Made by a program: the position numbers and the translations under genes
Shown: positions 1 to 54,863 of the stretch, piece after piece
How the letters are laid out: the number at the start of each line of letters is the position of its first letter
Numbering within the stretch: position 1 is the first letter of the stretch
Assembly (NCBI GenBank): GCA_016209535.1
Contig: JACQVW010000236.1
Span: 1 to 54,863 of the forward strand
DNA from: Planctomycetota bacterium
GTDB taxonomy: Bacteria > Planctomycetota > UBA8108 > SXIK01
Length of the DNA stretch: 54,863 bases
Direction of reading: 5' to 3'
Notes under the pieces: model-generated
Told to the model about the DNA's origin: nothing
Database searches by the model: none
What the model saw: the letters and a program-made list of their open reading frames with translations, nothing else

Positions 1-893
1 GCGCTCTTCCCCATGCCCGCCTCGGCGGTGACGGCGATGGCCGTGGGGCCGCGCGCCTCGTCAAGGAGCGCGCGGGCCCGCCTCAGCTCCGCCTCGCGGT
101 CCAGGAAGCACGAGGCCGGTCGCAAGAGCCCTGTCAGGCTTTCGCCCGTGAGGCGGCCGAGGTCGGCGAGGAGGTCGTCTGTGCTCTCGTAGCCCTTCCG
201 CGGGTCGCGCTGGAGGAGCTTGAGGATCACCCGCTCGAGGTCCGTCGAGACCGCGGGGCTCAGCTTGCGGGGCCGCTCGAGAGCTTTCTCCACCGACGGG
301 TCCAGGGCCCTCCCCGTGAGGATCGAGTAGCCCACCGCCCCCAGGCCTCGCAGGTCCGCCGCGTGGGCGGCTCCGGCCAGGCCCGGCGAAGGCCACCACG
401 CCGGGTCGGAGAGGGCCACGGCGGGGGTGGCTTCATCCGAAGTGGGGGGAGGCCGCCGCCTGACGAGGAGGTTCGCGGACTTGAGGTTGCCGTGGGCAAG
501 CCCGAACCGGTGGAGGAGCGCGAGAGCCCTTGCCGCGGAGGAAAGGACGCCCACGAGCCACCGCTCCCCCTTGCCCCGCGATGCCGCGAGGACATCGGTT
601 CCCTCGACGTAAGGCCGCGCGAGGTAGGTCTGCCCCCCCTCACGACAGAGGCGCACCGGCGAGGCCAGGCACGGGTGCTTGAGCGATGCGAGCTCTCCCA
701 GGTCGGTGCGCAGGAGCCCGGCGAACGCCCGCTCGCGCGCGGGGGGGAGGGGCTTGAGCACCCAGCGCGATCTCGCTGGGCCGGTCGTCTCGATGGCGAG
801 GTAGCTCGGGCCGTGGGGCCCTTCGCCGAGGGGGGTCCACCGGCGGGAGCCAGCTCTTCGAGGCGCCCCTCGTCGTGCACGTTCCGGGTCCAT
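1..893 (-). CDS. Ser/Thr kinase-like (probable pseudokinase) domain fused to P-loop ATPase; runs off the window
   Basis: Absent from the ORF track (no stop in window). My translation from ATG 893 gives LGEGPHGPSY (Gly loop), WVLK, HGNLKSANLL (catalytic loop), LERVILKLLQRDP, then FLDREAEL...AVTAEAGMGKSA (Walker A-like) at the window edge. Confidence 0.8.
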   Translation of the reverse strand, partial: MDPERARRGAPRRAGSRRWTPLGEGPHGPSYLAIETTGPARSRWVLKPLPPARERAFAGLLRTDLGELASLKHPCLASPVRLCREGGQTYLARPYVEGTDVLAASRGKGERWLVGVLSSAARALALLHRFGLAHGNLKSANLLVRRRPPPTSDEATPAVALSDPAWWPSPGLAGAAHAADLRGLGAVGYSILTGRALDPSVEKALERPRKLSPAVSTDLERVILKLLQRDPRKGYESTDDLLADLGRLTGESLTGLLRPASCFLDREAELRRARALLDEARGPTAIAVTAEAGMGKS

Positions 894-1117
894 TCGACTG
901 AAAGGCCGCTTCAGGGCCCCGAGCCCCAGTGTAAACCCTGGCTTACTCGACCGGGTCGCGGGACCATGGTGGAACTCGGAAACCCTGGGGTTTTCGCGGG
1001 GTTACGAAGCAACTGAGCGGCCACGCCGGGCCGCTGCATCGGCGGCACGCGCGTTGCACTCGAGGCCGGATGCTTCGTGATCCCTGTGTTCGGGCACAAT
1101 TTCCTTGGAGGCATCCC

Positions 1118-3049
1118 ATGATCCCTCGCTATCTCACCATCGTCCTCGCCGCGTCCTGCTTCGCCTTCGCCGCACCTACCGCGTGGCCTCAGGTGACCTT
1201 CGAGGTCGGGCGCGCGACGGCCGCGCCGGCCCAGCTCGACGTCACGGTGCCCGTCTCAATCTTCGTCGAGGAGGGCACGCCGCCGGTCGACGGGTGGATC
1301 GTGAGCTTGCGCTACGACCCGGCCGCCCTCGGGAACGTGCGGCTCGAGAGCACGAGACCTGCGGACTTCATCACGTCTTCGCTCGGGGTCGACCACTACG
1401 TCCACGCCGGGACCGTCGGGATGGCGCTCGTCTATGACCTAGACGAGCCTCACTCGCGTAGCATCACCTCGGAGAACGACGGCGAGGTGGCGCGTCTCCA
1501 TTTCTGCGTCCTCGAGACGGCCATCCAGGGAACGTACCCGATCCGATTCGCGTTCCACGCCGAGGCCGTGTCCTCTCCGGCCTCGACCACGCAGTACACG
1601 GCCGCGCGCTCGAGCCGCTACCCGATCACGAGGGGCGGCTCCGTGACCGTCGCGGGCGCGCCCGTGGCCGGCGCAGGCTGCCCTGCCGATCCGCCCAGGC
1701 CTGCGCCGCCTTCGGCGGAGACCGTGATCTTCCAGCTTGGCCAGGCCACGGAGGCTGCAGGGGCCTCGGAGGTGGCCGTTCCCCTCGAGGTCATCGTCGA
1801 GGCCGGCGCACCGCCGGTGCAGGGCTGGGCCGCAGCGGTCCATTACGGCTCCGCCGGCGTCTTCCCGCCGCCCCTGGGCGAGGTCCGCATCGAGAATGCG
1901 CGCCCGGCGGATTTCTTCGCCTTCAGCGGGCAGTCGGCGTTCGTGGATCCCGGGCTCGTGGGCGCCGAGGTCGTCTACGACCTGACCAGGGTCATCCCGG
2001 AGAACGTCATCACCGCGGAGACGAGCGGCATCGTCGCATGGCTCCGCTTCTGCGTCCTCTCGACGGCGAGCTCCGGGTCTTCGGTCCCTCTGGAGCTCGT
2101 CCCCTTCGCCGAGAGGACGGACAAGCCTGGGATCGCCCTCCATTACACGTCGGAGGGCAAGACGCGCACGCCCCTCACGGTCCCCGGGTCCGTCACGATC
2201 GCGGGCGACCCGGTCGCGGGAGGCGCTTGCCAGCCCGACGAGCACGAGGTCCCGCCCCCGCCGCCGGCCGAGCTGAAGGCCGTCCTCAAGATCGGCGGCG
2301 GCTCCGCGTTCCTGGGCCAGGAGGTGCGCCTGCCCTTCACCGTCCTGCCAAACGCCGAGATGCAGGGCTTCTCGGTCTCCGTCGACTTCGACGAGACGAA
2401 GCTTGTGGGCCTCGAGGTCGAGAAGGTCTTCTCGAAACCGGACGGGACCGACTGGGACTTCCAGACCTTCCACATCGACAACTCGGATGCAAACCCAGGC
2501 AGCGGTGGTGTGGACGAGGGCTTCCTCGTCGCAGCGGCCGTCTTTGACTTCACCGCGCCGAACCTTGGTCCGCGCCGCGACCAGGAGAGCGGGATCCTCG
2601 CGCTTCGCTTCCAGGTCAAGCCCGCGGCTCCCGCCGGCCCCACGGAGGTCCGCTTCCTCGACGGGGGCAGCGCGCCCTCGAGCCCGCCCACCCGCAACGT
2701 GGCGGTCCTCTTCGGCAAGACTGCGGACGTCACCTACGACGTCTCTCCGCTCTTCGTGAACGCCCTGCTGGGGATCGTGGGCGACATCACCGTGTTCCTG
2801 CGCGGCGACTCGAACGGGGACCTCGACGTGGACCTGAGCGATGCGCAGGCGACCCTCACGTACCTCTTCGTCACCGGCGAGCCGCCCCACTGCCTCGACG
2901 CGGCTGACGCGAACGACGATGGCACCGTGGACGTCACCGACCCCATCTTCACCCTCCTTTACCTGTTCCTGGGAGGGCGGCCCCTGCCGCCGCCCTCCGA
3001 CTCGCCCGGCGAGGACCCGACGCCGGACGGGATGGGCTGCCGGGGCTGA
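1118..3049 (+). CDS. Secreted protein with three cohesin-like beta-sandwich repeats and a C-terminal dockerin-like domain
   Basis: GGAG RBS before ATG 1118; signal peptide. Three related units (V.VPV.I...GW...YD / V.LPF...GFSVSVDFD) with Pro-rich linkers. C-terminus FLRGDSNGDLDVDLSDA...CLDAADANDDG...DPTPD..GC. Confidence 0.8.
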   Translation: MIPRYLTIVLAASCFAFAAPTAWPQVTFEVGRATAAPAQLDVTVPVSIFVEEGTPPVDGWIVSLRYDPAALGNVRLESTRPADFITSSLGVDHYVHAGTVGMALVYDLDEPHSRSITSENDGEVARLHFCVLETAIQGTYPIRFAFHAEAVSSPASTTQYTAARSSRYPITRGGSVTVAGAPVAGAGCPADPPRPAPPSAETVIFQLGQATEAAGASEVAVPLEVIVEAGAPPVQGWAAAVHYGSAGVFPPPLGEVRIENARPADFFAFSGQSAFVDPGLVGAEVVYDLTRVIPENVITAETSGIVAWLRFCVLSTASSGSSVPLELVPFAERTDKPGIALHYTSEGKTRTPLTVPGSVTIAGDPVAGGACQPDEHEVPPPPPAELKAVLKIGGGSAFLGQEVRLPFTVLPNAEMQGFSVSVDFDETKLVGLEVEKVFSKPDGTDWDFQTFHIDNSDANPGSGGVDEGFLVAAAVFDFTAPNLGPRRDQESGILALRFQVKPAAPAGPTEVRFLDGGSAPSSPPTRNVAVLFGKTADVTYDVSPLFVNALLGIVGDITVFLRGDSNGDLDVDLSDAQATLTYLFVTGEPPHCLDAADANDDGTVDVTDPIFTLLYLFLGGRPLPPPSDSPGEDPTPDGMGCRG

Positions 3050-3079
3050 GAGGACCCTCTCGGCCCCCTCCAGGCCCAC

Positions 3080-5218
3080 CTACTCGAACGCCCGCGGCAC
3101 TTCGGGCAGCCCCGCCGTGAGGACCGGCGCGCCCCGCCGCCCCACATCGTCCAGGTCCCAGCGCTCAAAGCCGAGCGCGAGGGCCGGCGAGTCGTCGCGG
3201 AGGCGGAAGTCGCCCGCCGCGGCGTCGGCGAAGCGAGGGTCGACGACGAGGGATCCCTGGTCCTGGCCTCGCGCCTTGCGCCAGGCCTCGAGGTCCAGGC
3301 CGCCCGGGAAGGTCACGGGCCGGCCCGAGGCGTTCCAGTAGACGTTCCTCTCGAGGCGGAAGCCCGGGTCCTTCCAGTTGCTCCCGAGGAGCGGGCTCTC
3401 GTTGTCCCAGAGCACGATGTTGCGCTCGAACGTGAACGAGAGGTGCTCCTCGGTCCGCGTCCTCTGGAGCTGCTGGACCCGCGAGAAGGCCAGGACGTTG
3501 TTCCGCACGGCGTTCTCCTTCCCGTAGTGCTGGTGGAAGCTCCCCGTCTTCGTGTGGTGGACGAGGTTCTTCTCGAGGACGATCCCCGTCGAGCCCTCGT
3601 CGGTGTAGAGCCCCCAGCCGCCGTAGTCGTAGGCCTCGACGTGGTGGATGCGGTTATGGTGCACCGTCGTCCCCGGCGACACGCCGAGCGTGTACACGCC
3701 TCCCATGTCCGAGAGGACGCCCTGGCCGATCTCGTGGATGTGGTTGTGGGAGATCTCGTTGTGGTGGGCGAGGCTCGCGGCGTAGCCCCAGACCCAGCCG
3801 ACGCTCACGCCCGTGTAGTAGAGGTCGCGGATGTCGTTGTGCTCGACCGTCGTGTGGGAGGCGTGCCCGATCCACACGCCGACGGCGGCCATGTGGAGGC
3901 GCCCCCCGTGGGCGATGAGGCAGTCCCGCACGGCGTTGTGGCTCACGTGGCTCTCGGGGTCGTCGGACTTCGGCTGCCCCGCGGCCCAGGAGCCGGGGCC
4001 GCCGGCCTGGCCGATCTTCACGCCGCCCCCGCCGAGGTCGAAGAGCTCGCACCGCTCGATCCGGTTGCCTCGCGAGCCCGCGCCGAGGGCGATCGCGTAG
4101 CCGCCCGTGTGGCGCACGGCGCACTCCTCGATCGCGATCCTCCGCGCTCCGATCCCCTCGACGGCGGCGCTGAGCTGCACCTCGGCCTGCGGGTACGAGC
4201 TCCCCTCATCGGGCACGTTCCAGCTCGTGTGGGCGAGGTCGAGGCCCCGGAGGTGGACGTGCTCCACCCAGCGCCGCGCCGCCACGTCGCCCTGGAAGAC
4301 GACGAGCCGCTCGAGGCGCGGCGCGACGACGACGGCCCCCTCCGGCGCCTCGCCCGGGAGGGGCACGTAGGTCAGCTCGCCCGCCGCGCGGTCGAGGTGC
4401 CACTGCCCCGGCTCGCGGAGCGCCTGCTTCACGTTCTCGACGCGGTAGCGGTGGTCCTTCCGGAAGGCGCTCCAGTAGCTCGTGCCCCGCGTGGTCCCGG
4501 TGAAGGTCACGACCCGTTCCTTCGGGTCCACCGAGGCGATCCGCATGCGGGATGCCGACCAGAGGTGGATCGCGACGACCTCGGCGTCGCTCCCGGCCCA
4601 CTCGGCCCGGATGTCATCGCCCGCGAAGCGGAAGCGGTCGTGCCCCTTCGCCTTCGCCGCCTCGCTGGGCGGCAGCTCCTCGGCCACGCGGTGCCACCCC
4701 GAGGCCGGAAGGCGCGGGCGGAAGCGGCGCTGGTCGTCGACGAAGAGCTGCGCGAAGCGCCACGCGCCGCCGCGCACGTCGTCGAGCGCGAGGCGCCAGC
4801 GGCCGTCCTCCCCCACCTTCCAGCCTCCGAGGCGCCGCCCGCCGCTCAGGACGGGCCGCTCGCCGGGGTAGGCGGCGTAGACGGCGGGCGCCTTCTCGGT
4901 CCCCGAGTCCTCGGGTGTGAAGACGACCGTGTCGGCGAGCTCGTGGAAGCCGCCGCGGATGAGGACCGTGAAGGGCCGCTCGCGGCCCGGCTCGCGGGCC
5001 TTGAGCTCCCGCACGGCGCGGCGCGCCCGGTCGAGGGTGCGGAAGGGGCCGTCCTTCCGGTCGGAGGACGGCTCCGCGAGGCGGCCGGACCAGGCGTCGT
5101 CGCCCGAGGTCGAGACGAAGAAGTCGGCGTCGGCCGCCGGCCCGGCGGCGAGGGTGATCGCGAGCAAGGAGGGAGCGATCACGGCGAGAACGGTGGGGAG
5201 GACGAGGAGGGTAAGCAT
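3080..5218 (-). CDS. Secreted right-handed parallel beta-helix protein (pectin lyase-like fold, probable carbohydrate-active enzyme)
   Basis: Signal peptide; FVSTSGDDAWSG...GPFRTL N-terminal motif; beta-helix repeats (GGGVKIG, YTGVSVGW, DMGGVYTLG, GLYTDEGS); C-terminal DPRF...GDFRL. Confidence 0.85.
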   Translation of the reverse strand: MLTLLVLPTVLAVIAPSLLAITLAAGPAADADFFVSTSGDDAWSGRLAEPSSDRKDGPFRTLDRARRAVRELKAREPGRERPFTVLIRGGFHELADTVVFTPEDSGTEKAPAVYAAYPGERPVLSGGRRLGGWKVGEDGRWRLALDDVRGGAWRFAQLFVDDQRRFRPRLPASGWHRVAEELPPSEAAKAKGHDRFRFAGDDIRAEWAGSDAEVVAIHLWSASRMRIASVDPKERVVTFTGTTRGTSYWSAFRKDHRYRVENVKQALREPGQWHLDRAAGELTYVPLPGEAPEGAVVVAPRLERLVVFQGDVAARRWVEHVHLRGLDLAHTSWNVPDEGSSYPQAEVQLSAAVEGIGARRIAIEECAVRHTGGYAIALGAGSRGNRIERCELFDLGGGGVKIGQAGGPGSWAAGQPKSDDPESHVSHNAVRDCLIAHGGRLHMAAVGVWIGHASHTTVEHNDIRDLYYTGVSVGWVWGYAASLAHHNEISHNHIHEIGQGVLSDMGGVYTLGVSPGTTVHHNRIHHVEAYDYGGWGLYTDEGSTGIVLEKNLVHHTKTGSFHQHYGKENAVRNNVLAFSRVQQLQRTRTEEHLSFTFERNIVLWDNESPLLGSNWKDPGFRLERNVYWNASGRPVTFPGGLDLEAWRKARGQDQGSLVVDPRFADAAAGDFRLRDDSPALALGFERWDLDDVGRRGAPVLTAGLPEVPRAFE

Positions 5219-5480
5219 GGGTAGTTCCTTGGGTACGGCTGGGATGCAACCGAGCAGCGTACCACCCTACAAGGCCGCGGTCGCCGGGCCGTGACCGGGG
5301 GCACGCGAGGGCGTGGCGTACGCCGCGCCACTCTTGGACAAGGGGAGGTGCCTGGAAGTCACCAAGCCGCCGAGATCGGCAGAGTGGGCGCGCCCGCCCC
5401 AAAACGTCCTTCTGGACCGCACTCGTTGCCGTAGAATGGGACGAGAGCAAGTGGATCTCCCCCAATCGGAGCGACTATCC

Positions 5481-6293
5481 ATGCCATCTCCCTTCCCAGG
5501 AATGGACCCGTTCCTCGAGCACCCCGAGCGCTTCCCCGGGTTCCACGACAGCTTCATCGCCCACCTGAAGGAGCTCTTGCAGCCGAGGCTGCCCGAGCCC
5601 TACTATGCGGACAGCGGCCGGCGCGCCTGGATCGAGGTCTCCGAGCGGTTCATCGGACCCGACTTGCAGGTGCTCAAGCCGCGCCGGGCGCAGGGAGCTC
5701 CGGCGGAGCGGGAGGCGACGGGCGGCGTCGCGGTCGCGGCTCCGCCCTCGGCCCGGCCCATCGTGATCCACGTGCCCCATGACGAGCGCCGCGAGCCCTT
5801 CATCGAGATCTACGTGGGCCGGCGCCCCGACCGGCGCCTGGTCACGACGATCGAAGTCTTGAGCCCGAGCAACAAGGCTGCCGGCGAGCAAGGACGGGAC
5901 CTGTACCTGCGCAAGCAGCGCGAGGTCCTCCAGGGCAAGGTCCACCTGGTCGAGATCGATCTCCTGCGGGTCGGCGAGCACACGACGGCAGTTCCCCGCG
6001 ACCGGCTCATGGCGAAGGCAGGAGCCTTCGACTACCACGTCTGCATCCACCGCTTCGACCAGTTCGAGGACTACCACGTATACCCGTTCCGACTCGAGGA
6101 GAGCCTGCCCGAGATCAGTATCCCCCTCTTGCCGGGGGACCCCTCGATCCCAATCGACCTCGAGGCCGTCCTCGTCAGAGCCTACGATGCGGGCCCCTAC
6201 CGCCGTGAGGTCCGCTACGGGGAAGAGGCGCCGATCCCTCCGCTCTCCCCGGAGCAGAGCGCCTGGGCCGCCGGGGTCTTGAAGCGGGCCTGA
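5481..6293 (+). CDS. DUF4058 family protein (PD-(D/E)xK-like)
   Basis: Diagnostic start MPSPFPGMDPFLE, plus IEVLSPSNK and HLVEIDLLR motifs. Confidence 0.9.
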   Translation: MPSPFPGMDPFLEHPERFPGFHDSFIAHLKELLQPRLPEPYYADSGRRAWIEVSERFIGPDLQVLKPRRAQGAPAEREATGGVAVAAPPSARPIVIHVPHDERREPFIEIYVGRRPDRRLVTTIEVLSPSNKAAGEQGRDLYLRKQREVLQGKVHLVEIDLLRVGEHTTAVPRDRLMAKAGAFDYHVCIHRFDQFEDYHVYPFRLEESLPEISIPLLPGDPSIPIDLEAVLVRAYDAGPYRREVRYGEEAPIPPLSPEQSAWAAGVLKRA

Positions 6294-6348
6294 GGGCGCC
6301 CCGCCGGAGGCTCCCGCACCAGCGGCGGGCTCCTCCCGGCCACGGGCA

Positions 6349-7506
6349 TCACCCGCCCCGCTTCACCTCCTCCATCGTCGCGACGCGGCGGCCGTAGACG
6401 GCGTCGCGCACCATGAGGGCCACGAGGACCGCGTCGCGGCCGTTCAGGACGTTCGAGAAAGGCCGCTTGCGGGCCCGCACGCACTCGAGGAAGGCCTCCT
6501 GGGCGAAGCGCGTCGTGTTCCCGCCCTCCTCCTTCAGCGTCTCCTTGGGCCTCGAGGCGTCCATGTACTCGACGGGGCCCTCGAGGAGGCCCACGCCGCC
6601 CTTCCGGCCCATGACGTGCAGGAAGGGCTTCCCGAAGGCCCCGCCCTTGGGGCAGAGCCAGGAGTGGACCCAGCTCACGATCACGTCCTTCGGGTACTCG
6701 ATGATCGCCGTGTAGTAGTCGTGGACGTCGCGGTCCGGCTCGCCCTCGGTGAAGATGTCCGCCCGCCCCATGCCGAAGGCCCTGAGCGGGAGCGCGCCCA
6801 GCGCCCAGTTCATGATGTCGAAGTGGTGGACGGCCTGCTCCACCATCCAGTCCCCCGAGCGGGCGCGCTTCGAAAACCAGCCGCGCAGGGGCCCGAAGGG
6901 GGCCAGGAACGCCGCGCGCAGCTCGACGGCCTCCCCCAGGTCGCCCCGGTGCAGCCGCTCGATCCCGTCCCGCACCCGCGGGCTGTAGCGGCTCTGGAAG
7001 CCGACCTGCACGATGCTCACCGACGTCTCGGCGGCCTTCACGATGGCGTCGGCCTCCGCCGCGGTGATGCAGAGCGGCTTCTCGGCGTAGAGGTCCTTGC
7101 CGGCCCGGATCGCATCGAGGTAGAGGGGCGCGTGGACGTCGCAGGGCGTCGCCATGAGGACCGCGTCGACGTCCTTCGCCTCCAGGACCCTCCGGTGATG
7201 CTCCGTCGCCGCAGGCCTCTTGCCCGTCTTCTCCTCGACGAGGCGCCCCGCCGACTCGAGGCGCGTGGGGTCGATGTCGCAGACCCAGGTGACCTCGACG
7301 CCCGGGATCTCGAGCGCCGTCCTCAGGTGCGTCGTCCCGCGCCCGCCGACTCCGACGAAACCCATGCGCACCTTCCCCGCCTCGCCGGGTCGGCCGATGG
7401 CGGGCGCGGGCAGCCCCGCGAGGGCCGCGGCGCCGAGCGCCGACGCACCCCGGGACAAGAACCTCCTTCTGCACAGTCGTCTCGAGTCGCTGTCACGGCG
7501 CGGCAT
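6349..7506 (-). CDS. Gfo/Idh/MocA family oxidoreductase with Tat signal
   Basis: AAGGAG RBS; RRRFL twin-arginine motif; VGVGGRG Rossmann motif; AEKP; EQAVHHFD. Confidence 0.9.
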   Translation of the reverse strand: MPRRDSDSRRLCRRRFLSRGASALGAAALAGLPAPAIGRPGEAGKVRMGFVGVGGRGTTHLRTALEIPGVEVTWVCDIDPTRLESAGRLVEEKTGKRPAATEHHRRVLEAKDVDAVLMATPCDVHAPLYLDAIRAGKDLYAEKPLCITAAEADAIVKAAETSVSIVQVGFQSRYSPRVRDGIERLHRGDLGEAVELRAAFLAPFGPLRGWFSKRARSGDWMVEQAVHHFDIMNWALGALPLRAFGMGRADIFTEGEPDRDVHDYYTAIIEYPKDVIVSWVHSWLCPKGGAFGKPFLHVMGRKGGVGLLEGPVEYMDASRPKETLKEEGGNTTRFAQEAFLECVRARKRPFSNVLNGRDAVLVALMVRDAVYGRRVATMEEVKRGG

Positions 7507-7562
7507 CGTTCGCTCCTTGGGAGGTCCGTTGGTGTCGGGGGGAAACAGCAGGCCTGCACCTG

Positions 7563-7592
7563 AGTGTCGGCGACAGTCCAGAAAGTTGTCAA
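7563..7592 (-). promoter_or_regulatory. Putative sigma70-type promoter for the oxidoreductase
   Basis: Minus strand reads TTGACA-18 nt-GACACT, about 57 nt upstream of ATG 7506. Confidence 0.5.
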
Positions 7593-7600
7593 GACGTGCG

Positions 7601-7773
7601 TTCCGGGTGCGTGCCGGCGACCCGAGCCTGCGGCGCACCCAGGAAACCACGCCGCGAGCGTCGGGCAGGGAAGTTGCGGCGTGTGCACCGAGGTCAGCGC
7701 CTGGAATCTCCGAGCCCTACGAAGGGCACAGACGAGAGAGATGGCCGGGAGGCCGCAAGCCTCCCGGTCTTTT
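7601..7773 (+). ncRNA. Candidate structured RNA, family unrecognised
   Basis: Consecutive stems TTCC-GGGTGC...GCACCC-A-GGAA (7601-7645), CACGCCGCGA...TTGCGGCGTG (7648-7683) and GCCC-TACGAA-GGGC (7714-7727). They end in a plus-strand terminator lying between two minus-strand genes. Confidence 0.35.
7743..7773 (+). terminator. Intrinsic terminator hairpin (possibly bidirectional)
   Basis: GGCCGGGAGGC-CGCAA-GCCTCCCGGTC followed by TTTT. Confidence 0.7.
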
Positions 7774-7776
7774 CCT

Positions 7777-7811
7777 TGCCACGAGACGCAGCGTTCCGAC
7801 TGCCACGAGAC
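7777..7811. repeat. 11-bp perfect direct repeat TGCCACGAGAC, period 24
   Basis: Copies at 7777-7787 and 7801-7811, each followed by (C)GCAG. Confidence 0.7.
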
Positions 7812-7847
7812 CGCAGAAGTAGTCGCCGCGGTCCTCTCTCGGTGTCC

Positions 7848-9350
7848 TCAGCGCGCGGGCCCGCGCCAGCGCCCGTACTCGCTCCAGAGGAGGGAGGCCG
7901 CCACCGCGACGAGGGCGAGCATGGAGAGCCACAGGAAGGCGTCCCAGAGCCTGCCGGGCTGGAGCCGCCGGTCGGTGCGGCGGTAGCGGAGGTAGACCGC
8001 GGCGGCGGCGATCATGGGCAGGGTCAGGGCCTGGGCGACGCCGCCGATCATCACCATGACCACCGGGTTCCCGATCCAGATGAAGAGACCCAGGTTCAGG
8101 AAGGGGAAGCCGATGCAGAAGCCGCGCAGCCACCGCAGCCGGTCGGCGTGGCACCGGATCTCGATGAAACCGTTGACCTTGAGGAAGTCGGTCACGGTCC
8201 GGCAGTTGGCCGCCGTGGCGGCGAAGAGCGTGGAGTAGAGGACGGCGAACGTGCCGATGACGATGAACGCCAACGCGCCGGTGGAGCCGAGGACCGGCTC
8301 GTACATGGCGGCCAGGTTCGACATCATCGCGCTCACGTTCGCGCCCAGGCCCTTCCCCCCGGTGTGCCCGTGGAGCACCGCCGCCCCCAGGGCGAAGAAC
8401 GCCAGCGTGGCGGTCGTGTAGATCGCCATGCTGATCCAGGCGTCGAGCCGGAGGACGCGGATCCACCCCCGGGCGCGGCGCTCCCAGTCCCGCTCGCCGC
8501 TCGCATCCACCCGGCCCGTGCCGCCCGCGCCCGGGCGCGGTCCGACGCTCCGCGCGTACCCCTTCTCGATGCACCAGTACGGATACGTGATGAGCTCGCT
8601 GGCACCGACGCCGGTGATCCCGAACATCGCGACGGCCGCCACCAGCACGTTCGGGTCCCGGGGAACGGCTGGCAGCAGGCCGGCGCCGACCTCGCCCCAG
8701 TCGACGGGGTGCCCCACGGCGCGGAGCAGCACGACGCACGCCACCGTGACGAACGTGAAGACGACGACCATGGCGATTGTGCCGCGCTCGATGACCTTGT
8801 AGCTCCCGATGGCGAGGAGCGCCGAGGTGAGGGCGGCCGTCGCCACGGCCCAAGGCAGCTCCGGCCGCTCGAGGAACCTGGCGCCCAACGGGGACTCCGG
8901 GCCGCCGAGGGCCCCGGCCAGCCAGCGCGAGACGCCCGGGAACACCATGTGCCCGGTCTGCCCCACGCTGCCCACCATGCTGCCGAGCTGGCACTGGCTG
9001 CACGCGGTCATGAGGAGCCACCACCAGGTGAGGAGCGGGCCGGGGCCTGGGAGGCGGCGCAGGCTCGTGAGCGTCGTCTCGCCGGCGGAGATGGCGTGCC
9101 GCCCAAGCTCGACCTGCACGAAGACCTTGATGAAGCAGCTCAAGAGGACCAGCCAGAGGAGCGCGAAGCCGGCCTTCGCCCCCACGTCCGTTGTCTGGAT
9201 CAGCTCCCCGGTCCCGACGATCGAGCCCGCGAGGATGAGCCCGGGGCCGATCTTCCGCAGGGTCGCCCAGACGTCGTGCGGAGGCTCGCGAACGGCATCT
9301 GGCGACAGGGTGTAGGGATCTCGGTCTCGCACCCGGCCCGGCTCGTCCAT
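7848..9350 (-). CDS. Nramp-like (APC superfamily) membrane transporter
   Basis: IGPGLILAGSIVGTGELI, GAKAGFALLW and FGITGVGASELITYPYWCIEKGY motifs; about 11 hydrophobic segments; ATG 9350. Confidence 0.88.
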   Translation of the reverse strand: MDEPGRVRDRDPYTLSPDAVREPPHDVWATLRKIGPGLILAGSIVGTGELIQTTDVGAKAGFALLWLVLLSCFIKVFVQVELGRHAISAGETTLTSLRRLPGPGPLLTWWWLLMTACSQCQLGSMVGSVGQTGHMVFPGVSRWLAGALGGPESPLGARFLERPELPWAVATAALTSALLAIGSYKVIERGTIAMVVVFTFVTVACVVLLRAVGHPVDWGEVGAGLLPAVPRDPNVLVAAVAMFGITGVGASELITYPYWCIEKGYARSVGPRPGAGGTGRVDASGERDWERRARGWIRVLRLDAWISMAIYTTATLAFFALGAAVLHGHTGGKGLGANVSAMMSNLAAMYEPVLGSTGALAFIVIGTFAVLYSTLFAATAANCRTVTDFLKVNGFIEIRCHADRLRWLRGFCIGFPFLNLGLFIWIGNPVVMVMIGGVAQALTLPMIAAAAVYLRYRRTDRRLQPGRLWDAFLWLSMLALVAVAASLLWSEYGRWRGPAR

Positions 9351-9390
9351 GGACGCACGGTATCGCGAACCGCCCCGCGTGGCAAGGCGG

Positions 9391-9464
9391 TGCGGCTCGA
9401 GACCGGGGGAACGGTCCAGGTCCCTGGATGCGGTGCGAGATCGGCGGATGCGGTTCGAGACCGG
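9391..9464. repeat. Three imperfect 16-bp direct repeats TGCGGnnCGAGAyCGG in a divergent intergenic region
   Basis: TGCGGCTCGAGACCGG at 9391, TGCGGTGCGAGATCGG at 9429, TGCGGTTCGAGACCGG at 9449. Confidence 0.6.
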
Positions 9465-9587
9465 GAGCGCGGTTTCGGGGGCTGCGCCGGACCCGGGAGG
9501 TCTGGAAGCGGGACGCGGGAATTCCGTGGCTTTCTCCCGGCCCCTGGACGAAGATGCAGCGTCTTCTGCCAAGGGAGGCAGGTGTCC

Positions 9588-10550
9588 ATGGGTCCACGTC
9601 CTTACCGGGTCGGCGATCTCATCGGCGAAGGCCTCCGCGTCCTCGCGGTACGCCGGGGCGAGCTGAGCACCGTCTACGTCTGCCGGCAGGACCTCCCCGG
9701 CGGGCGGCGCGCCTACAAGGCCCTCAAGGCCTTCCACCTCGAGAACGAGGATCTCCGCCGGGGGCTCTTCGAGAGGGAGCTCGCCCACTGGATCGGCCTC
9801 CACCCCCACCCCCACATCGTCCGAGCCCTGGATGCCGACAGGGCGAGGGACCTGCTCATCCTCGAGCTCGTCCATGGCCCCAACCTGCGCGAGGTCGCCT
9901 CCCACAGCCCCGTCCACCCCAGGCACTTCATCCGGTGGGCGCGCGAGGTCGCCTCGGCGATCCGGTTCCTCCACGTCGAGAACCGCTTCATCCACCGGGA
10001 CCTGCGTCCGGGGAACGTCCTCGTCGACACGGAGCAGGACCTGGCGGCGAAGATCTCCGACCTGGGCATCGGGAAGCCCTTCGATCCTGCGGTGACCCAG
10101 CACACCGTGATCGGCGCCTTCACCTACATGGCGCCCGAGGTGCACGATGCCCTCACCGACTTCCGCTCCGATATCTTCTCCTTCGGCGCCACGCTCTACT
10201 ACCTCCTCACGGGCGAGTACGCCGTGCGGCTGACGACCAGGGACTTGCAGCCGGTCACCTCCCCATCGAGGCTCCTTCCCGCAGTGCCTGAGGAGGCGTC
10301 CGCTGTGGTCCTCAAGTGCATGGAGAAGGACCCCGAGCGGAGGTACCCGTCCGTGGACGAGGTGATCCGCGACCTGGAAGCGCTCCGGGAGTGGCCCGTG
10401 GAGCCTCTGCCTTACGGCCAGTGCTCGGCGCACGCCTACGCCTACTTCGCCCCCTCGCCGCGACGCCGCTGCCCCTTCTGCCTGTACGAGGAAGCCTTCG
10501 AGGCGCAGGAGGAGACGCTCGACAGCCTCCTCCGGAGGGGATCGCGTTGA
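9588..10550 (+). CDS. Ser/Thr protein kinase with C-terminal CxxH...CxxC motif
   Basis: GGGAGG RBS; KALK, HRDLRPGN, SDLG, YMAPE, SDIFSFG; C-terminus CSAH...CPFC. Confidence 0.9.
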   Translation: MGPRPYRVGDLIGEGLRVLAVRRGELSTVYVCRQDLPGGRRAYKALKAFHLENEDLRRGLFERELAHWIGLHPHPHIVRALDADRARDLLILELVHGPNLREVASHSPVHPRHFIRWAREVASAIRFLHVENRFIHRDLRPGNVLVDTEQDLAAKISDLGIGKPFDPAVTQHTVIGAFTYMAPEVHDALTDFRSDIFSFGATLYYLLTGEYAVRLTTRDLQPVTSPSRLLPAVPEEASAVVLKCMEKDPERRYPSVDEVIRDLEALREWPVEPLPYGQCSAHAYAYFAPSPRRRCPFCLYEEAFEAQEETLDSLLRRGSR

Positions 10551-10603
10551 GGCCGCGCTGAACCGCCGGCAGGGGCTTCTCTTCCACGGGCCTCCTGGCC
10601 ACA

Positions 10604-11464
10604 ATGGTGCCCGTGGAGACCTCAACCGCGCCCGCGGAGAAGATCGTCATGGCCGGCGTCCAGATGGACTTCGAGATCGGCCGGAAGGACGACAACCTCG
10701 CGCGCATGCTCGACGCGATGCATGCCGTCGCGGGCCGCGGAGCGCGGTTCGTCGTCTTCCCCGAGTGCGCCCTCACGGGGTACTGCTTCGAGTCGAAGGA
10801 GGAGGCGATGCCGTACGCGGAGACGCTGCCGGGACCCGCCGTGGAGCGGGTCGCCGCGACGTGCCGCGAGCTCGGCGCCTTCTCGGTCTTCGGCCTCCTC
10901 GAGCGGGACGGGGACCGCCTCTTCAACGCCTGCGCCCTCGTGGGGCCCGAGGGTTTGCTCGGGAGCTACCGCAAGGTCCACCTCCCCTACCTCGGCGTCG
11001 ATCGCTTCACGACGCCCGGAGACCGGCCGTTCCAGGTGCACGCGGCGGGCGCGGCGAGGATCGGCATGACGATCTGCTACGACGGCTCCTTCCCCGAGGC
11101 GGCGCGGATCCTCGCCCTCGAGGGCGCGGACCTGATCGTCCTCCCCACGAACTGGCCGCCGGGTGCCGAGACGACGGCGGCTTACGTCCCGAACGCCCGC
11201 GCCCTCGAGAGCCACGTGTACTACGCGGCCGTGAACCGCGTGGGGACCGAGCGGGGCTTCCGGTTCATCGGCGGCTCGAAGATCTGCCACCCCACGGGGA
11301 CGACCCTGGCCGAGGCGGCGCACGAGCGCGGGGAGGTCCTCTACGCCGAGGTGGACCTCACGGTGCCCCGCCAGAAGCGCCTCGTCCGCGTCCCCGGCAA
11401 GCACGTGATCGACCGCTTCGCCGACCGGAGGCCGGAGCTCTACGGGAGGATCTTGAGGAAGTGA
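10604..11464 (+). CDS. Carbon-nitrogen hydrolase (nitrilase superfamily)
   Basis: Catalytic E-K-C motifs FPEC, YRKVHL and ICYD; C-terminal DRRPELY. Start may be GTG 10613. Confidence 0.92.
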   Translation: MVPVETSTAPAEKIVMAGVQMDFEIGRKDDNLARMLDAMHAVAGRGARFVVFPECALTGYCFESKEEAMPYAETLPGPAVERVAATCRELGAFSVFGLLERDGDRLFNACALVGPEGLLGSYRKVHLPYLGVDRFTTPGDRPFQVHAAGAARIGMTICYDGSFPEAARILALEGADLIVLPTNWPPGAETTAAYVPNARALESHVYYAAVNRVGTERGFRFIGGSKICHPTGTTLAEAAHERGEVLYAEVDLTVPRQKRLVRVPGKHVIDRFADRRPELYGRILRK

Positions 11465-11560
11465 AGAGCGCCAGATTCGCGAAGAGGCTTGCCGTAGCGG
11501 CGGGCGCAGCGTCGCATGCTGTTCCGGATCTCTGGTAGGACTCCAACCCGAACAGCGGAA

Positions 11561-12070
11561 TCATATCGGCTGGCGGCCATGAGGCGGCCTCTCGGCGATG
11601 CCCTGGGAAAGCTGCTGGAAGAAGTCGGCGGGAGACCCGATCCGAAGCCCCGTCCTCGCGGCCACCCGTGGTGTGAAGTGCTTCGTGTTGTGCGTGAGAA
11701 GCCAGTCAGGCCTCGCACGCGTCGCCGAGACCAGGATTGGCACGTCCGCCTGGTGGGCGATCAGGCGGCGGGAGGAGAGCACGAGGGCTCTATCGGGCCA
11801 AGGCACGACCTCCGGACGCGAGAGATCGATCAGCCTGACATAGTCCTCGAGCAGCTCATCCGCCTCAGCAGATGTCAGCTTCGCGGCGTGCAAGAGCAGG
11901 TTCTCCTCGACCTCTGCCCGAACGGCCTCGGCAAGCACGAGGCGACAGATCCTTGCCGCGCACAACGCCAGCACGGCCCTGTCCAGCCCCCAACGAGCCA
12001 CCATCCCGCCCGTCAGCACATTCGAGTCGAGAAACAGCCGCAGTTTCCTGCGCTGCGCGGTGCCCCTCAC
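11561..12070 (-). CDS. PIN domain protein (VapC-like toxin)
   Basis: LFLDSNV, EVEEN, ADVPIL and LLTHNTKHF motifs; GTG start overlaps the antitoxin stop (GTGA). Confidence 0.85.
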   Translation of the reverse strand: MRGTAQRRKLRLFLDSNVLTGGMVARWGLDRAVLALCAARICRLVLAEAVRAEVEENLLLHAAKLTSAEADELLEDYVRLIDLSRPEVVPWPDRALVLSSRRLIAHQADVPILVSATRARPDWLLTHNTKHFTPRVAARTGLRIGSPADFFQQLSQGIAERPPHGRQPI

Positions 12071-12426
12071 CGCTTCCCTCTCGCTCTGGCTCTTGCGGCG
12101 CTGCTTCTTGCCGCGGGCCCCCGTTTCTCGGCGGAGAACAGCTCCGGGTAACGCCGTCTCACCAGCCTTTCCCGTACCTCCGGCAGAGTCGCCTGCAGCG
12201 CAGCTTCGCTGACTCCGGCATCCTCGAGCCTCGCGGCGATCGCTTCGCAAAGCTGCTCGAATCGCTTCTGCTCCGGCATGAGGATCAACCCGTCGCCGAC
12301 ACGCAAAATCGTCAGAGGCGCGCCGGTGCCCAGATTCAGCGCATCGCGGTATTCCTTCGGCAATGTCATCGTCCCGCGCTCACCCAGGCGCGTGGTAGCC
12401 AGGTACTCAACCAACTTGGGACCCAT
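12067..12426 (-). CDS. AbrB/MazE/SpoVT family antitoxin
   Basis: TRLGERGTMTLPKEYRDALNLGTGAPL swapped-hairpin motif; directly upstream of the PIN gene. Confidence 0.85.
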   Translation of the reverse strand: MGPKLVEYLATTRLGERGTMTLPKEYRDALNLGTGAPLTILRVGDGLILMPEQKRFEQLCEAIAARLEDAGVSEAALQATLPEVRERLVRRRYPELFSAEKRGPAARSSAARARARGKR

Positions 12427-12462
12427 TGATGCGCTCCCGTCGAAAAAGCCGAATTGATCGGA

Positions 12463-12482
12463 AATCCAGATCCACCTGGATT
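12463..12482. promoter_or_regulatory. Inverted repeat, putative TA autoregulatory operator
   Basis: AATCCAG-ATCCAC-CTGGATT about 37 nt upstream of the antitoxin ATG, overlapping a minus-strand GATAAT (-10-like). Confidence 0.5.
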
Positions 12483-12630
12483 ATCTTATCACGCTCTTGT
12501 CCCGGTGGAGCGCCCATGGCGACGCGTCAGGCGGCCAACTTCAAAGGTGCAGACCCCCTATGAGCCACACTCACATGCGAGCTGTCACCTTCCCCGCCGT
12601 GCTCCGCGCGATCGCATTCGTCGTGCTCGC

Positions 12631-13128
12631 ATGAGCTTTCGGAAGATCCTGAGCCTCGCGATCTTCCTCCTCGCCGCATGCCTCGGCGCCTGGTGGGCCT
12701 ACCGCGCCCTGGCGCCGGAGGAGACGAAGATCCGCTGGCTCGTCGAGTCCATGGCCGAAGGCTTCAACCGCTCGCGGCCGAGCCGCACGATCGAGGGCCT
12801 CGCCGAGGACTTCCGCGAGGATACGGCGAAGGCCTCGAAGCCTGAGGTGCACCAGTTCCTCGCCTACCTCTTCCTCAAGGAGCGCGACGAGAAGACGAAG
12901 GACTTCCTGTGGAAGGTCGAGCTCGAGGAGGTCGAGGTCAGCGTCCTGTCGGAGGAGGAGCCCCGGAAGGCGGAGCTCGGCCTCACGGCCGCGTTCTCCC
13001 GGCGGGCCGGAGGGAGCTGGAGCCCGGTCTGGAAGGCCCGCATCGACGCCGAGCTCGAGGAGCGCGAGGAGGGCTGGCGGGTCGTCCGGGCCCGCCACGA
13101 GGCGCTGGAGGGGAGGAGGCCGTTTTGA
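12631..13128 (+). CDS. Membrane-anchored hypothetical protein, possible NTF2/SnoaL-like fold
   Basis: N-terminal TM segment; helices followed by beta strands ending in GWRVVRA. Confidence 0.7.
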   Translation: MSFRKILSLAIFLLAACLGAWWAYRALAPEETKIRWLVESMAEGFNRSRPSRTIEGLAEDFREDTAKASKPEVHQFLAYLFLKERDEKTKDFLWKVELEEVEVSVLSEEEPRKAELGLTAAFSRRAGGSWSPVWKARIDAELEEREEGWRVVRARHEALEGRRPF

Positions 13129-13152
13129 TATCTTGCCCTTCCTGGACCCAAT

Positions 13153-13539
13153 GTGAGCACCGACAGCCCGAAGGACGAATGCGTTTCGCCAACCTCGCGG
13201 AACGTCGCGCTCCTCGTGTGGCTCGCGACCCTGGGGGCCATGGCCTTCGGCCTGAGAGCCGCGGCATCCGCCTTCGAGCAGACGTACAAGGACCTGGCCG
13301 TGGGGCTGCCTGCAGCGACCGTCCTCGTCCTCGAAGTCGCATCCGGGCGCTCCCCCCTGGGGATCGCGGCCCTGGCGACCGCTGTGGCCGTGCCGCTCCT
13401 CCTCTACTTCCTCCGACCTCACGGCTCTGCGTTCCGCCTGGTTCTCCGGGTGCTCGCGGTCGCCGCCTTCCTCTGGCTCGGGTTCAGCATCCTGGCGCTC
13501 TTCCTGCCGCTTCGAGAGATCATTAAGCCGATCCGCTGA
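13153..13539 (+). CDS. Small 3-TM membrane protein resembling a GspF/PilC segment (copy 1)
   Basis: FEQTYKDLAVGLPAAT and C-terminal ALFLPL resemble T2SS F-family segments; paralog at 13959-14357. Confidence 0.7.
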   Translation: MSTDSPKDECVSPTSRNVALLVWLATLGAMAFGLRAAASAFEQTYKDLAVGLPAATVLVLEVASGRSPLGIAALATAVAVPLLLYFLRPHGSAFRLVLRVLAVAAFLWLGFSILALFLPLREIIKPIR

Positions 13540-13582
13540 GCGGAGAGCGGCCTGTCCGCCGGCACGCGCAGGGCGCGCCCCC

Positions 13583-13633
13583 TCAAGGCCCCTCGCACCG
13601 CGGCTCGTCCGGCGTCGGATCCTCGCTGGCCGA
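13583..13633 (-). pseudogene. Remnant 3' end of a dockerin-domain gene
   Basis: Translates to SASEDPTPDEPRCEGP*, against SAGEDPTPDELGCEGG* at the end of the FG-GAP gene; offset exactly 818 bp. Confidence 0.75.
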
Positions 13634-13715
13634 GACCAGACGACACGAGGATAGGGCGTGGAGCGTGCGGACGCCAGAACGTAGGATGGGATCTCCCAGC
13701 CAAGGAGGTCACCCG

Positions 13716-14357
13716 ATGCGCTCTGCTTACGGAACCTATCACAAGGGACGTGTTGAGCTCGACTCCCCCGTCGATTGGCCAGAGGGGGCGAGGGTGGCGA
13801 TAAGCCCTGCGGAGCCGGGGATCGGCCTGAGGGAGTCCGATTGGCCCGACAGCGTTGCGACGCGTTGCGCCCTCGCAGCCAGGCTGGATAGCCTGGAGCC
13901 CCTGGAGCTGACGGCGGCTGACGAGGCGGAGATCGCTGCTGCGGGCCAGGGCGGTGTCGTGAGCCCTGACGAGAGCTCGGACAAGCCCCCCCGAGGGGGC
14001 GGCTCGCCCGTCCTCGGGCTCGTCGCGCTGGTGGCGTGGCTCGGGGCCCTGGGCGCGCTGGCGCTCGCGTGCCGGGCCGCTCACTCCTTCGAGCAGATGT
14101 TCAAGGACCTCGGGCAGAAGCTGCCCGGGCCCACCGTGCTCCTCATGGATACCGCCAGCCTCGCGCGCTCCCCCGTCGGCGTCTCCCTCCTGGCGGCGGC
14201 GGTCGCGGTGCCGCTCCTGCTCCACGTCCTCAGGCCTCGCGGCATCGTGCTCCCCCCCCTCCTGCTGGCGCTCGCGGTCGTCGCCTTCCTCGGGTTCGCC
14301 TTCAGCCTCGTGGCGCTCTTCCTGCCGCTTCTGGAGATCATCAAGTCGATCCGCTGA
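13716..14357 (+). CDS. Chimeric ORF: DUF104-like antitoxin fragment in frame with membrane protein copy 2
   Basis: AAGGAGG RBS; MRSAYGTYHKGRVELDSPVDWPEGARVAI is antitoxin-like. From GTG 13959 it aligns with 13153-13539 (FEQMFKDLGQKLPGPT...ALFLPL). Confidence 0.6.
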   Translation: MRSAYGTYHKGRVELDSPVDWPEGARVAISPAEPGIGLRESDWPDSVATRCALAARLDSLEPLELTAADEAEIAAAGQGGVVSPDESSDKPPRGGGSPVLGLVALVAWLGALGALALACRAAHSFEQMFKDLGQKLPGPTVLLMDTASLARSPVGVSLLAAAVAVPLLLHVLRPRGIVLPPLLLALAVVAFLGFAFSLVALFLPLLEIIKSIR

Positions 14358-14400
14358 GCGGAGAGCGGCCTGTCCCCCGGCACGCGCAGGGCGCGCCCCC

Positions 14401-16866
14401 TCACCCCCCCTCGCACCCCAGCTCGTCCGGCGTCGGATCCTCGCCGGCCGACGGGTAGGGCGGCGGCGGCTCGGGGCCGCCCAGGAACTGGAAGTTGAGG
14501 CTGTAGACCGCGTCCGACAGGTTCACCTCACCGTTGTCGTCCGCGTCGGCCGCGTCGGCGCACGGGGGCTGCTCCCCGCCGCGGAAGAGGCCGTTCAAGG
14601 TGACGATCACGTCGGTGATGTTGATCGCGCCGTCGAGGTCCCTGTCGGCCCTCACGAACGTCCTCCGTCCCGAGGCGGCGGGGTTGCCCCAGAGGACCAC
14701 GACCGCCTTCGAGACGACGGCCGCGACCGCCGCGTCGAGGGCGCCGTCGACGTCCAGGTCCGCGATGGCGAAACCCCGCGCGTCGGCGCCGGCCCGGTGG
14801 ACCTCGGGCTCGCCGAAGGCGCCCGCGCCCCGGCCCCGGAAGACGACGAGGCCGCTCGAGGGCCGGCTCGCGGCGCAGGCGATGTCCACGATCCCGTCCC
14901 GGTCCAGGTCCTGCACGGCGGCCGCGTGGAGCTCGAAGGCCTGGCTCACGGGCTTCGCCTCGGGGCGCTCGTCGCGCGCCGGAGCGGTCACGCGCTCGAG
15001 CGAGCTCCCGGAGGAGGAGATGCCGATCAGGTCCGGGACGCCGTCGCCATCGACCTCGGCGACGCGCAGCGCCCGCGCCGATGGGAGGAGGTCGAGCTCT
15101 CTCCGCCGCGGGAACGCGCCGCGGCCGTCGCCGAGGAGCAAGCGGAGCCCGGAGCGCGTCGCGACGGCGAGGTCCAGGGCCCCGTCCAGGTCCGCGTCGC
15201 CGGCGGCGACGGCCGTCTGGCCCGAGTCGAGCTCCACCTCGACGAGCTTCCCCGCGTCCTCGCTCGCCGGGTCGAAGAGGACCGAGAGGACGAGCACGTT
15301 CAGGTCCGCGACGGCGAGGTCCGCGTCCCCGTCCGCATCGAAGTCCGCCGCCGCCAGGACCCCGGGCGCGTCGCGGACGCGGATGTCGAGCGTGCGTGCG
15401 ACGGCGCCCCTCGCGTCGAGGAGGAGGAGGACGACGCTCGAGGTGACGATGTCCGTCGCGGCCGCATCGGCCCTCCCGTCGCCGTCCAGGTCTGCAATGG
15501 CCATGTCCTGGAGCGACCTCACGCCCGTCAAGCGCTCCGGGGCCGCGAAGCCCCGCGGAGGCCGGCCCCGCACGAGGTGAATGAAGCTCGAGCTGCGCGC
15601 GAGGAGGTCCGGGGCGCCGTCCGAGTCGGCGTCGAGCACCGCGACCTGCCGCGGGCCGGCCGCGAGCTCGATCGCGGGGCTCCCGAGGTCGAACCGTCCA
15701 GGAGACAGCCCCCGGTGGACGACGAGCTGGCTCGCCGGCGTGCCGTAGCCGAGGTCCTCGACGCCTCCGCCGTCGAGGTCGGCGAAGACCGCGTCGGTCA
15801 AGAAGTCGCGCAGATGCAAGTCGTCCGGGACCCGCACGAAGCTCCCGTCGCCGCGGCTCCGGTGCACGCGCAAGGCCGAACGCTTACCGGCGTCGGCCTC
15901 CGTGACGAGGTCCCGGAGGCCGTCGCCGTTCAGGTCCGCGGAGGAGAGGTAGCCGAAGCCCCCGCCGGCGTCCAGCCGCAGGCCGCGCCCGGCGTCCGTC
16001 GAGACCACGGCGACCTTCAAGCGCCCTTCGCCCGCGTGCTCGGCGAAGAGGAGGGCCGCGTCGTTGTCGCCGTCCCCCACGGCGAGGACGGCCAGGTCAG
16101 CCAGCCCGTCCCGGTCGAAGTCCCCCGCGACGGCCGCCGCCGGCCCGCCGCGCACTTCCGCCGCCACCTCGGCGGCGAAGGTCCCGTCGCCGCGGCCGCG
16201 GAAGAGGCCGAGGGCGTCCGTGTGCCCCACGGCCGCGTCGGCCGACCCGTCGCCGTCGAAGTCCGCCACGGCGAGGGCGTGCGGGTTGTCGCCGACGTCC
16301 ATGGATGCCCCTGAGCGCAACCCGCCCTTGCCGTCGCCGAGGAGGACGCCCATCGAGCCCCGGCCCTCGGCGATGAAGCTGACCGCCACCGCGTCGAGGG
16401 CGCCGTCCCCGTCCAGATCCGCGAGGCGCACGATGCGCGGGCCCTGGTCTGCGGCGTGCTCGCGCGCCTCGAGGAAGCCGCCGTCGCCGCCGTTGAGGAG
16501 GAGGGAGAGCGACGCCGAGCCGCTGTTCGCCGAGAGGAGGTCCGGCTTCCCATCGCCGTTCAGGTCGCCGGCCTCGAGGGAGAACGGGCTCAGGCCGACC
16601 GCGTACGCTCGCTGGGCGAAGGCGAAGGGTCCTCCGGTGCTGCCCGTCGGGTCGCTGGAGAGGAGCACGGCGAGCTGCGCGAGCTGCCCGTGAGCGACCG
16701 CGAGGTCCGAGCGCCCGTCCCCGTCGAGGTCCGCCGGGAGCACGTCCGTCGCGACGCTCGAGAGCCCGAAGACCGGGTCCTCGAGGAAGAGCGGCTGCGC
16801 GGCCCCGGCGAGGCTGGCAGAGAGGAGGCTTGATGCGAGCGCGGAGGTCAGACCCATGGGGTCCAT
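14401..16866 (-). CDS. Secreted FG-GAP/VCBS repeat beta-propeller protein with C-terminal dockerin-like domain
   Basis: Signal peptide; many ADLDGDG..DL repeats; C-terminus FVRADRDLDGAINITD...CADAADADDNG...DPTPD.LGC. Start at 16866 or 16857. Confidence 0.88.
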   Translation of the reverse strand: MDPMGLTSALASSLLSASLAGAAQPLFLEDPVFGLSSVATDVLPADLDGDGRSDLAVAHGQLAQLAVLLSSDPTGSTGGPFAFAQRAYAVGLSPFSLEAGDLNGDGKPDLLSANSGSASLSLLLNGGDGGFLEAREHAADQGPRIVRLADLDGDGALDAVAVSFIAEGRGSMGVLLGDGKGGLRSGASMDVGDNPHALAVADFDGDGSADAAVGHTDALGLFRGRGDGTFAAEVAAEVRGGPAAAVAGDFDRDGLADLAVLAVGDGDNDAALLFAEHAGEGRLKVAVVSTDAGRGLRLDAGGGFGYLSSADLNGDGLRDLVTEADAGKRSALRVHRSRGDGSFVRVPDDLHLRDFLTDAVFADLDGGGVEDLGYGTPASQLVVHRGLSPGRFDLGSPAIELAAGPRQVAVLDADSDGAPDLLARSSSFIHLVRGRPPRGFAAPERLTGVRSLQDMAIADLDGDGRADAAATDIVTSSVVLLLLDARGAVARTLDIRVRDAPGVLAAADFDADGDADLAVADLNVLVLSVLFDPASEDAGKLVEVELDSGQTAVAAGDADLDGALDLAVATRSGLRLLLGDGRGAFPRRRELDLLPSARALRVAEVDGDGVPDLIGISSSGSSLERVTAPARDERPEAKPVSQAFELHAAAVQDLDRDGIVDIACAASRPSSGLVVFRGRGAGAFGEPEVHRAGADARGFAIADLDVDGALDAAVAAVVSKAVVVLWGNPAASGRRTFVRADRDLDGAINITDVIVTLNGLFRGGEQPPCADAADADDNGEVNLSDAVYSLNFQFLGGPEPPPPYPSAGEDPTPDELGCEGG

Positions 16867-17001
16867 CGTGCGGCCTGGGACCCCCGCCGCGCAAGGGAGC
16901 ACATGGGCGCACGTGGGCGCAAGCGGGGGCCCGGGCGCCGGGTCAGGGCCACGTTCGGGCCGCCGAGGGCGCTCTGCGGCCGGTCATGCTACACTGGGCG
17001 C

Positions 17002-17238
17002 ATGCTCCCGGCTGCGACCGAAGAGTGGACCGAAGAATCCGAGTGGTCGCGCCTCACGGCGGCGGAGCGCTTCCTGTGGTTCCAGACCCTCTGGGACTTC
17101 TACGTGAAGGCGGGTGGATCCCTTGAGCCAGAACCCGATTCTCAAAGTCCTTTCGACTTTCCAGAGATGCGAAGTGCAGGCGTTGCTCATGGGGGGACAA
17201 GCATGCATCCTCTACGGAGCCGCCGAGTTCAGCCGTGA
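17002..17238 (+). CDS. Small hypothetical protein partnering the nucleotidyltransferase
   Basis: EWSRLTAAERF...LWDFYVKAGGSLEPEPDSQSPF; extended -10 TGCTACACT 6 nt before ATG 17002. Confidence 0.6.
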   Translation: MLPAATEEWTEESEWSRLTAAERFLWFQTLWDFYVKAGGSLEPEPDSQSPFDFPEMRSAGVAHGGTSMHPLRSRRVQP

Positions 17239-17875
17239 CGTGGACGTCGCAGTCCTCTCCTCGAAGGAGAACCTGTCGAAGCTCACCTCGGCTCTGCGCG
17301 ACCTCGCGGCGGAGCAGGTCTTTCTTCCGCCGCTGGAGGCTGCTTACCTCGAGCGCGGCCACGCGTGCCATTTCCGCTGCCGTCACCCGGAGGCGTCCGG
17401 GCTCCGGGTGGACGTGATGTCCGTCATGAGAGGGTGCGACTCCTTCCCGGTGCTCTGGTCTCGGAGGGAGATCGCGGACCTCCCCGAGCTTCCCGGCGTG
17501 AACTTGCTTTCGCTCCCGGACCTGGTCCAGGCGAAAAAGACCCAGAGGGACAAGGACTGGCCCATGGTCCGGAGGCTCGTGGAGGCGGACTACGAGCGGA
17601 AGCGGGTGGGGGCGAAGGAGGCCGACATCCGGTTCTGGCTCCGTCAGGGGCGCACGCCGGCCATCCTCGCCGCCCTCGGCGAGGCCTACCCGGCGCTCGC
17701 GCACGATGAGGCTGCCCGGCGCCCGCTGTTGCTCTGCGTCCTCGCGCGCGACGGCACGGGCGTCGAGAGGGCCCTGGTCGGGGAGCAGGAATACGAGCGC
17801 AGCCGCGACAAGGCGTACTGGGAGCCGCTCCGGCGCGAGCTGGAGGTGCTGCGCAGGACGCGAGGGCAGGGATAG
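17123..17875 (+). CDS. Nucleotidyltransferase-fold protein (DUF6036/AbiEii-like)
   Basis: LLMGGQACILYG...SRDVD, RVDVM and LVQAKKTQRDKDW motifs. Start TTG 17123 or GTG 17114. Confidence 0.8.
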   Translation: MSQNPILKVLSTFQRCEVQALLMGGQACILYGAAEFSRDVDVAVLSSKENLSKLTSALRDLAAEQVFLPPLEAAYLERGHACHFRCRHPEASGLRVDVMSVMRGCDSFPVLWSRREIADLPELPGVNLLSLPDLVQAKKTQRDKDWPMVRRLVEADYERKRVGAKEADIRFWLRQGRTPAILAALGEAYPALAHDEAARRPLLLCVLARDGTGVERALVGEQEYERSRDKAYWEPLRRELEVLRRTRGQG

Positions 17876-17966
17876 CGCCCCGCCTCGCTCGAGACGGTCC
17901 CCGAGGCTTCCCTCCTTCCACACGGCGTCCCCGCAGGTCCGGCGTCCACGGTACAATGCCCTCCGC

Positions 17967-19859
17967 GTGCTCCAGCACCCGACCCTGCGATGCGCCCCAC
18001 GCTGGCTCCTCCTCGCTTGCGCCGCCACCGCGGCCTTTCGCGAGGCCGGCGCGGCCCCCGCACCGCGGCAGATGGAGCGCCTCGGGCGGGGCGTGGTCGC
18101 GCTCCGGCAGAGCGACGGCTCGGTCTTCGTCGGCTGGCGGCTCCTGGGCACGGACCCTGAGGAGGTCGCCTTCGATCTCTACCGCTCGACGGCGGGCGGC
18201 CCTCCGGCGAAGCTCAACGGGGAGCCGCTGCGGGAGGCGTGCCACTTCGTCGACCGCGGAGCGCCGGCGGAGGAGCCGAACGCATACGACCTCCGGCCCG
18301 TCCTGAAGGGCGACGAGGGCGAGGCGAGCGCGCCGTTCACCCTGCCTGCGAACGCGCCGGCCCGCCCCTTCCTCTCCCTGCCGCTCCGGACGCCCGAGGG
18401 CTACGCGCCCAACGACGCCTCGCCCGGCGACCTCGACGGCGACGGCGAGTACGAGATCGTGCTCCACCAGACGGGGCGAGGGCGGGACAACTCGCAGGCC
18501 GGGGCCACGACCGAGCCCATCCTCGAGGCCTACGAGATGGATGGCACGTTCCTCTGGCGGATCCGCCTCGGGCGGAACATCCGCGAAGGTGCTCACTACA
18601 CGCAGTTCATGGTCTACGACCTCGACGGCGACGGCCGCGCCGAGGTCGCCTCGAAGACCGCGGACGGGACCGTGGACGGGAAGGGCGCGGTCATCGGCGA
18701 CGCGAAGGCCGATCACCGCAACGAGCGCGGCTACGTCCTCGCGGGGCCCGAGTACCTGACGATCTTCGCCGGCGCCACGGGCGCGGCCCTGGCCACCTCG
18801 GACTACGTCCCCCCTCGGGGCAAGGTCGCCGACTGGGACGACGACTACGGGAACCGCGTCGACCGGTTCCTCGCCTGCATCGCCTACCTCGACGGGGAGC
18901 GGCCGAGTCTCGTCATGTGCCGCGGCTACTACACGCGCACGGTGCTCGCCGCCTGGAGCTGGCGGGGGGGCAAGCTGACCCGCCAGTGGACCTTCGACAG
19001 CCACGACGGGGCCCCCGGCAACGCGCGCTACGCGGGCCAGGGCAACCACAGCATCGCCGTCGCGGACGTCGATGGCGATGGCCGCGACGAGATCGTGTAC
19101 GGGGCGTGCGTGATCGACGACGACGGAAAGGGGCTCTACTCCACGGGCCTCGGCCACGGCGACGCCCAGCACCTGAGCGACCTCGACCCCGGCCGCCCCG
19201 GCCTCGAGGTCTTCTCCATCCACGAACGCCCTCGCCACGAGCACGGGATCGAGATGCGCGACGCCCGGACCGGCGCGGTCCTCTGGAGCGTACCGTCCCC
19301 CGATGTCGGACGCGGGCTTGCCATCGACATCGATCCGCGCCACCCCGGCGCCGAGTGCTGGGCCTCGGGCGATGGCCTGGACGCGCTCCACGACTGCAAG
19401 GGCCGGGTCATCCCCGGCCCGAAGCCGCGCTCCTGCAACATGGCCATCTGGTGGGACGGGGACCCGCTCCGCGAGCTCCTCGACGGCGTCAGGATCGAGA
19501 AGTGGGACCCCGAGCGCGGTCTCGCGGTTCCCCTCCTGGACGGGGCCGAGCACGGCTGCGCGTCAAACAACGGCACGAAGGCCAACCCGTGCCTGGCGGC
19601 GGACATCCTCGGCGACTGGCGGGAGGAGCTCATCGCGCGGACGCGCGACGGGAAGGAGCTGCGGATCTTCACCTCCACGATCCCCACCACCGTGCGCATG
19701 CACACGCTCATGCACGACCCGACCTACAGGCTCGGCGTCGCCTGGCAGAACGTGGGCTACAACCAGCCGCCCCACACGGGCTTTCACCTTGGCCACGGCA
19801 TGGCGCCGCCGCCGCGGCCGGCGATCAGGACGGTACCTCTGGTGAAGGCCGGCAAGTAG
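17967..19859 (+). CDS. Rhamnogalacturonan lyase, family PL11 (YesW/YesX-like)
   Basis: RQMERLGRGVVA, PNDASPGDLDGDGEYEIV, NIREGAHYTQFMVYDLDGDG, GQGNH, GHGDA, NNGTKANP and WQNVGYNQPPH. Start uncertain. Confidence 0.93.
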   Translation: MLQHPTLRCAPRWLLLACAATAAFREAGAAPAPRQMERLGRGVVALRQSDGSVFVGWRLLGTDPEEVAFDLYRSTAGGPPAKLNGEPLREACHFVDRGAPAEEPNAYDLRPVLKGDEGEASAPFTLPANAPARPFLSLPLRTPEGYAPNDASPGDLDGDGEYEIVLHQTGRGRDNSQAGATTEPILEAYEMDGTFLWRIRLGRNIREGAHYTQFMVYDLDGDGRAEVASKTADGTVDGKGAVIGDAKADHRNERGYVLAGPEYLTIFAGATGAALATSDYVPPRGKVADWDDDYGNRVDRFLACIAYLDGERPSLVMCRGYYTRTVLAAWSWRGGKLTRQWTFDSHDGAPGNARYAGQGNHSIAVADVDGDGRDEIVYGACVIDDDGKGLYSTGLGHGDAQHLSDLDPGRPGLEVFSIHERPRHEHGIEMRDARTGAVLWSVPSPDVGRGLAIDIDPRHPGAECWASGDGLDALHDCKGRVIPGPKPRSCNMAIWWDGDPLRELLDGVRIEKWDPERGLAVPLLDGAEHGCASNNGTKANPCLAADILGDWREELIARTRDGKELRIFTSTIPTTVRMHTLMHDPTYRLGVAWQNVGYNQPPHTGFHLGHGMAPPPRPAIRTVPLVKAGK

Positions 19860-20046
19860 CGCGCCTCTGGCGCCGAGCCGGTGGTGGAGCTGGCCGCGGT
19901 ATTCGACAAGAAGCAGGTGCGCGTGGCGCGGTGGTGAGCGGGGGCTCCGGGAGCTGCGAGGGGCGGCGAGCTCTGGCGCCGAGTTCTTCAGTGACGTGGG
20001 CGGTTCCCTCCGGTAACCTGGAATCGAACGCCGGAGGTCCCGATCG

Positions 20047-23000
20047 ATGCGAGCCTGCCAATCCTGCGCGTTGCTCCTCGTCCTGCGCGGCGGCCTCCTC
20101 GCCCAGCCCGCGCCGGTCGACTACCTGCCCGCGATACGCACCGTCGAGGACTTCGACCTGGTGTCGGTGCCGTCGCAGCTCGGCGGCGAGACGGAGCGGC
20201 TCACGAAGTACACCCTGCCCGCCTCGGCGGACCCGGCGCTCCTCCCGCCGGCGTTCCAGAACGTGGCCCGGTTCCCCTTCCACTTCGAGTTCCTGAAGAC
20301 GGTCTTTCCGGACAAGTTCCCGGGCCTCACGATCGAGCGCTACCTCGACCTCGTCGAGCGCCGCGCGACGCGCCGGTACTTCGCGGGGGCCGTATCGCGC
20401 TTCCGGACGGACGCGGGCGGCTTCTACGGTTTCTCGATCTTCACCGCCACGGGACCCGGCGAGCTCCTGAGCGCCGAGGAGACGCGCGCCGTCTACGAGG
20501 CCTTCGCGAAAGTCTTCGACCTCAGGCCCCTCTACTATGCCCCCGAGACGGCCCCCGCTCGCGCCGCGGCGGGCGCGTGGCGCGACCCCGGCTTCCCGGT
20601 CTACCTCGGGCAGGCGACGCAGGCGTCCTACCAGGCCTACACCCGCGCCACGGGCTACGGCCGCGTCCGCGTCTTGACTCTCCCTCAGTTCGACGAGGCG
20701 AACCAATCCGGCCGCTTCACCTGGCAGGACATCCTCGTCCTCGAGCGCGCGCCGAGCGACATCGAGGGCGTCGTCGCGGGCGTCGTGACCGCCGAGCCTC
20801 AAGGCGAGCTGAGCCACGTGGCGATCCGCTCGGCGCGCCGCGGCACGCCGAACGCCTACCTCGCCGGCGCCCTCGAGCGCTTCCGGCCCCTCGAGGGAAA
20901 GCTCGTGAAGCTCGAGGTGAAGGCGGCGGAGTACGCCGTGGCGGAGGCGGGCCTCGCCGAGGCCGAGGCCTTTTGGCGCGAGCACCGCCCGAAGCTCTCG
21001 GAGGAGCCCCGGATCGACCCCGACCACGCGGCCTTCGATTCCCTCGACGAGATGGACCTCTCCGGCGCCGTCGTCCCGCCCGAGGCCCGCTACGGCGGCA
21101 AGGCGTCGAACTTCGCACGCCTCCAGCGGATCCTGACGGGCCCCTTCGAGAAGTACCGCGAGCGGGGCTTCGCCGTGCCCGCCCGCTACTATCTCGAGTT
21201 CCTCCGCTCCAACCGCATGGAGTCGGCCGTGGAGCCGGGCCGCCTGGTCACTTACGAGGAGCACCTCCGCGAGCTCCTCGCCTCCGCGACGTTCCGGAGC
21301 GACCCCGAGGCGCGGTTCGAGGCCCTCGAGCGCTTCCGCGAGGCCGTCGAGGACGACGGCGCCGTCGACCCGAAGCTCGTCGCGGGCCTGGCGCGGCGCA
21401 TCGGCGAGGTCTTCGGCTCGACGGGCGTGCCCGTGCGCTTCCGCTCGTCGTCGAACGTCGAGGATGCCCTCGAGTTCAACGGCGCGGGCCTCTACGACTC
21501 GACCACGGCCTGCGCCGACGACGACCTCGACCTGGGCGACGGCGGGCCCTCGCGCTGCGACCCGGCCCAGCCGCGGGAGCGCGGGATCGCGCGGGCCCTC
21601 AAGAAGGTCTGGGCGAGCCTCTGGAGCTTCCGGGCCTTCGAGGAGCGCGAGTACTACCAGATCCAGCAGCAGAAGGCGGTCATGGCGGTGCTCGTCTCGG
21701 CCGCGTACCTCGACGAGCAGGCGAACGGCGTCGCCTTCACGGGGAACCCCGCCAACGCCCTCGACCGCCGGTACCTCGTGACGGCCCAGACGGGCGAGGA
21801 GAGCGTCGTGAGCCCCGAGCCCGGCAAGACGCCCGAGAAGGACGTCCTCGAGGTGGAGGGCGGCGTCGTGACGCGGATCGAGCGCGTCGAGCGGTCTTCG
21901 CTCGTGCCCCCGGGCCAGGTCGTCCTCTCCGACGCGGTCCTGCGGGAGCTGGGCGCGCTCCTCTGGCGCATCGACCGGGAGATGCCCGTCGACCTGGGGA
22001 AGCACGACCGCGCCGAGGTGCTCTTCGACATCGAGCTCAAGGTGGAGGCGTCGGGCGAGCTGGCGGTGAAGCAAGTGCGGCCCTTCCTCATCCAGGCCTC
22101 GGGACCGCCGGGCCCTGTCTTCGAGCTCGAGGTGCCCTCGGGCGCGGCGGTCTGCGGCGTCTTCGTCGACGGCCGCGACCCGCGGGGCGAGCTCGAGGCG
22201 AAGAGCATCGCCCGCCTCGTGCCGGGGAAGCACCCGCTCCCGACGGACTTCCCCTCCTTCCCGGGCCGGCTCTTCGAGGAGGTGCTGCACGGCCCGGGTC
22301 CGGCGCGAGCCGCGCCGGCGGGCGGCGGGCGCTTCCGCGTCGAGGTCCGGGCCGAGGGGAACGGGAACGCGACCTACACCTTCCGCTACGCCGAGACCTT
22401 CGCCCTCCCCGGCGCCGAGGAGCTCGTCCTCGAGATCTCCTTCCTCGACTTCGAGGTGCGCCGGGACGGACCGCCGCCCGGGCCCAAGGTCCTCGACGAG
22501 GCGTTCCTCACCGACGAGCTGGTCATGCTGGGCGTCCCCGGCGAGGACAGGACCCGCCTCGTGCGCTACTCCTCCTGCTCCTACGACGCCCTCCCCCTCT
22601 GGCAGGTGCGCGCCGAGCTCGAGGGGGGCGACCTCGTGGAGCTCGAGGAGCGCTACCGCGTGCCGCAGGCCGGCTCCGGGCCCGCGAGCCTCGTCGGCGC
22701 GCGCGTCGCGGTGGCCGGCGCGGTCCAGGAGGCGCGCGACTACTGGCGGCTCGTCTACGCCGCGCAGCACCACAACGAGCGCGTGCGGTACTGGGTCGTT
22801 CTGGACCCGCCGCTCGCGCTGCCCGGCGGCGGCGCGGCGCGGATCGTCGAACTGAACGAGCCGCAGCGCGACCGCGGCGTGCAGGCCCAGGCGGCGTACC
22901 TCGCCGCGGACTTCAAGGTGCTCGCGAGGCCCCAGGTCCTCTGCTGGCAGAAGGCGCTCGCGGGCCGGCTCGGCGCCTGCGGCTTCCGCCGCGGCGACGC

Positions 23001-23256
23001 CGACTCGAGCGGCGGCGTGGACCTCACCGATGCGGTGTTCCTCCTCCTCCACCTCTTCCAGGGCGGCCCCGCGCCGGCCTGCGAGGACGCGTCGGACTTC
23101 AACGACGACGGCATCCAGGACATCACCGACGCGATCCTCATCCTCACCTTCCTCTTCCGCGGCGTGGACCTCTCGGAGCCGCCCGGTCCCTACGATTGCG
23201 GCCCGGACCCCACGCAGGACGGCCTCGCCGAGTGCGGGGACGGGGGGTGCGGGTAG
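20047..23256 (+). CDS. Secreted PEP/pyruvate-binding (PPDK/PEP synthase N-terminal-like) domain protein with C-terminal dockerin-like domain
   Basis: Signal peptide; LSHVAIRSARRGTPN (phospho-His domain-like); YGGKASNF; RFRSSSNVED..FNGAGLYDS; KKVWASLW; DIELK; KQVRP; C-terminus FRRGDADSSG...DPTQD...C. Confidence 0.85.
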   Translation: MRACQSCALLLVLRGGLLAQPAPVDYLPAIRTVEDFDLVSVPSQLGGETERLTKYTLPASADPALLPPAFQNVARFPFHFEFLKTVFPDKFPGLTIERYLDLVERRATRRYFAGAVSRFRTDAGGFYGFSIFTATGPGELLSAEETRAVYEAFAKVFDLRPLYYAPETAPARAAAGAWRDPGFPVYLGQATQASYQAYTRATGYGRVRVLTLPQFDEANQSGRFTWQDILVLERAPSDIEGVVAGVVTAEPQGELSHVAIRSARRGTPNAYLAGALERFRPLEGKLVKLEVKAAEYAVAEAGLAEAEAFWREHRPKLSEEPRIDPDHAAFDSLDEMDLSGAVVPPEARYGGKASNFARLQRILTGPFEKYRERGFAVPARYYLEFLRSNRMESAVEPGRLVTYEEHLRELLASATFRSDPEARFEALERFREAVEDDGAVDPKLVAGLARRIGEVFGSTGVPVRFRSSSNVEDALEFNGAGLYDSTTACADDDLDLGDGGPSRCDPAQPRERGIARALKKVWASLWSFRAFEEREYYQIQQQKAVMAVLVSAAYLDEQANGVAFTGNPANALDRRYLVTAQTGEESVVSPEPGKTPEKDVLEVEGGVVTRIERVERSSLVPPGQVVLSDAVLRELGALLWRIDREMPVDLGKHDRAEVLFDIELKVEASGELAVKQVRPFLIQASGPPGPVFELEVPSGAAVCGVFVDGRDPRGELEAKSIARLVPGKHPLPTDFPSFPGRLFEEVLHGPGPARAAPAGGGRFRVEVRAEGNGNATYTFRYAETFALPGAEELVLEISFLDFEVRRDGPPPGPKVLDEAFLTDELVMLGVPGEDRTRLVRYSSCSYDALPLWQVRAELEGGDLVELEERYRVPQAGSGPASLVGARVAVAGAVQEARDYWRLVYAAQHHNERVRYWVVLDPPLALPGGGAARIVELNEPQRDRGVQAQAAYLAADFKVLARPQVLCWQKALAGRLGACGFRRGDADSSGGVDLTDAVFLLLHLFQGGPAPACEDASDFNDDGIQDITDAILILTFLFRGVDLSEPPGPYDCGPDPTQDGLAECGDGGCG

Positions 23257-23372
23257 GGCCGCCCATGGTCCCGTGTCTTGGCAGGCGACTGCCAGGCCCG
23301 CTCGAAGCGGTCCTCGACGCCCCGTCCCCTGCGGCGTAGACTGAAGGACCACGGTACGTTTGGTGAACGACC

Positions 23373-24158
23373 ATGAAGAGCCCCTTCCCTGGCATGGATC
23401 CCTTCCTCGAGGCCCACTGGGGAGATGTCCACACGAGCCTGGTCACGTACGCACGCGATCAGCTTCGCGGGCAGATCCCGGAGGATCTGAGGGTTCGGGT
23501 GGAAGAGCAAGTCGCGGTCGAGGCGCCCGACGGCAATGGAGCAGCGTTCTACCCGGACGTCCGAGTGCTGGAGACGGCAGGCCCGGCACCTCCGTCGGGT
23601 GCCAAGGCAGCCGGCACTGCCGTGGCGGATCCGCTCATCTTGCCCTACGAGATCGAGCCGCCGACACTGCGCTCGATCCGCATCACGGACGTCCGGTCGG
23701 GCAATCGCGTGGTCACGGCGATCGAGCTCCTCAGCCGGGCCAACAAGCTTGGCGAGAAGCGCCGCCAGCAGTACATCCAGAAGCAGGAGGAGCTGCTGGG
23801 CGGCGGTGTCAACCTCGTCGAGGTCGACCTCCTGCGGGCTGGACGCTACGTCCTCGCGGCACCGGAAGAGGACTTACCGCCCGAGTACCGCAAGCCCTAC
23901 CGCATCTGCGTCACGCGGCTGCAGCCGCCGCGGCGCGAGGTGTACCGCGTGACGCTCCGGGAACGCTTGCCAATCATCCGGGTTCCGCTCCGGCCGCGAG
24001 ACCCCGATGCGCTGCTCGACATGCAAGCGCTCGTCGACGCGAGCTACGAAGCCGGGGGCTACGACGACATCGACTACCGCGTCGAGCCGGCGCCGGCGCT
24101 CGAAGGGGACGATGCGACCTGGGCCGATGCGCTCTTGCGGCAGGCCGGCAAGCGGTGA
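23373..24158 (+). CDS. DUF4058 family protein (second paralog)
   Basis: MKSPFPGMDPFLE, IELLSRANK and NLVEVDLLR motifs. Confidence 0.9.
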   Translation: MKSPFPGMDPFLEAHWGDVHTSLVTYARDQLRGQIPEDLRVRVEEQVAVEAPDGNGAAFYPDVRVLETAGPAPPSGAKAAGTAVADPLILPYEIEPPTLRSIRITDVRSGNRVVTAIELLSRANKLGEKRRQQYIQKQEELLGGGVNLVEVDLLRAGRYVLAAPEEDLPPEYRKPYRICVTRLQPPRREVYRVTLRERLPIIRVPLRPRDPDALLDMQALVDASYEAGGYDDIDYRVEPAPALEGDDATWADALLRQAGKR

Positions 24159-24243
24159 TCGGGTCGGGGCGCCTCACGCGCGGTCGACCCCCTCGCGGCG
24201 GTCGATCTCGCGGCGATCGAGGCCAGAGGCGGGCGCAGCGCCC

Positions 24244-25896
24244 TCACCTCGCCGCCGGCCGGCTCGTGAAGACGATGTCGCCCCGTGAGCCGCCGAGGTC
24301 CATGTCGAGCTCCCCCCGCGTCCCGCCGTCGTCGGCGCGGTCAGGGCCGACGGAGTAGAGAGTCCAGGCTCCGCCCGCCTCGCCCTTGAGCTTGAGGGGC
24401 CTCCCGTCGAAGGGATCGAGCGGCACCGCCTCGAGGAAGCGCGGCACGAGGTCCTCGAGCCGCCCCGGGGAGCGCCCCTCGGCGAGGCGGAAGCGGTGCA
24501 TGGCGAGGCCCGCGCGCAAGAGGCGCCGGTAGGCGGTCGCCTCGGCGGCCCCGGGCAGAGCCTCGGCGAGGCCGATCATGCCGCTCGTCCGGATAGGCGC
24601 CGGCCTCGCCGCGCGGGGCGGGTCCAGCCCCTTCGGGAAGCCCCTGGCGAGGCGAGCGCGCGCCTCGCCGATGCGCTCCCGCACCTCCGCGAGGTCGTCC
24701 GAGAGGTGCAGGATGCGGTAGAGGTCGCCGCCCCGCTCGAGCGGAAAGCCGAAGACAGGCGCGTTCGACGCCTCCGTCGCGGTGCGGGCGGCCTGCGCGA
24801 GGCTCATGGCCGCCTCGACGCGCAGGACGGGCTCGAGGAGCCGGTCGTAGTCGACCTCGTCGACGGGGCCCAGCGCATCGAGGTCCGCCGCGGCGAGCGC
24901 GGGGTGCGCCAGCGCCGCCTCGAGGGGCTGGATGGCGTGGCCCACGTACGCGCAGCCGACGGCAAACCGGAGCAGGTACGGGGGCCCCGCGCGCACGAGC
25001 TGGTCCGAGACCGCGAGCAGGGCGCGGACATCCTTCAGCGCCTCCTCGGGCTTCCCGGCCTCGATGCGCTGGCGGGCGTGCTCGAGGAGGACGTGGTGGA
25101 GGTCCAACTCGTGCAAGGTCGACGGCCACGCCGGCTCGAGGACCTCATCCCGCTCGCCGTCGAGCTCTATCCCGCGCCCGGGGAAGACCGCCGCCTCGTG
25201 GAGCCTCGCGATGTCGTCCGCGTGGCGCGCGAGGAGCCTCTCGACCTCGCCTGAGGGAAACCGCCGCGGGTCCCAGACATCCTCCTCGTCCGACTCCGGC
25301 TCCTCGGCCTCCGCCGCCGGCTCGGGTGCACCTTCGTGCCAGAGCTCGCAGAACACGCCGTCGAGGAGTGCCTTCGCCACCTCGGGCTGCTCCGGGTCGT
25401 CCTTGAAGCTCGCGACCACCTCCTCGTAGACCGCCGCGACGTTCTGCTCCTCGGGGAGAGCCTCCGGCACGACCTCCTCCACGAGCCGCTCGGCCTCGAG
25501 CCGCGCCGCGCGGATCTCGCGAGCGGTCCAGGCGAAGCTCGAGATCAGGAGGACCGTCCACCCAAGGAAGCCGTAGGAGAAGAGCCCGAAGACGAGCCTC
25601 GGCGGCCACCGGCCGGCGCGGGGGCCGAGGAACGCCGCGCCGGCGAGCCAGAACAGGCACGCTGCGGGCAGCACGTACCGCCACTTCAGGTCGACCTGCG
25701 GTGCTGCGATGGTCGGCTCGGAGATCCACGCGAGGACGTTCAGGATCCCGATCCCCGTGGCAAGGGCCAGGACCGCCAGGACGTACAGGAAGCCCCGCAC
25801 GAGGCGCCACCTCATGCCCTCGGTCCCCCGGAGGTAGAGCGCGAGGACCGTGAGGAGCCAGGTCAGGGTGGCGAGGAGAAGCACGACGGAGAGCAT
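24244..25896 (-). CDS. Membrane protein with helical domain and pseudopilin GspG-like C-terminal motif
   Basis: Four N-terminal TM segments; C-terminus AMHRFRLAEGRSPGRLEDLVPRFLEAVPLDPFDG...LYSVGPDRADDGG. Confidence 0.75.
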   Translation of the reverse strand: MLSVVLLLATLTWLLTVLALYLRGTEGMRWRLVRGFLYVLAVLALATGIGILNVLAWISEPTIAAPQVDLKWRYVLPAACLFWLAGAAFLGPRAGRWPPRLVFGLFSYGFLGWTVLLISSFAWTAREIRAARLEAERLVEEVVPEALPEEQNVAAVYEEVVASFKDDPEQPEVAKALLDGVFCELWHEGAPEPAAEAEEPESDEEDVWDPRRFPSGEVERLLARHADDIARLHEAAVFPGRGIELDGERDEVLEPAWPSTLHELDLHHVLLEHARQRIEAGKPEEALKDVRALLAVSDQLVRAGPPYLLRFAVGCAYVGHAIQPLEAALAHPALAAADLDALGPVDEVDYDRLLEPVLRVEAAMSLAQAARTATEASNAPVFGFPLERGGDLYRILHLSDDLAEVRERIGEARARLARGFPKGLDPPRAARPAPIRTSGMIGLAEALPGAAEATAYRRLLRAGLAMHRFRLAEGRSPGRLEDLVPRFLEAVPLDPFDGRPLKLKGEAGGAWTLYSVGPDRADDGGTRGELDMDLGGSRGDIVFTSRPAAR

Positions 25897-25940
25897 GACG
25901 TCACCACGCCAGCCCCTCTACCACGCGCCTTCGGCCCCCG

Positions 25941-27766
25941 TCAACCTCCGCTCCCCTCCTCGATCTCGCGCAGCAGGCCCTCCGCGGCGCCTCGCAGGGC
26001 CGCATCGCCCGCCTCGGCGGCGATGCGCCGGAGGGCCGGGGCGACCGCCGCGGGCTCTCTCGCGACGCGCCAGAGGCCCTGCGCCGCACGCAGCCGCACC
26101 CGCGGCTCCGGGTCCTCGAGCACCCGCTCGAGGGCGCCCTTCGCGCGCTCCCCGACCCCGAGGCCCGGCTCGAAGAGGACCGAGAGCGCGCCCGCGGCCT
26201 CCTCCCGGCGGGCCGGGTCCGCGGCGCGCAGCCTCTCGAGGAGCACCGGGAGCGCGGCCTCTGCGCGCCTCGCGAGTCCCGCCGCGGCGGGGCTCGCGAG
26301 GCCCGGCAGGCCGGAGAAGTCGCGAGACTCCTCGCGCGAGAGGACCTCGAGGAGGACCGGGACGAGCTCGAGGTCCTCGACGGCGGCCGCCTCGAGGGCC
26401 CCGAGCGCCGCCTCGACGACCTCCCTCGCCGGCGAGCGAACGGCATCGAGGAGCGCCGGGACCGCGGGCCGCGCGGCAGGGCCCAGCCCGGCGAGGGCCC
26501 ACGCCGCGGCCGTGGCCGCCTCGGCACGCTCCGAGCGGAGGATCGCCGAGGCGCGCTCGACGACGACCCGCGGGTCGGGCTTGAGGTCCTGGAGGGCCGC
26601 GATCGCCCCGGCCCGCACCACGCTCGCCTCGTCCTCGAGGGCCTCGACGAGCGCCGGAGCCGCGTCTCGAGCCTCGGCGCCGATCCTGCCGATCCAGCAC
26701 GCGGCACGAGCGCGCGCGTGGGGGTCGCCTCCCTTCAGGGCCTCGAGGAGGACCGGCACACGCGGGGCTCCGCATCCTTCAAGGCCCCGAGGAGGACGAG
26801 GAGGATGCGGCCGCGGGGGAAGGTCTCGTCCCAGTACATCGCCGAGAGGACATGGATGCTCTCCTCCCGCGCCGGAGCGTCACCCGAGCGGAGGATCTCG
26901 ATCAGGGCCTGGACGGTCCTCTGCCCCCCGGGGTCGAGGCGGATCAAGACCGTCGTGAACGCCCCTTGCGCCTGATCGATGCCGCGGACCAGGACCGGGA
27001 CCGCTTCGCGCGCCTCGGGGCTGATCGCGGCGAGGGCCGCGGCCGCCGCGGCGCGCACCCTCAGGTCGAGGTCCTCGAGGGCGCCGATCAGAGCCTGCAC
27101 GCTCTGCGCCGCGGCCCCCTCGTAGCGCCCCACGGCCGCGGCGGCCTCGGCACGCAGCTCGTCGAGGGGGTCGGCGACGGCCCGCGTGAATAGATCCAGG
27201 GCCTCGGGGCCGCAGGGCGCCAGGCCGCAGAGCGCGCCGAGGGCCCAGCGGCGGACCTCGAGCCGAGGCGAAGCTGCACCATCGAGGAGGGTGGGGACGG
27301 CGAGCTTGCCCATGGCGAGGAAGGTGCTCGCGACCCGTTGTCCGTGCCGCTCGTCCCCGAGCCAGCGGAGCAGGACGGGCGAGTACCGCGGGTCCGGTTC
27401 GCCGGAGCCCAAGAGCTCGGACAGTGCGTTCTCCTGCAGCTCCTGGGCCTCCCGCGAGCGCAGCCCGAGAACCGCGTCGAGGACCGCGGGCCCCCCTCCG
27501 AGGAAGCCAAGGATGCCGCGCGGCCGCAGGTCGGGATGGAGCTCGCCCCGCAGGAGCTTCGAGATCCGCGGCACGGCCCGCTCGGAGCGGCGCAAGACGA
27601 GGCTCTCCGCCGCGCTCCGGACGACCGCGGGGTCCTGCGACCCGAGGCGTGCGAGGAGCCAGCGCTCCTCGGCGAGGGGCCGGATGAGCGGCCACGAGCC
27701 CGCGAGGGCGGCGAGGAGGACGGCGAAGGCCACGATCGCCGCGCGGCGCCCTCTCGCCCGGCTCAT
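25941..27766 (-). pseudogene. Membrane-anchored HEAT-repeat protein split by a frameshift (ORFs 27766-26735 and 26759-25941)
   Basis: Both ORFs are HEAT repeats (ALIGALEDLDLRVRAAAAAAL; ALVEALEDEASVVRAGAIAAL). The frame changes at ...ALKDAEPRV | VPVLLEALK near 26760. Confidence 0.65.
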
Positions 27767-27785
27767 GGCTCGCTCGCCTCCACGG

Positions 27786-30434
27786 TCAAGCCTTCTTCAC
27801 CTTGGCGATGTCGATCCCGATCTTCTCGATGGCCTCCTCCAGGGGTTGGAGCTTGCGCGCGAAGATCCTGTGGACCTGCGCCCGCCCCTGGTCGGCCGGG
27901 AGCCCGTCATCCACCCCGTGCAGCTCCCGCAGCGCCTCCTCCAGGCCCCGCTGTATCCGCTGGACCTCCCCGCGCCAGTCGTCCCAGCGCCCTGCCTCCT
28001 CGATCTTCCCCGCCGCCTCCTCGAGCCGGCTCATGGAGCTCATGATCTTCATTTGCGTGAAGAGCTTGACGATGACCGTGGGAGGCGCCTCGACCTTGCG
28101 CCGCTCGCGCACCTGCGCCTCGACGTCGGTCAGCGCGTCGTAGAGGCGGGCCCAATGTTCCCGGTCGCGCCGCGCGTGCGCCTGGAGCCCCTCCTGGACG
28201 ATCGTCTCGACGAGCTTCCCGTACCGGTCGACCTTCTCGAGGGCTTTTCTCGCCTGCTGCGCCTCGGCCGCGTCGGTCTGGCTCGCCTTCCCCCCCTCGC
28301 GGGCGCTCCCCAGGACCGCACTGGCCTTCGCCCGCATCTCGCCGAGGGACTCGAGGCACCGCGCGGCGGCCTGGCAGAAGACCTCCCGGGTAGGGTCCAT
28401 GTCGTCCTTCGGAGGCTCGAGGACCCTCGCCAGGCGCCGCAGCGCCTCGTGGACCTCCTGCCGCTCGAGGGGCTGCTGCTCGAGCATGCGCGCGACCTCG
28501 GCGAGGAGGCCCTCGGCTCGCGAGCGGGCCTCCGCGCCAAGCGCCTGACCCTGGTCTCGGAGACCGCGCCACCGTTCCGCCAGCTCCCCGTAGCGCCGGA
28601 TCAGCTCCTCGGCGGAAGGAACCTCGGGCACATCGAAATGGACCCCGACGTTCGCCTTCGCGACGATGCGTCCTTCCTTCGTGCGCACCCGCGCCGCGCC
28701 GCGCACCTGGTTCTTCTCGGTGACCTCGACCTCCAGGTCGACGAGGGAGCCGCGCCCTCCCTCGGCGGGGATGTCCTCGATGCGGATCTCGCCGATGGGG
28801 TCCGCCTCCTGATAGAGGAGGATCGAAAGGTTGGGGTTGTCGTTCTGCCGCTGGAAGGTCTGGCAGCAGCGGGCGGGGAGAGCCACGCCCTCCTCAGCAA
28901 GGGGCACGAGCCCCTCCTGGGTCAAGATGAAGAGCGGCCGAGGCAGCACCGTGGTCACGCTGGATGCGTCCGCGCTCTCCGGGGCGTGGAGCACCTGGAA
29001 GGCGTGCTCGAGGACGAGCCCGCCGTCCCGCCGCGCGACCCGCAGGACGAAGGCGTTGGCCGCGCCCTCCTGGAGCGCGACGCCGGGGAAGTAGAACCGC
29101 CCTTCCGCGGTCAGGTCCCGCGGCCCCAGGTCGCTCCCGTCCGGCAAGCGCAGGGTGACGGCCAGCGGCGCTGCCGCGCGCCCATCCCCCGCCCCCATCA
29201 CGGTCCCGGCGACGTTGATCATCTCGAGCACGGACGTCTCGGGCACCTCGAGCAGCACCTTGCAGCCCGGTGCCTCGACGACGGGAGGAAGGACCATCTT
29301 GGCGTGGATGGCCGCGCCGGCCCCCACGCACAGGTCCGGGAAGAAGAGCTTGGGTCTCGAGCCGGGGAACGCCGCGGCGACGCTCTCGGAGATCCAGGGA
29401 CCGTACGTGGACCCGCCGACCAGGAGGACCTCGTCGACGTCGGAGGGGCCGACCTTCGCTTTCTCGAGGGCCCGGCGGGAGCACTCCAGGGTGCGGTCGA
29501 TGTAGGGCTGGATCATCCGCACGAGCTCCGCGCGCGACAGTCGCTCGTTGGCCTGCACTTCGCGCCCCGAGGCGTCCACCAGCACGCCGCGGACGCGGAA
29601 CTCGACCGGGGCGTCCGACGATGGAGCCTTCGCGAGGGCGATCTTGACCCCCTCGGCCAGACGGAGGAGACGTGCGAGGCGCGCCCGGTCCTCGGGCCGC
29701 GTCTCGTCGAAGGAGACCGCACGGCCTCGGGCCTCCAGGCGGGTCCTCAGCCAGTGCACGAGCTCCCTGTCGAAGTTGTATCCGCCGAGGAGGCTGTCGC
29801 CGTCGAAGGCCCGAACGTCGATGACGCCTCCCGCACGTTCCATGTACGTGACGTCGAAGGTCCCACCGCCCAGGTCGTACGTCAAGAGGCGGAGCGGGTC
29901 ACGCTTGTCGGTCCGCGTATAGGTCAGCGCGGCGGCCACGGGCTCCATGAGCATCTGCTCCGGGAGCGACATGTCGAACCCGGCCGCGATCGCGGCCTCG
30001 CGCGTCTCCTCGACGGCTCCCCGGTCGAAGTAGGCCGGGTGCGTCACCACGGCCCGGCGCACGGGCCGCCCCAGGGCCCGCTCGGCGCACGACTTCAGGT
30101 GGCGGAGGAAGTCGCGGGCGACCTCCCGCGCGAGGACGGTGCGCTCGAGCATGGGGATGGCCTCCCGCGTGCCCATCCTGCGCTTCGAGAACATGACGGG
30201 GGCGTAGCCCTCGCTCGATTTCTCAAGGGCCTCGACCCCGAAGAGCTGCCGCGCGGGCGCATCGGGGTCGTCGAGCACGACGGACGGGAAGGTCTGCTCG
30301 CCGTGGGGGCTCGGGATGACGGTGACGTCGCACTCCGCGAGGTAGATGCCCGGAGGATAGTCCGGCGCCAGGTCCACCTTGCCGTTGACCCCGATCACGC
30401 TGAAGGTCGTGCCCAGGTCGATGCCGATGTCCAC
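27786..30434 (-). CDS. Atypical Hsp70 family protein (paralog 2)
   Basis: IGIDLGTTFS, THPAYF, EPVAAA, YDLGGGTFDV and VLLVGGST motifs; non-canonical C-terminal half; GTG start with GGAG RBS. Confidence 0.92.
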   Translation of the reverse strand: MDIGIDLGTTFSVIGVNGKVDLAPDYPPGIYLAECDVTVIPSPHGEQTFPSVVLDDPDAPARQLFGVEALEKSSEGYAPVMFSKRRMGTREAIPMLERTVLAREVARDFLRHLKSCAERALGRPVRRAVVTHPAYFDRGAVEETREAAIAAGFDMSLPEQMLMEPVAAALTYTRTDKRDPLRLLTYDLGGGTFDVTYMERAGGVIDVRAFDGDSLLGGYNFDRELVHWLRTRLEARGRAVSFDETRPEDRARLARLLRLAEGVKIALAKAPSSDAPVEFRVRGVLVDASGREVQANERLSRAELVRMIQPYIDRTLECSRRALEKAKVGPSDVDEVLLVGGSTYGPWISESVAAAFPGSRPKLFFPDLCVGAGAAIHAKMVLPPVVEAPGCKVLLEVPETSVLEMINVAGTVMGAGDGRAAAPLAVTLRLPDGSDLGPRDLTAEGRFYFPGVALQEGAANAFVLRVARRDGGLVLEHAFQVLHAPESADASSVTTVLPRPLFILTQEGLVPLAEEGVALPARCCQTFQRQNDNPNLSILLYQEADPIGEIRIEDIPAEGGRGSLVDLEVEVTEKNQVRGAARVRTKEGRIVAKANVGVHFDVPEVPSAEELIRRYGELAERWRGLRDQGQALGAEARSRAEGLLAEVARMLEQQPLERQEVHEALRRLARVLEPPKDDMDPTREVFCQAAARCLESLGEMRAKASAVLGSAREGGKASQTDAAEAQQARKALEKVDRYGKLVETIVQEGLQAHARRDREHWARLYDALTDVEAQVRERRKVEAPPTVIVKLFTQMKIMSSMSRLEEAAGKIEEAGRWDDWRGEVQRIQRGLEEALRELHGVDDGLPADQGRAQVHRIFARKLQPLEEAIEKIGIDIAKVKKA

Positions 30435-30447
30435 GGGCGGTCTCCGT

Positions 30448-33036
30448 TCAGGCAGGCTTCACGTCCCAGAGGGTTTCCTCGATCTGCTCCGCGATGGGCG
30501 TCTTCTCCCGCCCGCGGAGGATGAGCTGGAGCTTGGCCCGTCCCTGGTCGGAGGGGAGCTGGTCGTCGACCTGGTCGATGGCCTTGTCCATGGCGGCGAG
30601 CTTCGCCTCGATCGCGTCGCAGCGCCCCTTGAGCACGGCCTCGTAACGCGGGTCGGCGGCCGCCGCCTGCCGCACCTCGTTGAGGCGGAGGCGGTGCTTG
30701 TCCACTTCGTCCCGAAACACGTCCTTGAGGAGGGGCGTGGGGGGAAGGACGACAGGGGGCCCTCCCCGCTTGAGCCTTCGCAGGAGGGCCTGCAGCTTCT
30801 CGTACTCCTGCGCCCACTGCCTCTGGTTGCGAGCCAGGTAGGCGCGGTTGGCCGCGGCCTCGATGTCGTGGAGCTGCTTCCGGAGCGGCTCCGCCTGCGG
30901 GTCGGACCCGGAGGAGGGCAGCGCATCGCGGCATGCATCGAGGAGGTCCAGGAACTGGTCGCGAGACGGCGTGAGGTCCACGCGCGGCGGGTGCAGCATG
31001 CGGTCCAGCTCCTTGACCGCCCGGTGGATCTCCTGGCGGTCCGGCCGGTCTTCGGTGGTGAGCCGCTCCAGGGTCTCGACGAGCTTCTTCCCCCGCATGC
31101 CGAGCCGCGTGCGCCGCTGCTCGTCGCGCTCGTTGTGGATCTGCTCGTCGACCTCGCCCCGGAGCTCGCGGAACCGCGCCGCCAGCTCGTGCAGCTCCGG
31201 CACGGAGACCGGGGGGAACTTGATCCGTACGGGACACTCGACCACCGGCGCCCCCGTCTTGCCGAGGACCGCGGCCGTCCCCCGGATCTCGCACCGCGTC
31301 GTGATCTCGCCCTCGATCAACACGTCACAACCAGCGCCCGCATCGGGCGGGATGTTCTCCACGCGGATGGTGCCGATGCGGTCTTCTTCCTGAAAGACGG
31401 GGATCGCGAGGACCGAGTCGCTGTGAAGCCTCACGAAGGTCCCCCGGAACTTGGTAGGCAGGTCCACGTCCTCCTCGGCCATGTTGACCCGCCCTTCGCG
31501 CGCCTCCAAGTAGAGCGTCTTGGGCAACCGGGGGACCAGCTTGGTGCCCCCGCCAGCGGGGTTGTAGCGCACGGCGACATCCCCCTTCCAGCGCGCCAGG
31601 CCGTGACGGTCAGTGACCTGGACCTGGAACGGGGTGGGCCCCTCCTCGAGGAGGGGAACGTCGGGGAAGAGAAACTCGCCCGCATCGTTGGGCGCCGTCG
31701 CGTGCGTCTTGCCGTCGGGGGTCGTGAGGAGGACCTTCAGGTCCTTCGAGGCGGCCCCGAGCGCTGCCCCGTCGCCCGCGGAGCGGATCCGCCCGCGCAC
31801 CTGCACCTCCGGAAGCGGAGACTCCGGCGGGACCTCGAGCTCGACCGAGAGGTCGCCCGAGGACGTGACCTCCGGCAGCTCCGCGGCCCGGAGGGCCGCG
31901 CCGGCGGCCACGCAGAGGTCCGGGTTGAAGAGGAGCCTCTCGATGCCGAAGGCGGCGCCGACGGCGTCCTGGACCCACTTCCCATAGGAGGACCCTCCCA
32001 CGAGCAGGATCGCGTCCAGATCCTCCTTCCCGACCCCCGCCTTCCCGAGCGCCTTCCGGCAGCACTCGATCGACTTGTCGAGGTGGTCCTTGATGAGCTG
32101 CGCGTACTCGTCGCGGGTGATCTTCTCGATGATCTGGATGGGCCTTCCTTCCGAGTCGGTGAGGATGTCCTGGCCCTTGATCGGGCAGGCGACCTTGCCC
32201 CCGTGCAGATCGTTGAGCGCGAGCTTGACCTTCTCCGCAAGCTGGAGGAGGCGGGCGTGGCGCGCGCGGTGCTGCGGGTCCGCCTCGTCGTGAGGCGGGA
32301 GCGTCCGGCCCGCCGCCCGGAGCTTCTCCCGGACCCTGTCCAGGATCCAGCGGATCAGCTCGCGGTCGAAGTTGTAGCCTCCCAGGAGGTGATCCCCGTC
32401 GAACGCCTTCGTGCTGATCACCCCCTCGCGCCGCTCCAGGACCGCCACATCGAAGGTGCCGCCGCCGAGGTCATAGGTCATGACCCGCAGGGGGTCCTTC
32501 GAGTTCCCCTGGACGTAGGCGTGGGCCGCGGCCTCGGGCTCCTTCATCATCTGCTCGGGGCGCGACATGTCTAACCCGGCGTCGATGGCCGCCTGCCGCG
32601 TCTCCTCCACCTGATTGGGATCGAAGTAGGCCGGGTGGGTCACCACCGCGCGGCGCACGGGGTGACCGAGGGCCTGCTCCGCGCAACCCTTCAGGTACGT
32701 GAGGATCCTCGCCGCCACCTCCCTTGCCGTGAGGTCCCGGTCGTGCATCCTCAAGCGCTCCGTCGTCCCGATGGAGCGCTTGGAGAACATGATGGGGCTC
32801 TCGCCCTCCTGGGCCTTCTGCTTGGCATCGGAGCCGACGATGTACTTCCCGGGGTCTCCCGGCTCCTCCCAGTAGACCGAGGGGAAGGTCGCTTCGCCCA
32901 GCGGCGAGAGGATGATCGTGACGTCGCACTCCTCGATGTACGTGCCGCCCCAACCTCCCGGGAGATCCACGCGGCCCTTGATGGCTATCACGCTGAAGGT
33001 CGTCCCGAGGTCGATCCCGATGTCCTGCATTCCCAT
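30448..33036 (-). CDS. Atypical Hsp70 family protein (paralog 1)
   Basis: IGIDLGTTFS, THPAYF, EPEAAA, YDLGGGTFDV and ILLVGGSS motifs; colinear with paralog 2. Confidence 0.92.
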   Translation of the reverse strand: MGMQDIGIDLGTTFSVIAIKGRVDLPGGWGGTYIEECDVTIILSPLGEATFPSVYWEEPGDPGKYIVGSDAKQKAQEGESPIMFSKRSIGTTERLRMHDRDLTAREVAARILTYLKGCAEQALGHPVRRAVVTHPAYFDPNQVEETRQAAIDAGLDMSRPEQMMKEPEAAAHAYVQGNSKDPLRVMTYDLGGGTFDVAVLERREGVISTKAFDGDHLLGGYNFDRELIRWILDRVREKLRAAGRTLPPHDEADPQHRARHARLLQLAEKVKLALNDLHGGKVACPIKGQDILTDSEGRPIQIIEKITRDEYAQLIKDHLDKSIECCRKALGKAGVGKEDLDAILLVGGSSYGKWVQDAVGAAFGIERLLFNPDLCVAAGAALRAAELPEVTSSGDLSVELEVPPESPLPEVQVRGRIRSAGDGAALGAASKDLKVLLTTPDGKTHATAPNDAGEFLFPDVPLLEEGPTPFQVQVTDRHGLARWKGDVAVRYNPAGGGTKLVPRLPKTLYLEAREGRVNMAEEDVDLPTKFRGTFVRLHSDSVLAIPVFQEEDRIGTIRVENIPPDAGAGCDVLIEGEITTRCEIRGTAAVLGKTGAPVVECPVRIKFPPVSVPELHELAARFRELRGEVDEQIHNERDEQRRTRLGMRGKKLVETLERLTTEDRPDRQEIHRAVKELDRMLHPPRVDLTPSRDQFLDLLDACRDALPSSGSDPQAEPLRKQLHDIEAAANRAYLARNQRQWAQEYEKLQALLRRLKRGGPPVVLPPTPLLKDVFRDEVDKHRLRLNEVRQAAAADPRYEAVLKGRCDAIEAKLAAMDKAIDQVDDQLPSDQGRAKLQLILRGREKTPIAEQIEETLWDVKPA

Positions 33037-33074
33037 GGCTCTCTATCCTTCTCTTTCCCCCGAGCGCCGCACGC

Positions 33075-33548
33075 TCAGGCGTCAAACACCATGTCGAGCT
33101 GCCGGTCCTTCTCGTCGCCCGGCCCCACGAGGCCAAGGTCGGACCACGCCGGAAGCTCCGCGGCTTCCACTCCCGGCGCCGGCAGGAGCCAGAAGATCCC
33201 CAGGGGGTGGATGAGCCCGATGGGGAAGCGCTCGTCCGGGACCACGGCGAGCCCGCGGAGCTTCTCCGCGAGCGCCTTCAGCTTGCCGCCTTCCTTCTTC
33301 CCCTGCGGGTGGACCAGGAGGAGCTCCTGGGCGAGCGGGCCGGGGTCCCGGAGCCGGGCCGAGGCCTCCTGGATCGCGTGCTCGTCGAGCTCGCGGCCCG
33401 CGAGCTCGACCTTCTCGAAACCGAGCTTCAAGCGCAGGCTCTCGGCCTGCGCCACGATCTGCTGGGGCGTGGCGTTGGGGCCGAGCCGCAGCTTGCCGAA
33501 GTAGTTGAAGACGTAAGGGTTGGTCCCGCGTTCCCATCGCAGCGGCAT
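33075..33548 (-). CDS. Small protein with degenerate J-domain-like N-terminus (no HPD)
   Basis: NYFGKLRLGPNATPQQI...IQEASARLRDP resembles DnaJ helices (DYY.ILGV...A...EI / INEAY..L.DP). ATG lies 2 nt after the upstream stop. Confidence 0.65.
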   Translation of the reverse strand: MPLRWERGTNPYVFNYFGKLRLGPNATPQQIVAQAESLRLKLGFEKVELAGRELDEHAIQEASARLRDPGPLAQELLLVHPQGKKEGGKLKALAEKLRGLAVVPDERFPIGLIHPLGIFWLLPAPGVEAAELPAWSDLGLVGPGDEKDRQLDMVFDA

Positions 33549-33550
33549 GG

Positions 33551-36178
33551 CTAGTCGCTCCAACTCCGGCCCAGAGGTCCCCCTCCGAAGCCGAGCATCT
33601 GCTTGAGGATCTCCAGGTTCTGCCGGGCGTGCTGGTTCTGGGGGTCGAGCTGGACCGCCTCCTGCAGGCGGGCCAGAGCCTTCACGAGGGCCGCCATGTC
33701 ACCGCGCGGCCCGGCCTCGTTGACCTCTTCCACGGCGGCCCCCGCGAGCACCATGGAGAGCTCCTTCTTCAAGGCCGGCGCGCCGCCGGGCACGCTCGAC
33801 TTCGAGGCATCGATGGCCTCCCGCAGGAGCCGGATGGCTGCCTCGGCGTCGCCCCCGTTGAACACTTGGACCGCCTGCTGCTGGAGGTCGTGCGCCCGGG
33901 CGTTCCCGTGAGCTCGGATGACCTCCGAGCCCCGCTCGAGATTCGTCAAGGCGGCCAGGTTGTCCCGCGCCCCCTGGTTCGCGCCGTCCAGCGAGACGGC
34001 CTCCTCCAACATCCTCCTGGCGCGGGCCAGGGCCGCCGCGCTGGGGGCGTCCCCCAAAGCGTTGACGGCGCTCACGGCGGCCCCGGCGAGCACCATCGAC
34101 AGGTCCTTCTTCAGGGCCGGCGCGCCGCCGGGCATCTCCGGCTTCGAGGCCTCCAGCGCCTCGCGCAAGAGCCGGATGGCCTCCTCGAACCGCTGCGCGG
34201 TGAAGGCCTCGACGGCATTCTGCCGGAGCCCGTGAGCGCGAGCGTTGCCGTGCACCGCGATCCCCTCGATCCTCGCGGCCACGCCCTTCCGGAGGTCTGC
34301 CGCCTCCACGACGCGCTGGGCCTTCGGCGCCGCCTGAGCCGCCTCGTCGAGCATGGCCTTGGCGCGCCGGAGCGCCTCCAAGCTGGGGTGCGCTCCCGCG
34401 TCGGAGAGCACATTCATGGCGGCGTCGGTCAAGACCAGCGCGAGGTCCTCCTTCAGGGCTGGGGCCCCGTGCGGCAACCCCGGCTTCGCGGATGCCTCGA
34501 TGGCCTTGCGCAGCAGCCGAGCGGCCTCCTCGTGCCGCCCGGCGTTGTACGCGTCCACGGACTCGCCACGGAGGCGCGCGGCAGGCCCGGTCCCAAACCG
34601 TCGCGTCAGATCCTCGGCAGTGCGGATGCTCCCCTCCAGGTCGTCCCCCGCCTTGCGCGCCGCCGCGTCCTGGCCGGCCTCCCGCCGGAAGGCCGCCAGG
34701 TCCCGCCTCGCCTTCTCGAACTCGTCGAGAGCGGCGAGGCACTGCGCCCTGAGGAAGAAGACGGTCCCTCCCGCCGTGCCCTTCGGCGCCGCCCGGTCCA
34801 ACAGCTTCAAGGCTTCGCCGAACCTCTGGGCGTTCATGTGCTCGCCGGCCTCGTGGATCAGCTCCTGGACCTCGAGCTGGACGAGCGTCTGCTGGAGGAG
34901 GCTACGGCCCTCCTCGAAGGCCTGGACCTCGCGGGGGTCGGCCACGGCCTCGTCGGGGGCGAGGCGCAGCCCGGCGTGGCAGACCTCCTTGGCGGCCGCG
35001 AAATCCTCGAGGAGGCCGTAGGCGTTCGCGAGGACGAAGTGGGCGTGCAGGGAGAGCCCCTTCCGCGACCGCACGGCGTCGCACCGGGCGCGGGCACCCG
35101 GCGCCTTCGCGACGACGGCCTCGCGGGCCAGGCGGGCGTGCACCTCTCCGATCGCCTTCTCGCAGCGCTTCGTGTCGGGGTCGCCGGCGATGCCGCCACG
35201 GGCGCCCTGCTCGTAGAAATGCAACGCGTCCTGAAGACCCTCGAGGGCGCAAAACACGTCCCCCACCACGCGGTACCAGAGGCTGAGCTTCTGCCGGACG
35301 TCGTCGTCGAGGCTCCCGGCCTGCGGGACGAGCTGGTCGAGGTAGGGCCGCCAGGCCTGCGCGGCGTGCTGCATCGTCTCGAGGAGCGACGTCCGCTTCG
35401 GCGAGGGCTCCTCACCGAGGGCCTGGAGGTCGGTGTACCAGGCGCGCAAGAGCCGCACCTCGAGACGAAGTGCGTCCTCCAGGGCCGGGACGTAGCCCGG
35501 GTCCTTCTCCAGGTAGGCGCGGATGGCCTTCAGCCCCACGTCGATCACGTCGGGGTTCAGCTCGTCAGGGCTCCACACGTTCGGAGGCACCAGCGCGGTG
35601 ACTCGAGCGTAAGTGCACTTGCGCACCTTGGCGAGCGCCTCCTCGGGGAACGGGGAGCTCCGCGCCGCCGCCACGTGGTACTGGGCGCGGAAGTTCTTCG
35701 TGGCTCCGTCGAAGGCGATGTCGTAGTGCACCTGGAGCAGGATCTCCGGGAGCTGCTCCCGCAGCCGGTCGACGGGATCCCGCTTCGCGCCCCTCGAGGC
35801 CCTGTCGGCGATGCGGGCCCAAAACGCATCGGCCTTCCACAGGCCGTGCCATAGCTTCAGGGCCTCCTCCCAGTCGGCGTTCGCCTTGGCCGGCTCCTTC
35901 CCGGCCTCGAGGTCGAAGGCCCGGGCATGGTGGAGGATCGCCAGGTGGTGGAGGGTCAAGAGGTCGCCCGGATCCCTCCGGTGCAGGTCCGTCCAGACCC
36001 GGAAGGCCTCCTTGTCATAGGGGACCTTCACGCAGCCCATGGGGTCCACGTGCAGGGCGCGCAGGGCGATGCGGTGCGGGTCCATCGCCACGTCCACCTC
36101 CCCGGCGATCGACTGGAGGAGCTCGGTCACCTGCCGCGCCTGGGTCTCGTGCTCTGGGCCGAATCGGGATAGGGTCAT
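33551..36178 (-). CDS. TPR-like helical repeat protein with three C-terminal 114-aa tandem repeats
   Basis: LHHLAILHHARA...WEEAL..W N-domain; central TPRs; equivalent repeat positions at 33761, 34103 and 34445 (period 342 nt). Confidence 0.85.
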   Translation of the reverse strand: MTLSRFGPEHETQARQVTELLQSIAGEVDVAMDPHRIALRALHVDPMGCVKVPYDKEAFRVWTDLHRRDPGDLLTLHHLAILHHARAFDLEAGKEPAKANADWEEALKLWHGLWKADAFWARIADRASRGAKRDPVDRLREQLPEILLQVHYDIAFDGATKNFRAQYHVAAARSSPFPEEALAKVRKCTYARVTALVPPNVWSPDELNPDVIDVGLKAIRAYLEKDPGYVPALEDALRLEVRLLRAWYTDLQALGEEPSPKRTSLLETMQHAAQAWRPYLDQLVPQAGSLDDDVRQKLSLWYRVVGDVFCALEGLQDALHFYEQGARGGIAGDPDTKRCEKAIGEVHARLAREAVVAKAPGARARCDAVRSRKGLSLHAHFVLANAYGLLEDFAAAKEVCHAGLRLAPDEAVADPREVQAFEEGRSLLQQTLVQLEVQELIHEAGEHMNAQRFGEALKLLDRAAPKGTAGGTVFFLRAQCLAALDEFEKARRDLAAFRREAGQDAAARKAGDDLEGSIRTAEDLTRRFGTGPAARLRGESVDAYNAGRHEEAARLLRKAIEASAKPGLPHGAPALKEDLALVLTDAAMNVLSDAGAHPSLEALRRAKAMLDEAAQAAPKAQRVVEAADLRKGVAARIEGIAVHGNARAHGLRQNAVEAFTAQRFEEAIRLLREALEASKPEMPGGAPALKKDLSMVLAGAAVSAVNALGDAPSAAALARARRMLEEAVSLDGANQGARDNLAALTNLERGSEVIRAHGNARAHDLQQQAVQVFNGGDAEAAIRLLREAIDASKSSVPGGAPALKKELSMVLAGAAVEEVNEAGPRGDMAALVKALARLQEAVQLDPQNQHARQNLEILKQMLGFGGGPLGRSWSD

Positions 36179-36181
36179 CGA

Positions 36182-37558
36182 TCAGTTCCTGCTCTGGGGG
36201 CTCCTCGGTCGCGTGCCCTGGAGCTTCCGCGCGTTCTCCCGGAGGCTACCTGCCAGGGGGCCGAAGCCCAACGCCTCGTAGGCGTCGGCCATGGCAAGGA
36301 AGACCTCGGGCTCGTCAGGGAATACAGACTGCGCGGCCTCGCAGGTGTCCAGCGCCTCCTGGCCGCGTCCGAGCTGGAGGCAGCACTCGACGAGGAGGAG
36401 GCGGGCCTTGAGGAAGCGCGGGTGCTCGGCCGCGACGCTCCGGGCCAAGGCGGCGGCCTTGGCAGCCTCGCCGCGCTCGAGGAGGGCCCGGGCGTTCGCG
36501 ATCCGCGTCTCGGGCGGCTCCCGGGCCGCCGCCTCCGGTGGAGGGGGTGGGGGCGCGGCCGGCGGCACGGCGCCTCCCCTCCGGTAGGCATCGAGGTCGC
36601 TCAGGAGGGTCCGGGCGTTGGGGTAGCGCTCGGACTGGCGGAAGGCGAGGCACCTCCGGAGCATCGCCTCGAGCGCGGGGTGCTTCTCCATCTCCGGGTT
36701 GATCGCCGAGGGCGGCGGGATGCCCTCACCGCCTGCTAGAGGTCCCCCTCCTCGCGGCCCGCGGGAGAAGACGGGCCGCTTCCTCGCCTCGTGCTGGGCG
36801 CGGACGTAGCCCTGCGAGTCCCCGTCGCCGTACTCCTCGAGGCCGGCCTCCTCGAAGGGCTGCCGGCCCGTGAGCATCTCGTAGAGCAGGATGCCCGTCT
36901 GGTACACGTCCGCCGGCGGGCCGCCCGCGCCGCCGAGGAGCGTCTCTGGGGCCTGGTAGGTGACGACGCCGCCCTTCGATCCCACGGGCATGCGGGCCGC
37001 GAGGCCGAAGTCCGTGAGGACCAGGTGACTCTCGCCGACGAGGATCAGGTTGCCCGGGTGGAGGTCCCCGTGCACCGCGGGGACCTCGAGGGTGTGCATC
37101 CAGGCGAGGGGCACCAGGATCTGGCGGAGGAAGCCGAGCGCCGTCTCGACCGGCATACCGGCCTCGCTCCACCTCGCGATGGGGCTCTTGAGCGTCTTCC
37201 GGCCCGGGACGAGCTTCATGGCCACGAAGGCCCGCTTGCCCAGAGGCGTCTCAAGGACTCCCATGTCGTGGACCTGGACCAGGTGCTGCGCCACGTCCGC
37301 GGGGCACTTCTCCGTCTCCTGGAAGCTGACGAGGGTCACCACGTCGGAGAGGACCTCGCCAAGGTTGCGGCTCGAGGGGCTCTCGGCCTCGAAGAGCTTG
37401 AGCGCCACCTCGCGGAGGGCGCGGCCGAAGACGAGCTGGCGCGCTCGGTAGACGGCGCCGAAGTTGCCCGCGCCGAGGAGCTCTCGCAGGTCGAAGCGGT
37501 CCGAGAGCACCGTTCCGCCCGGGAAGTCGGCGACGCGCGGCATCCCCTCAGCGCTCAC
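36182..37558 (-). CDS. Ser/Thr protein kinase with C-terminal TPRs
   Basis: GAGNFGAVY, VALK, HGDLHPGN, DFG and YQAPE; Pro linker then TPRs. GTG 37558 (GGAGG RBS) overlaps the Clp stop; alternative ATG 37543. Confidence 0.9.
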   Translation of the reverse strand: MSAEGMPRVADFPGGTVLSDRFDLRELLGAGNFGAVYRARQLVFGRALREVALKLFEAESPSSRNLGEVLSDVVTLVSFQETEKCPADVAQHLVQVHDMGVLETPLGKRAFVAMKLVPGRKTLKSPIARWSEAGMPVETALGFLRQILVPLAWMHTLEVPAVHGDLHPGNLILVGESHLVLTDFGLAARMPVGSKGGVVTYQAPETLLGGAGGPPADVYQTGILLYEMLTGRQPFEEAGLEEYGDGDSQGYVRAQHEARKRPVFSRGPRGGGPLAGGEGIPPPSAINPEMEKHPALEAMLRRCLAFRQSERYPNARTLLSDLDAYRRGGAVPPAAPPPPPPEAAAREPPETRIANARALLERGEAAKAAALARSVAAEHPRFLKARLLLVECCLQLGRGQEALDTCEAAQSVFPDEPEVFLAMADAYEALGFGPLAGSLRENARKLQGTRPRSPQSRN

Positions 37559-39548
37559 CGCGCACCTCCCTCGGGGCCACCCCGTCGACCACCGCGGACT
37601 CCAGCACCACCGTCTCCTCGTCCTTCTTGCTCGCAACGAGCTTCGACGGCCCGACCAGCCCTCCATCCACGCCGTCGCCACAGAGCAGATCGATCGCCGG
37701 CGTGACGATGAATTGGTTGATAGCCCTCGGGGCGCCGCGGGCGCCCTCGTCCAAGCTGCGGCCGAAGGTCCTCTCCGCCAGGAAGGTCCGCACGTCCTCC
37801 TGCACCTCGATCGTCACGCCTTTCAGCTTCTGGAACTTCTCGAGCTCCCGCTCGAGCACGCCATCGACGATCTTGCGGCAGGTCGCTGGGGTCAGGGGCA
37901 GGAAGGTGATCCGCTCGTCCAGGCGGCCCAGGAACTCGGGCCGGAAGCGCCGCTTTCGCAGTTCCCTCATGGCGGCCCGGAAGAGCTTGTCGGGCAAGCT
38001 TGCAGGATTCTGTAGCTCACCGGGATGCGCACGGAGCCAGATCTGGCCTGCGTTCGTCGTCATTACGATGATGCACTTCCTGCCGTCGCGCACGGGGCCC
38101 GCGGGGTCGCTGATGACGCCCTCGTCGGCGAAGCGGAGGAGGGTGTCGAAGACCTGGGTATCCGCCTTCTCGATCTCGTCGAAGAGGACCACGCACTCCG
38201 GCTTGTCGCGGAGACCGTTGGTGAGCTTCCCCTCACCGTAGCCCACGTACCCGGGGGGGGCGCCGATGAAGCCGCTCATGGACTCCTTCGTCTTGAATTG
38301 CCCCATCTCGAGGAAGATCAGGGAGTCCTCGTCGCCGTAGACGTAGCGCGCCAGCTCCTTCGCGAGCTGCGTCTTTCCGACGCCTGTGGGGCCCAGGAAG
38401 AGGAAGACCGCCGCCGGGCGGCCGTCCCTGGGGAGCCCGAAGCGCAGGCGCTTCACCCAGGGGACGACCCTCTCGATCGCGGCCTCCTGGCCGCAGATCC
38501 GCCTTTTCATGCTCTCCTCGATCTCTCGCAGCGAAAAGCGCTGGCCCGACTTCACCTCCTCCTCCTCGGGCTCGGAGGACTCCAGGTGCTCCCGCAGGCC
38601 GTCGAGGACGAGCGCCTTCCCCGGCGGGAAGAGGCGCGCGAGCTCCTTCGTCTGGGAGGCGGCGAAGGCCCTCGCGATGTCCAGCTCGGCCATTCCGCGG
38701 GCGCCGCGCCCGCGCGCCCCGGCGCCGGCGTCCCGGAGCACGCCCTGCACGCTCTCGAAGACGAGGTCCTTGCGCAAGGCGAGGTCGTCGTTCCGCTTCC
38801 TCCCCGGATGCGTCAGCTCCCGCGCCAGGACCGCGTGCAGGTCCCGTCGGACGTCGATGCCCCGAGCTGCGAGGGCGCTGGCCAGCGGGCTCGAGTCCTT
38901 GCCGAGGAGGGTGTAGAGCATGTGGCGGCTCGTGACCTTCTTCGCGCCCAGGCTGGCGGCGTCCTCGGCCATCCGGAGGCAGAAGCTCCAGCCGCTGGGC
39001 TCGAAGGCACTGGCGACGAGCTGCCCCTCGGCGGTGAAGACCTCGTTGCCTTGCGGCAGGTCGTCCTGGCCCACGTGCTTCTTGAGCTTCTCGAGGCCCT
39101 CCTCGCCGAGCCAGAGCTCGAGCACCCGGTCGAGGTCCGAGTCCTCCGCCGCGAGGAGCCCCCGGGTGAGGAGCCTGTCCGTGACCTTCCCCGCTCCCGC
39201 GTGACGCTCCGCCGCCTCGAGCATGCGGAGGACGGGGGGGGGCACGACCGCCGAGGTCAGTCTCTGCGGCAGCTTGGCCCCCGGCACGGGGGCCGACGGG
39301 CACGCGTCCTCGAGGGTCTCGAGGAAGTCCTCAGGCTTCTTGCCCCTCCGGTCGATCAGCCATGTCCGGGCGATGGTGCCCGGGGCCTTCAAGAGGCAGT
39401 AGAGCCAGTCGCGGAGCTCGACCCGGCGGCGGCCGTGGGTCATGGCCTCGGCCAGGACCCTGTGGCCCCCCTGCGTTCCCGGTCCGAGCACCGAAGCGAG
39501 GACCGGGTCGAAGGCATCGATCTTGAGTCCCGTCTCGTCGAGCAGCAT
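37548..39548 (-). CDS. Clp/Hsp100-type ATPase with two Clp N-like domains and only the D2-type AAA+ module
   Basis: GGAGG RBS, ATG 39548. ICGQEAAI, FLFLGPTGVGKT (Walker A), GAPPGYVGY pore loop, VLFDEIEKA (Walker B), FRPEFLGRLD and GARG. No D1 module. Confidence 0.9.
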   Translation of the reverse strand: MLLDETGLKIDAFDPVLASVLGPGTQGGHRVLAEAMTHGRRRVELRDWLYCLLKAPGTIARTWLIDRRGKKPEDFLETLEDACPSAPVPGAKLPQRLTSAVVPPPVLRMLEAAERHAGAGKVTDRLLTRGLLAAEDSDLDRVLELWLGEEGLEKLKKHVGQDDLPQGNEVFTAEGQLVASAFEPSGWSFCLRMAEDAASLGAKKVTSRHMLYTLLGKDSSPLASALAARGIDVRRDLHAVLARELTHPGRKRNDDLALRKDLVFESVQGVLRDAGAGARGRGARGMAELDIARAFAASQTKELARLFPPGKALVLDGLREHLESSEPEEEEVKSGQRFSLREIEESMKRRICGQEAAIERVVPWVKRLRFGLPRDGRPAAVFLFLGPTGVGKTQLAKELARYVYGDEDSLIFLEMGQFKTKESMSGFIGAPPGYVGYGEGKLTNGLRDKPECVVLFDEIEKADTQVFDTLLRFADEGVISDPAGPVRDGRKCIIVMTTNAGQIWLRAHPGELQNPASLPDKLFRAAMRELRKRRFRPEFLGRLDERITFLPLTPATCRKIVDGVLERELEKFQKLKGVTIEVQEDVRTFLAERTFGRSLDEGARGAPRAINQFIVTPAIDLLCGDGVDGGLVGPSKLVASKKDEETVVLESAVVDGVAPREVRGER

Positions 39549-39559
39549 GGGCCGACCTC

Positions 39560-42500
39560 CTATCCTCCCTTCGTGACGTCCGCCGCGATGATCTCCTGGA
39601 GGGCGCTCCTGGCCTTCCGTTCTCCCTCCCTCGCCTTGGCGAGGTCGCCTTTCACCACGCTCTCGGCCGTCTCCCGGGCGTACGCGAGGCCGATCAGGAG
39701 CCGGACGCGCGGATCGGCCAGGTCGGCGACGCAAGCCGGGAGGTCGTCCTTCAGGAGCTTGGACCACCGCTTCGCCCGGAAGTGCGCCGAGGCCGCCGCG
39801 AGCCAGAGGTCCACGTCCGCGGGCAGGCGGTCCAGGATCGGCTCGAGCCTCGAGTAGGCCTCGAGGTAGTCGGCGTCGCGGCAGTGGAGCCACGCGCAGA
39901 TGGCTCCGAGGAGCGCCGCCGGCTCCTCGCGCCAGGCCGCCGCGCTCCCCCGACCGGTCCCGAGCGCCGCCAGGACCTCGCCGGCGGCCTCGGCTCTGCG
40001 CGCCGGGTCCGCGGCCCACAGCCCGGCGACGCTCGCGCCCGGCCAGGGCGCCAGCTCCCGCCACGAGCCCGGATCGAAGGAGGGTGGCGACCGCCCGATC
40101 TCCACGGCCCGGGCGAGGAGGTAACGCCAGCGCCGGAGCACGGCGTCCTCGGTGGAAGGGAACGCCAGGTCCAGCTCCTCGAGGCAGGTCGCGGCCTCGC
40201 CGATCGATTCCATGGACACGCGCCCGGCCCTCGCCTTCTCGAGGAGGCGCCGCTCGGCCTCGAACCAGTTCGTCCTGTCGTCGCGCCCTCGCCCCGTCTC
40301 CTCCCAGACCTTGCGAGCCTCCCGGGCGATCGCGTCGTGCGCCGGTGCCTCGACGGGCCGCCAGACCCGCGAGAGGACCCGCCAGGCCTTGAGCACGAGA
40401 CGCGTCCGCAGGCTCGAGGGAGCGCCCTCCAGGGCCCGCCCGGCGAGGGCCTCCCACGCGCCCTGGAGCTTGCCCGCCTCGAGCAGGCGCCGGGCGTAGA
40501 GCTGAACGAAGGGGAGGGCCCCGCGGGAGCCGCCTCCCAACGAATCCACCTCCCTGCGCAGGCCGCCGAGGCCCGCTGCGGGCCAGGAGAGGATCCGGTG
40601 GAGGCTCGCGTAGGGCGCGCACCAGCCGATGGACTTGCCGCCGCGCTCGAGGAGCTCACCGACCTTCTCGCCGGAACCGCCCGCCGTCGATCCCGCCGCG
40701 TAGGCGCGCCGGACCAGGATGCGGCCCAGGCGCGCCGAGGTCACGGGGTCACCGGCGGAGGCGCGCAGCGCCTTGCGGTGCATGCGCTCGGCCTCCGCGT
40801 CGTTCCCGCGCCGCTCCTCGAGGGCGGCGGCGAGGCGGAGCGCCGCGAGCCGGTAGGGCGTCTCGACGCCGGGGAAGGCCGCATCGAACGCGTCGAAGGA
40901 GTCGAGGAGCCGCCGCGCCTCCTCCGCCTGGCCCCGCCGCTCGAGGAGGAGGGCCCGAGCGTAGAGGATGCCGGGGAAACGCGGCGGCAGGTCCGCGATC
41001 CAGCGGCCGGCGGCCTCCAGGTCCCCGTCGCGAAGGGCGAGGACCGCGAGCTGCGCGCGAGCCTCGAGCCCCTTGGGCCCGCCGGCGACCGCCACGAGGG
41101 ACTCTCTCGCTTCCGCGGGGCGCTCCTCCGCCACGGCGACGCCGCGCCAGTACCGGAGCGCCGGCAGCCACCAGGCTCGGCAGAGCGGCGGGAGGCTCCG
41201 CTCGACGTGGGCGATCAGCTCGTCGAACCGGTGCGAGGCGGAGCGGCCTCGGCCGTTCGCGATCTCGTGACGCGCCGCGGTCATGTCAGCCTCGAGCCTC
41301 AGCTCCTCGAGGAGCACGTCTCCCGAGACCTCTCCCAGCCCCCAGAGGCCTCGCGCCGCCTCGACATCGCACGAGCTCGCGTCCTCGCGGTGGCCGCGGC
41401 GCCGCGAGGCCCTCAAGGAGGAGAGGACGCGGGCCGCCGCGGACCGGGTGGACTTCACGACCTCGTCGAGGCAGCGGCCGCTCTCCTCGATCAGCTCCCG
41501 GGCGCGGGCCGAGAGACCCGCATCGCCGTAGCCGTAGAGCGCCCACCAGCCCTCGACGGCCCAGGCCACCGCGGGCTGCGACGCGTCCAGCGAGCGGAGG
41601 ACGGCGTCGTCCCCGGCCTCGGCCCAGCGGAGGAGACAGGCGCGCGCGTGGACCCAGCGCACCCAGGCCGGCGGCGCCTCGACCGACGGCGGCGCCTCGG
41701 GAGGGACGGCGCCTTCCGTTCGCTTCGCCAGCACGCCGAGCGCGAAGGCGAGCACCGCAGCGGTCGAGGCCAGCGCGGGGGCGCGGAGGCACCCGTCCTG
41801 GCTCCGGGCGGCCTCCAGGCCGTGAGCCACGGAGGCATCGGCGACCTCGTCGGCGGCCGCGGCGGCTCCCAGGACTCGGAAAGCGGCCTCCTCGAGGAGC
41901 GAGAGGAGCGCGTCCGGGTCCCTCGCGGCCGGCGGAGCCATGCCCGCGAGGAGCCTCGCGACCCGGGCCAGGAAGCGCGCAGGCGACGACGAGGCCACGT
42001 CGGGCACCTCCAGGCGGACCACGGCCTCGGCGTGGCGCCCGTCGATCCAGATCTCCTTCTCGGCGATCCCCACCTCGGCCCAGGGCAGCCTCCCGGCCAG
42101 GCTCCGGAGGGCCTCGCAGAGGGCGGCGCGTCCTGCCACGTCCCCCGGCGGCAGAGGGCTCGTCACCTCGAGGACCGGACGGAGCAGCGAGACCGCCAGC
42201 TCCACCTCCCTCGAGTCGAGGTCGCCATGGCGGGCAAGGATCACCGGGAGAAGGCCGCGCGCCCGCTCGAGCGTGGGCTCGCGATAGAGGTCGATCATGG
42301 GCTCGAGGCGCACCCAAGGCGGCCACCCCTCGCCGTCGGCCGCCACGAACCCCTCCTCCGGCTGCCCGCCGGGGAGGTGAAGGCGGGCCCGCGAGACCCA
42401 GTACCGGGGCGCGATGTCGCCCGGGAGGAGCTGCCTCGCCTCGAGCGCGAGGGTCTCCATGTCGCGCCAGCGCCCCTCCCACTCGGCGGCGCGGGCCCGC

Positions 42501-44218
42501 ACGAGGAGCGCTTTTCCCCTCATGAGCCTCGAGAAGGCCAGGTGGGCCGGGTCCACGGCCGCGGCCCACGAGCTGGCCGCATCGGCCGACCCGAGCTCCC
42601 CCGGCACGCGGCAGAGCGCCAGGGCCGCATCGAGCTTGAGGCTTGCCCGGAGCGCCGGGTCGAGCGACTCGAGCACGGCCGCGCAACGCTCCGGTTTTCT
42701 CTCGTAGAGCTTGCCGGCGAGGCTGCGCGCCGCCGCCTCGAGCTTCGGGTTCACCGCCAAGCCCCGCCGCGTGAGCGGGTCCGCGAGGAAGGCCCGCGCC
42801 TCTTCCGCATGCTCGGCGTCCCGGCTGGCGGCGAGGAGGGCCTCGAGGAGCGTCCAGCGCGCCGGGACCCGCTCCTGCCAGCCCGCGCAGCGCTGGTCGA
42901 GCTCCCCCATCCAGCGGCGGGCGTCGTCGAGGCCCGCTCCCGCCGGTGGCGGCAGCTTGCCCAGGGTCCTCGCGAGCCACGAGAGGGCCGGGGCAAGGGG
43001 CTCGCGAGCCACGAGAGCCTTCTCGAGCCGGGCGGCGGCCGCCGCGTACCGCCGATCGACGCGGATCTCCTTCGCGGCGATCACGATCTGGGTCCACGGA
43101 AGCTCTCCCCCGGCCTTCTCCACCTCGGCGGACAGTCCTGCGGCCTCCGACAGGTCGCCGGGGGTCCGCAGGCGCTCGAGGGCGATGGCGCGCCGGAGGA
43201 CGTCGAAGAGGAGCGCCTTCTCCTGAGGGTCGGGTCCCCCGCGCTTGCCCAGGAGGGCTTGCACGACGCTCTTCCCATCGGAGAGCGCGAGCCCCTCGTG
43301 GAGCTGGATCGCGCGGCGCAGGCGCTCCCACTCGTCCGTCGAGGGGAGGCGCGGGCCCGCCAGGACCTCGCCGGGCCGCGTGCCCGGCGTGTGGAGCAGC
43401 GCCCGGGCCAGCCAGTAGCGCGTCCCGGGGTCGCCGGATGCGAGGCGCGCGGCTTCTCGCGCGAGGGACTGCATCGCGCTCCAGTCCCCCTCCCACTCGG
43501 CGGCGCGGGTCCGCACGAGGAGCGCGGACCACCGCATCGCCTCGGTGTAGCAAGGATCGGCCGGGTCCACGAGGGCCGACGTCGCTCTCGCCTCCGCCCG
43601 CGATCCGAACCGGTGCGACGCGCGGCAGAGGGCGAGCACTCCCTCGAGCTTGAGACGCTTCCTCCAACCGTCCGGGAGCTCCGCGATCGCCTCGGCGCAC
43701 GCCTGGGGGGACTCCCGCTCGTAGATCGCCTGGACCGTCTCGACGATGGCGCCCGCGTGGAGGTCCGGGCTCGTGAGGGGGTCCTGGAGGAACTTCGCGG
43801 CCTCCTCCAGGTAGCTCTCGAGGTCGCCCGCGTCGAGGAGCTTCCGGAGCAGCATCCAGCGGAGGGCGACGCGGTCCGGCGAGCCGCCGTCAGCCCCGTC
43901 GAGAGCGGCCAGCCAGCGCTGAGCGTCGTCGCGGGAATCGACCTCGAGGCTCCTCCAGGCGCAGCACGCGTTGCCCTCGTGGATCACGGCCACGGCGGAA
44001 CCGCTGCTCCCGTCCGCCCGGACGCGGAGGTCCTCGAGCCTGCGGCTCAGGGCGTCCAGGGAGCGCGGGTCCTGGGGGGCCCGGTAGGCCCTCCAGATCG
44101 CGTTGCGGGTCCTGCCGGCGCGCGTGAGCTGCCAGGCCAGGCGCTTCACGAGAGATGGAGGCCTCTCCGGCGGCCGGAACGGCGGAGGGTAGGCTGAAGG
44201 GAATGCCGAGGCAACCAT
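39560..44218 (-). CDS. 1552-aa helical/TPR-repeat protein with an internal ~338-aa duplication and a DUF2934-like motif
   Basis: ALLVR.RAAEWEG.W..M..LA.EA..L..GD...RYW occurs twice, 1014 nt apart; TPR-like C-half; IAREARKVWEETGR...NWFEAERRL. Confidence 0.85.
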   Translation of the reverse strand: MVASAFPSAYPPPFRPPERPPSLVKRLAWQLTRAGRTRNAIWRAYRAPQDPRSLDALSRRLEDLRVRADGSSGSAVAVIHEGNACCAWRSLEVDSRDDAQRWLAALDGADGGSPDRVALRWMLLRKLLDAGDLESYLEEAAKFLQDPLTSPDLHAGAIVETVQAIYERESPQACAEAIAELPDGWRKRLKLEGVLALCRASHRFGSRAEARATSALVDPADPCYTEAMRWSALLVRTRAAEWEGDWSAMQSLAREAARLASGDPGTRYWLARALLHTPGTRPGEVLAGPRLPSTDEWERLRRAIQLHEGLALSDGKSVVQALLGKRGGPDPQEKALLFDVLRRAIALERLRTPGDLSEAAGLSAEVEKAGGELPWTQIVIAAKEIRVDRRYAAAAARLEKALVAREPLAPALSWLARTLGKLPPPAGAGLDDARRWMGELDQRCAGWQERVPARWTLLEALLAASRDAEHAEEARAFLADPLTRRGLAVNPKLEAAARSLAGKLYERKPERCAAVLESLDPALRASLKLDAALALCRVPGELGSADAASSWAAAVDPAHLAFSRLMRGKALLVRARAAEWEGRWRDMETLALEARQLLPGDIAPRYWVSRARLHLPGGQPEEGFVAADGEGWPPWVRLEPMIDLYREPTLERARGLLPVILARHGDLDSREVELAVSLLRPVLEVTSPLPPGDVAGRAALCEALRSLAGRLPWAEVGIAEKEIWIDGRHAEAVVRLEVPDVASSSPARFLARVARLLAGMAPPAARDPDALLSLLEEAAFRVLGAAAAADEVADASVAHGLEAARSQDGCLRAPALASTAAVLAFALGVLAKRTEGAVPPEAPPSVEAPPAWVRWVHARACLLRWAEAGDDAVLRSLDASQPAVAWAVEGWWALYGYGDAGLSARARELIEESGRCLDEVVKSTRSAAARVLSSLRASRRRGHREDASSCDVEAARGLWGLGEVSGDVLLEELRLEADMTAARHEIANGRGRSASHRFDELIAHVERSLPPLCRAWWLPALRYWRGVAVAEERPAEARESLVAVAGGPKGLEARAQLAVLALRDGDLEAAGRWIADLPPRFPGILYARALLLERRGQAEEARRLLDSFDAFDAAFPGVETPYRLAALRLAAALEERRGNDAEAERMHRKALRASAGDPVTSARLGRILVRRAYAAGSTAGGSGEKVGELLERGGKSIGWCAPYASLHRILSWPAAGLGGLRREVDSLGGGSRGALPFVQLYARRLLEAGKLQGAWEALAGRALEGAPSSLRTRLVLKAWRVLSRVWRPVEAPAHDAIAREARKVWEETGRGRDDRTNWFEAERRLLEKARAGRVSMESIGEAATCLEELDLAFPSTEDAVLRRWRYLLARAVEIGRSPPSFDPGSWRELAPWPGASVAGLWAADPARRAEAAGEVLAALGTGRGSAAAWREEPAALLGAICAWLHCRDADYLEAYSRLEPILDRLPADVDLWLAAASAHFRAKRWSKLLKDDLPACVADLADPRVRLLIGLAYARETAESVVKGDLAKAREGERKARSALQEIIAADVTKGG

Positions 44219-44395
44219 GGCTGGCGCTGATAGGTGCTGCTCTTCTGCGTGCTGGAGCTGCTCCCGGGGGGAGCGCGACTACGAGAGCTCAACACCCGCC
44301 GTGCCCTCGCTCCAGCACGGTGGGGCCTCACTCCCCGGACCTGGAGTCTCGACCTGACGCCTCGAGCTGTCAAGGGAGTGGGGCGCGCGCCGGGA

Positions 44396-47300
44396 TCAGT
44401 CCCCCTCGAGGCTTCCGGAGGGGCCCGGCACCCGCGCCGGCGCGCCGCGGATCACGACCTCCTCGAGGCTGCCGTCCTTCCTGTAGATCATGACGAGCCG
44501 CTCGCCGGCCGGCTGCACCAACGTCGCGAGCTCTCCGTCGAGGTACCGGTACCGCACCGTCCCGACCGGCGACGTGAGGCTCTCGACCCTGCCGGGTCCG
44601 TCGTACGCGACGGCGGCGCGCCCGCCGAAGGAGTCCGCCACGGAGACGACGCGCCCGCCCTCGTAGTCGAGGCGCATCGCGTGGGTGGGCGAGAAGGCCA
44701 TCTCCCGGAGCTGGAGCCGCCCGTCGAACCGGAAGGCGCAGCCGCTCTTCTCCTCGAGGAGCAGGCCCCCGTCGGCCAGGAGCGCGGCCTTGGCGTAGCG
44801 GCTCTCCTCCGACCTCTCCGGCGCCCACCCCGGCCCCTCGGGCTTCGCCGAGGCGAAGACGAGCGTCTCCTTCCTTCCGTCGAGGACGTCCGTGACCTCG
44901 AGGGTCCTGGGAACGAGCACCTCGACCTTCCGCTGCGAGCCCTCCGGCCCCGGCACGGGCACGTCGCAGGCCTTCACCTGCTCCGCCCCCGCCGGCCGGA
45001 TCGAGCAGGGGAGGAAGAGCCGCCAGCCCTCGCCGAACTCGCCCGGCGGCCGGCCGGCGGCGTTCCACCGGACGACCTCGAGGCCCGGCTGGCCGTTGAC
45101 CCGGAGCGCGACGTCGGTGTGGAACGCGGCCTTCCCCTTCACCGCCGCCCCACCGCACAGGGACCGCGCGGGCAGCACGGTGTACGAGGCGCGGCCGAGC
45201 TTCACCTGGAACCGGGAGTCGCCGAGGGTCGAGGGCGGGCGAGGGGCACCGGGCCCCGAGGCCGCCTTCGCGGCGGGGGCCGCCTGGCGCGCCCACGCCT
45301 GCCGGATCGACTCCTCCGTGGTCCTGTCGACGTAGTAGCGGCCCTCCTCGGACGGAGACATCCCGACGGCGAGGTTCACGCCGCCCGACCACGACACGCC
45401 GGCGAGGAATCGGGAGTCCGCCCTCAGCGTGTCCACGGTGCCTTCGACCTCCTCGCGGAGGATGAGGTGGCGGTTCGCGAGGAGGAACCAGAGGAGGCTC
45501 ACTCCGTTCTCCTTGAGGTACGTCGCGAGGGCGGTGAGGCGCGCGTACTCGTACATGGCGTCGAAGACGGGGTTCACCGCGGCGATCTCCCAGTAGTTGC
45601 GCGTCCAGAACGCGGCGAAGGCCTGGTCCGCCGGGTCCGACACCCCGCGCTCGCCCTGGAGCATCTTCTCCGTGAGGAGGGTCATGCGGCCTCCGTCGAA
45701 GACGAGCGCGTTGCCCGAACGGCGGAAGGTCATGTCCTTGGGGACGAACCAGAAGCGCCTGCCCACCCCGAAGTGGCTCATGCCCAGCTCGCTCACGAGC
45801 TGGTCCACGGGCCTGAAGCCGGGGACGGGCGGAAGCACGAGCCCGATGGCGCACTTCTTCATGTAGTAGTCCGCGATCAGGAGCACCTTCGCGAGGGCCG
45901 TCCCCCGGATGTTGCCGATGAACCGCACGAGCTGCTTGTCCGACTCGGGCGAGATGGGGTCGATGCTGATGCCCGGGGGGACCGGGCTGAAGTAGACGGC
46001 CCACAGGACGGTCACGAACTTGCGCAGGTTCGTGCCCTCGAGGTCGACGCCCTCGCCGTTCACGATGAGGCTGAAGGAGCCCGTCGCCGGGTTGATTCCG
46101 ACGGAGCCGACCTCGCTGGCATCGAGGCCCTCGACCCGCGCCGTGTCGGCGAGGAACACCCCGCCGATCTGGCGTCCGGCGCCCTGCCATGGAAGCGTGG
46201 GCCGCCACTGGAGGTTGGCATGAGGGACGGGCGGCGGCGGGACCGTGAAGCTCGGGAGCGAGGGCGGGAGGCCCACCGGCCCCGCGGGCAGCGCGCCCTT
46301 CGCGGCGTCGAGGTGGAAGTGCTGGATGAAGGCGCCGATCTCCTTGCGAGGCAGGGGGGGGGAGCCGCCGTCGATGGGGGCGGCGCCCGGCTCGGAGCCC
46401 GCCCCCCTGGGGCAAGCCCAGCCTGCCAGCGGCACCTCCCAGAGCAGGACCGCCCCGCCGGGCCGCGACTTGAGGACGGCGTCGCGGAACCCGCTCGCCT
46501 CGCCGTTGGAGAGCTTGGCCAGGATGACCCTGAGCTCCATGCCGCCGTGCACGCCGAGCCGCACGCCGGCGTCCTCGCGCACGAGGAGCTCGTGGTCGAC
46601 CGGTGTGGGGACCGTGGCCACGGGGCACTCGCGCAGCCAGTAGTCGAGGGCGCCGGGAGGAACGAGGCTCTTCATGGCGTCCGCGAGGGCGCTCATGTCG
46701 AAGAGCGTGCGCAGCCGGTCCAGCTCGGGGAACCGCCTCCCGAGCTCGGGGAACCGCCGCGTCATGGCCAGGGCGAAGCGGTCCGCCTCGGAGTCCTTCG
46801 CGCGCTTGTCGCTCGCGGTCCCTCCGGCCGTAGCGCCCCGCGGACCGGCGAAGACTTCCGACCGCACGGCGAGCGGCAAGTCCAGCGCGACGTAGGCGCC
46901 GGCCTCGACCGAGAGAGTGGGCAGCGGCCGGTCCTCCGGCACCACGAACCAGAACCGCGCGCCCACGTCGCGGTCCACCGATGCGGGGTCGCGCCGAAGC
47001 GCCGAGACGCAGAGCTCGTAGTAGGACTCGAGCCCCTCGAGGCCGTGGTCGGCGAGGCCCAGCGCGAGCCGCTTGAGGAGGAGGTCGGCGGCGAAGAGCA
47101 ACGCCCCGAACCTCCGCGCCTCGACGCCGCCGGCGAAGCGGACGGCCTGCCTGCGGGACTCGCGCGTCCGCTCCGTGGGCTCGATGCTGACGAGCGGCCA
47201 CTGGTCGTGGAGGAAGCGGGCCCGCAGGGCCACGACCAGGTCGTCGAGGGTGGGGGCGGGATCCCCGGTCCCCGTGCGCCCCACCAGGATGATGTCGCCG

Positions 47301-47509
47301 GTCTCGGCGTCGTGGACGAGCCCGAGGACCTGGGTGATGCCGCCGAGCCGCTGCACGGGCTCGGGGATGGCCCCGGCGGACCGGATGGCCTCCCCCGCCG
47401 CGCGGAGCGAGAAGGCCACGAACCGCGACTCCGCGGGCCAAGCGGCGACGCCGGCGGAGAGGACGGAGAGGAGAGCGGCCAGCGCGATCGGGATGTGCAG
47501 GGTCCTCAT
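44396..47509 (-). CDS. Secreted protein with two DUF1598-like domains and short C-terminal YD/RHS-like repeats
   Basis: ATG 47509 overlaps the upstream stop (ATGA); signal peptide. S(I)(E/D)P...AD..(L/M)K...(L/I)G...RFWFV...GG(M/V) occurs twice, then FGEGW and YD-like units. Confidence 0.8.
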   Translation of the reverse strand: MRTLHIPIALAALLSVLSAGVAAWPAESRFVAFSLRAAGEAIRSAGAIPEPVQRLGGITQVLGLVHDAETGDIILVGRTGTGDPAPTLDDLVVALRARFLHDQWPLVSIEPTERTRESRRQAVRFAGGVEARRFGALLFAADLLLKRLALGLADHGLEGLESYYELCVSALRRDPASVDRDVGARFWFVVPEDRPLPTLSVEAGAYVALDLPLAVRSEVFAGPRGATAGGTASDKRAKDSEADRFALAMTRRFPELGRRFPELDRLRTLFDMSALADAMKSLVPPGALDYWLRECPVATVPTPVDHELLVREDAGVRLGVHGGMELRVILAKLSNGEASGFRDAVLKSRPGGAVLLWEVPLAGWACPRGAGSEPGAAPIDGGSPPLPRKEIGAFIQHFHLDAAKGALPAGPVGLPPSLPSFTVPPPPVPHANLQWRPTLPWQGAGRQIGGVFLADTARVEGLDASEVGSVGINPATGSFSLIVNGEGVDLEGTNLRKFVTVLWAVYFSPVPPGISIDPISPESDKQLVRFIGNIRGTALAKVLLIADYYMKKCAIGLVLPPVPGFRPVDQLVSELGMSHFGVGRRFWFVPKDMTFRRSGNALVFDGGRMTLLTEKMLQGERGVSDPADQAFAAFWTRNYWEIAAVNPVFDAMYEYARLTALATYLKENGVSLLWFLLANRHLILREEVEGTVDTLRADSRFLAGVSWSGGVNLAVGMSPSEEGRYYVDRTTEESIRQAWARQAAPAAKAASGPGAPRPPSTLGDSRFQVKLGRASYTVLPARSLCGGAAVKGKAAFHTDVALRVNGQPGLEVVRWNAAGRPPGEFGEGWRLFLPCSIRPAGAEQVKACDVPVPGPEGSQRKVEVLVPRTLEVTDVLDGRKETLVFASAKPEGPGWAPERSEESRYAKAALLADGGLLLEEKSGCAFRFDGRLQLREMAFSPTHAMRLDYEGGRVVSVADSFGGRAAVAYDGPGRVESLTSPVGTVRYRYLDGELATLVQPAGERLVMIYRKDGSLEEVVIRGAPARVPGPSGSLEGD

Positions 47510-49170
47510 GACTTGACCTCCTTGGAGCTCGGACGATGGGACTCGGGAAGGATCTCGTAGTAGAGACCGAAGAAGGTGACGAGCCCCCAGCGCTTCCCGC
47601 GCAGGGGATCTGCGGGCACCCTCGTGTCCACGCCTCCGGGCTGCTGGATCTGAGCTTGGAGCCCTTTGAACTGGGTCTGGAGGTTCGAGATGTTCGTGTG
47701 GAGCTCGCCGATCCTCGCGCTCGAGTACTTCTGCTGGAAGTCGTTGAGGGGCGCGTAGGCCTTGGGGTTCCCGATGCCGAGCGAGATGCTCGGGCCCGTC
47801 TTCGAGAGGCCGAACTGGAGCTTCCCGCCCATCTCGAAGAACGTGTTCGCCGTCCCCGTCAGCGTCTTCAGCCCGATGTGGCCCGCGATGCCGAGCCGGT
47901 TGTTCATCTCGTGAAACTTGTTCTCGAACATCTGCGCCGCGACGTGGACCTTCTGGAGCACGGTGCCGGGGTGGGCCTTCGCCAGATCCTCCGCCTCGGA
48001 GAGGATCCAGTCTTTCCGGAGCTTGTAGAGGCGGGAGAGGTTGTGCTCGGCTATCTTCTCGCAGAGCGGCCTTTCCAGGACCTCGGCGAACGTCGTCTCG
48101 GCCTGGTCGAAGTCCCCCAGCACGACCTCGGTGCAGCCCCTGCCGTTGAGCGCGAGAGAGAAGGCCGGAGAGATCTCCAGCGCGGCGCGGAACGCCTTGG
48201 ACGCCCCCGGCGCGCCGTCGCTCAAGAGGATCGCCCTCGTTCCCGCGCTCGCGTGCGCGTCCGCGAGGCCGGGACAGAGCCGCCTGGCGTCCTCGAGGTC
48301 GACCAGGGCGCTGTCGTGGTCCTCGAGGGCGCACGCGACGGCAGCCCTCGCGTTGAGGACGAGCGCGGTCCAGAGGGCCACGGAATCGCAGTCGCGCACC
48401 TCCGTGGTGGTGACCACCACGATGCGCAGCGCCCGCAGGGCCTCTTCCCACCGCCTCTGGCGGGCGAGCGCGTCGGCGCGGAGGTACGTGGCGGCGACAT
48501 GGCCCGCGTTCCGGACCGAGAGCTCCTCGGTCCAGCGGTCCCAGGCCTGGAGGTCACCCTCGCCGGAGGCGAAGCGGAAGAGGGCGAAGGACTCGTCGTT
48601 GCGGTTGCGGGCGAGGCAGGCGTGCGCCGCGACGAGACGGAAGACGGGCGAGAGGTACGGTTCTTCGGCGAGCCGGGCCGCCGCGATCGCCCGGTCCCAG
48701 TCCAGGGCGAGGATCGCCGCCTCGACCTCGTCCCGGATGGGCGTCCTCGGCTCCGAGAAGAGCGCATCTCGCGGAGCGGAGGCCTGCCTGGGCCGCTGCG
48801 CCTTCGCCTCCTCCCCCCTCTGGCTCGCGAGCGCCGCCTTCAGGGCCCCCTCCCCCTCGGCATCGAGGGGCTTCCGGTCGCCGTCGAGGGCGACGCCGGG
48901 TCCGAAGGTCCCCGTCGAGGGGTCCCACGGATGGAAGTGGGAGGCCGCATCCTTCCGCGCCCGGGGCCCCGGACCGTCGTGCCACTGCCCCTCCTCCGTC
49001 AAGCCGACCTTCCCCGTGTGCCCCCCCGTCGCGTGGAAGCTCACGTTCCACGCGGCCCGAGAGGCCGGCGCCGCGCCGGCCCCGCCGGGGTCTTGGCCCC
49101 CGGGAGCTCCACTCTCCTCGGCGAAGGCCGCCGCCGAAAGGGCGAATGCGATGAAGACGCTCCTATGCAT
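47506..49170 (-). CDS. Secreted TPR-repeat protein
   Basis: AGGAGG RBS; signal peptide MHRSVFIAFALSAAAFA; TPR motifs (AFRAALEISPAFSLALNGRG); non-TPR C-terminal domain. Confidence 0.85.
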   Translation of the reverse strand: MHRSVFIAFALSAAAFAEESGAPGGQDPGGAGAAPASRAAWNVSFHATGGHTGKVGLTEEGQWHDGPGPRARKDAASHFHPWDPSTGTFGPGVALDGDRKPLDAEGEGALKAALASQRGEEAKAQRPRQASAPRDALFSEPRTPIRDEVEAAILALDWDRAIAAARLAEEPYLSPVFRLVAAHACLARNRNDESFALFRFASGEGDLQAWDRWTEELSVRNAGHVAATYLRADALARQRRWEEALRALRIVVVTTTEVRDCDSVALWTALVLNARAAVACALEDHDSALVDLEDARRLCPGLADAHASAGTRAILLSDGAPGASKAFRAALEISPAFSLALNGRGCTEVVLGDFDQAETTFAEVLERPLCEKIAEHNLSRLYKLRKDWILSEAEDLAKAHPGTVLQKVHVAAQMFENKFHEMNNRLGIAGHIGLKTLTGTANTFFEMGGKLQFGLSKTGPSISLGIGNPKAYAPLNDFQQKYSSARIGELHTNISNLQTQFKGLQAQIQQPGGVDTRVPADPLRGKRWGLVTFFGLYYEILPESHRPSSKEVKS

Positions 49171-49224
49171 CGGTAACCTCCTGGTCCTGTGTTGCGATCC
49201 CTCGGAACCCTCCTCGCGCCCCGC

Positions 49225-50178
49225 TCACCCGCCGTGCTGGAAGGAGGCCGCGTCCTTCCCGCCGCTCCCGTAGAAGACGTTCGTCCCCTCGTAGGCGACC
49301 CAGCCGTACTCGATCCCCAGGTCGACGAGCTCGTCGCGCATCGCGCGGAAGGCCGCGAACGAGTCGCCGTTGAGGAGGATCCTCACCCGCGTCGTGATCT
49401 TGAATTGCGGCGCCGAGAGCCTGCCGACCAGGGCCGAGCCGGGCTTGAGGGCATCCTCGATGCCGAGCCCCTCCACGTCCTTCTCCTTCACCATGAGGAG
49501 GATCCCGTTCATGGGCCCGATCGACTTGTAGTACGGGGCCTCCACGGGAAGGACCTTCCCCTTCGCGAGCACGAGGTCGAAGGTCTTCGACCGCTTGACC
49601 TGGCGGTTCACGATGGGCGTCCCCGCCTTGAAGGAGACCTTGTCCTTCCCGGCCCTGGCCTTCTCGGCCTCGGCGCGCGCGAGCTCGCTCTCCAGCCGCT
49701 CCTTCTCCCGCTTGAGCCGCTCGAGCTCCTCGTCGCGGCCCTTCAAGTCGTCCTCGAGAGCCTTGAGCTCGCCCTCCTTCGCCTCCCGCTCCTCGAGCTT
49801 CGCCCGGAGCTGCACGATGGCGGCCTCCAGGCCGGCCCGGGCCCCGAGCAGCCGTTCGAGGGTCGCCTGAAGCCGCTCCAGGAGCTTCCGGGCCGTGGAG
49901 AGCACCCCGGAGGTCGGCCTCCCGCCCTCCGGGAGATCCCCGGGGGCCTCACCCGGCCCCGCCGCCTCGGGGCACGGCGGCACAGCCCTCGCCGCCGCGG
50001 CGGGCCCGGGGCCCTCGCCGGACGGCGCCGCTTGCCCGAAGACCTTCGCGATGAACGCGGCGGCGAAGAAGGCGATGATCAGCGCGGCCAGCACGGACCA
50101 CACCGAAGCCGCCGGGACGCCCCTCGACGCGTGATTCCTGTCCTGCGTGTCCAACATGTCCAGGTCCTCCGTGTGCAT
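49225..50178 (-). CDS. Single-TM coiled-coil protein with ExbD-like C-terminal alpha/beta domain
   Basis: TGATG overlap with the upstream gene; TM segment SVWSVLAALIIAFFAAAFIA; heptad region; ILLNGDSFAAFRAMRDEL..LG..YGW. Confidence 0.75.
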   Translation of the reverse strand: MHTEDLDMLDTQDRNHASRGVPAASVWSVLAALIIAFFAAAFIAKVFGQAAPSGEGPGPAAAARAVPPCPEAAGPGEAPGDLPEGGRPTSGVLSTARKLLERLQATLERLLGARAGLEAAIVQLRAKLEEREAKEGELKALEDDLKGRDEELERLKREKERLESELARAEAEKARAGKDKVSFKAGTPIVNRQVKRSKTFDLVLAKGKVLPVEAPYYKSIGPMNGILLMVKEKDVEGLGIEDALKPGSALVGRLSAPQFKITTRVRILLNGDSFAAFRAMRDELVDLGIEYGWVAYEGTNVFYGSGGKDAASFQHGG

Positions 50179-51254
50179 CAGGCCCCCGGGTAAGCGAGCT
50201 GCCAGGCGGCGTCCACGGGCTCGTACCCGAGGTCGACCAGCGCCCGAGAACGAGCGTTGTGCTCCTCGAGGATCTCCCGGTATCGATCGAACGCCTTGAA
50301 GCCGTCGGGGCGTACGAGGAAGAGCACGTAGCCCCTCTCCCGCGCCGCCTTGAGGAACGCTTCCTTCGCGTCGGCCGGGGCCGCCTTCTCGAAGAGCTGG
50401 CGCGCCGGCATCGCCCAGGCGCCCTTCCCGTCGCACTCGACGAAGAGGGGCGCCTTCGTGGTCCCGCCCCGCACGAGGTCCCGGGCCGGGATCTTCTGAA
50501 GGTCGTCCCGCTCGCGCCGGACGGCAGCCACTTGTCCCTCCAGGCCCTCGGTCTCCTTCCGCAGCTTGGCGATGAGCTCCTCCCTCTCCTCGCGGGACAT
50601 CCGCAGGGAGCCCACTCGCTTCTCGAGGTCCGCCAGCGCCTCGAGGCGGTCCTCGAGCCGCGCCAGCTCGTGCCGCAGGCTCTCCGCCTGCGCGCGCTCG
50701 GCCGCGACCCGCGAGGCCGTGGCGCGCAGCTCGGCCTCCACGCCGGCGAGGAGCCGCTTCTCGTCCTCGAGACGGGACGCCTGCTCGGTCCGCTCCTCCA
50801 GGTCGGTCTCCAGGCGCGCCGCCTCGGCCGACCTGGCGTCGAAGTCCCGGCAGCGCGCCCGGAGGGCATCGACGTCCGCCAGGGCCGCCTCCCGGCCCCG
50901 CCGGAGGTCGGCGAGAGCGGACTCGACCTCCTCCCGCTCGCGCCTGGCCTTCTCGACGACCTGCTCATCGCCAGCCGCCTCGGATTCGCCCGGCATCCGG
51001 CGGCGCAGGGCCGCCAGGAGGCGGGCCCACTCCCGCTCGACGTCCCTGGCCGACTTGAGCCGGGCCGCGAGCGAGCGGTGCTCCCCGGCAGCCCTTGCCT
51101 CGAGGGCCGCGAGGGCCTCGCCCTTCGGCGCCAGCACGGTGGCCAGGAAGCCGATCGAGATGAACGCGATGGTGAGGAGCAGGAGGAAGTCGGCCACCGA
51201 TGTCCCGCCGCCGCTCCCCGAGCTCTTCTTCGTAGTCATCGACCTGGTTCGCAT
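50178..51254 (-). CDS. MotB/ExbD-like single-TM coiled-coil protein
   Basis: TM segment SVADFLLLLTIAF carries an Asp; long coiled coil; C-terminus PLFVEC...LFLVRPDGFKAF...GYEPVDAAW. Confidence 0.78.
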   Translation of the reverse strand: MRTRSMTTKKSSGSGGGTSVADFLLLLTIAFISIGFLATVLAPKGEALAALEARAAGEHRSLAARLKSARDVEREWARLLAALRRRMPGESEAAGDEQVVEKARREREEVESALADLRRGREAALADVDALRARCRDFDARSAEAARLETDLEERTEQASRLEDEKRLLAGVEAELRATASRVAAERAQAESLRHELARLEDRLEALADLEKRVGSLRMSREEREELIAKLRKETEGLEGQVAAVRRERDDLQKIPARDLVRGGTTKAPLFVECDGKGAWAMPARQLFEKAAPADAKEAFLKAARERGYVLFLVRPDGFKAFDRYREILEEHNARSRALVDLGYEPVDAAWQLAYPGA

Positions 51255-51281
51255 GGTGTCACGGTTCCTTTCGTTCGAGGG

Positions 51282-51698
51282 TCAAGGCTGAGCCCACCGG
51301 GCCAAGGCCTCGGCGAGGAGCCTCTCGAGGCCCGCGATCTGCTCGAGGAGCCCCTCGATGAGGGCGCCCTTCTCGGCGCTCGCCGACCGGAGCTGACCGA
51401 TCCACAGGTCGAGCTCGTGGAGGAGCCTCAGGCGCTCCTGGAAGACCTCCTTCTCCCTGCCGAGGTCCTCGAGGGCCTCGCGCTCCTCGTCGAGGAGCGC
51501 GCCCGCCCCCTCGAGGACGTCGGCCAGCCGCTGGAGGGCCGACAGCCGCTCGAGGCCCGTCAGGTACTCGGACCTGTCGCGCTCCGCGGCGACGACGGCC
51601 ATGTTCCCCACGTAGAAGAAGGCCGCGAAGATCATGAGGGAGAAGAGGAAGAGGAGGGCGCAGAGCTTGCTCAGGTCAGGACCGGCGCGACGCTTCAT
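51282..51698 (-). CDS. Small single-TM coiled-coil protein
   Basis: PDLSKLCALLFLFSLMIFAAFFY TM segment then Leu/Glu heptads; GGAGG RBS; starts 3 nt after the upstream stop. Confidence 0.75.
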   Translation of the reverse strand: MKRRAGPDLSKLCALLFLFSLMIFAAFFYVGNMAVVAAERDRSEYLTGLERLSALQRLADVLEGAGALLDEEREALEDLGREKEVFQERLRLLHELDLWIGQLRSASAEKGALIEGLLEQIAGLERLLAEALARWAQP

Positions 51699-51701
51699 GG
51701 A

Positions 51702-52808
51702 TCAACCTCCAGTGCCGTTCCCCACGGGCTCTGCGATCCGGCGGCCGCGCTGGCCCGGGTACCGGATCAGGACCTGCGGCCGCTCGCCGAGCTTCTCCTT
51801 GACGTCCGAGAGCTCGGCGGTCATGAGCGCGCGGGTCCTTTCGCCGTCGGCCTCGGCGGCGCGGGTCACGGCCGCCGCAGCCTCGCCGCACACCTTCTCC
51901 ACGAGCACCCCGGCCAGGCGCGCGTCGTGGGCCTCGAGCGCCTCCATGTGCTTCCTGGCGAGGTCCTCCAGGGCGGACTTGAGCGCAGCCACGGCGCCTG
52001 AGACGAGGTTGGCGAAGGACTCGGCCGTCTTGTCGACGAGCGCCTCGGCCACCTTGGGGAGGCGGTCCTCGAGGATCCAGGACGCCTGAGCCGCCACGTC
52101 GGGGACGGCCCCGGCGAAGCCCAGCTTCTCGCTCAGGTAGTCATCGAGGCCGCGCAGCGCGGCCGACTCGACCCAGTGCACGAGGGCCACCAGCACGCTG
52201 GCCGAGAGGCCGCAGATCACCGCAAGGACCGTCGTGTCGAGGGCCGTCCCGAGGGCAGCGGTGAACTGGCTGAGGCACCTCTTGAGCTCCTCCGTGGTGA
52301 TGTCGGCGAGGTTCGGGAACGTGCCCGCGAGCTGCCGGCTCACGCCGTAGATCGTCCCGAAGAAACCGAGGGCCAGCATGAGCTGGATCGACCCGGAGAC
52401 AAGCGCGTAGGAGCGCTCGAGCTCGTCCGCGTCGCGCTCGGCCAGCTCCTTGCCGCAGGCCGCGACGGCCGCGGGGCCTCCCTTCTTCCGCGCCTCGCGG
52501 AGCCGCTCGATCCGGGCCGCGGCCGCCGGGGCGAGGCCCGAGCGATCGGAGGGGCTCTCGCGGAGCCGCCGGAGGCTCACGGCGAGCCGGCGGCCTTCGC
52601 GGGCCCTGCAGACGACGATGATCAAGGAGAAGAACGCGACGGCGAGGGTCATCCACTGGATCGCCGTGCGGTTGAAGAAGAAGTCGTGGATCGGCTTCGG
52701 GTCCGCCAGGAGCGGCTCGAGGCCGAAGAGGACCCCGAGGAGGAACGCTGCCGTGGCCACCACGGCACCCCCGGCGAAGATGGCGATCTGAGAGATCCGA
52801 TAGCTCAT
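51702..52808 (-). CDS. MotA/TolQ/ExbB proton channel family protein with helical C-terminal tail
   Basis: AAGGAG RBS, ATG 52808; four TM segments; LGFFGTIYGVS and LGTALDTT channel motifs. Confidence 0.85.
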   Translation of the reverse strand: MSYRISQIAIFAGGAVVATAAFLLGVLFGLEPLLADPKPIHDFFFNRTAIQWMTLAVAFFSLIIVVCRAREGRRLAVSLRRLRESPSDRSGLAPAAAARIERLREARKKGGPAAVAACGKELAERDADELERSYALVSGSIQLMLALGFFGTIYGVSRQLAGTFPNLADITTEELKRCLSQFTAALGTALDTTVLAVICGLSASVLVALVHWVESAALRGLDDYLSEKLGFAGAVPDVAAQASWILEDRLPKVAEALVDKTAESFANLVSGAVAALKSALEDLARKHMEALEAHDARLAGVLVEKVCGEAAAAVTRAAEADGERTRALMTAELSDVKEKLGERPQVLIRYPGQRGRRIAEPVGNGTGG

Positions 52809-52984
52809 GAAGGGCTCCTTGGCGTGCTGGGGATTCACGGGGAGCTCGTGGACACCGACCATGCTCCCCCGAGCCCCCCCCGGGGGCTCGGCGCGCCGCG
52901 TGGCGTGCGTTTCTGGGAGGGATAGACGCGGGGGAGAGAGAAGCGTCCACGAGGAGCTCGGCGGGGCGGGGCGGCCCGGCGCGC

Positions 52985-53014
52985 TTGACGGGCTTCCAGA
53001 CGAGGCGGCAGAAT
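52985..53014 (+). promoter_or_regulatory. Putative sigma70-type promoter for the ECF operon
   Basis: TTGACG-18 nt-CAGAAT; suggests the TTG at 52985 is a -35 box rather than the start codon. Confidence 0.45.
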
Positions 53015-53092
53015 AGCCCTACGAGCAGCACAGCCGCCGAGGTGCCTTCGCAGCTCAAGGAGGTGCGCTCGAACTGGAGGCTCTGGTCCGGC

Positions 53093-53686
53093 GTGCCTTC
53101 CCCAAAGAACTGCACCTGTCCGCCCGACGACTGCGCCGCCGCCGTCCGACGCGCCCTCGCCGGAGACCAGGAGGCCTATTCCTGGATCGACGAGAAGTTC
53201 CGGCCGATCGCTGAGCGCCTGGCGAGGCGGGTCATCGGCAGGAACCGCCACGCGGACTGGGAGGACTGCGCCCAGGAGGCCATGATCAAGGTGCACATCC
53301 GTCTGGGGCAATGGAAGGGCAGGGCGCCCTTTTGCACCTATGTCATGGTGGTGGCGGCGAGGACGGCCCTCGACGCCTTGCGAGGCGACAGGGTGCGGCG
53401 CAGGCATCTCCCGACGACGGGCTCGTGGTCGGAAGAGCCTGATGCCGGGGCGTTCGACCCCGGGACGGACGAGGCTCCCTCGGAAGCCAAAGGAATCGAG
53501 CCGGATGCCCTGGACTGCCTCGAGAAGACCGTGGCCAGCATGGATCCAATGGACGCCCGGATCTTCCAGCTCTGGAGCGAGGGGGGGAGCGTCCGGCAAA
53601 TCGGCGCAGCGGTGGGGCTGTCCCACGGCGCCGTGCAGAACCGCTTGCGGCAGAGCTTCGAACGACTCAGGCCATGCTTCTCCTGA
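53093..53686 (+). CDS. ECF-type RNA polymerase sigma factor
   Basis: Region 2: VRRALAGDQEAY...EDCAQEAMIKV...FCTY...ALDALR. Region 4: SVRQIGAAVGLSHGAVQNRL. Start uncertain (GTG 53093 or 53042). Confidence 0.88.
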   Translation: MPSPKNCTCPPDDCAAAVRRALAGDQEAYSWIDEKFRPIAERLARRVIGRNRHADWEDCAQEAMIKVHIRLGQWKGRAPFCTYVMVVAARTALDALRGDRVRRRHLPTTGSWSEEPDAGAFDPGTDEAPSEAKGIEPDALDCLEKTVASMDPMDARIFQLWSEGGSVRQIGAAVGLSHGAVQNRLRQSFERLRPCFS

Positions 53687-53756
53687 CGAAACTCCCCCGA
53701 CCTGCCCGTGGACAGCGCACCCGCAGCGGAGTCTTATCTCTAGAGCGGAGTCTCCC

Positions 53757-54482
53757 ATGACGACCCAAGACGACTCCTCGAAAAAATACCGGCGGCTTGC
53801 GAGGCTCGTGCGAGCGTGGCAGGCGGAGGAGAAGGCGCCTCCGGGGGGAGTCGACGACGAGACCCTGGCGTGCTTTGTCACGGGCCTGTGCTCGGAGACA
53901 GAGCGCCAGCGCGTCGAGAAGGCCATGGCGGCCGATCCTGACCTCAGGGAGGCCGTCTCGATCCTCCGGTCGGAGGTTGCGGCGGCCGAGCCGTCTGCCT
54001 CCTGGGAGCTGGGGAAAGCAGGGGCCAGGCTCGTCGAGCGGCTCAGGGTCTGGCTCGACGAGACGGGAGAGACCCTCGCCCGCGGTCTCGGGCATCTCCT
54101 CGAGGTGCAGCAGACGCAGCTCGGCTGGGCAGTCCACATGGGCCACGGTTCCGTGGTGGGCACGCGGCCGGCGGGGGCAGCGTGGCGCCTGCCGCTCCCG
54201 GGGAAGCACTGCGTTCTCGCCCTGGAGCTGAAGCCCCAGGCTCGAGCGGAATGGGAGGCCCGCGTCCGCCTCGATGGCGAGGATGCGGCGATCGTGGCGC
54301 GGAGCACTCTGACCGTGGCCAGGTCCGGCGAGGTACCGGAGGTCCAAGGCCCCCTCGAGAGCCTCCTCGGCAAGCCCCTCCCGCTGGGGGCCGGCGACTG
54401 GGAGATCCGCCTGGTCCTGGGGGGCGAGTCGTGGAGCCTGCCGCTGACGGTGGGGGGCTCCGGGACCACGCCGGGACATTGA
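53757..54482 (+). CDS. Soluble anti-sigma-like protein
   Basis: DDETLACFVTGLCSETERQRVEKAMAADPDLRE resembles an anti-sigma domain lacking HxxxCxxC; beta-rich C-terminus; no TM; follows the ECF gene. Confidence 0.7.
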   Translation: MTTQDDSSKKYRRLARLVRAWQAEEKAPPGGVDDETLACFVTGLCSETERQRVEKAMAADPDLREAVSILRSEVAAAEPSASWELGKAGARLVERLRVWLDETGETLARGLGHLLEVQQTQLGWAVHMGHGSVVGTRPAGAAWRLPLPGKHCVLALELKPQARAEWEARVRLDGEDAAIVARSTLTVARSGEVPEVQGPLESLLGKPLPLGAGDWEIRLVLGGESWSLPLTVGGSGTTPGH

Positions 54483-54501
54483 GGCGGGCACGGAGGAGCC
54501 C

Positions 54502-54863
54502 ATGCCGCGGCGCATCCCCACCAGGCTCCTCGTGGTCTCCTACCTGCGGGACCACGAGGGGCTGGAGCGTCTCGAGTACAAGCAAGCCGCCGGCTCGGAG
54601 GAGGAGTCTCTCCCCCCTGCGGTGAGCCTGACCGTCCACTGGCAGACGATCCGCAGCCTCATCGATGGCGTCCACGCCAGGCTCGGCGACGTCATGGACC
54701 TGGCCCGCCTGCGCAGGGCGCGGGACGGCACGGGGATCGATGGCCCCGCTGCCGACCTCGCCGCCCATGTGCTCCCGAAGGCCTGTTTCGCCGGCGTGCT
54801 CGAACCGCCGCTGCATCCGCACTTCGACATCACCCACAACCTCCCCGCGGAGATCCCGTGGGA
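54502..54863 (+). CDS. Partial CDS, probable CHAT (caspase-like) domain protein; runs off the window
   Basis: GGAGGAG RBS; open to the window end. My translation MPRRIPTRLLVVSY...LAAHVLP...NLPAEIPW(E/D) ends at a CHAT-type (L/I)PWE motif. Confidence 0.55.
   Translation, partial: MPRRIPTRLLVVSYLRDHEGLERLEYKQAAGSEEESLPPAVSLTVHWQTIRSLIDGVHARLGDVMDLARLRRARDGTGIDGPAADLAAHVLPKACFAGVLEPPLHPHFDITHNLPAEIPW

Follow-up and report, generated by a model that had tools for sequence, protein, structure and literature searches.

Few proteins have been studied as thoroughly as the Hsp70s. Some Hsp70 paralogues are enlarged or atypical and act together with another Hsp70 or with a J-protein, as in Hsp110/Sse1-Hsp70 and in yeast RAC (Ssz1-Zuo1); in Hsp110 the extra sequence lies inside the SBD-beta and at the C-terminus. 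A specialised bacterial member is E. coli HscC, whose gene stands beside those of its own J-proteins DjlB and DjlC, both annotated as J-domain proteins, and those of the Sel1-repeat proteins YbeQ and YbeT (NC_000913 annotation). Also, HSP70 has been placed within immune and conflict systems. According to the relevant passages of one study, the switch of a tripartite immune architecture can be an HSP70-like NTPase in place of a STAND NTPase (10.64898/2026.10.19.760177), and Kaur, Burroughs, Iyer and Aravind (2020), in their HSP70 passages, named it as a component of some NTPase-gated conflict systems (PMC7159879).

In this work we analysed a window of 54,863 nucleotides from a Planctomycetota bacterium (positions 1 to 54,863 of contig JACQVW010000236.1), in which two Hsp70 genes lie in tandem. 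We found that their products, HspA and HspB, belong to a distinct and ancient family of "long Hsp70s", whose two old orthogroups (A and B) occur across many phyla. Their genes come last in a conserved run of about seven, in the order giant TPR protein, ClpB-D2-type AAA+ ATPase, Ser/Thr kinase-TPR protein, TPR protein, J-like protein, HspA and HspB, followed by variable downstream cargo (Table 1). Our literature searches retrieved no description of this operon or of the long-Hsp70 family.

Table 1. Genes of the same-strand run and domains of HspA, in positions of the window
Feature	Position	Strand	Length	Description and basis
Giant TPR-containing protein	39560..44218	-	1552 aa	Opens the run; Pfam TPR_19
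AAA+ ATPase	37548..39557	-	669 aa	N-terminal 330 aa without family, then ClpB/ClpA/ClpV D2-type module
Ser/Thr protein kinase with C-terminal TPR	36182..37681	-		Pfam Pkinase E 1e-21 and TPR_19
TPR protein (P0003)	33551..36178	-	875 aa	Directly upstream of the J-like gene; Pfam TPR
J-like protein	33075..33548	-	158 aa	Start at codon six of the ORF as listed; J-domain fold without HPD
HspA (P0002)	30448-33036	-	862 aa	Long Hsp70, orthogroup A; ORF, Pfam HSP70 E 7e-55, tree
HspA NBD	31885..33036	-	residues 1-384	17-residue insert after GIDLGTT; THPAYF
HspA inserted beta-sandwich	31564..31872	-	residues 389-491	Macroglobulin/Ig-like fold; AF2 strands and VIA
HspA SBD-beta	31204..31551	-	residues 496-611	VIA, Foldseek, alignment to canonical Hsp70
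HspA enlarged helical lid	30451..31194	-	residues 615-862	10 helices and a terminal strand (AF2 model)
HspB (P0001)	27786-30434	-	882 aa	Long Hsp70, orthogroup B; B-clade support 99
HEAT-repeat protein	26735..27766	-	343 aa	Variable downstream cargo; Pfam HEAT_2 E 5e-17
HEAT-repeat protein	25941..26759	-	272 aa	Variable downstream cargo; Pfam HEAT_2 E 1e-17
Protein without family	24244..25896	-	550 aa	Last gene of the same-strand run

Two long Hsp70s with an inserted domain

Both ORFs are intact on the minus strand, 13 nt apart, with a GC3 of 0.92. Judged by their residues, HspA and HspB are complete and ATPase-competent Hsp70s. In HspA and HspB respectively, GIDLGTT is at residues 7 and 4, FSKR at 84 and 82, THPAYF at 133 and 131, DLGGGTFD at 189 and 187, and LVGGS at 345 and 338. 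Among 83 A and 31 B sequences, D9, K86, E166, D189, G191-T194 and D196 are invariant, and the same is true for G347 and S349 over these 114 family members. In agreement, Pfam HSP70 (PF00012) recognises the nucleotide-binding domain of the superfamily in both proteins (E 5e-54 and 7e-55), in a match that covers only residues ~95-387 and ends at profile position 377 of 599. An earlier note on this DNA had described intact ATPase motifs together with shared oddities, and the following of these hold: every Hsp70 ATPase motif is kept, THPAYF replaces TVPAYF with its His present in 113 of the 114 family members, and the insert after the first motif corresponds to a 17-column gap in two Hsp70s of canonical architecture encoded by the same genome. 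These oddities are shared far beyond chance, since more than 100 full-length homologues carry every one of the noted Hsp70 features. The two proteins are colinear end to end with 40% identity, distributed as 55% in the NBD, 33% in the beta-sandwich, 36% in the SBD-beta and 25% in the lid, and this divergence, together with the two old orthogroups, supports the old duplication that had been suggested for them.

The same note held that the substrate-binding half had been replaced, and the structural evidence shows this to be wrong. We modelled the C-terminal half with AlphaFold2 (mean pLDDT 94.5), and the extra beta-sandwich, the second beta region and the long helical tail read from the sequence are all present in the model. 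The top Foldseek matches of the HspA C-terminal half are all SBDs of DnaK/Hsp70 (E 1.6e-8), its SBD-beta superposes on that of Kar2 (3h0x) with a Z of 12.7 and an rmsd of 2.3 Å over 104 residues in VIA, and the lid helices align with the DnaK SBD-alpha in the same program. The second beta region and the tail are, in this sense, the canonical SBD-beta sandwich and helical lid of the Hsp70 superfamily, and the proposed AlphaFold and Foldseek check refutes a replaced half. What is new, according to the model, is a macroglobulin/Ig-like (MG/Ig-like) beta-sandwich between the linker and the SBD-beta, plus a lid tripled to ~240 residues. The inserted domain and the enlarged lid account for the ~250 residues by which these proteins exceed the length of DnaK, HscA and HscC. 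In a wide VIA search the sandwich matched MG4 of complement C5 (Z 10.3, rmsd 2.3 Å, 95 residues), and the lid terminates in a short conserved strand with the pattern hydrophobic-D-hydrophobic. HspB has the architecture of HspA, with an additional lid segment.

The DVLLLD linker, which the note held to be missing, appears to be degenerate instead: "LSVELEVP" (family consensus LxLDVP, LxL(D/E)VP) aligns with the "ALLLDVLP" of canonical Hsp70. In the C-terminal-half model this putative linker contributes one strand to the inserted sandwich, ~100 residues before the SBD-beta. Pfam searches of the C-terminal halves with E up to 10 gave sub-threshold noise only (e.g. CarboxypepD_reg, E 0.25), and no longer fused form of this half appeared among 8000 candidates, which is weak evidence. 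We also considered that the C-terminal strand might be seated in the SBD groove and dropped the idea, the one hint being that structural alignments in some cases extend to model residue 476-477.

Relationship to known Hsp70s

In a quick IQ-TREE phylogeny of 57 hand-picked rows, DnaK, HscA and HscC form one clade (support 100) that leaves out all 34 A and B rows. The long-Hsp70 family is recovered with a support of 93, with orthogroup B at 99 and A at 92/98, and it contains a third, single-copy clade. E. coli HscC falls within the DnaK/HscA clade on a long branch (2.25) that makes its exact placement unsure. The phylogenetic check proposed beforehand thus places the family apart from DnaK. The curated NCBIfam models are in line with the tree: against the DnaK models the pair scores 191.1 and 208.4 bits for a cut-off of 822.55 (TIGR02350) and 189.8 and 206.5 for one of 648 (NF001413), and against HscA (TIGR01991) 163.1 and 182.6 for one of 708.55. 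Nor was an isc gene found by Pfam in the operon, and membership in the HscA type is not supported. For the YegD type (NF008673) the scores are 41.2 and 23.2 bits against a cut-off of 331, and the long Hsp70s possess an SBD whereas YegD is NBD-only. The position outside DnaK/HscA/HscC and scores far under the curated cut-offs support the former reading of the pair as specialised, non-housekeeping Hsp70s.

A J-like partner and the operon around the pair

The small protein encoded just upstream of HspA belongs to a family with 80 cluster representatives, whose conserved C-terminal tail ends in LD(I/V)VFD. When its profile was run against the PDB, all 13 matches were J-domains, with a best E of only 0.012; its AF2 model (pLDDT 89.6) superposed in VIA on J-domains with a Z of 6-8.1 and an rmsd of 2.6-3.2 Å over 60-69 residues, nearly all of the top 50 matches being J-domains, and its best Foldseek E was 0.13. 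Consistently across methods, and with moderate confidence, we assign to it a helical J-domain fold. Pfam DnaJ (PF00226) does not match this protein even at E 10, and the HPD site of DnaJ, "YHPDRN", reads "klkagk" in the J-like consensus. An invariant His80 is found farther along, in ELLLVH, and not at the HPD position. The J-like protein that had been noticed beside the Hsp70s is a probable J-fold protein in which HPD is absent. Neither dnaJ, grpE nor isc genes occur in the gene context, and, as had been observed, no grpE is nearby: the two PF01025 matches of the genome are on other contigs and none is in the window.

Farther upstream, the AAA+ protein matches Pfam AAA_2 (E 9e-40) and ClpB_D2-small, and the NCBIfam ClpB profile at positions 551-831. 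The true start of the kinase is probably near 37545, because the listed one overlaps the AAA+ gene. A sequence search of the PDB gave no match for the N-terminal 330 aa of the AAA+ protein nor for the giant TPR protein, and further Atlas look-ups returned only "hypothetical" or generic TPR clusters. By Pfam, the operon has no MoxR, GTPase or McrBC genes. Downstream of the pair, neither HEAT protein, of 343 and of 272 aa, has a homologue in the other loci (threshold for the 343-aa one, E 1e-5). The 550-aa protein has no Pfam, NCBIfam or PADLOC match; its Atlas clusters are labelled "hypothetical protein" and are commonest in Planctomycetota.

Distribution and downstream cargo

Related loci were fetched from metagenome contigs with a degenerate DNA pattern for AV[VI]THPAYF, and 4 of the 63 loci had no Hsp70 match. 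The order of the operon recurs in these contigs, at a locus GC of 0.35-0.72 (35–72%). In a synteny set of 25 distinct contigs plus the window, an Hsp70 lies directly downstream of the J-like gene in 25/25 contigs and a homologue of the 875-aa TPR protein lies upstream in 23/23 assessable ones. Where enough upstream DNA is available, the AAA+ and giant TPR genes are present in 11/11 contigs and the kinase in 9/11. Among 17 assessable contigs, 12 have HspB directly after HspA and five lack it there. The loci were found through a DNA motif specific to the family, and related organisms may be among them; the counts are therefore not independent samples.

Within the phylum of the window the system was found in 2 of 401 genomes, a patchy distribution. 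The J-like profile found nothing in the 24 genomes of one small phylum nor in the 401 genomes of the phylum of a Myxococcales MAG; a positive control gave 2/2. A search of genome contigs yielded 80 loci, nearly all of them ordinary DnaK because the chosen pattern, YDLGGGTFD, is common to DnaK; only one (L039) was a distant relative. A genome-contig search with a single protein gave no relative.

Downstream of the conserved genes the cargo varies and is rich in effector-type domains: RHS (L098, L134), a vWA-PP2C-kinase (L098), CHAT (L114, L139, L143, L156) and TIR (L134, L139, L107, L117). Additionally, some relatives are fusions, of an Hsp70 NBD with a kinase and CHAT in L102, and of Hsp70 with TIR in L100 and in the proteins P0029 and P0111. 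Of the 12 loci whose downstream DNA is long enough, only ~7 carry effector-type domains close to the system, in some cases on the opposite strand (L156, L107). TIR, CHAT, TPR and kinase genes are abundant in the large genomes of complex bacteria, so the adjacency of effectors could be coincidental. In the window itself the cargo consists of the two HEAT proteins and the 550-aa protein, among which Pfam and PADLOC detect no recognisable toxic effector. In PADLOC-DB 2.0 the two Hsp70s, the TPR proteins and the J-like ORF match no model; for the kinase and the AAA+ protein the only matches are to generic kinase/AAA models (e.g. PD-T4-6, mad6, PDC-M37B, DolB), and the matches among the neighbours are at the domain level only (TIR, kinase, HEAT, TPR).

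Discussion

From the architecture and the gene context we infer, at evenly balanced confidence, a dedicated Hsp70/J-like/AAA+ remodelling machine that would gate conflict-type effectors rather than act as a general foldase, as well as the proposed interactions between its components, its client and its biological role. The TPR proteins may serve as scaffolds or sensors, and the J-like protein may bring one particular client to the Hsp70 SBDs or tether it there. In successive ATP cycles HspA and HspB would then remodel this client, aided by the Hsp100-like AAA+ protein and modulated by the kinase, and remodelling would set a threshold for activating the downstream cargo, whether TIR, CHAT, RHS, vWA-PP2C-kinase or, in the window, HEAT proteins. 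The outcome would be a chaperone-gated system of the conflict or programmed-cell-death type. Going one step further, we tentatively suggest a prokaryotic immune or programmed-cell-death system of a new class, in which the switch may be neither STAND nor MoxR but the long-Hsp70 pair, with a dedicated J-like adaptor that lacks HPD and with an Hsp100-like unfoldase; the TPR proteins may sense an invader or stress, and the chaperone cycle may license TIR, CHAT, RHS or other effectors.

The complete SBD and lid of both Hsp70s mean that ordinary client folding fits equally well. The operon may encode a private proteostasis machine, a second Hsp70-J-Hsp100 bi-chaperone analogous to DnaK-DnaJ-ClpB without a conflict role, whose clients would be a housekeeping class, e.g. 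large TPR/HEAT repeat proteins or an envelope or cell-biology structure. The retention of the SBD-beta, the lid and all catalytic residues, the ClpB/ClpA D2-type module of the AAA+ partner and a window cargo of HEAT proteins plus one family-less protein, with no toxin-like domain, speak for this explanation. We nevertheless consider it somewhat unlikely: a system found in only two of the 401 genomes of its phylum does not resemble a housekeeping need, the cargo elsewhere differs between loci and often includes TIR, CHAT and RHS, direct fusions to TIR or kinase-CHAT exist within the family, and the operon has neither GrpE nor a canonical HPD J-domain. Far less probable is that HspA and HspB are ordinary extra copies of DnaK, HscA or HscC for general folding. 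Their best NCBIfam matches by E-value are indeed the DnaK and HscA models, and relatives are labelled "Hsp70 family protein" or "molecular chaperone DnaK" in the sources; however, all scores fall far under the curated cut-offs, the family lies outside the DnaK/HscA/HscC clade, the inserted domain and enlarged lid add ~250 residues, and dnaJ, grpE and isc genes are absent from the gene context.

The earlier note had proposed a specialised, possibly heterodimeric ATP switch with the substrate-binding half replaced; in the strict form of this model, the two paralogues would be an obligate heterodimer without chaperone-like substrate binding. The end of the Pfam HSP70 match at profile position 377 of 599 would fit a replaced half, but the canonical SBD-beta and lid already refute this part. 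As for the heterodimer, the gap between the genes is only 13 nt, and 12/17 assessable contigs have HspB after HspA; on the other hand, HspB is absent directly downstream in 5/17 and a third clade is single-copy, so a heterodimer is not obligatory for the family. The NBD can act as a switch module, since one relative (L102) fuses it alone to kinase-CHAT. A complex prediction of HspA 385-862 with HspB 381-882 gave a score of 0.00 with no control pairs and is uninformative either way on binding. Taken as a whole, we regard the obligate heterodimeric switch as improbable.

If TIR, caspase-like or RHS effectors are indeed under the control of this operon, as in the remodelling machine that we propose, a chaperone-driven switch would be added to the logic of bacterial immunity, and the operon would provide a tractable model for wiring the Hsp70 cycle to signalling. 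Even as a private proteostasis machine, it raises the questions of how Hsp70 allostery works across an inserted domain of 100 residues and what role a J-domain plays without HPD.

Among known systems, the operon resembles DnaK-DnaJ-GrpE(+ClpB) in the actin-like NBD motifs, the SBD-beta, the lid, the J-fold partner and the Hsp100-type AAA+ partner. Unlike DnaK, the long Hsp70s are ~250 residues longer, with a sandwich before the SBD-beta, a ~240-residue lid and a degenerate linker, and unlike the DnaK system their J-like partner lacks HPD, GrpE is absent and the AAA+ protein has a D2-type module only. HscC offers a likeness as a specialised Hsp70 beside its own J-proteins and repeat proteins; however, it groups with DnaK/HscA, has a normal length (556 aa by annotated coordinates), and its locus has no AAA+, kinase or tandem pair. 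The resemblance to Hsp110/Sse1-Hsp70 and RAC is also seen among the structural matches in VIA, which include 3d2e (Sse1-Hsp70) and 5mb9 (RAC) with Z 8.5-8.9 (3d2e at 8.5). In contrast to Hsp110, the extra sequence of HspA and HspB includes a separate MG/Ig-like domain before the SBD-beta, and both keep every catalytic residue.

With respect to conflict systems, CnuD of type III CoCoNuTs, as presented in the relevant parts of its description, combines an Hsp70-like NBD/SBD with HEAT-like repeats, and here HEAT proteins follow HspB. Unlike HspA and HspB, whose ATPase residues are invariant, that protein works with a McrB-like GTPase and McrC homologues and is described with degenerate Walker-A-like motifs; Pfam finds neither McrB-like GTPase nor McrC (DUF2357) domains in the operon genes, and a place of the operon in type III is not supported. 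In the HSP70 passages of Kaur et al. (PMC7159879), no operon with TPR, ClpB-D2-type AAA+, kinase, J-like and tandem long-Hsp70 genes is described, and HSP70 occurs there with GAP1-N2/DO-type GTPases, GrpE and tubulin, unlike in the present operon. The MoxR-vWA/GTPase systems in those same passages share with it an NTP-driven chaperone-type core, repeat proteins, kinases/phosphatases and variable effectors (TIR, caspase-like, repeat proteins). If the immune reading is true, the operon would parallel NLR-like or MoxR-vWA ternary systems, with Hsp70s as its basis.

Results

The long Hsp70s constitute a distinct, ancient family, predicted to be ATPase-competent, that retains the substrate-binding domain (SBD). 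HspA and HspB, the tandem members in the window, are separated by 13 nt in an assembly of 9.1 Mb that is 80% complete (contig GC 72%). They are colinear with 40% identity, which is highest in the nucleotide-binding domain (NBD; 55%), drops to 33% and 36% in the first and second beta regions and is lowest, at 25%, over the helical tail. The Pfam HSP70 match is confined to residues ~95-387, reaching profile position 377 of 599. The Hsp70 motifs listed in an earlier note were found where it had placed them, and an alignment that adds two Hsp70s of canonical architecture from contigs C640 and C125 of this genome, either of which may be the housekeeping DnaK, bears out the insert after GIDLGTT, of 17 residues, and the V-to-H change in THPAYF. 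The linker had been described as missing; LSVELEVP (family consensus LxLDVP) aligns where the canonical ALLLDVLP sits, and thus the linker appears degenerate rather than absent. No grpE gene lies nearby, as had been said: contigs C203 and C125 are the only ones of this genome with PF01025. Pfam J-domains occur on seven contigs, all of them outside the window. Contig C125 contains a compact J-domain, GrpE and Hsp70 run (341-2951) and C203 a J-domain and GrpE pair; therefore, the genome has at least two Hsp70 gene sets beyond the window's pair.

Features of the window's gene run, its flank and the modelled HspA C-terminal half
Feature	Coordinates	Strand	Description
Gene 1			Giant TPR protein, 1552 aa
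Gene 2			AAA+ ATPase with ClpB/ClpA/ClpV D2-type module
Gene 3			Ser/Thr kinase-TPR protein
Gene 4			TPR875, a TPR protein of 875 aa
Gene 5, J-like	33075-33548		Upstream of HspA; 158 aa counted from the sixth codon
Gene 6, HspA	30448-33036	minus	Intact ORF, 862 aa
Gene 7, HspB	27786-30434	minus	Intact ORF, 882 aa
Genes 8-9			Two HEAT-repeat proteins
Gene 10			550-aa protein without family
DUF4058 gene	23373-24158	plus	E 1e-60; just past the operon's last gene, opposite strand
PPDK_N gene	20047-23256	plus	1069-aa protein, PPDK_N ATP-binding domain; opposite strand
First beta-sandwich	model residues 5-107		AF2 model of HspA 385-862
Second beta domain	model residues 124-222		AF2 model of HspA 385-862
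Ten helices	model residues 231-470		AF2 model of HspA 385-862
Short terminal strand	end of model		AF2 model of HspA 385-862

The AF2 model of HspA residues 385-862 (input alignment of 114 rows; mean pLDDT 94.5, pTM 0.73) displays the extra beta-sandwich, second beta region and long helical tail proposed from the sequence. Leading Foldseek matches in the PDB were all DnaK/Hsp70 SBDs (4r5k_A, E 1.6e-8, probability 1.00). By VIA-align, model residues 112-227 superpose on the substrate-binding sandwich (SBD-beta) of Kar2, mortalin, BiP and DnaK (Z 12.7-11, rmsd 2.3-2.7 Å, ~105 residues, identity 15-22%) and the helices that follow on the helical lid (SBD-alpha), while the sequence alignment is concordant (family LPTKF...VFQ...IGTIRVENIP versus canonical IPVIR...VLQGE...LCQFQLTGIEP). 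Since structure and sequence agree, the substrate-binding half is retained, contrary to the claim that it had been replaced. The first sandwich (model 9-110) was also compared, independently of Foldseek, with 48,161 chains, where it matched macroglobulin (MG) and other Ig-like domains; its best match, C5 MG4, has only 10% identity (Z 10.3, rmsd 2.3 Å, 95 residues), so the fold is a generic one. The predicted novelties of the long Hsp70s are this MG/Ig-like domain, inserted between linker and SBD-beta, and a lid grown to ~240 residues. Both orthogroups also have a short conserved hydrophobic-D-hydrophobic strand ~5-8 residues before the C-terminus (window 30451-30480 and homologue C-termini; WDV in HspA, GIDI in HspB), which some structural alignments of the SBD reach.

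Protein search retrieved more than 100 full-length relatives (identity 37-53%, coverage 97-100%) from, where sources supplied an organism name, Planctomycetota, Acidobacteriota (Terracidiphilus, Thermoanaerobaculia), Bacteroidota, Immundisolibacter, Armatimonadetes and others. Reciprocal BLAST split the relatives into 89 HspA-like and 32 HspB-like proteins (orthogroups A and B). Once 7 partial, fused or duplicate rows were dropped, D9, T12, T13, K86, E166, D189, G191, T194, D196, G347 and S349 were invariant in both groups across 114 full-length rows, and H134 was present in 113. HspA and HspB score far below the NCBIfam curated cut-offs for DnaK (191-208 against 822.55), HscA (163-183 against 708.55) and the YegD-type model (23-41 against 331). 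A quick IQ-TREE was run on 57 hand-chosen rows: the window pair, 18 A and 14 B homologues, 8 variants from loci, 9 of 80 DnaK loci, E. coli DnaK, HscA, HscC and YegD, and two other Hsp70s of the window's genome. DnaK, HscA and HscC form one clade (SH-aLRT 100) and the long family a separate one (support 93; B 99, A 92/98), in line with the expected grouping outside housekeeping DnaK. A third small clade contains a single-copy form; several variant rows are long branches of unsure placement. A Myxococcales MAG (L039:9959-22211) encodes a distant single-copy relative of 872 aa that shares 28% identity across residues 6-752. Next come an unknown protein of 478 aa and a TPR protein of >2700 aa, with RelA/SpoT-like and MBOAT genes upstream of the relative; the J-like family profile found no homologue in that genome.

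In the window, ten same-strand genes follow each other with tiny gaps. The DUF4058 and PPDK_N genes have no evident link to them. Metagenome contigs scanned with a DNA pattern specific to the family yielded 63 loci, 59 with an Hsp70-family ORF. Synteny was assessed in 25 distinct contigs that carry a J-like gene, of which 24 are metagenomic and one, G192, comes from the window's phylum; the counts may not be independent, as the contigs were retrieved by the family motif. Hsp70 lies directly downstream of the J-like gene in 25/25, a TPR875 homologue directly upstream in 23/23 where sequence exists, and AAA+ and giant TPR homologues occur in 11/11 with enough upstream DNA; the kinase is present in 9/11 (missing in L098 and L104). 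HspB directly follows HspA in 12 of 17 assessable contigs, the exceptions being L102, which has a convergent A-B pair ~4 kb off, L139, L141, L154 and L156. Gene order is fixed, with an Hsp100-type AAA+ ATPase, TPR proteins, a kinase and a dedicated J-like neighbour without HPD, across loci of 35% to 72% GC; among 401 sampled genomes of the window's phylum, only 2 were found to have the system. Beside the complete A-only system of L141, on the other strand, lies a second, diverged mini-module (2445-6821, plus), in which an Hsp70 of 794 aa is combined with a weak TPR875-like protein of 494 aa and a small protein of 162 aa; it suggests that TPR, small protein and Hsp70 are the basic unit.

The J-like protein has 80 cluster representatives in a library of 1.84 billion proteins and no Pfam family. 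J-domains accounted for 13/13 PDB matches of its profile (best DnaJ 1bqz, E 0.012, covering DnaJ residues 4-64), and HPD is missing from the family, whose consensus there reads klkagk. In its AF2 model (pLDDT 89.6), residues 6-84 align with J-domains (Z 6-8.1, rmsd 2.6-3.2 Å). Foldseek gave no significant E-value for this model (best 0.13), though nearly all listed matches were J-domains. We therefore call it J-like with moderate confidence. Its C-terminal half contains conserved hydrophobic motifs and ends in LD(I/V)VFD.

The downstream part is variable, since at E 1e-5 none of the other loci has a homologue of the window's HEAT or 550-aa genes, and this cargo is often effector-type. At L098, the genes downstream or adjacent are for TPR, vWA, PP2C, kinase and RHS proteins, and at L134 for an RHS and a DUF4062-TPR-TIR protein. 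In this position L114 has a CHAT protein, L139 a TIR-CHAT-Clp_N protein and L104 HEAT and DA1-like proteins; on the opposite strand, L156 has two CHAT proteins and L107 a DUF4062 and two TIR-like proteins. Fusions include Hsp70-NBD-kinase-CHAT behind a J-like gene (L102) and Hsp70-TIR (L100 and the relatives P0029 and P0111). Some HspA-like genes have no upstream module: those of L117 and L100 lie within TIR-NACHT islands, and that of L143 follows a CHAT-Clp_N gene, with TraG and IS1 genes close by. The large effector-type proteins adjoining HspA at L139:3923-7054 and L143:6515-9544 combine TIR and/or CHAT with Clp_N, the adaptor or substrate-binding N-domain of Clp/Hsp100 ATPases. The operon's AAA+ has a D2-type module only, plus an N-terminal 330 aa without a family, and docking between the two is possible. 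In E. coli K-12 (NC_000913 2147674-2153128), the Hsp70-family gene yegD is annotated beside yegI (Ser/Thr kinase), pphC (PP2C phosphatase) and yegL (vWA-type), and the same triad lies just downstream of HspB at L098:12779-15933; an Hsp70-family gene next to this triad may thus be a recurring theme.

Discussion

We propose that the component proteins of the operon bind each other and that the resulting chaperone machine would remodel a specific client and thereby gate the cargo. Chief among the alternatives is a private machine for proteostasis or disaggregation, which the HEAT proteins and the unknown that make up the cargo of the window itself fit no worse; in other loci, the cargo is often of the effector type mentioned.

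PADLOC has no model for the core proteins, and we found no description of the long-Hsp70 family or operon in the main text of openly accessible papers. The family is absent from the passages covered of a study on true DnaK paralogues (PMC11019930). CoCoNuT CnuD joins an Hsp70-like unit with HEAT repeats, but differs in its McrBC homologues and degenerate ATPase motifs (PMC11090510). Under the gating reading, the logic of the operon is like that of the conflict systems, thresholded by a chaperone or NTPase, of Kaur et al. 2020; in the passages of that paper that name HSP70, its partners are GTPases, GrpE and tubulin alone (PMC7159879). According to a 2026 preprint, HSP70-like NTPase domains can take over the switch role of STAND NTPases within tripartite immune architectures (10.64898/2026.10.19.760177).
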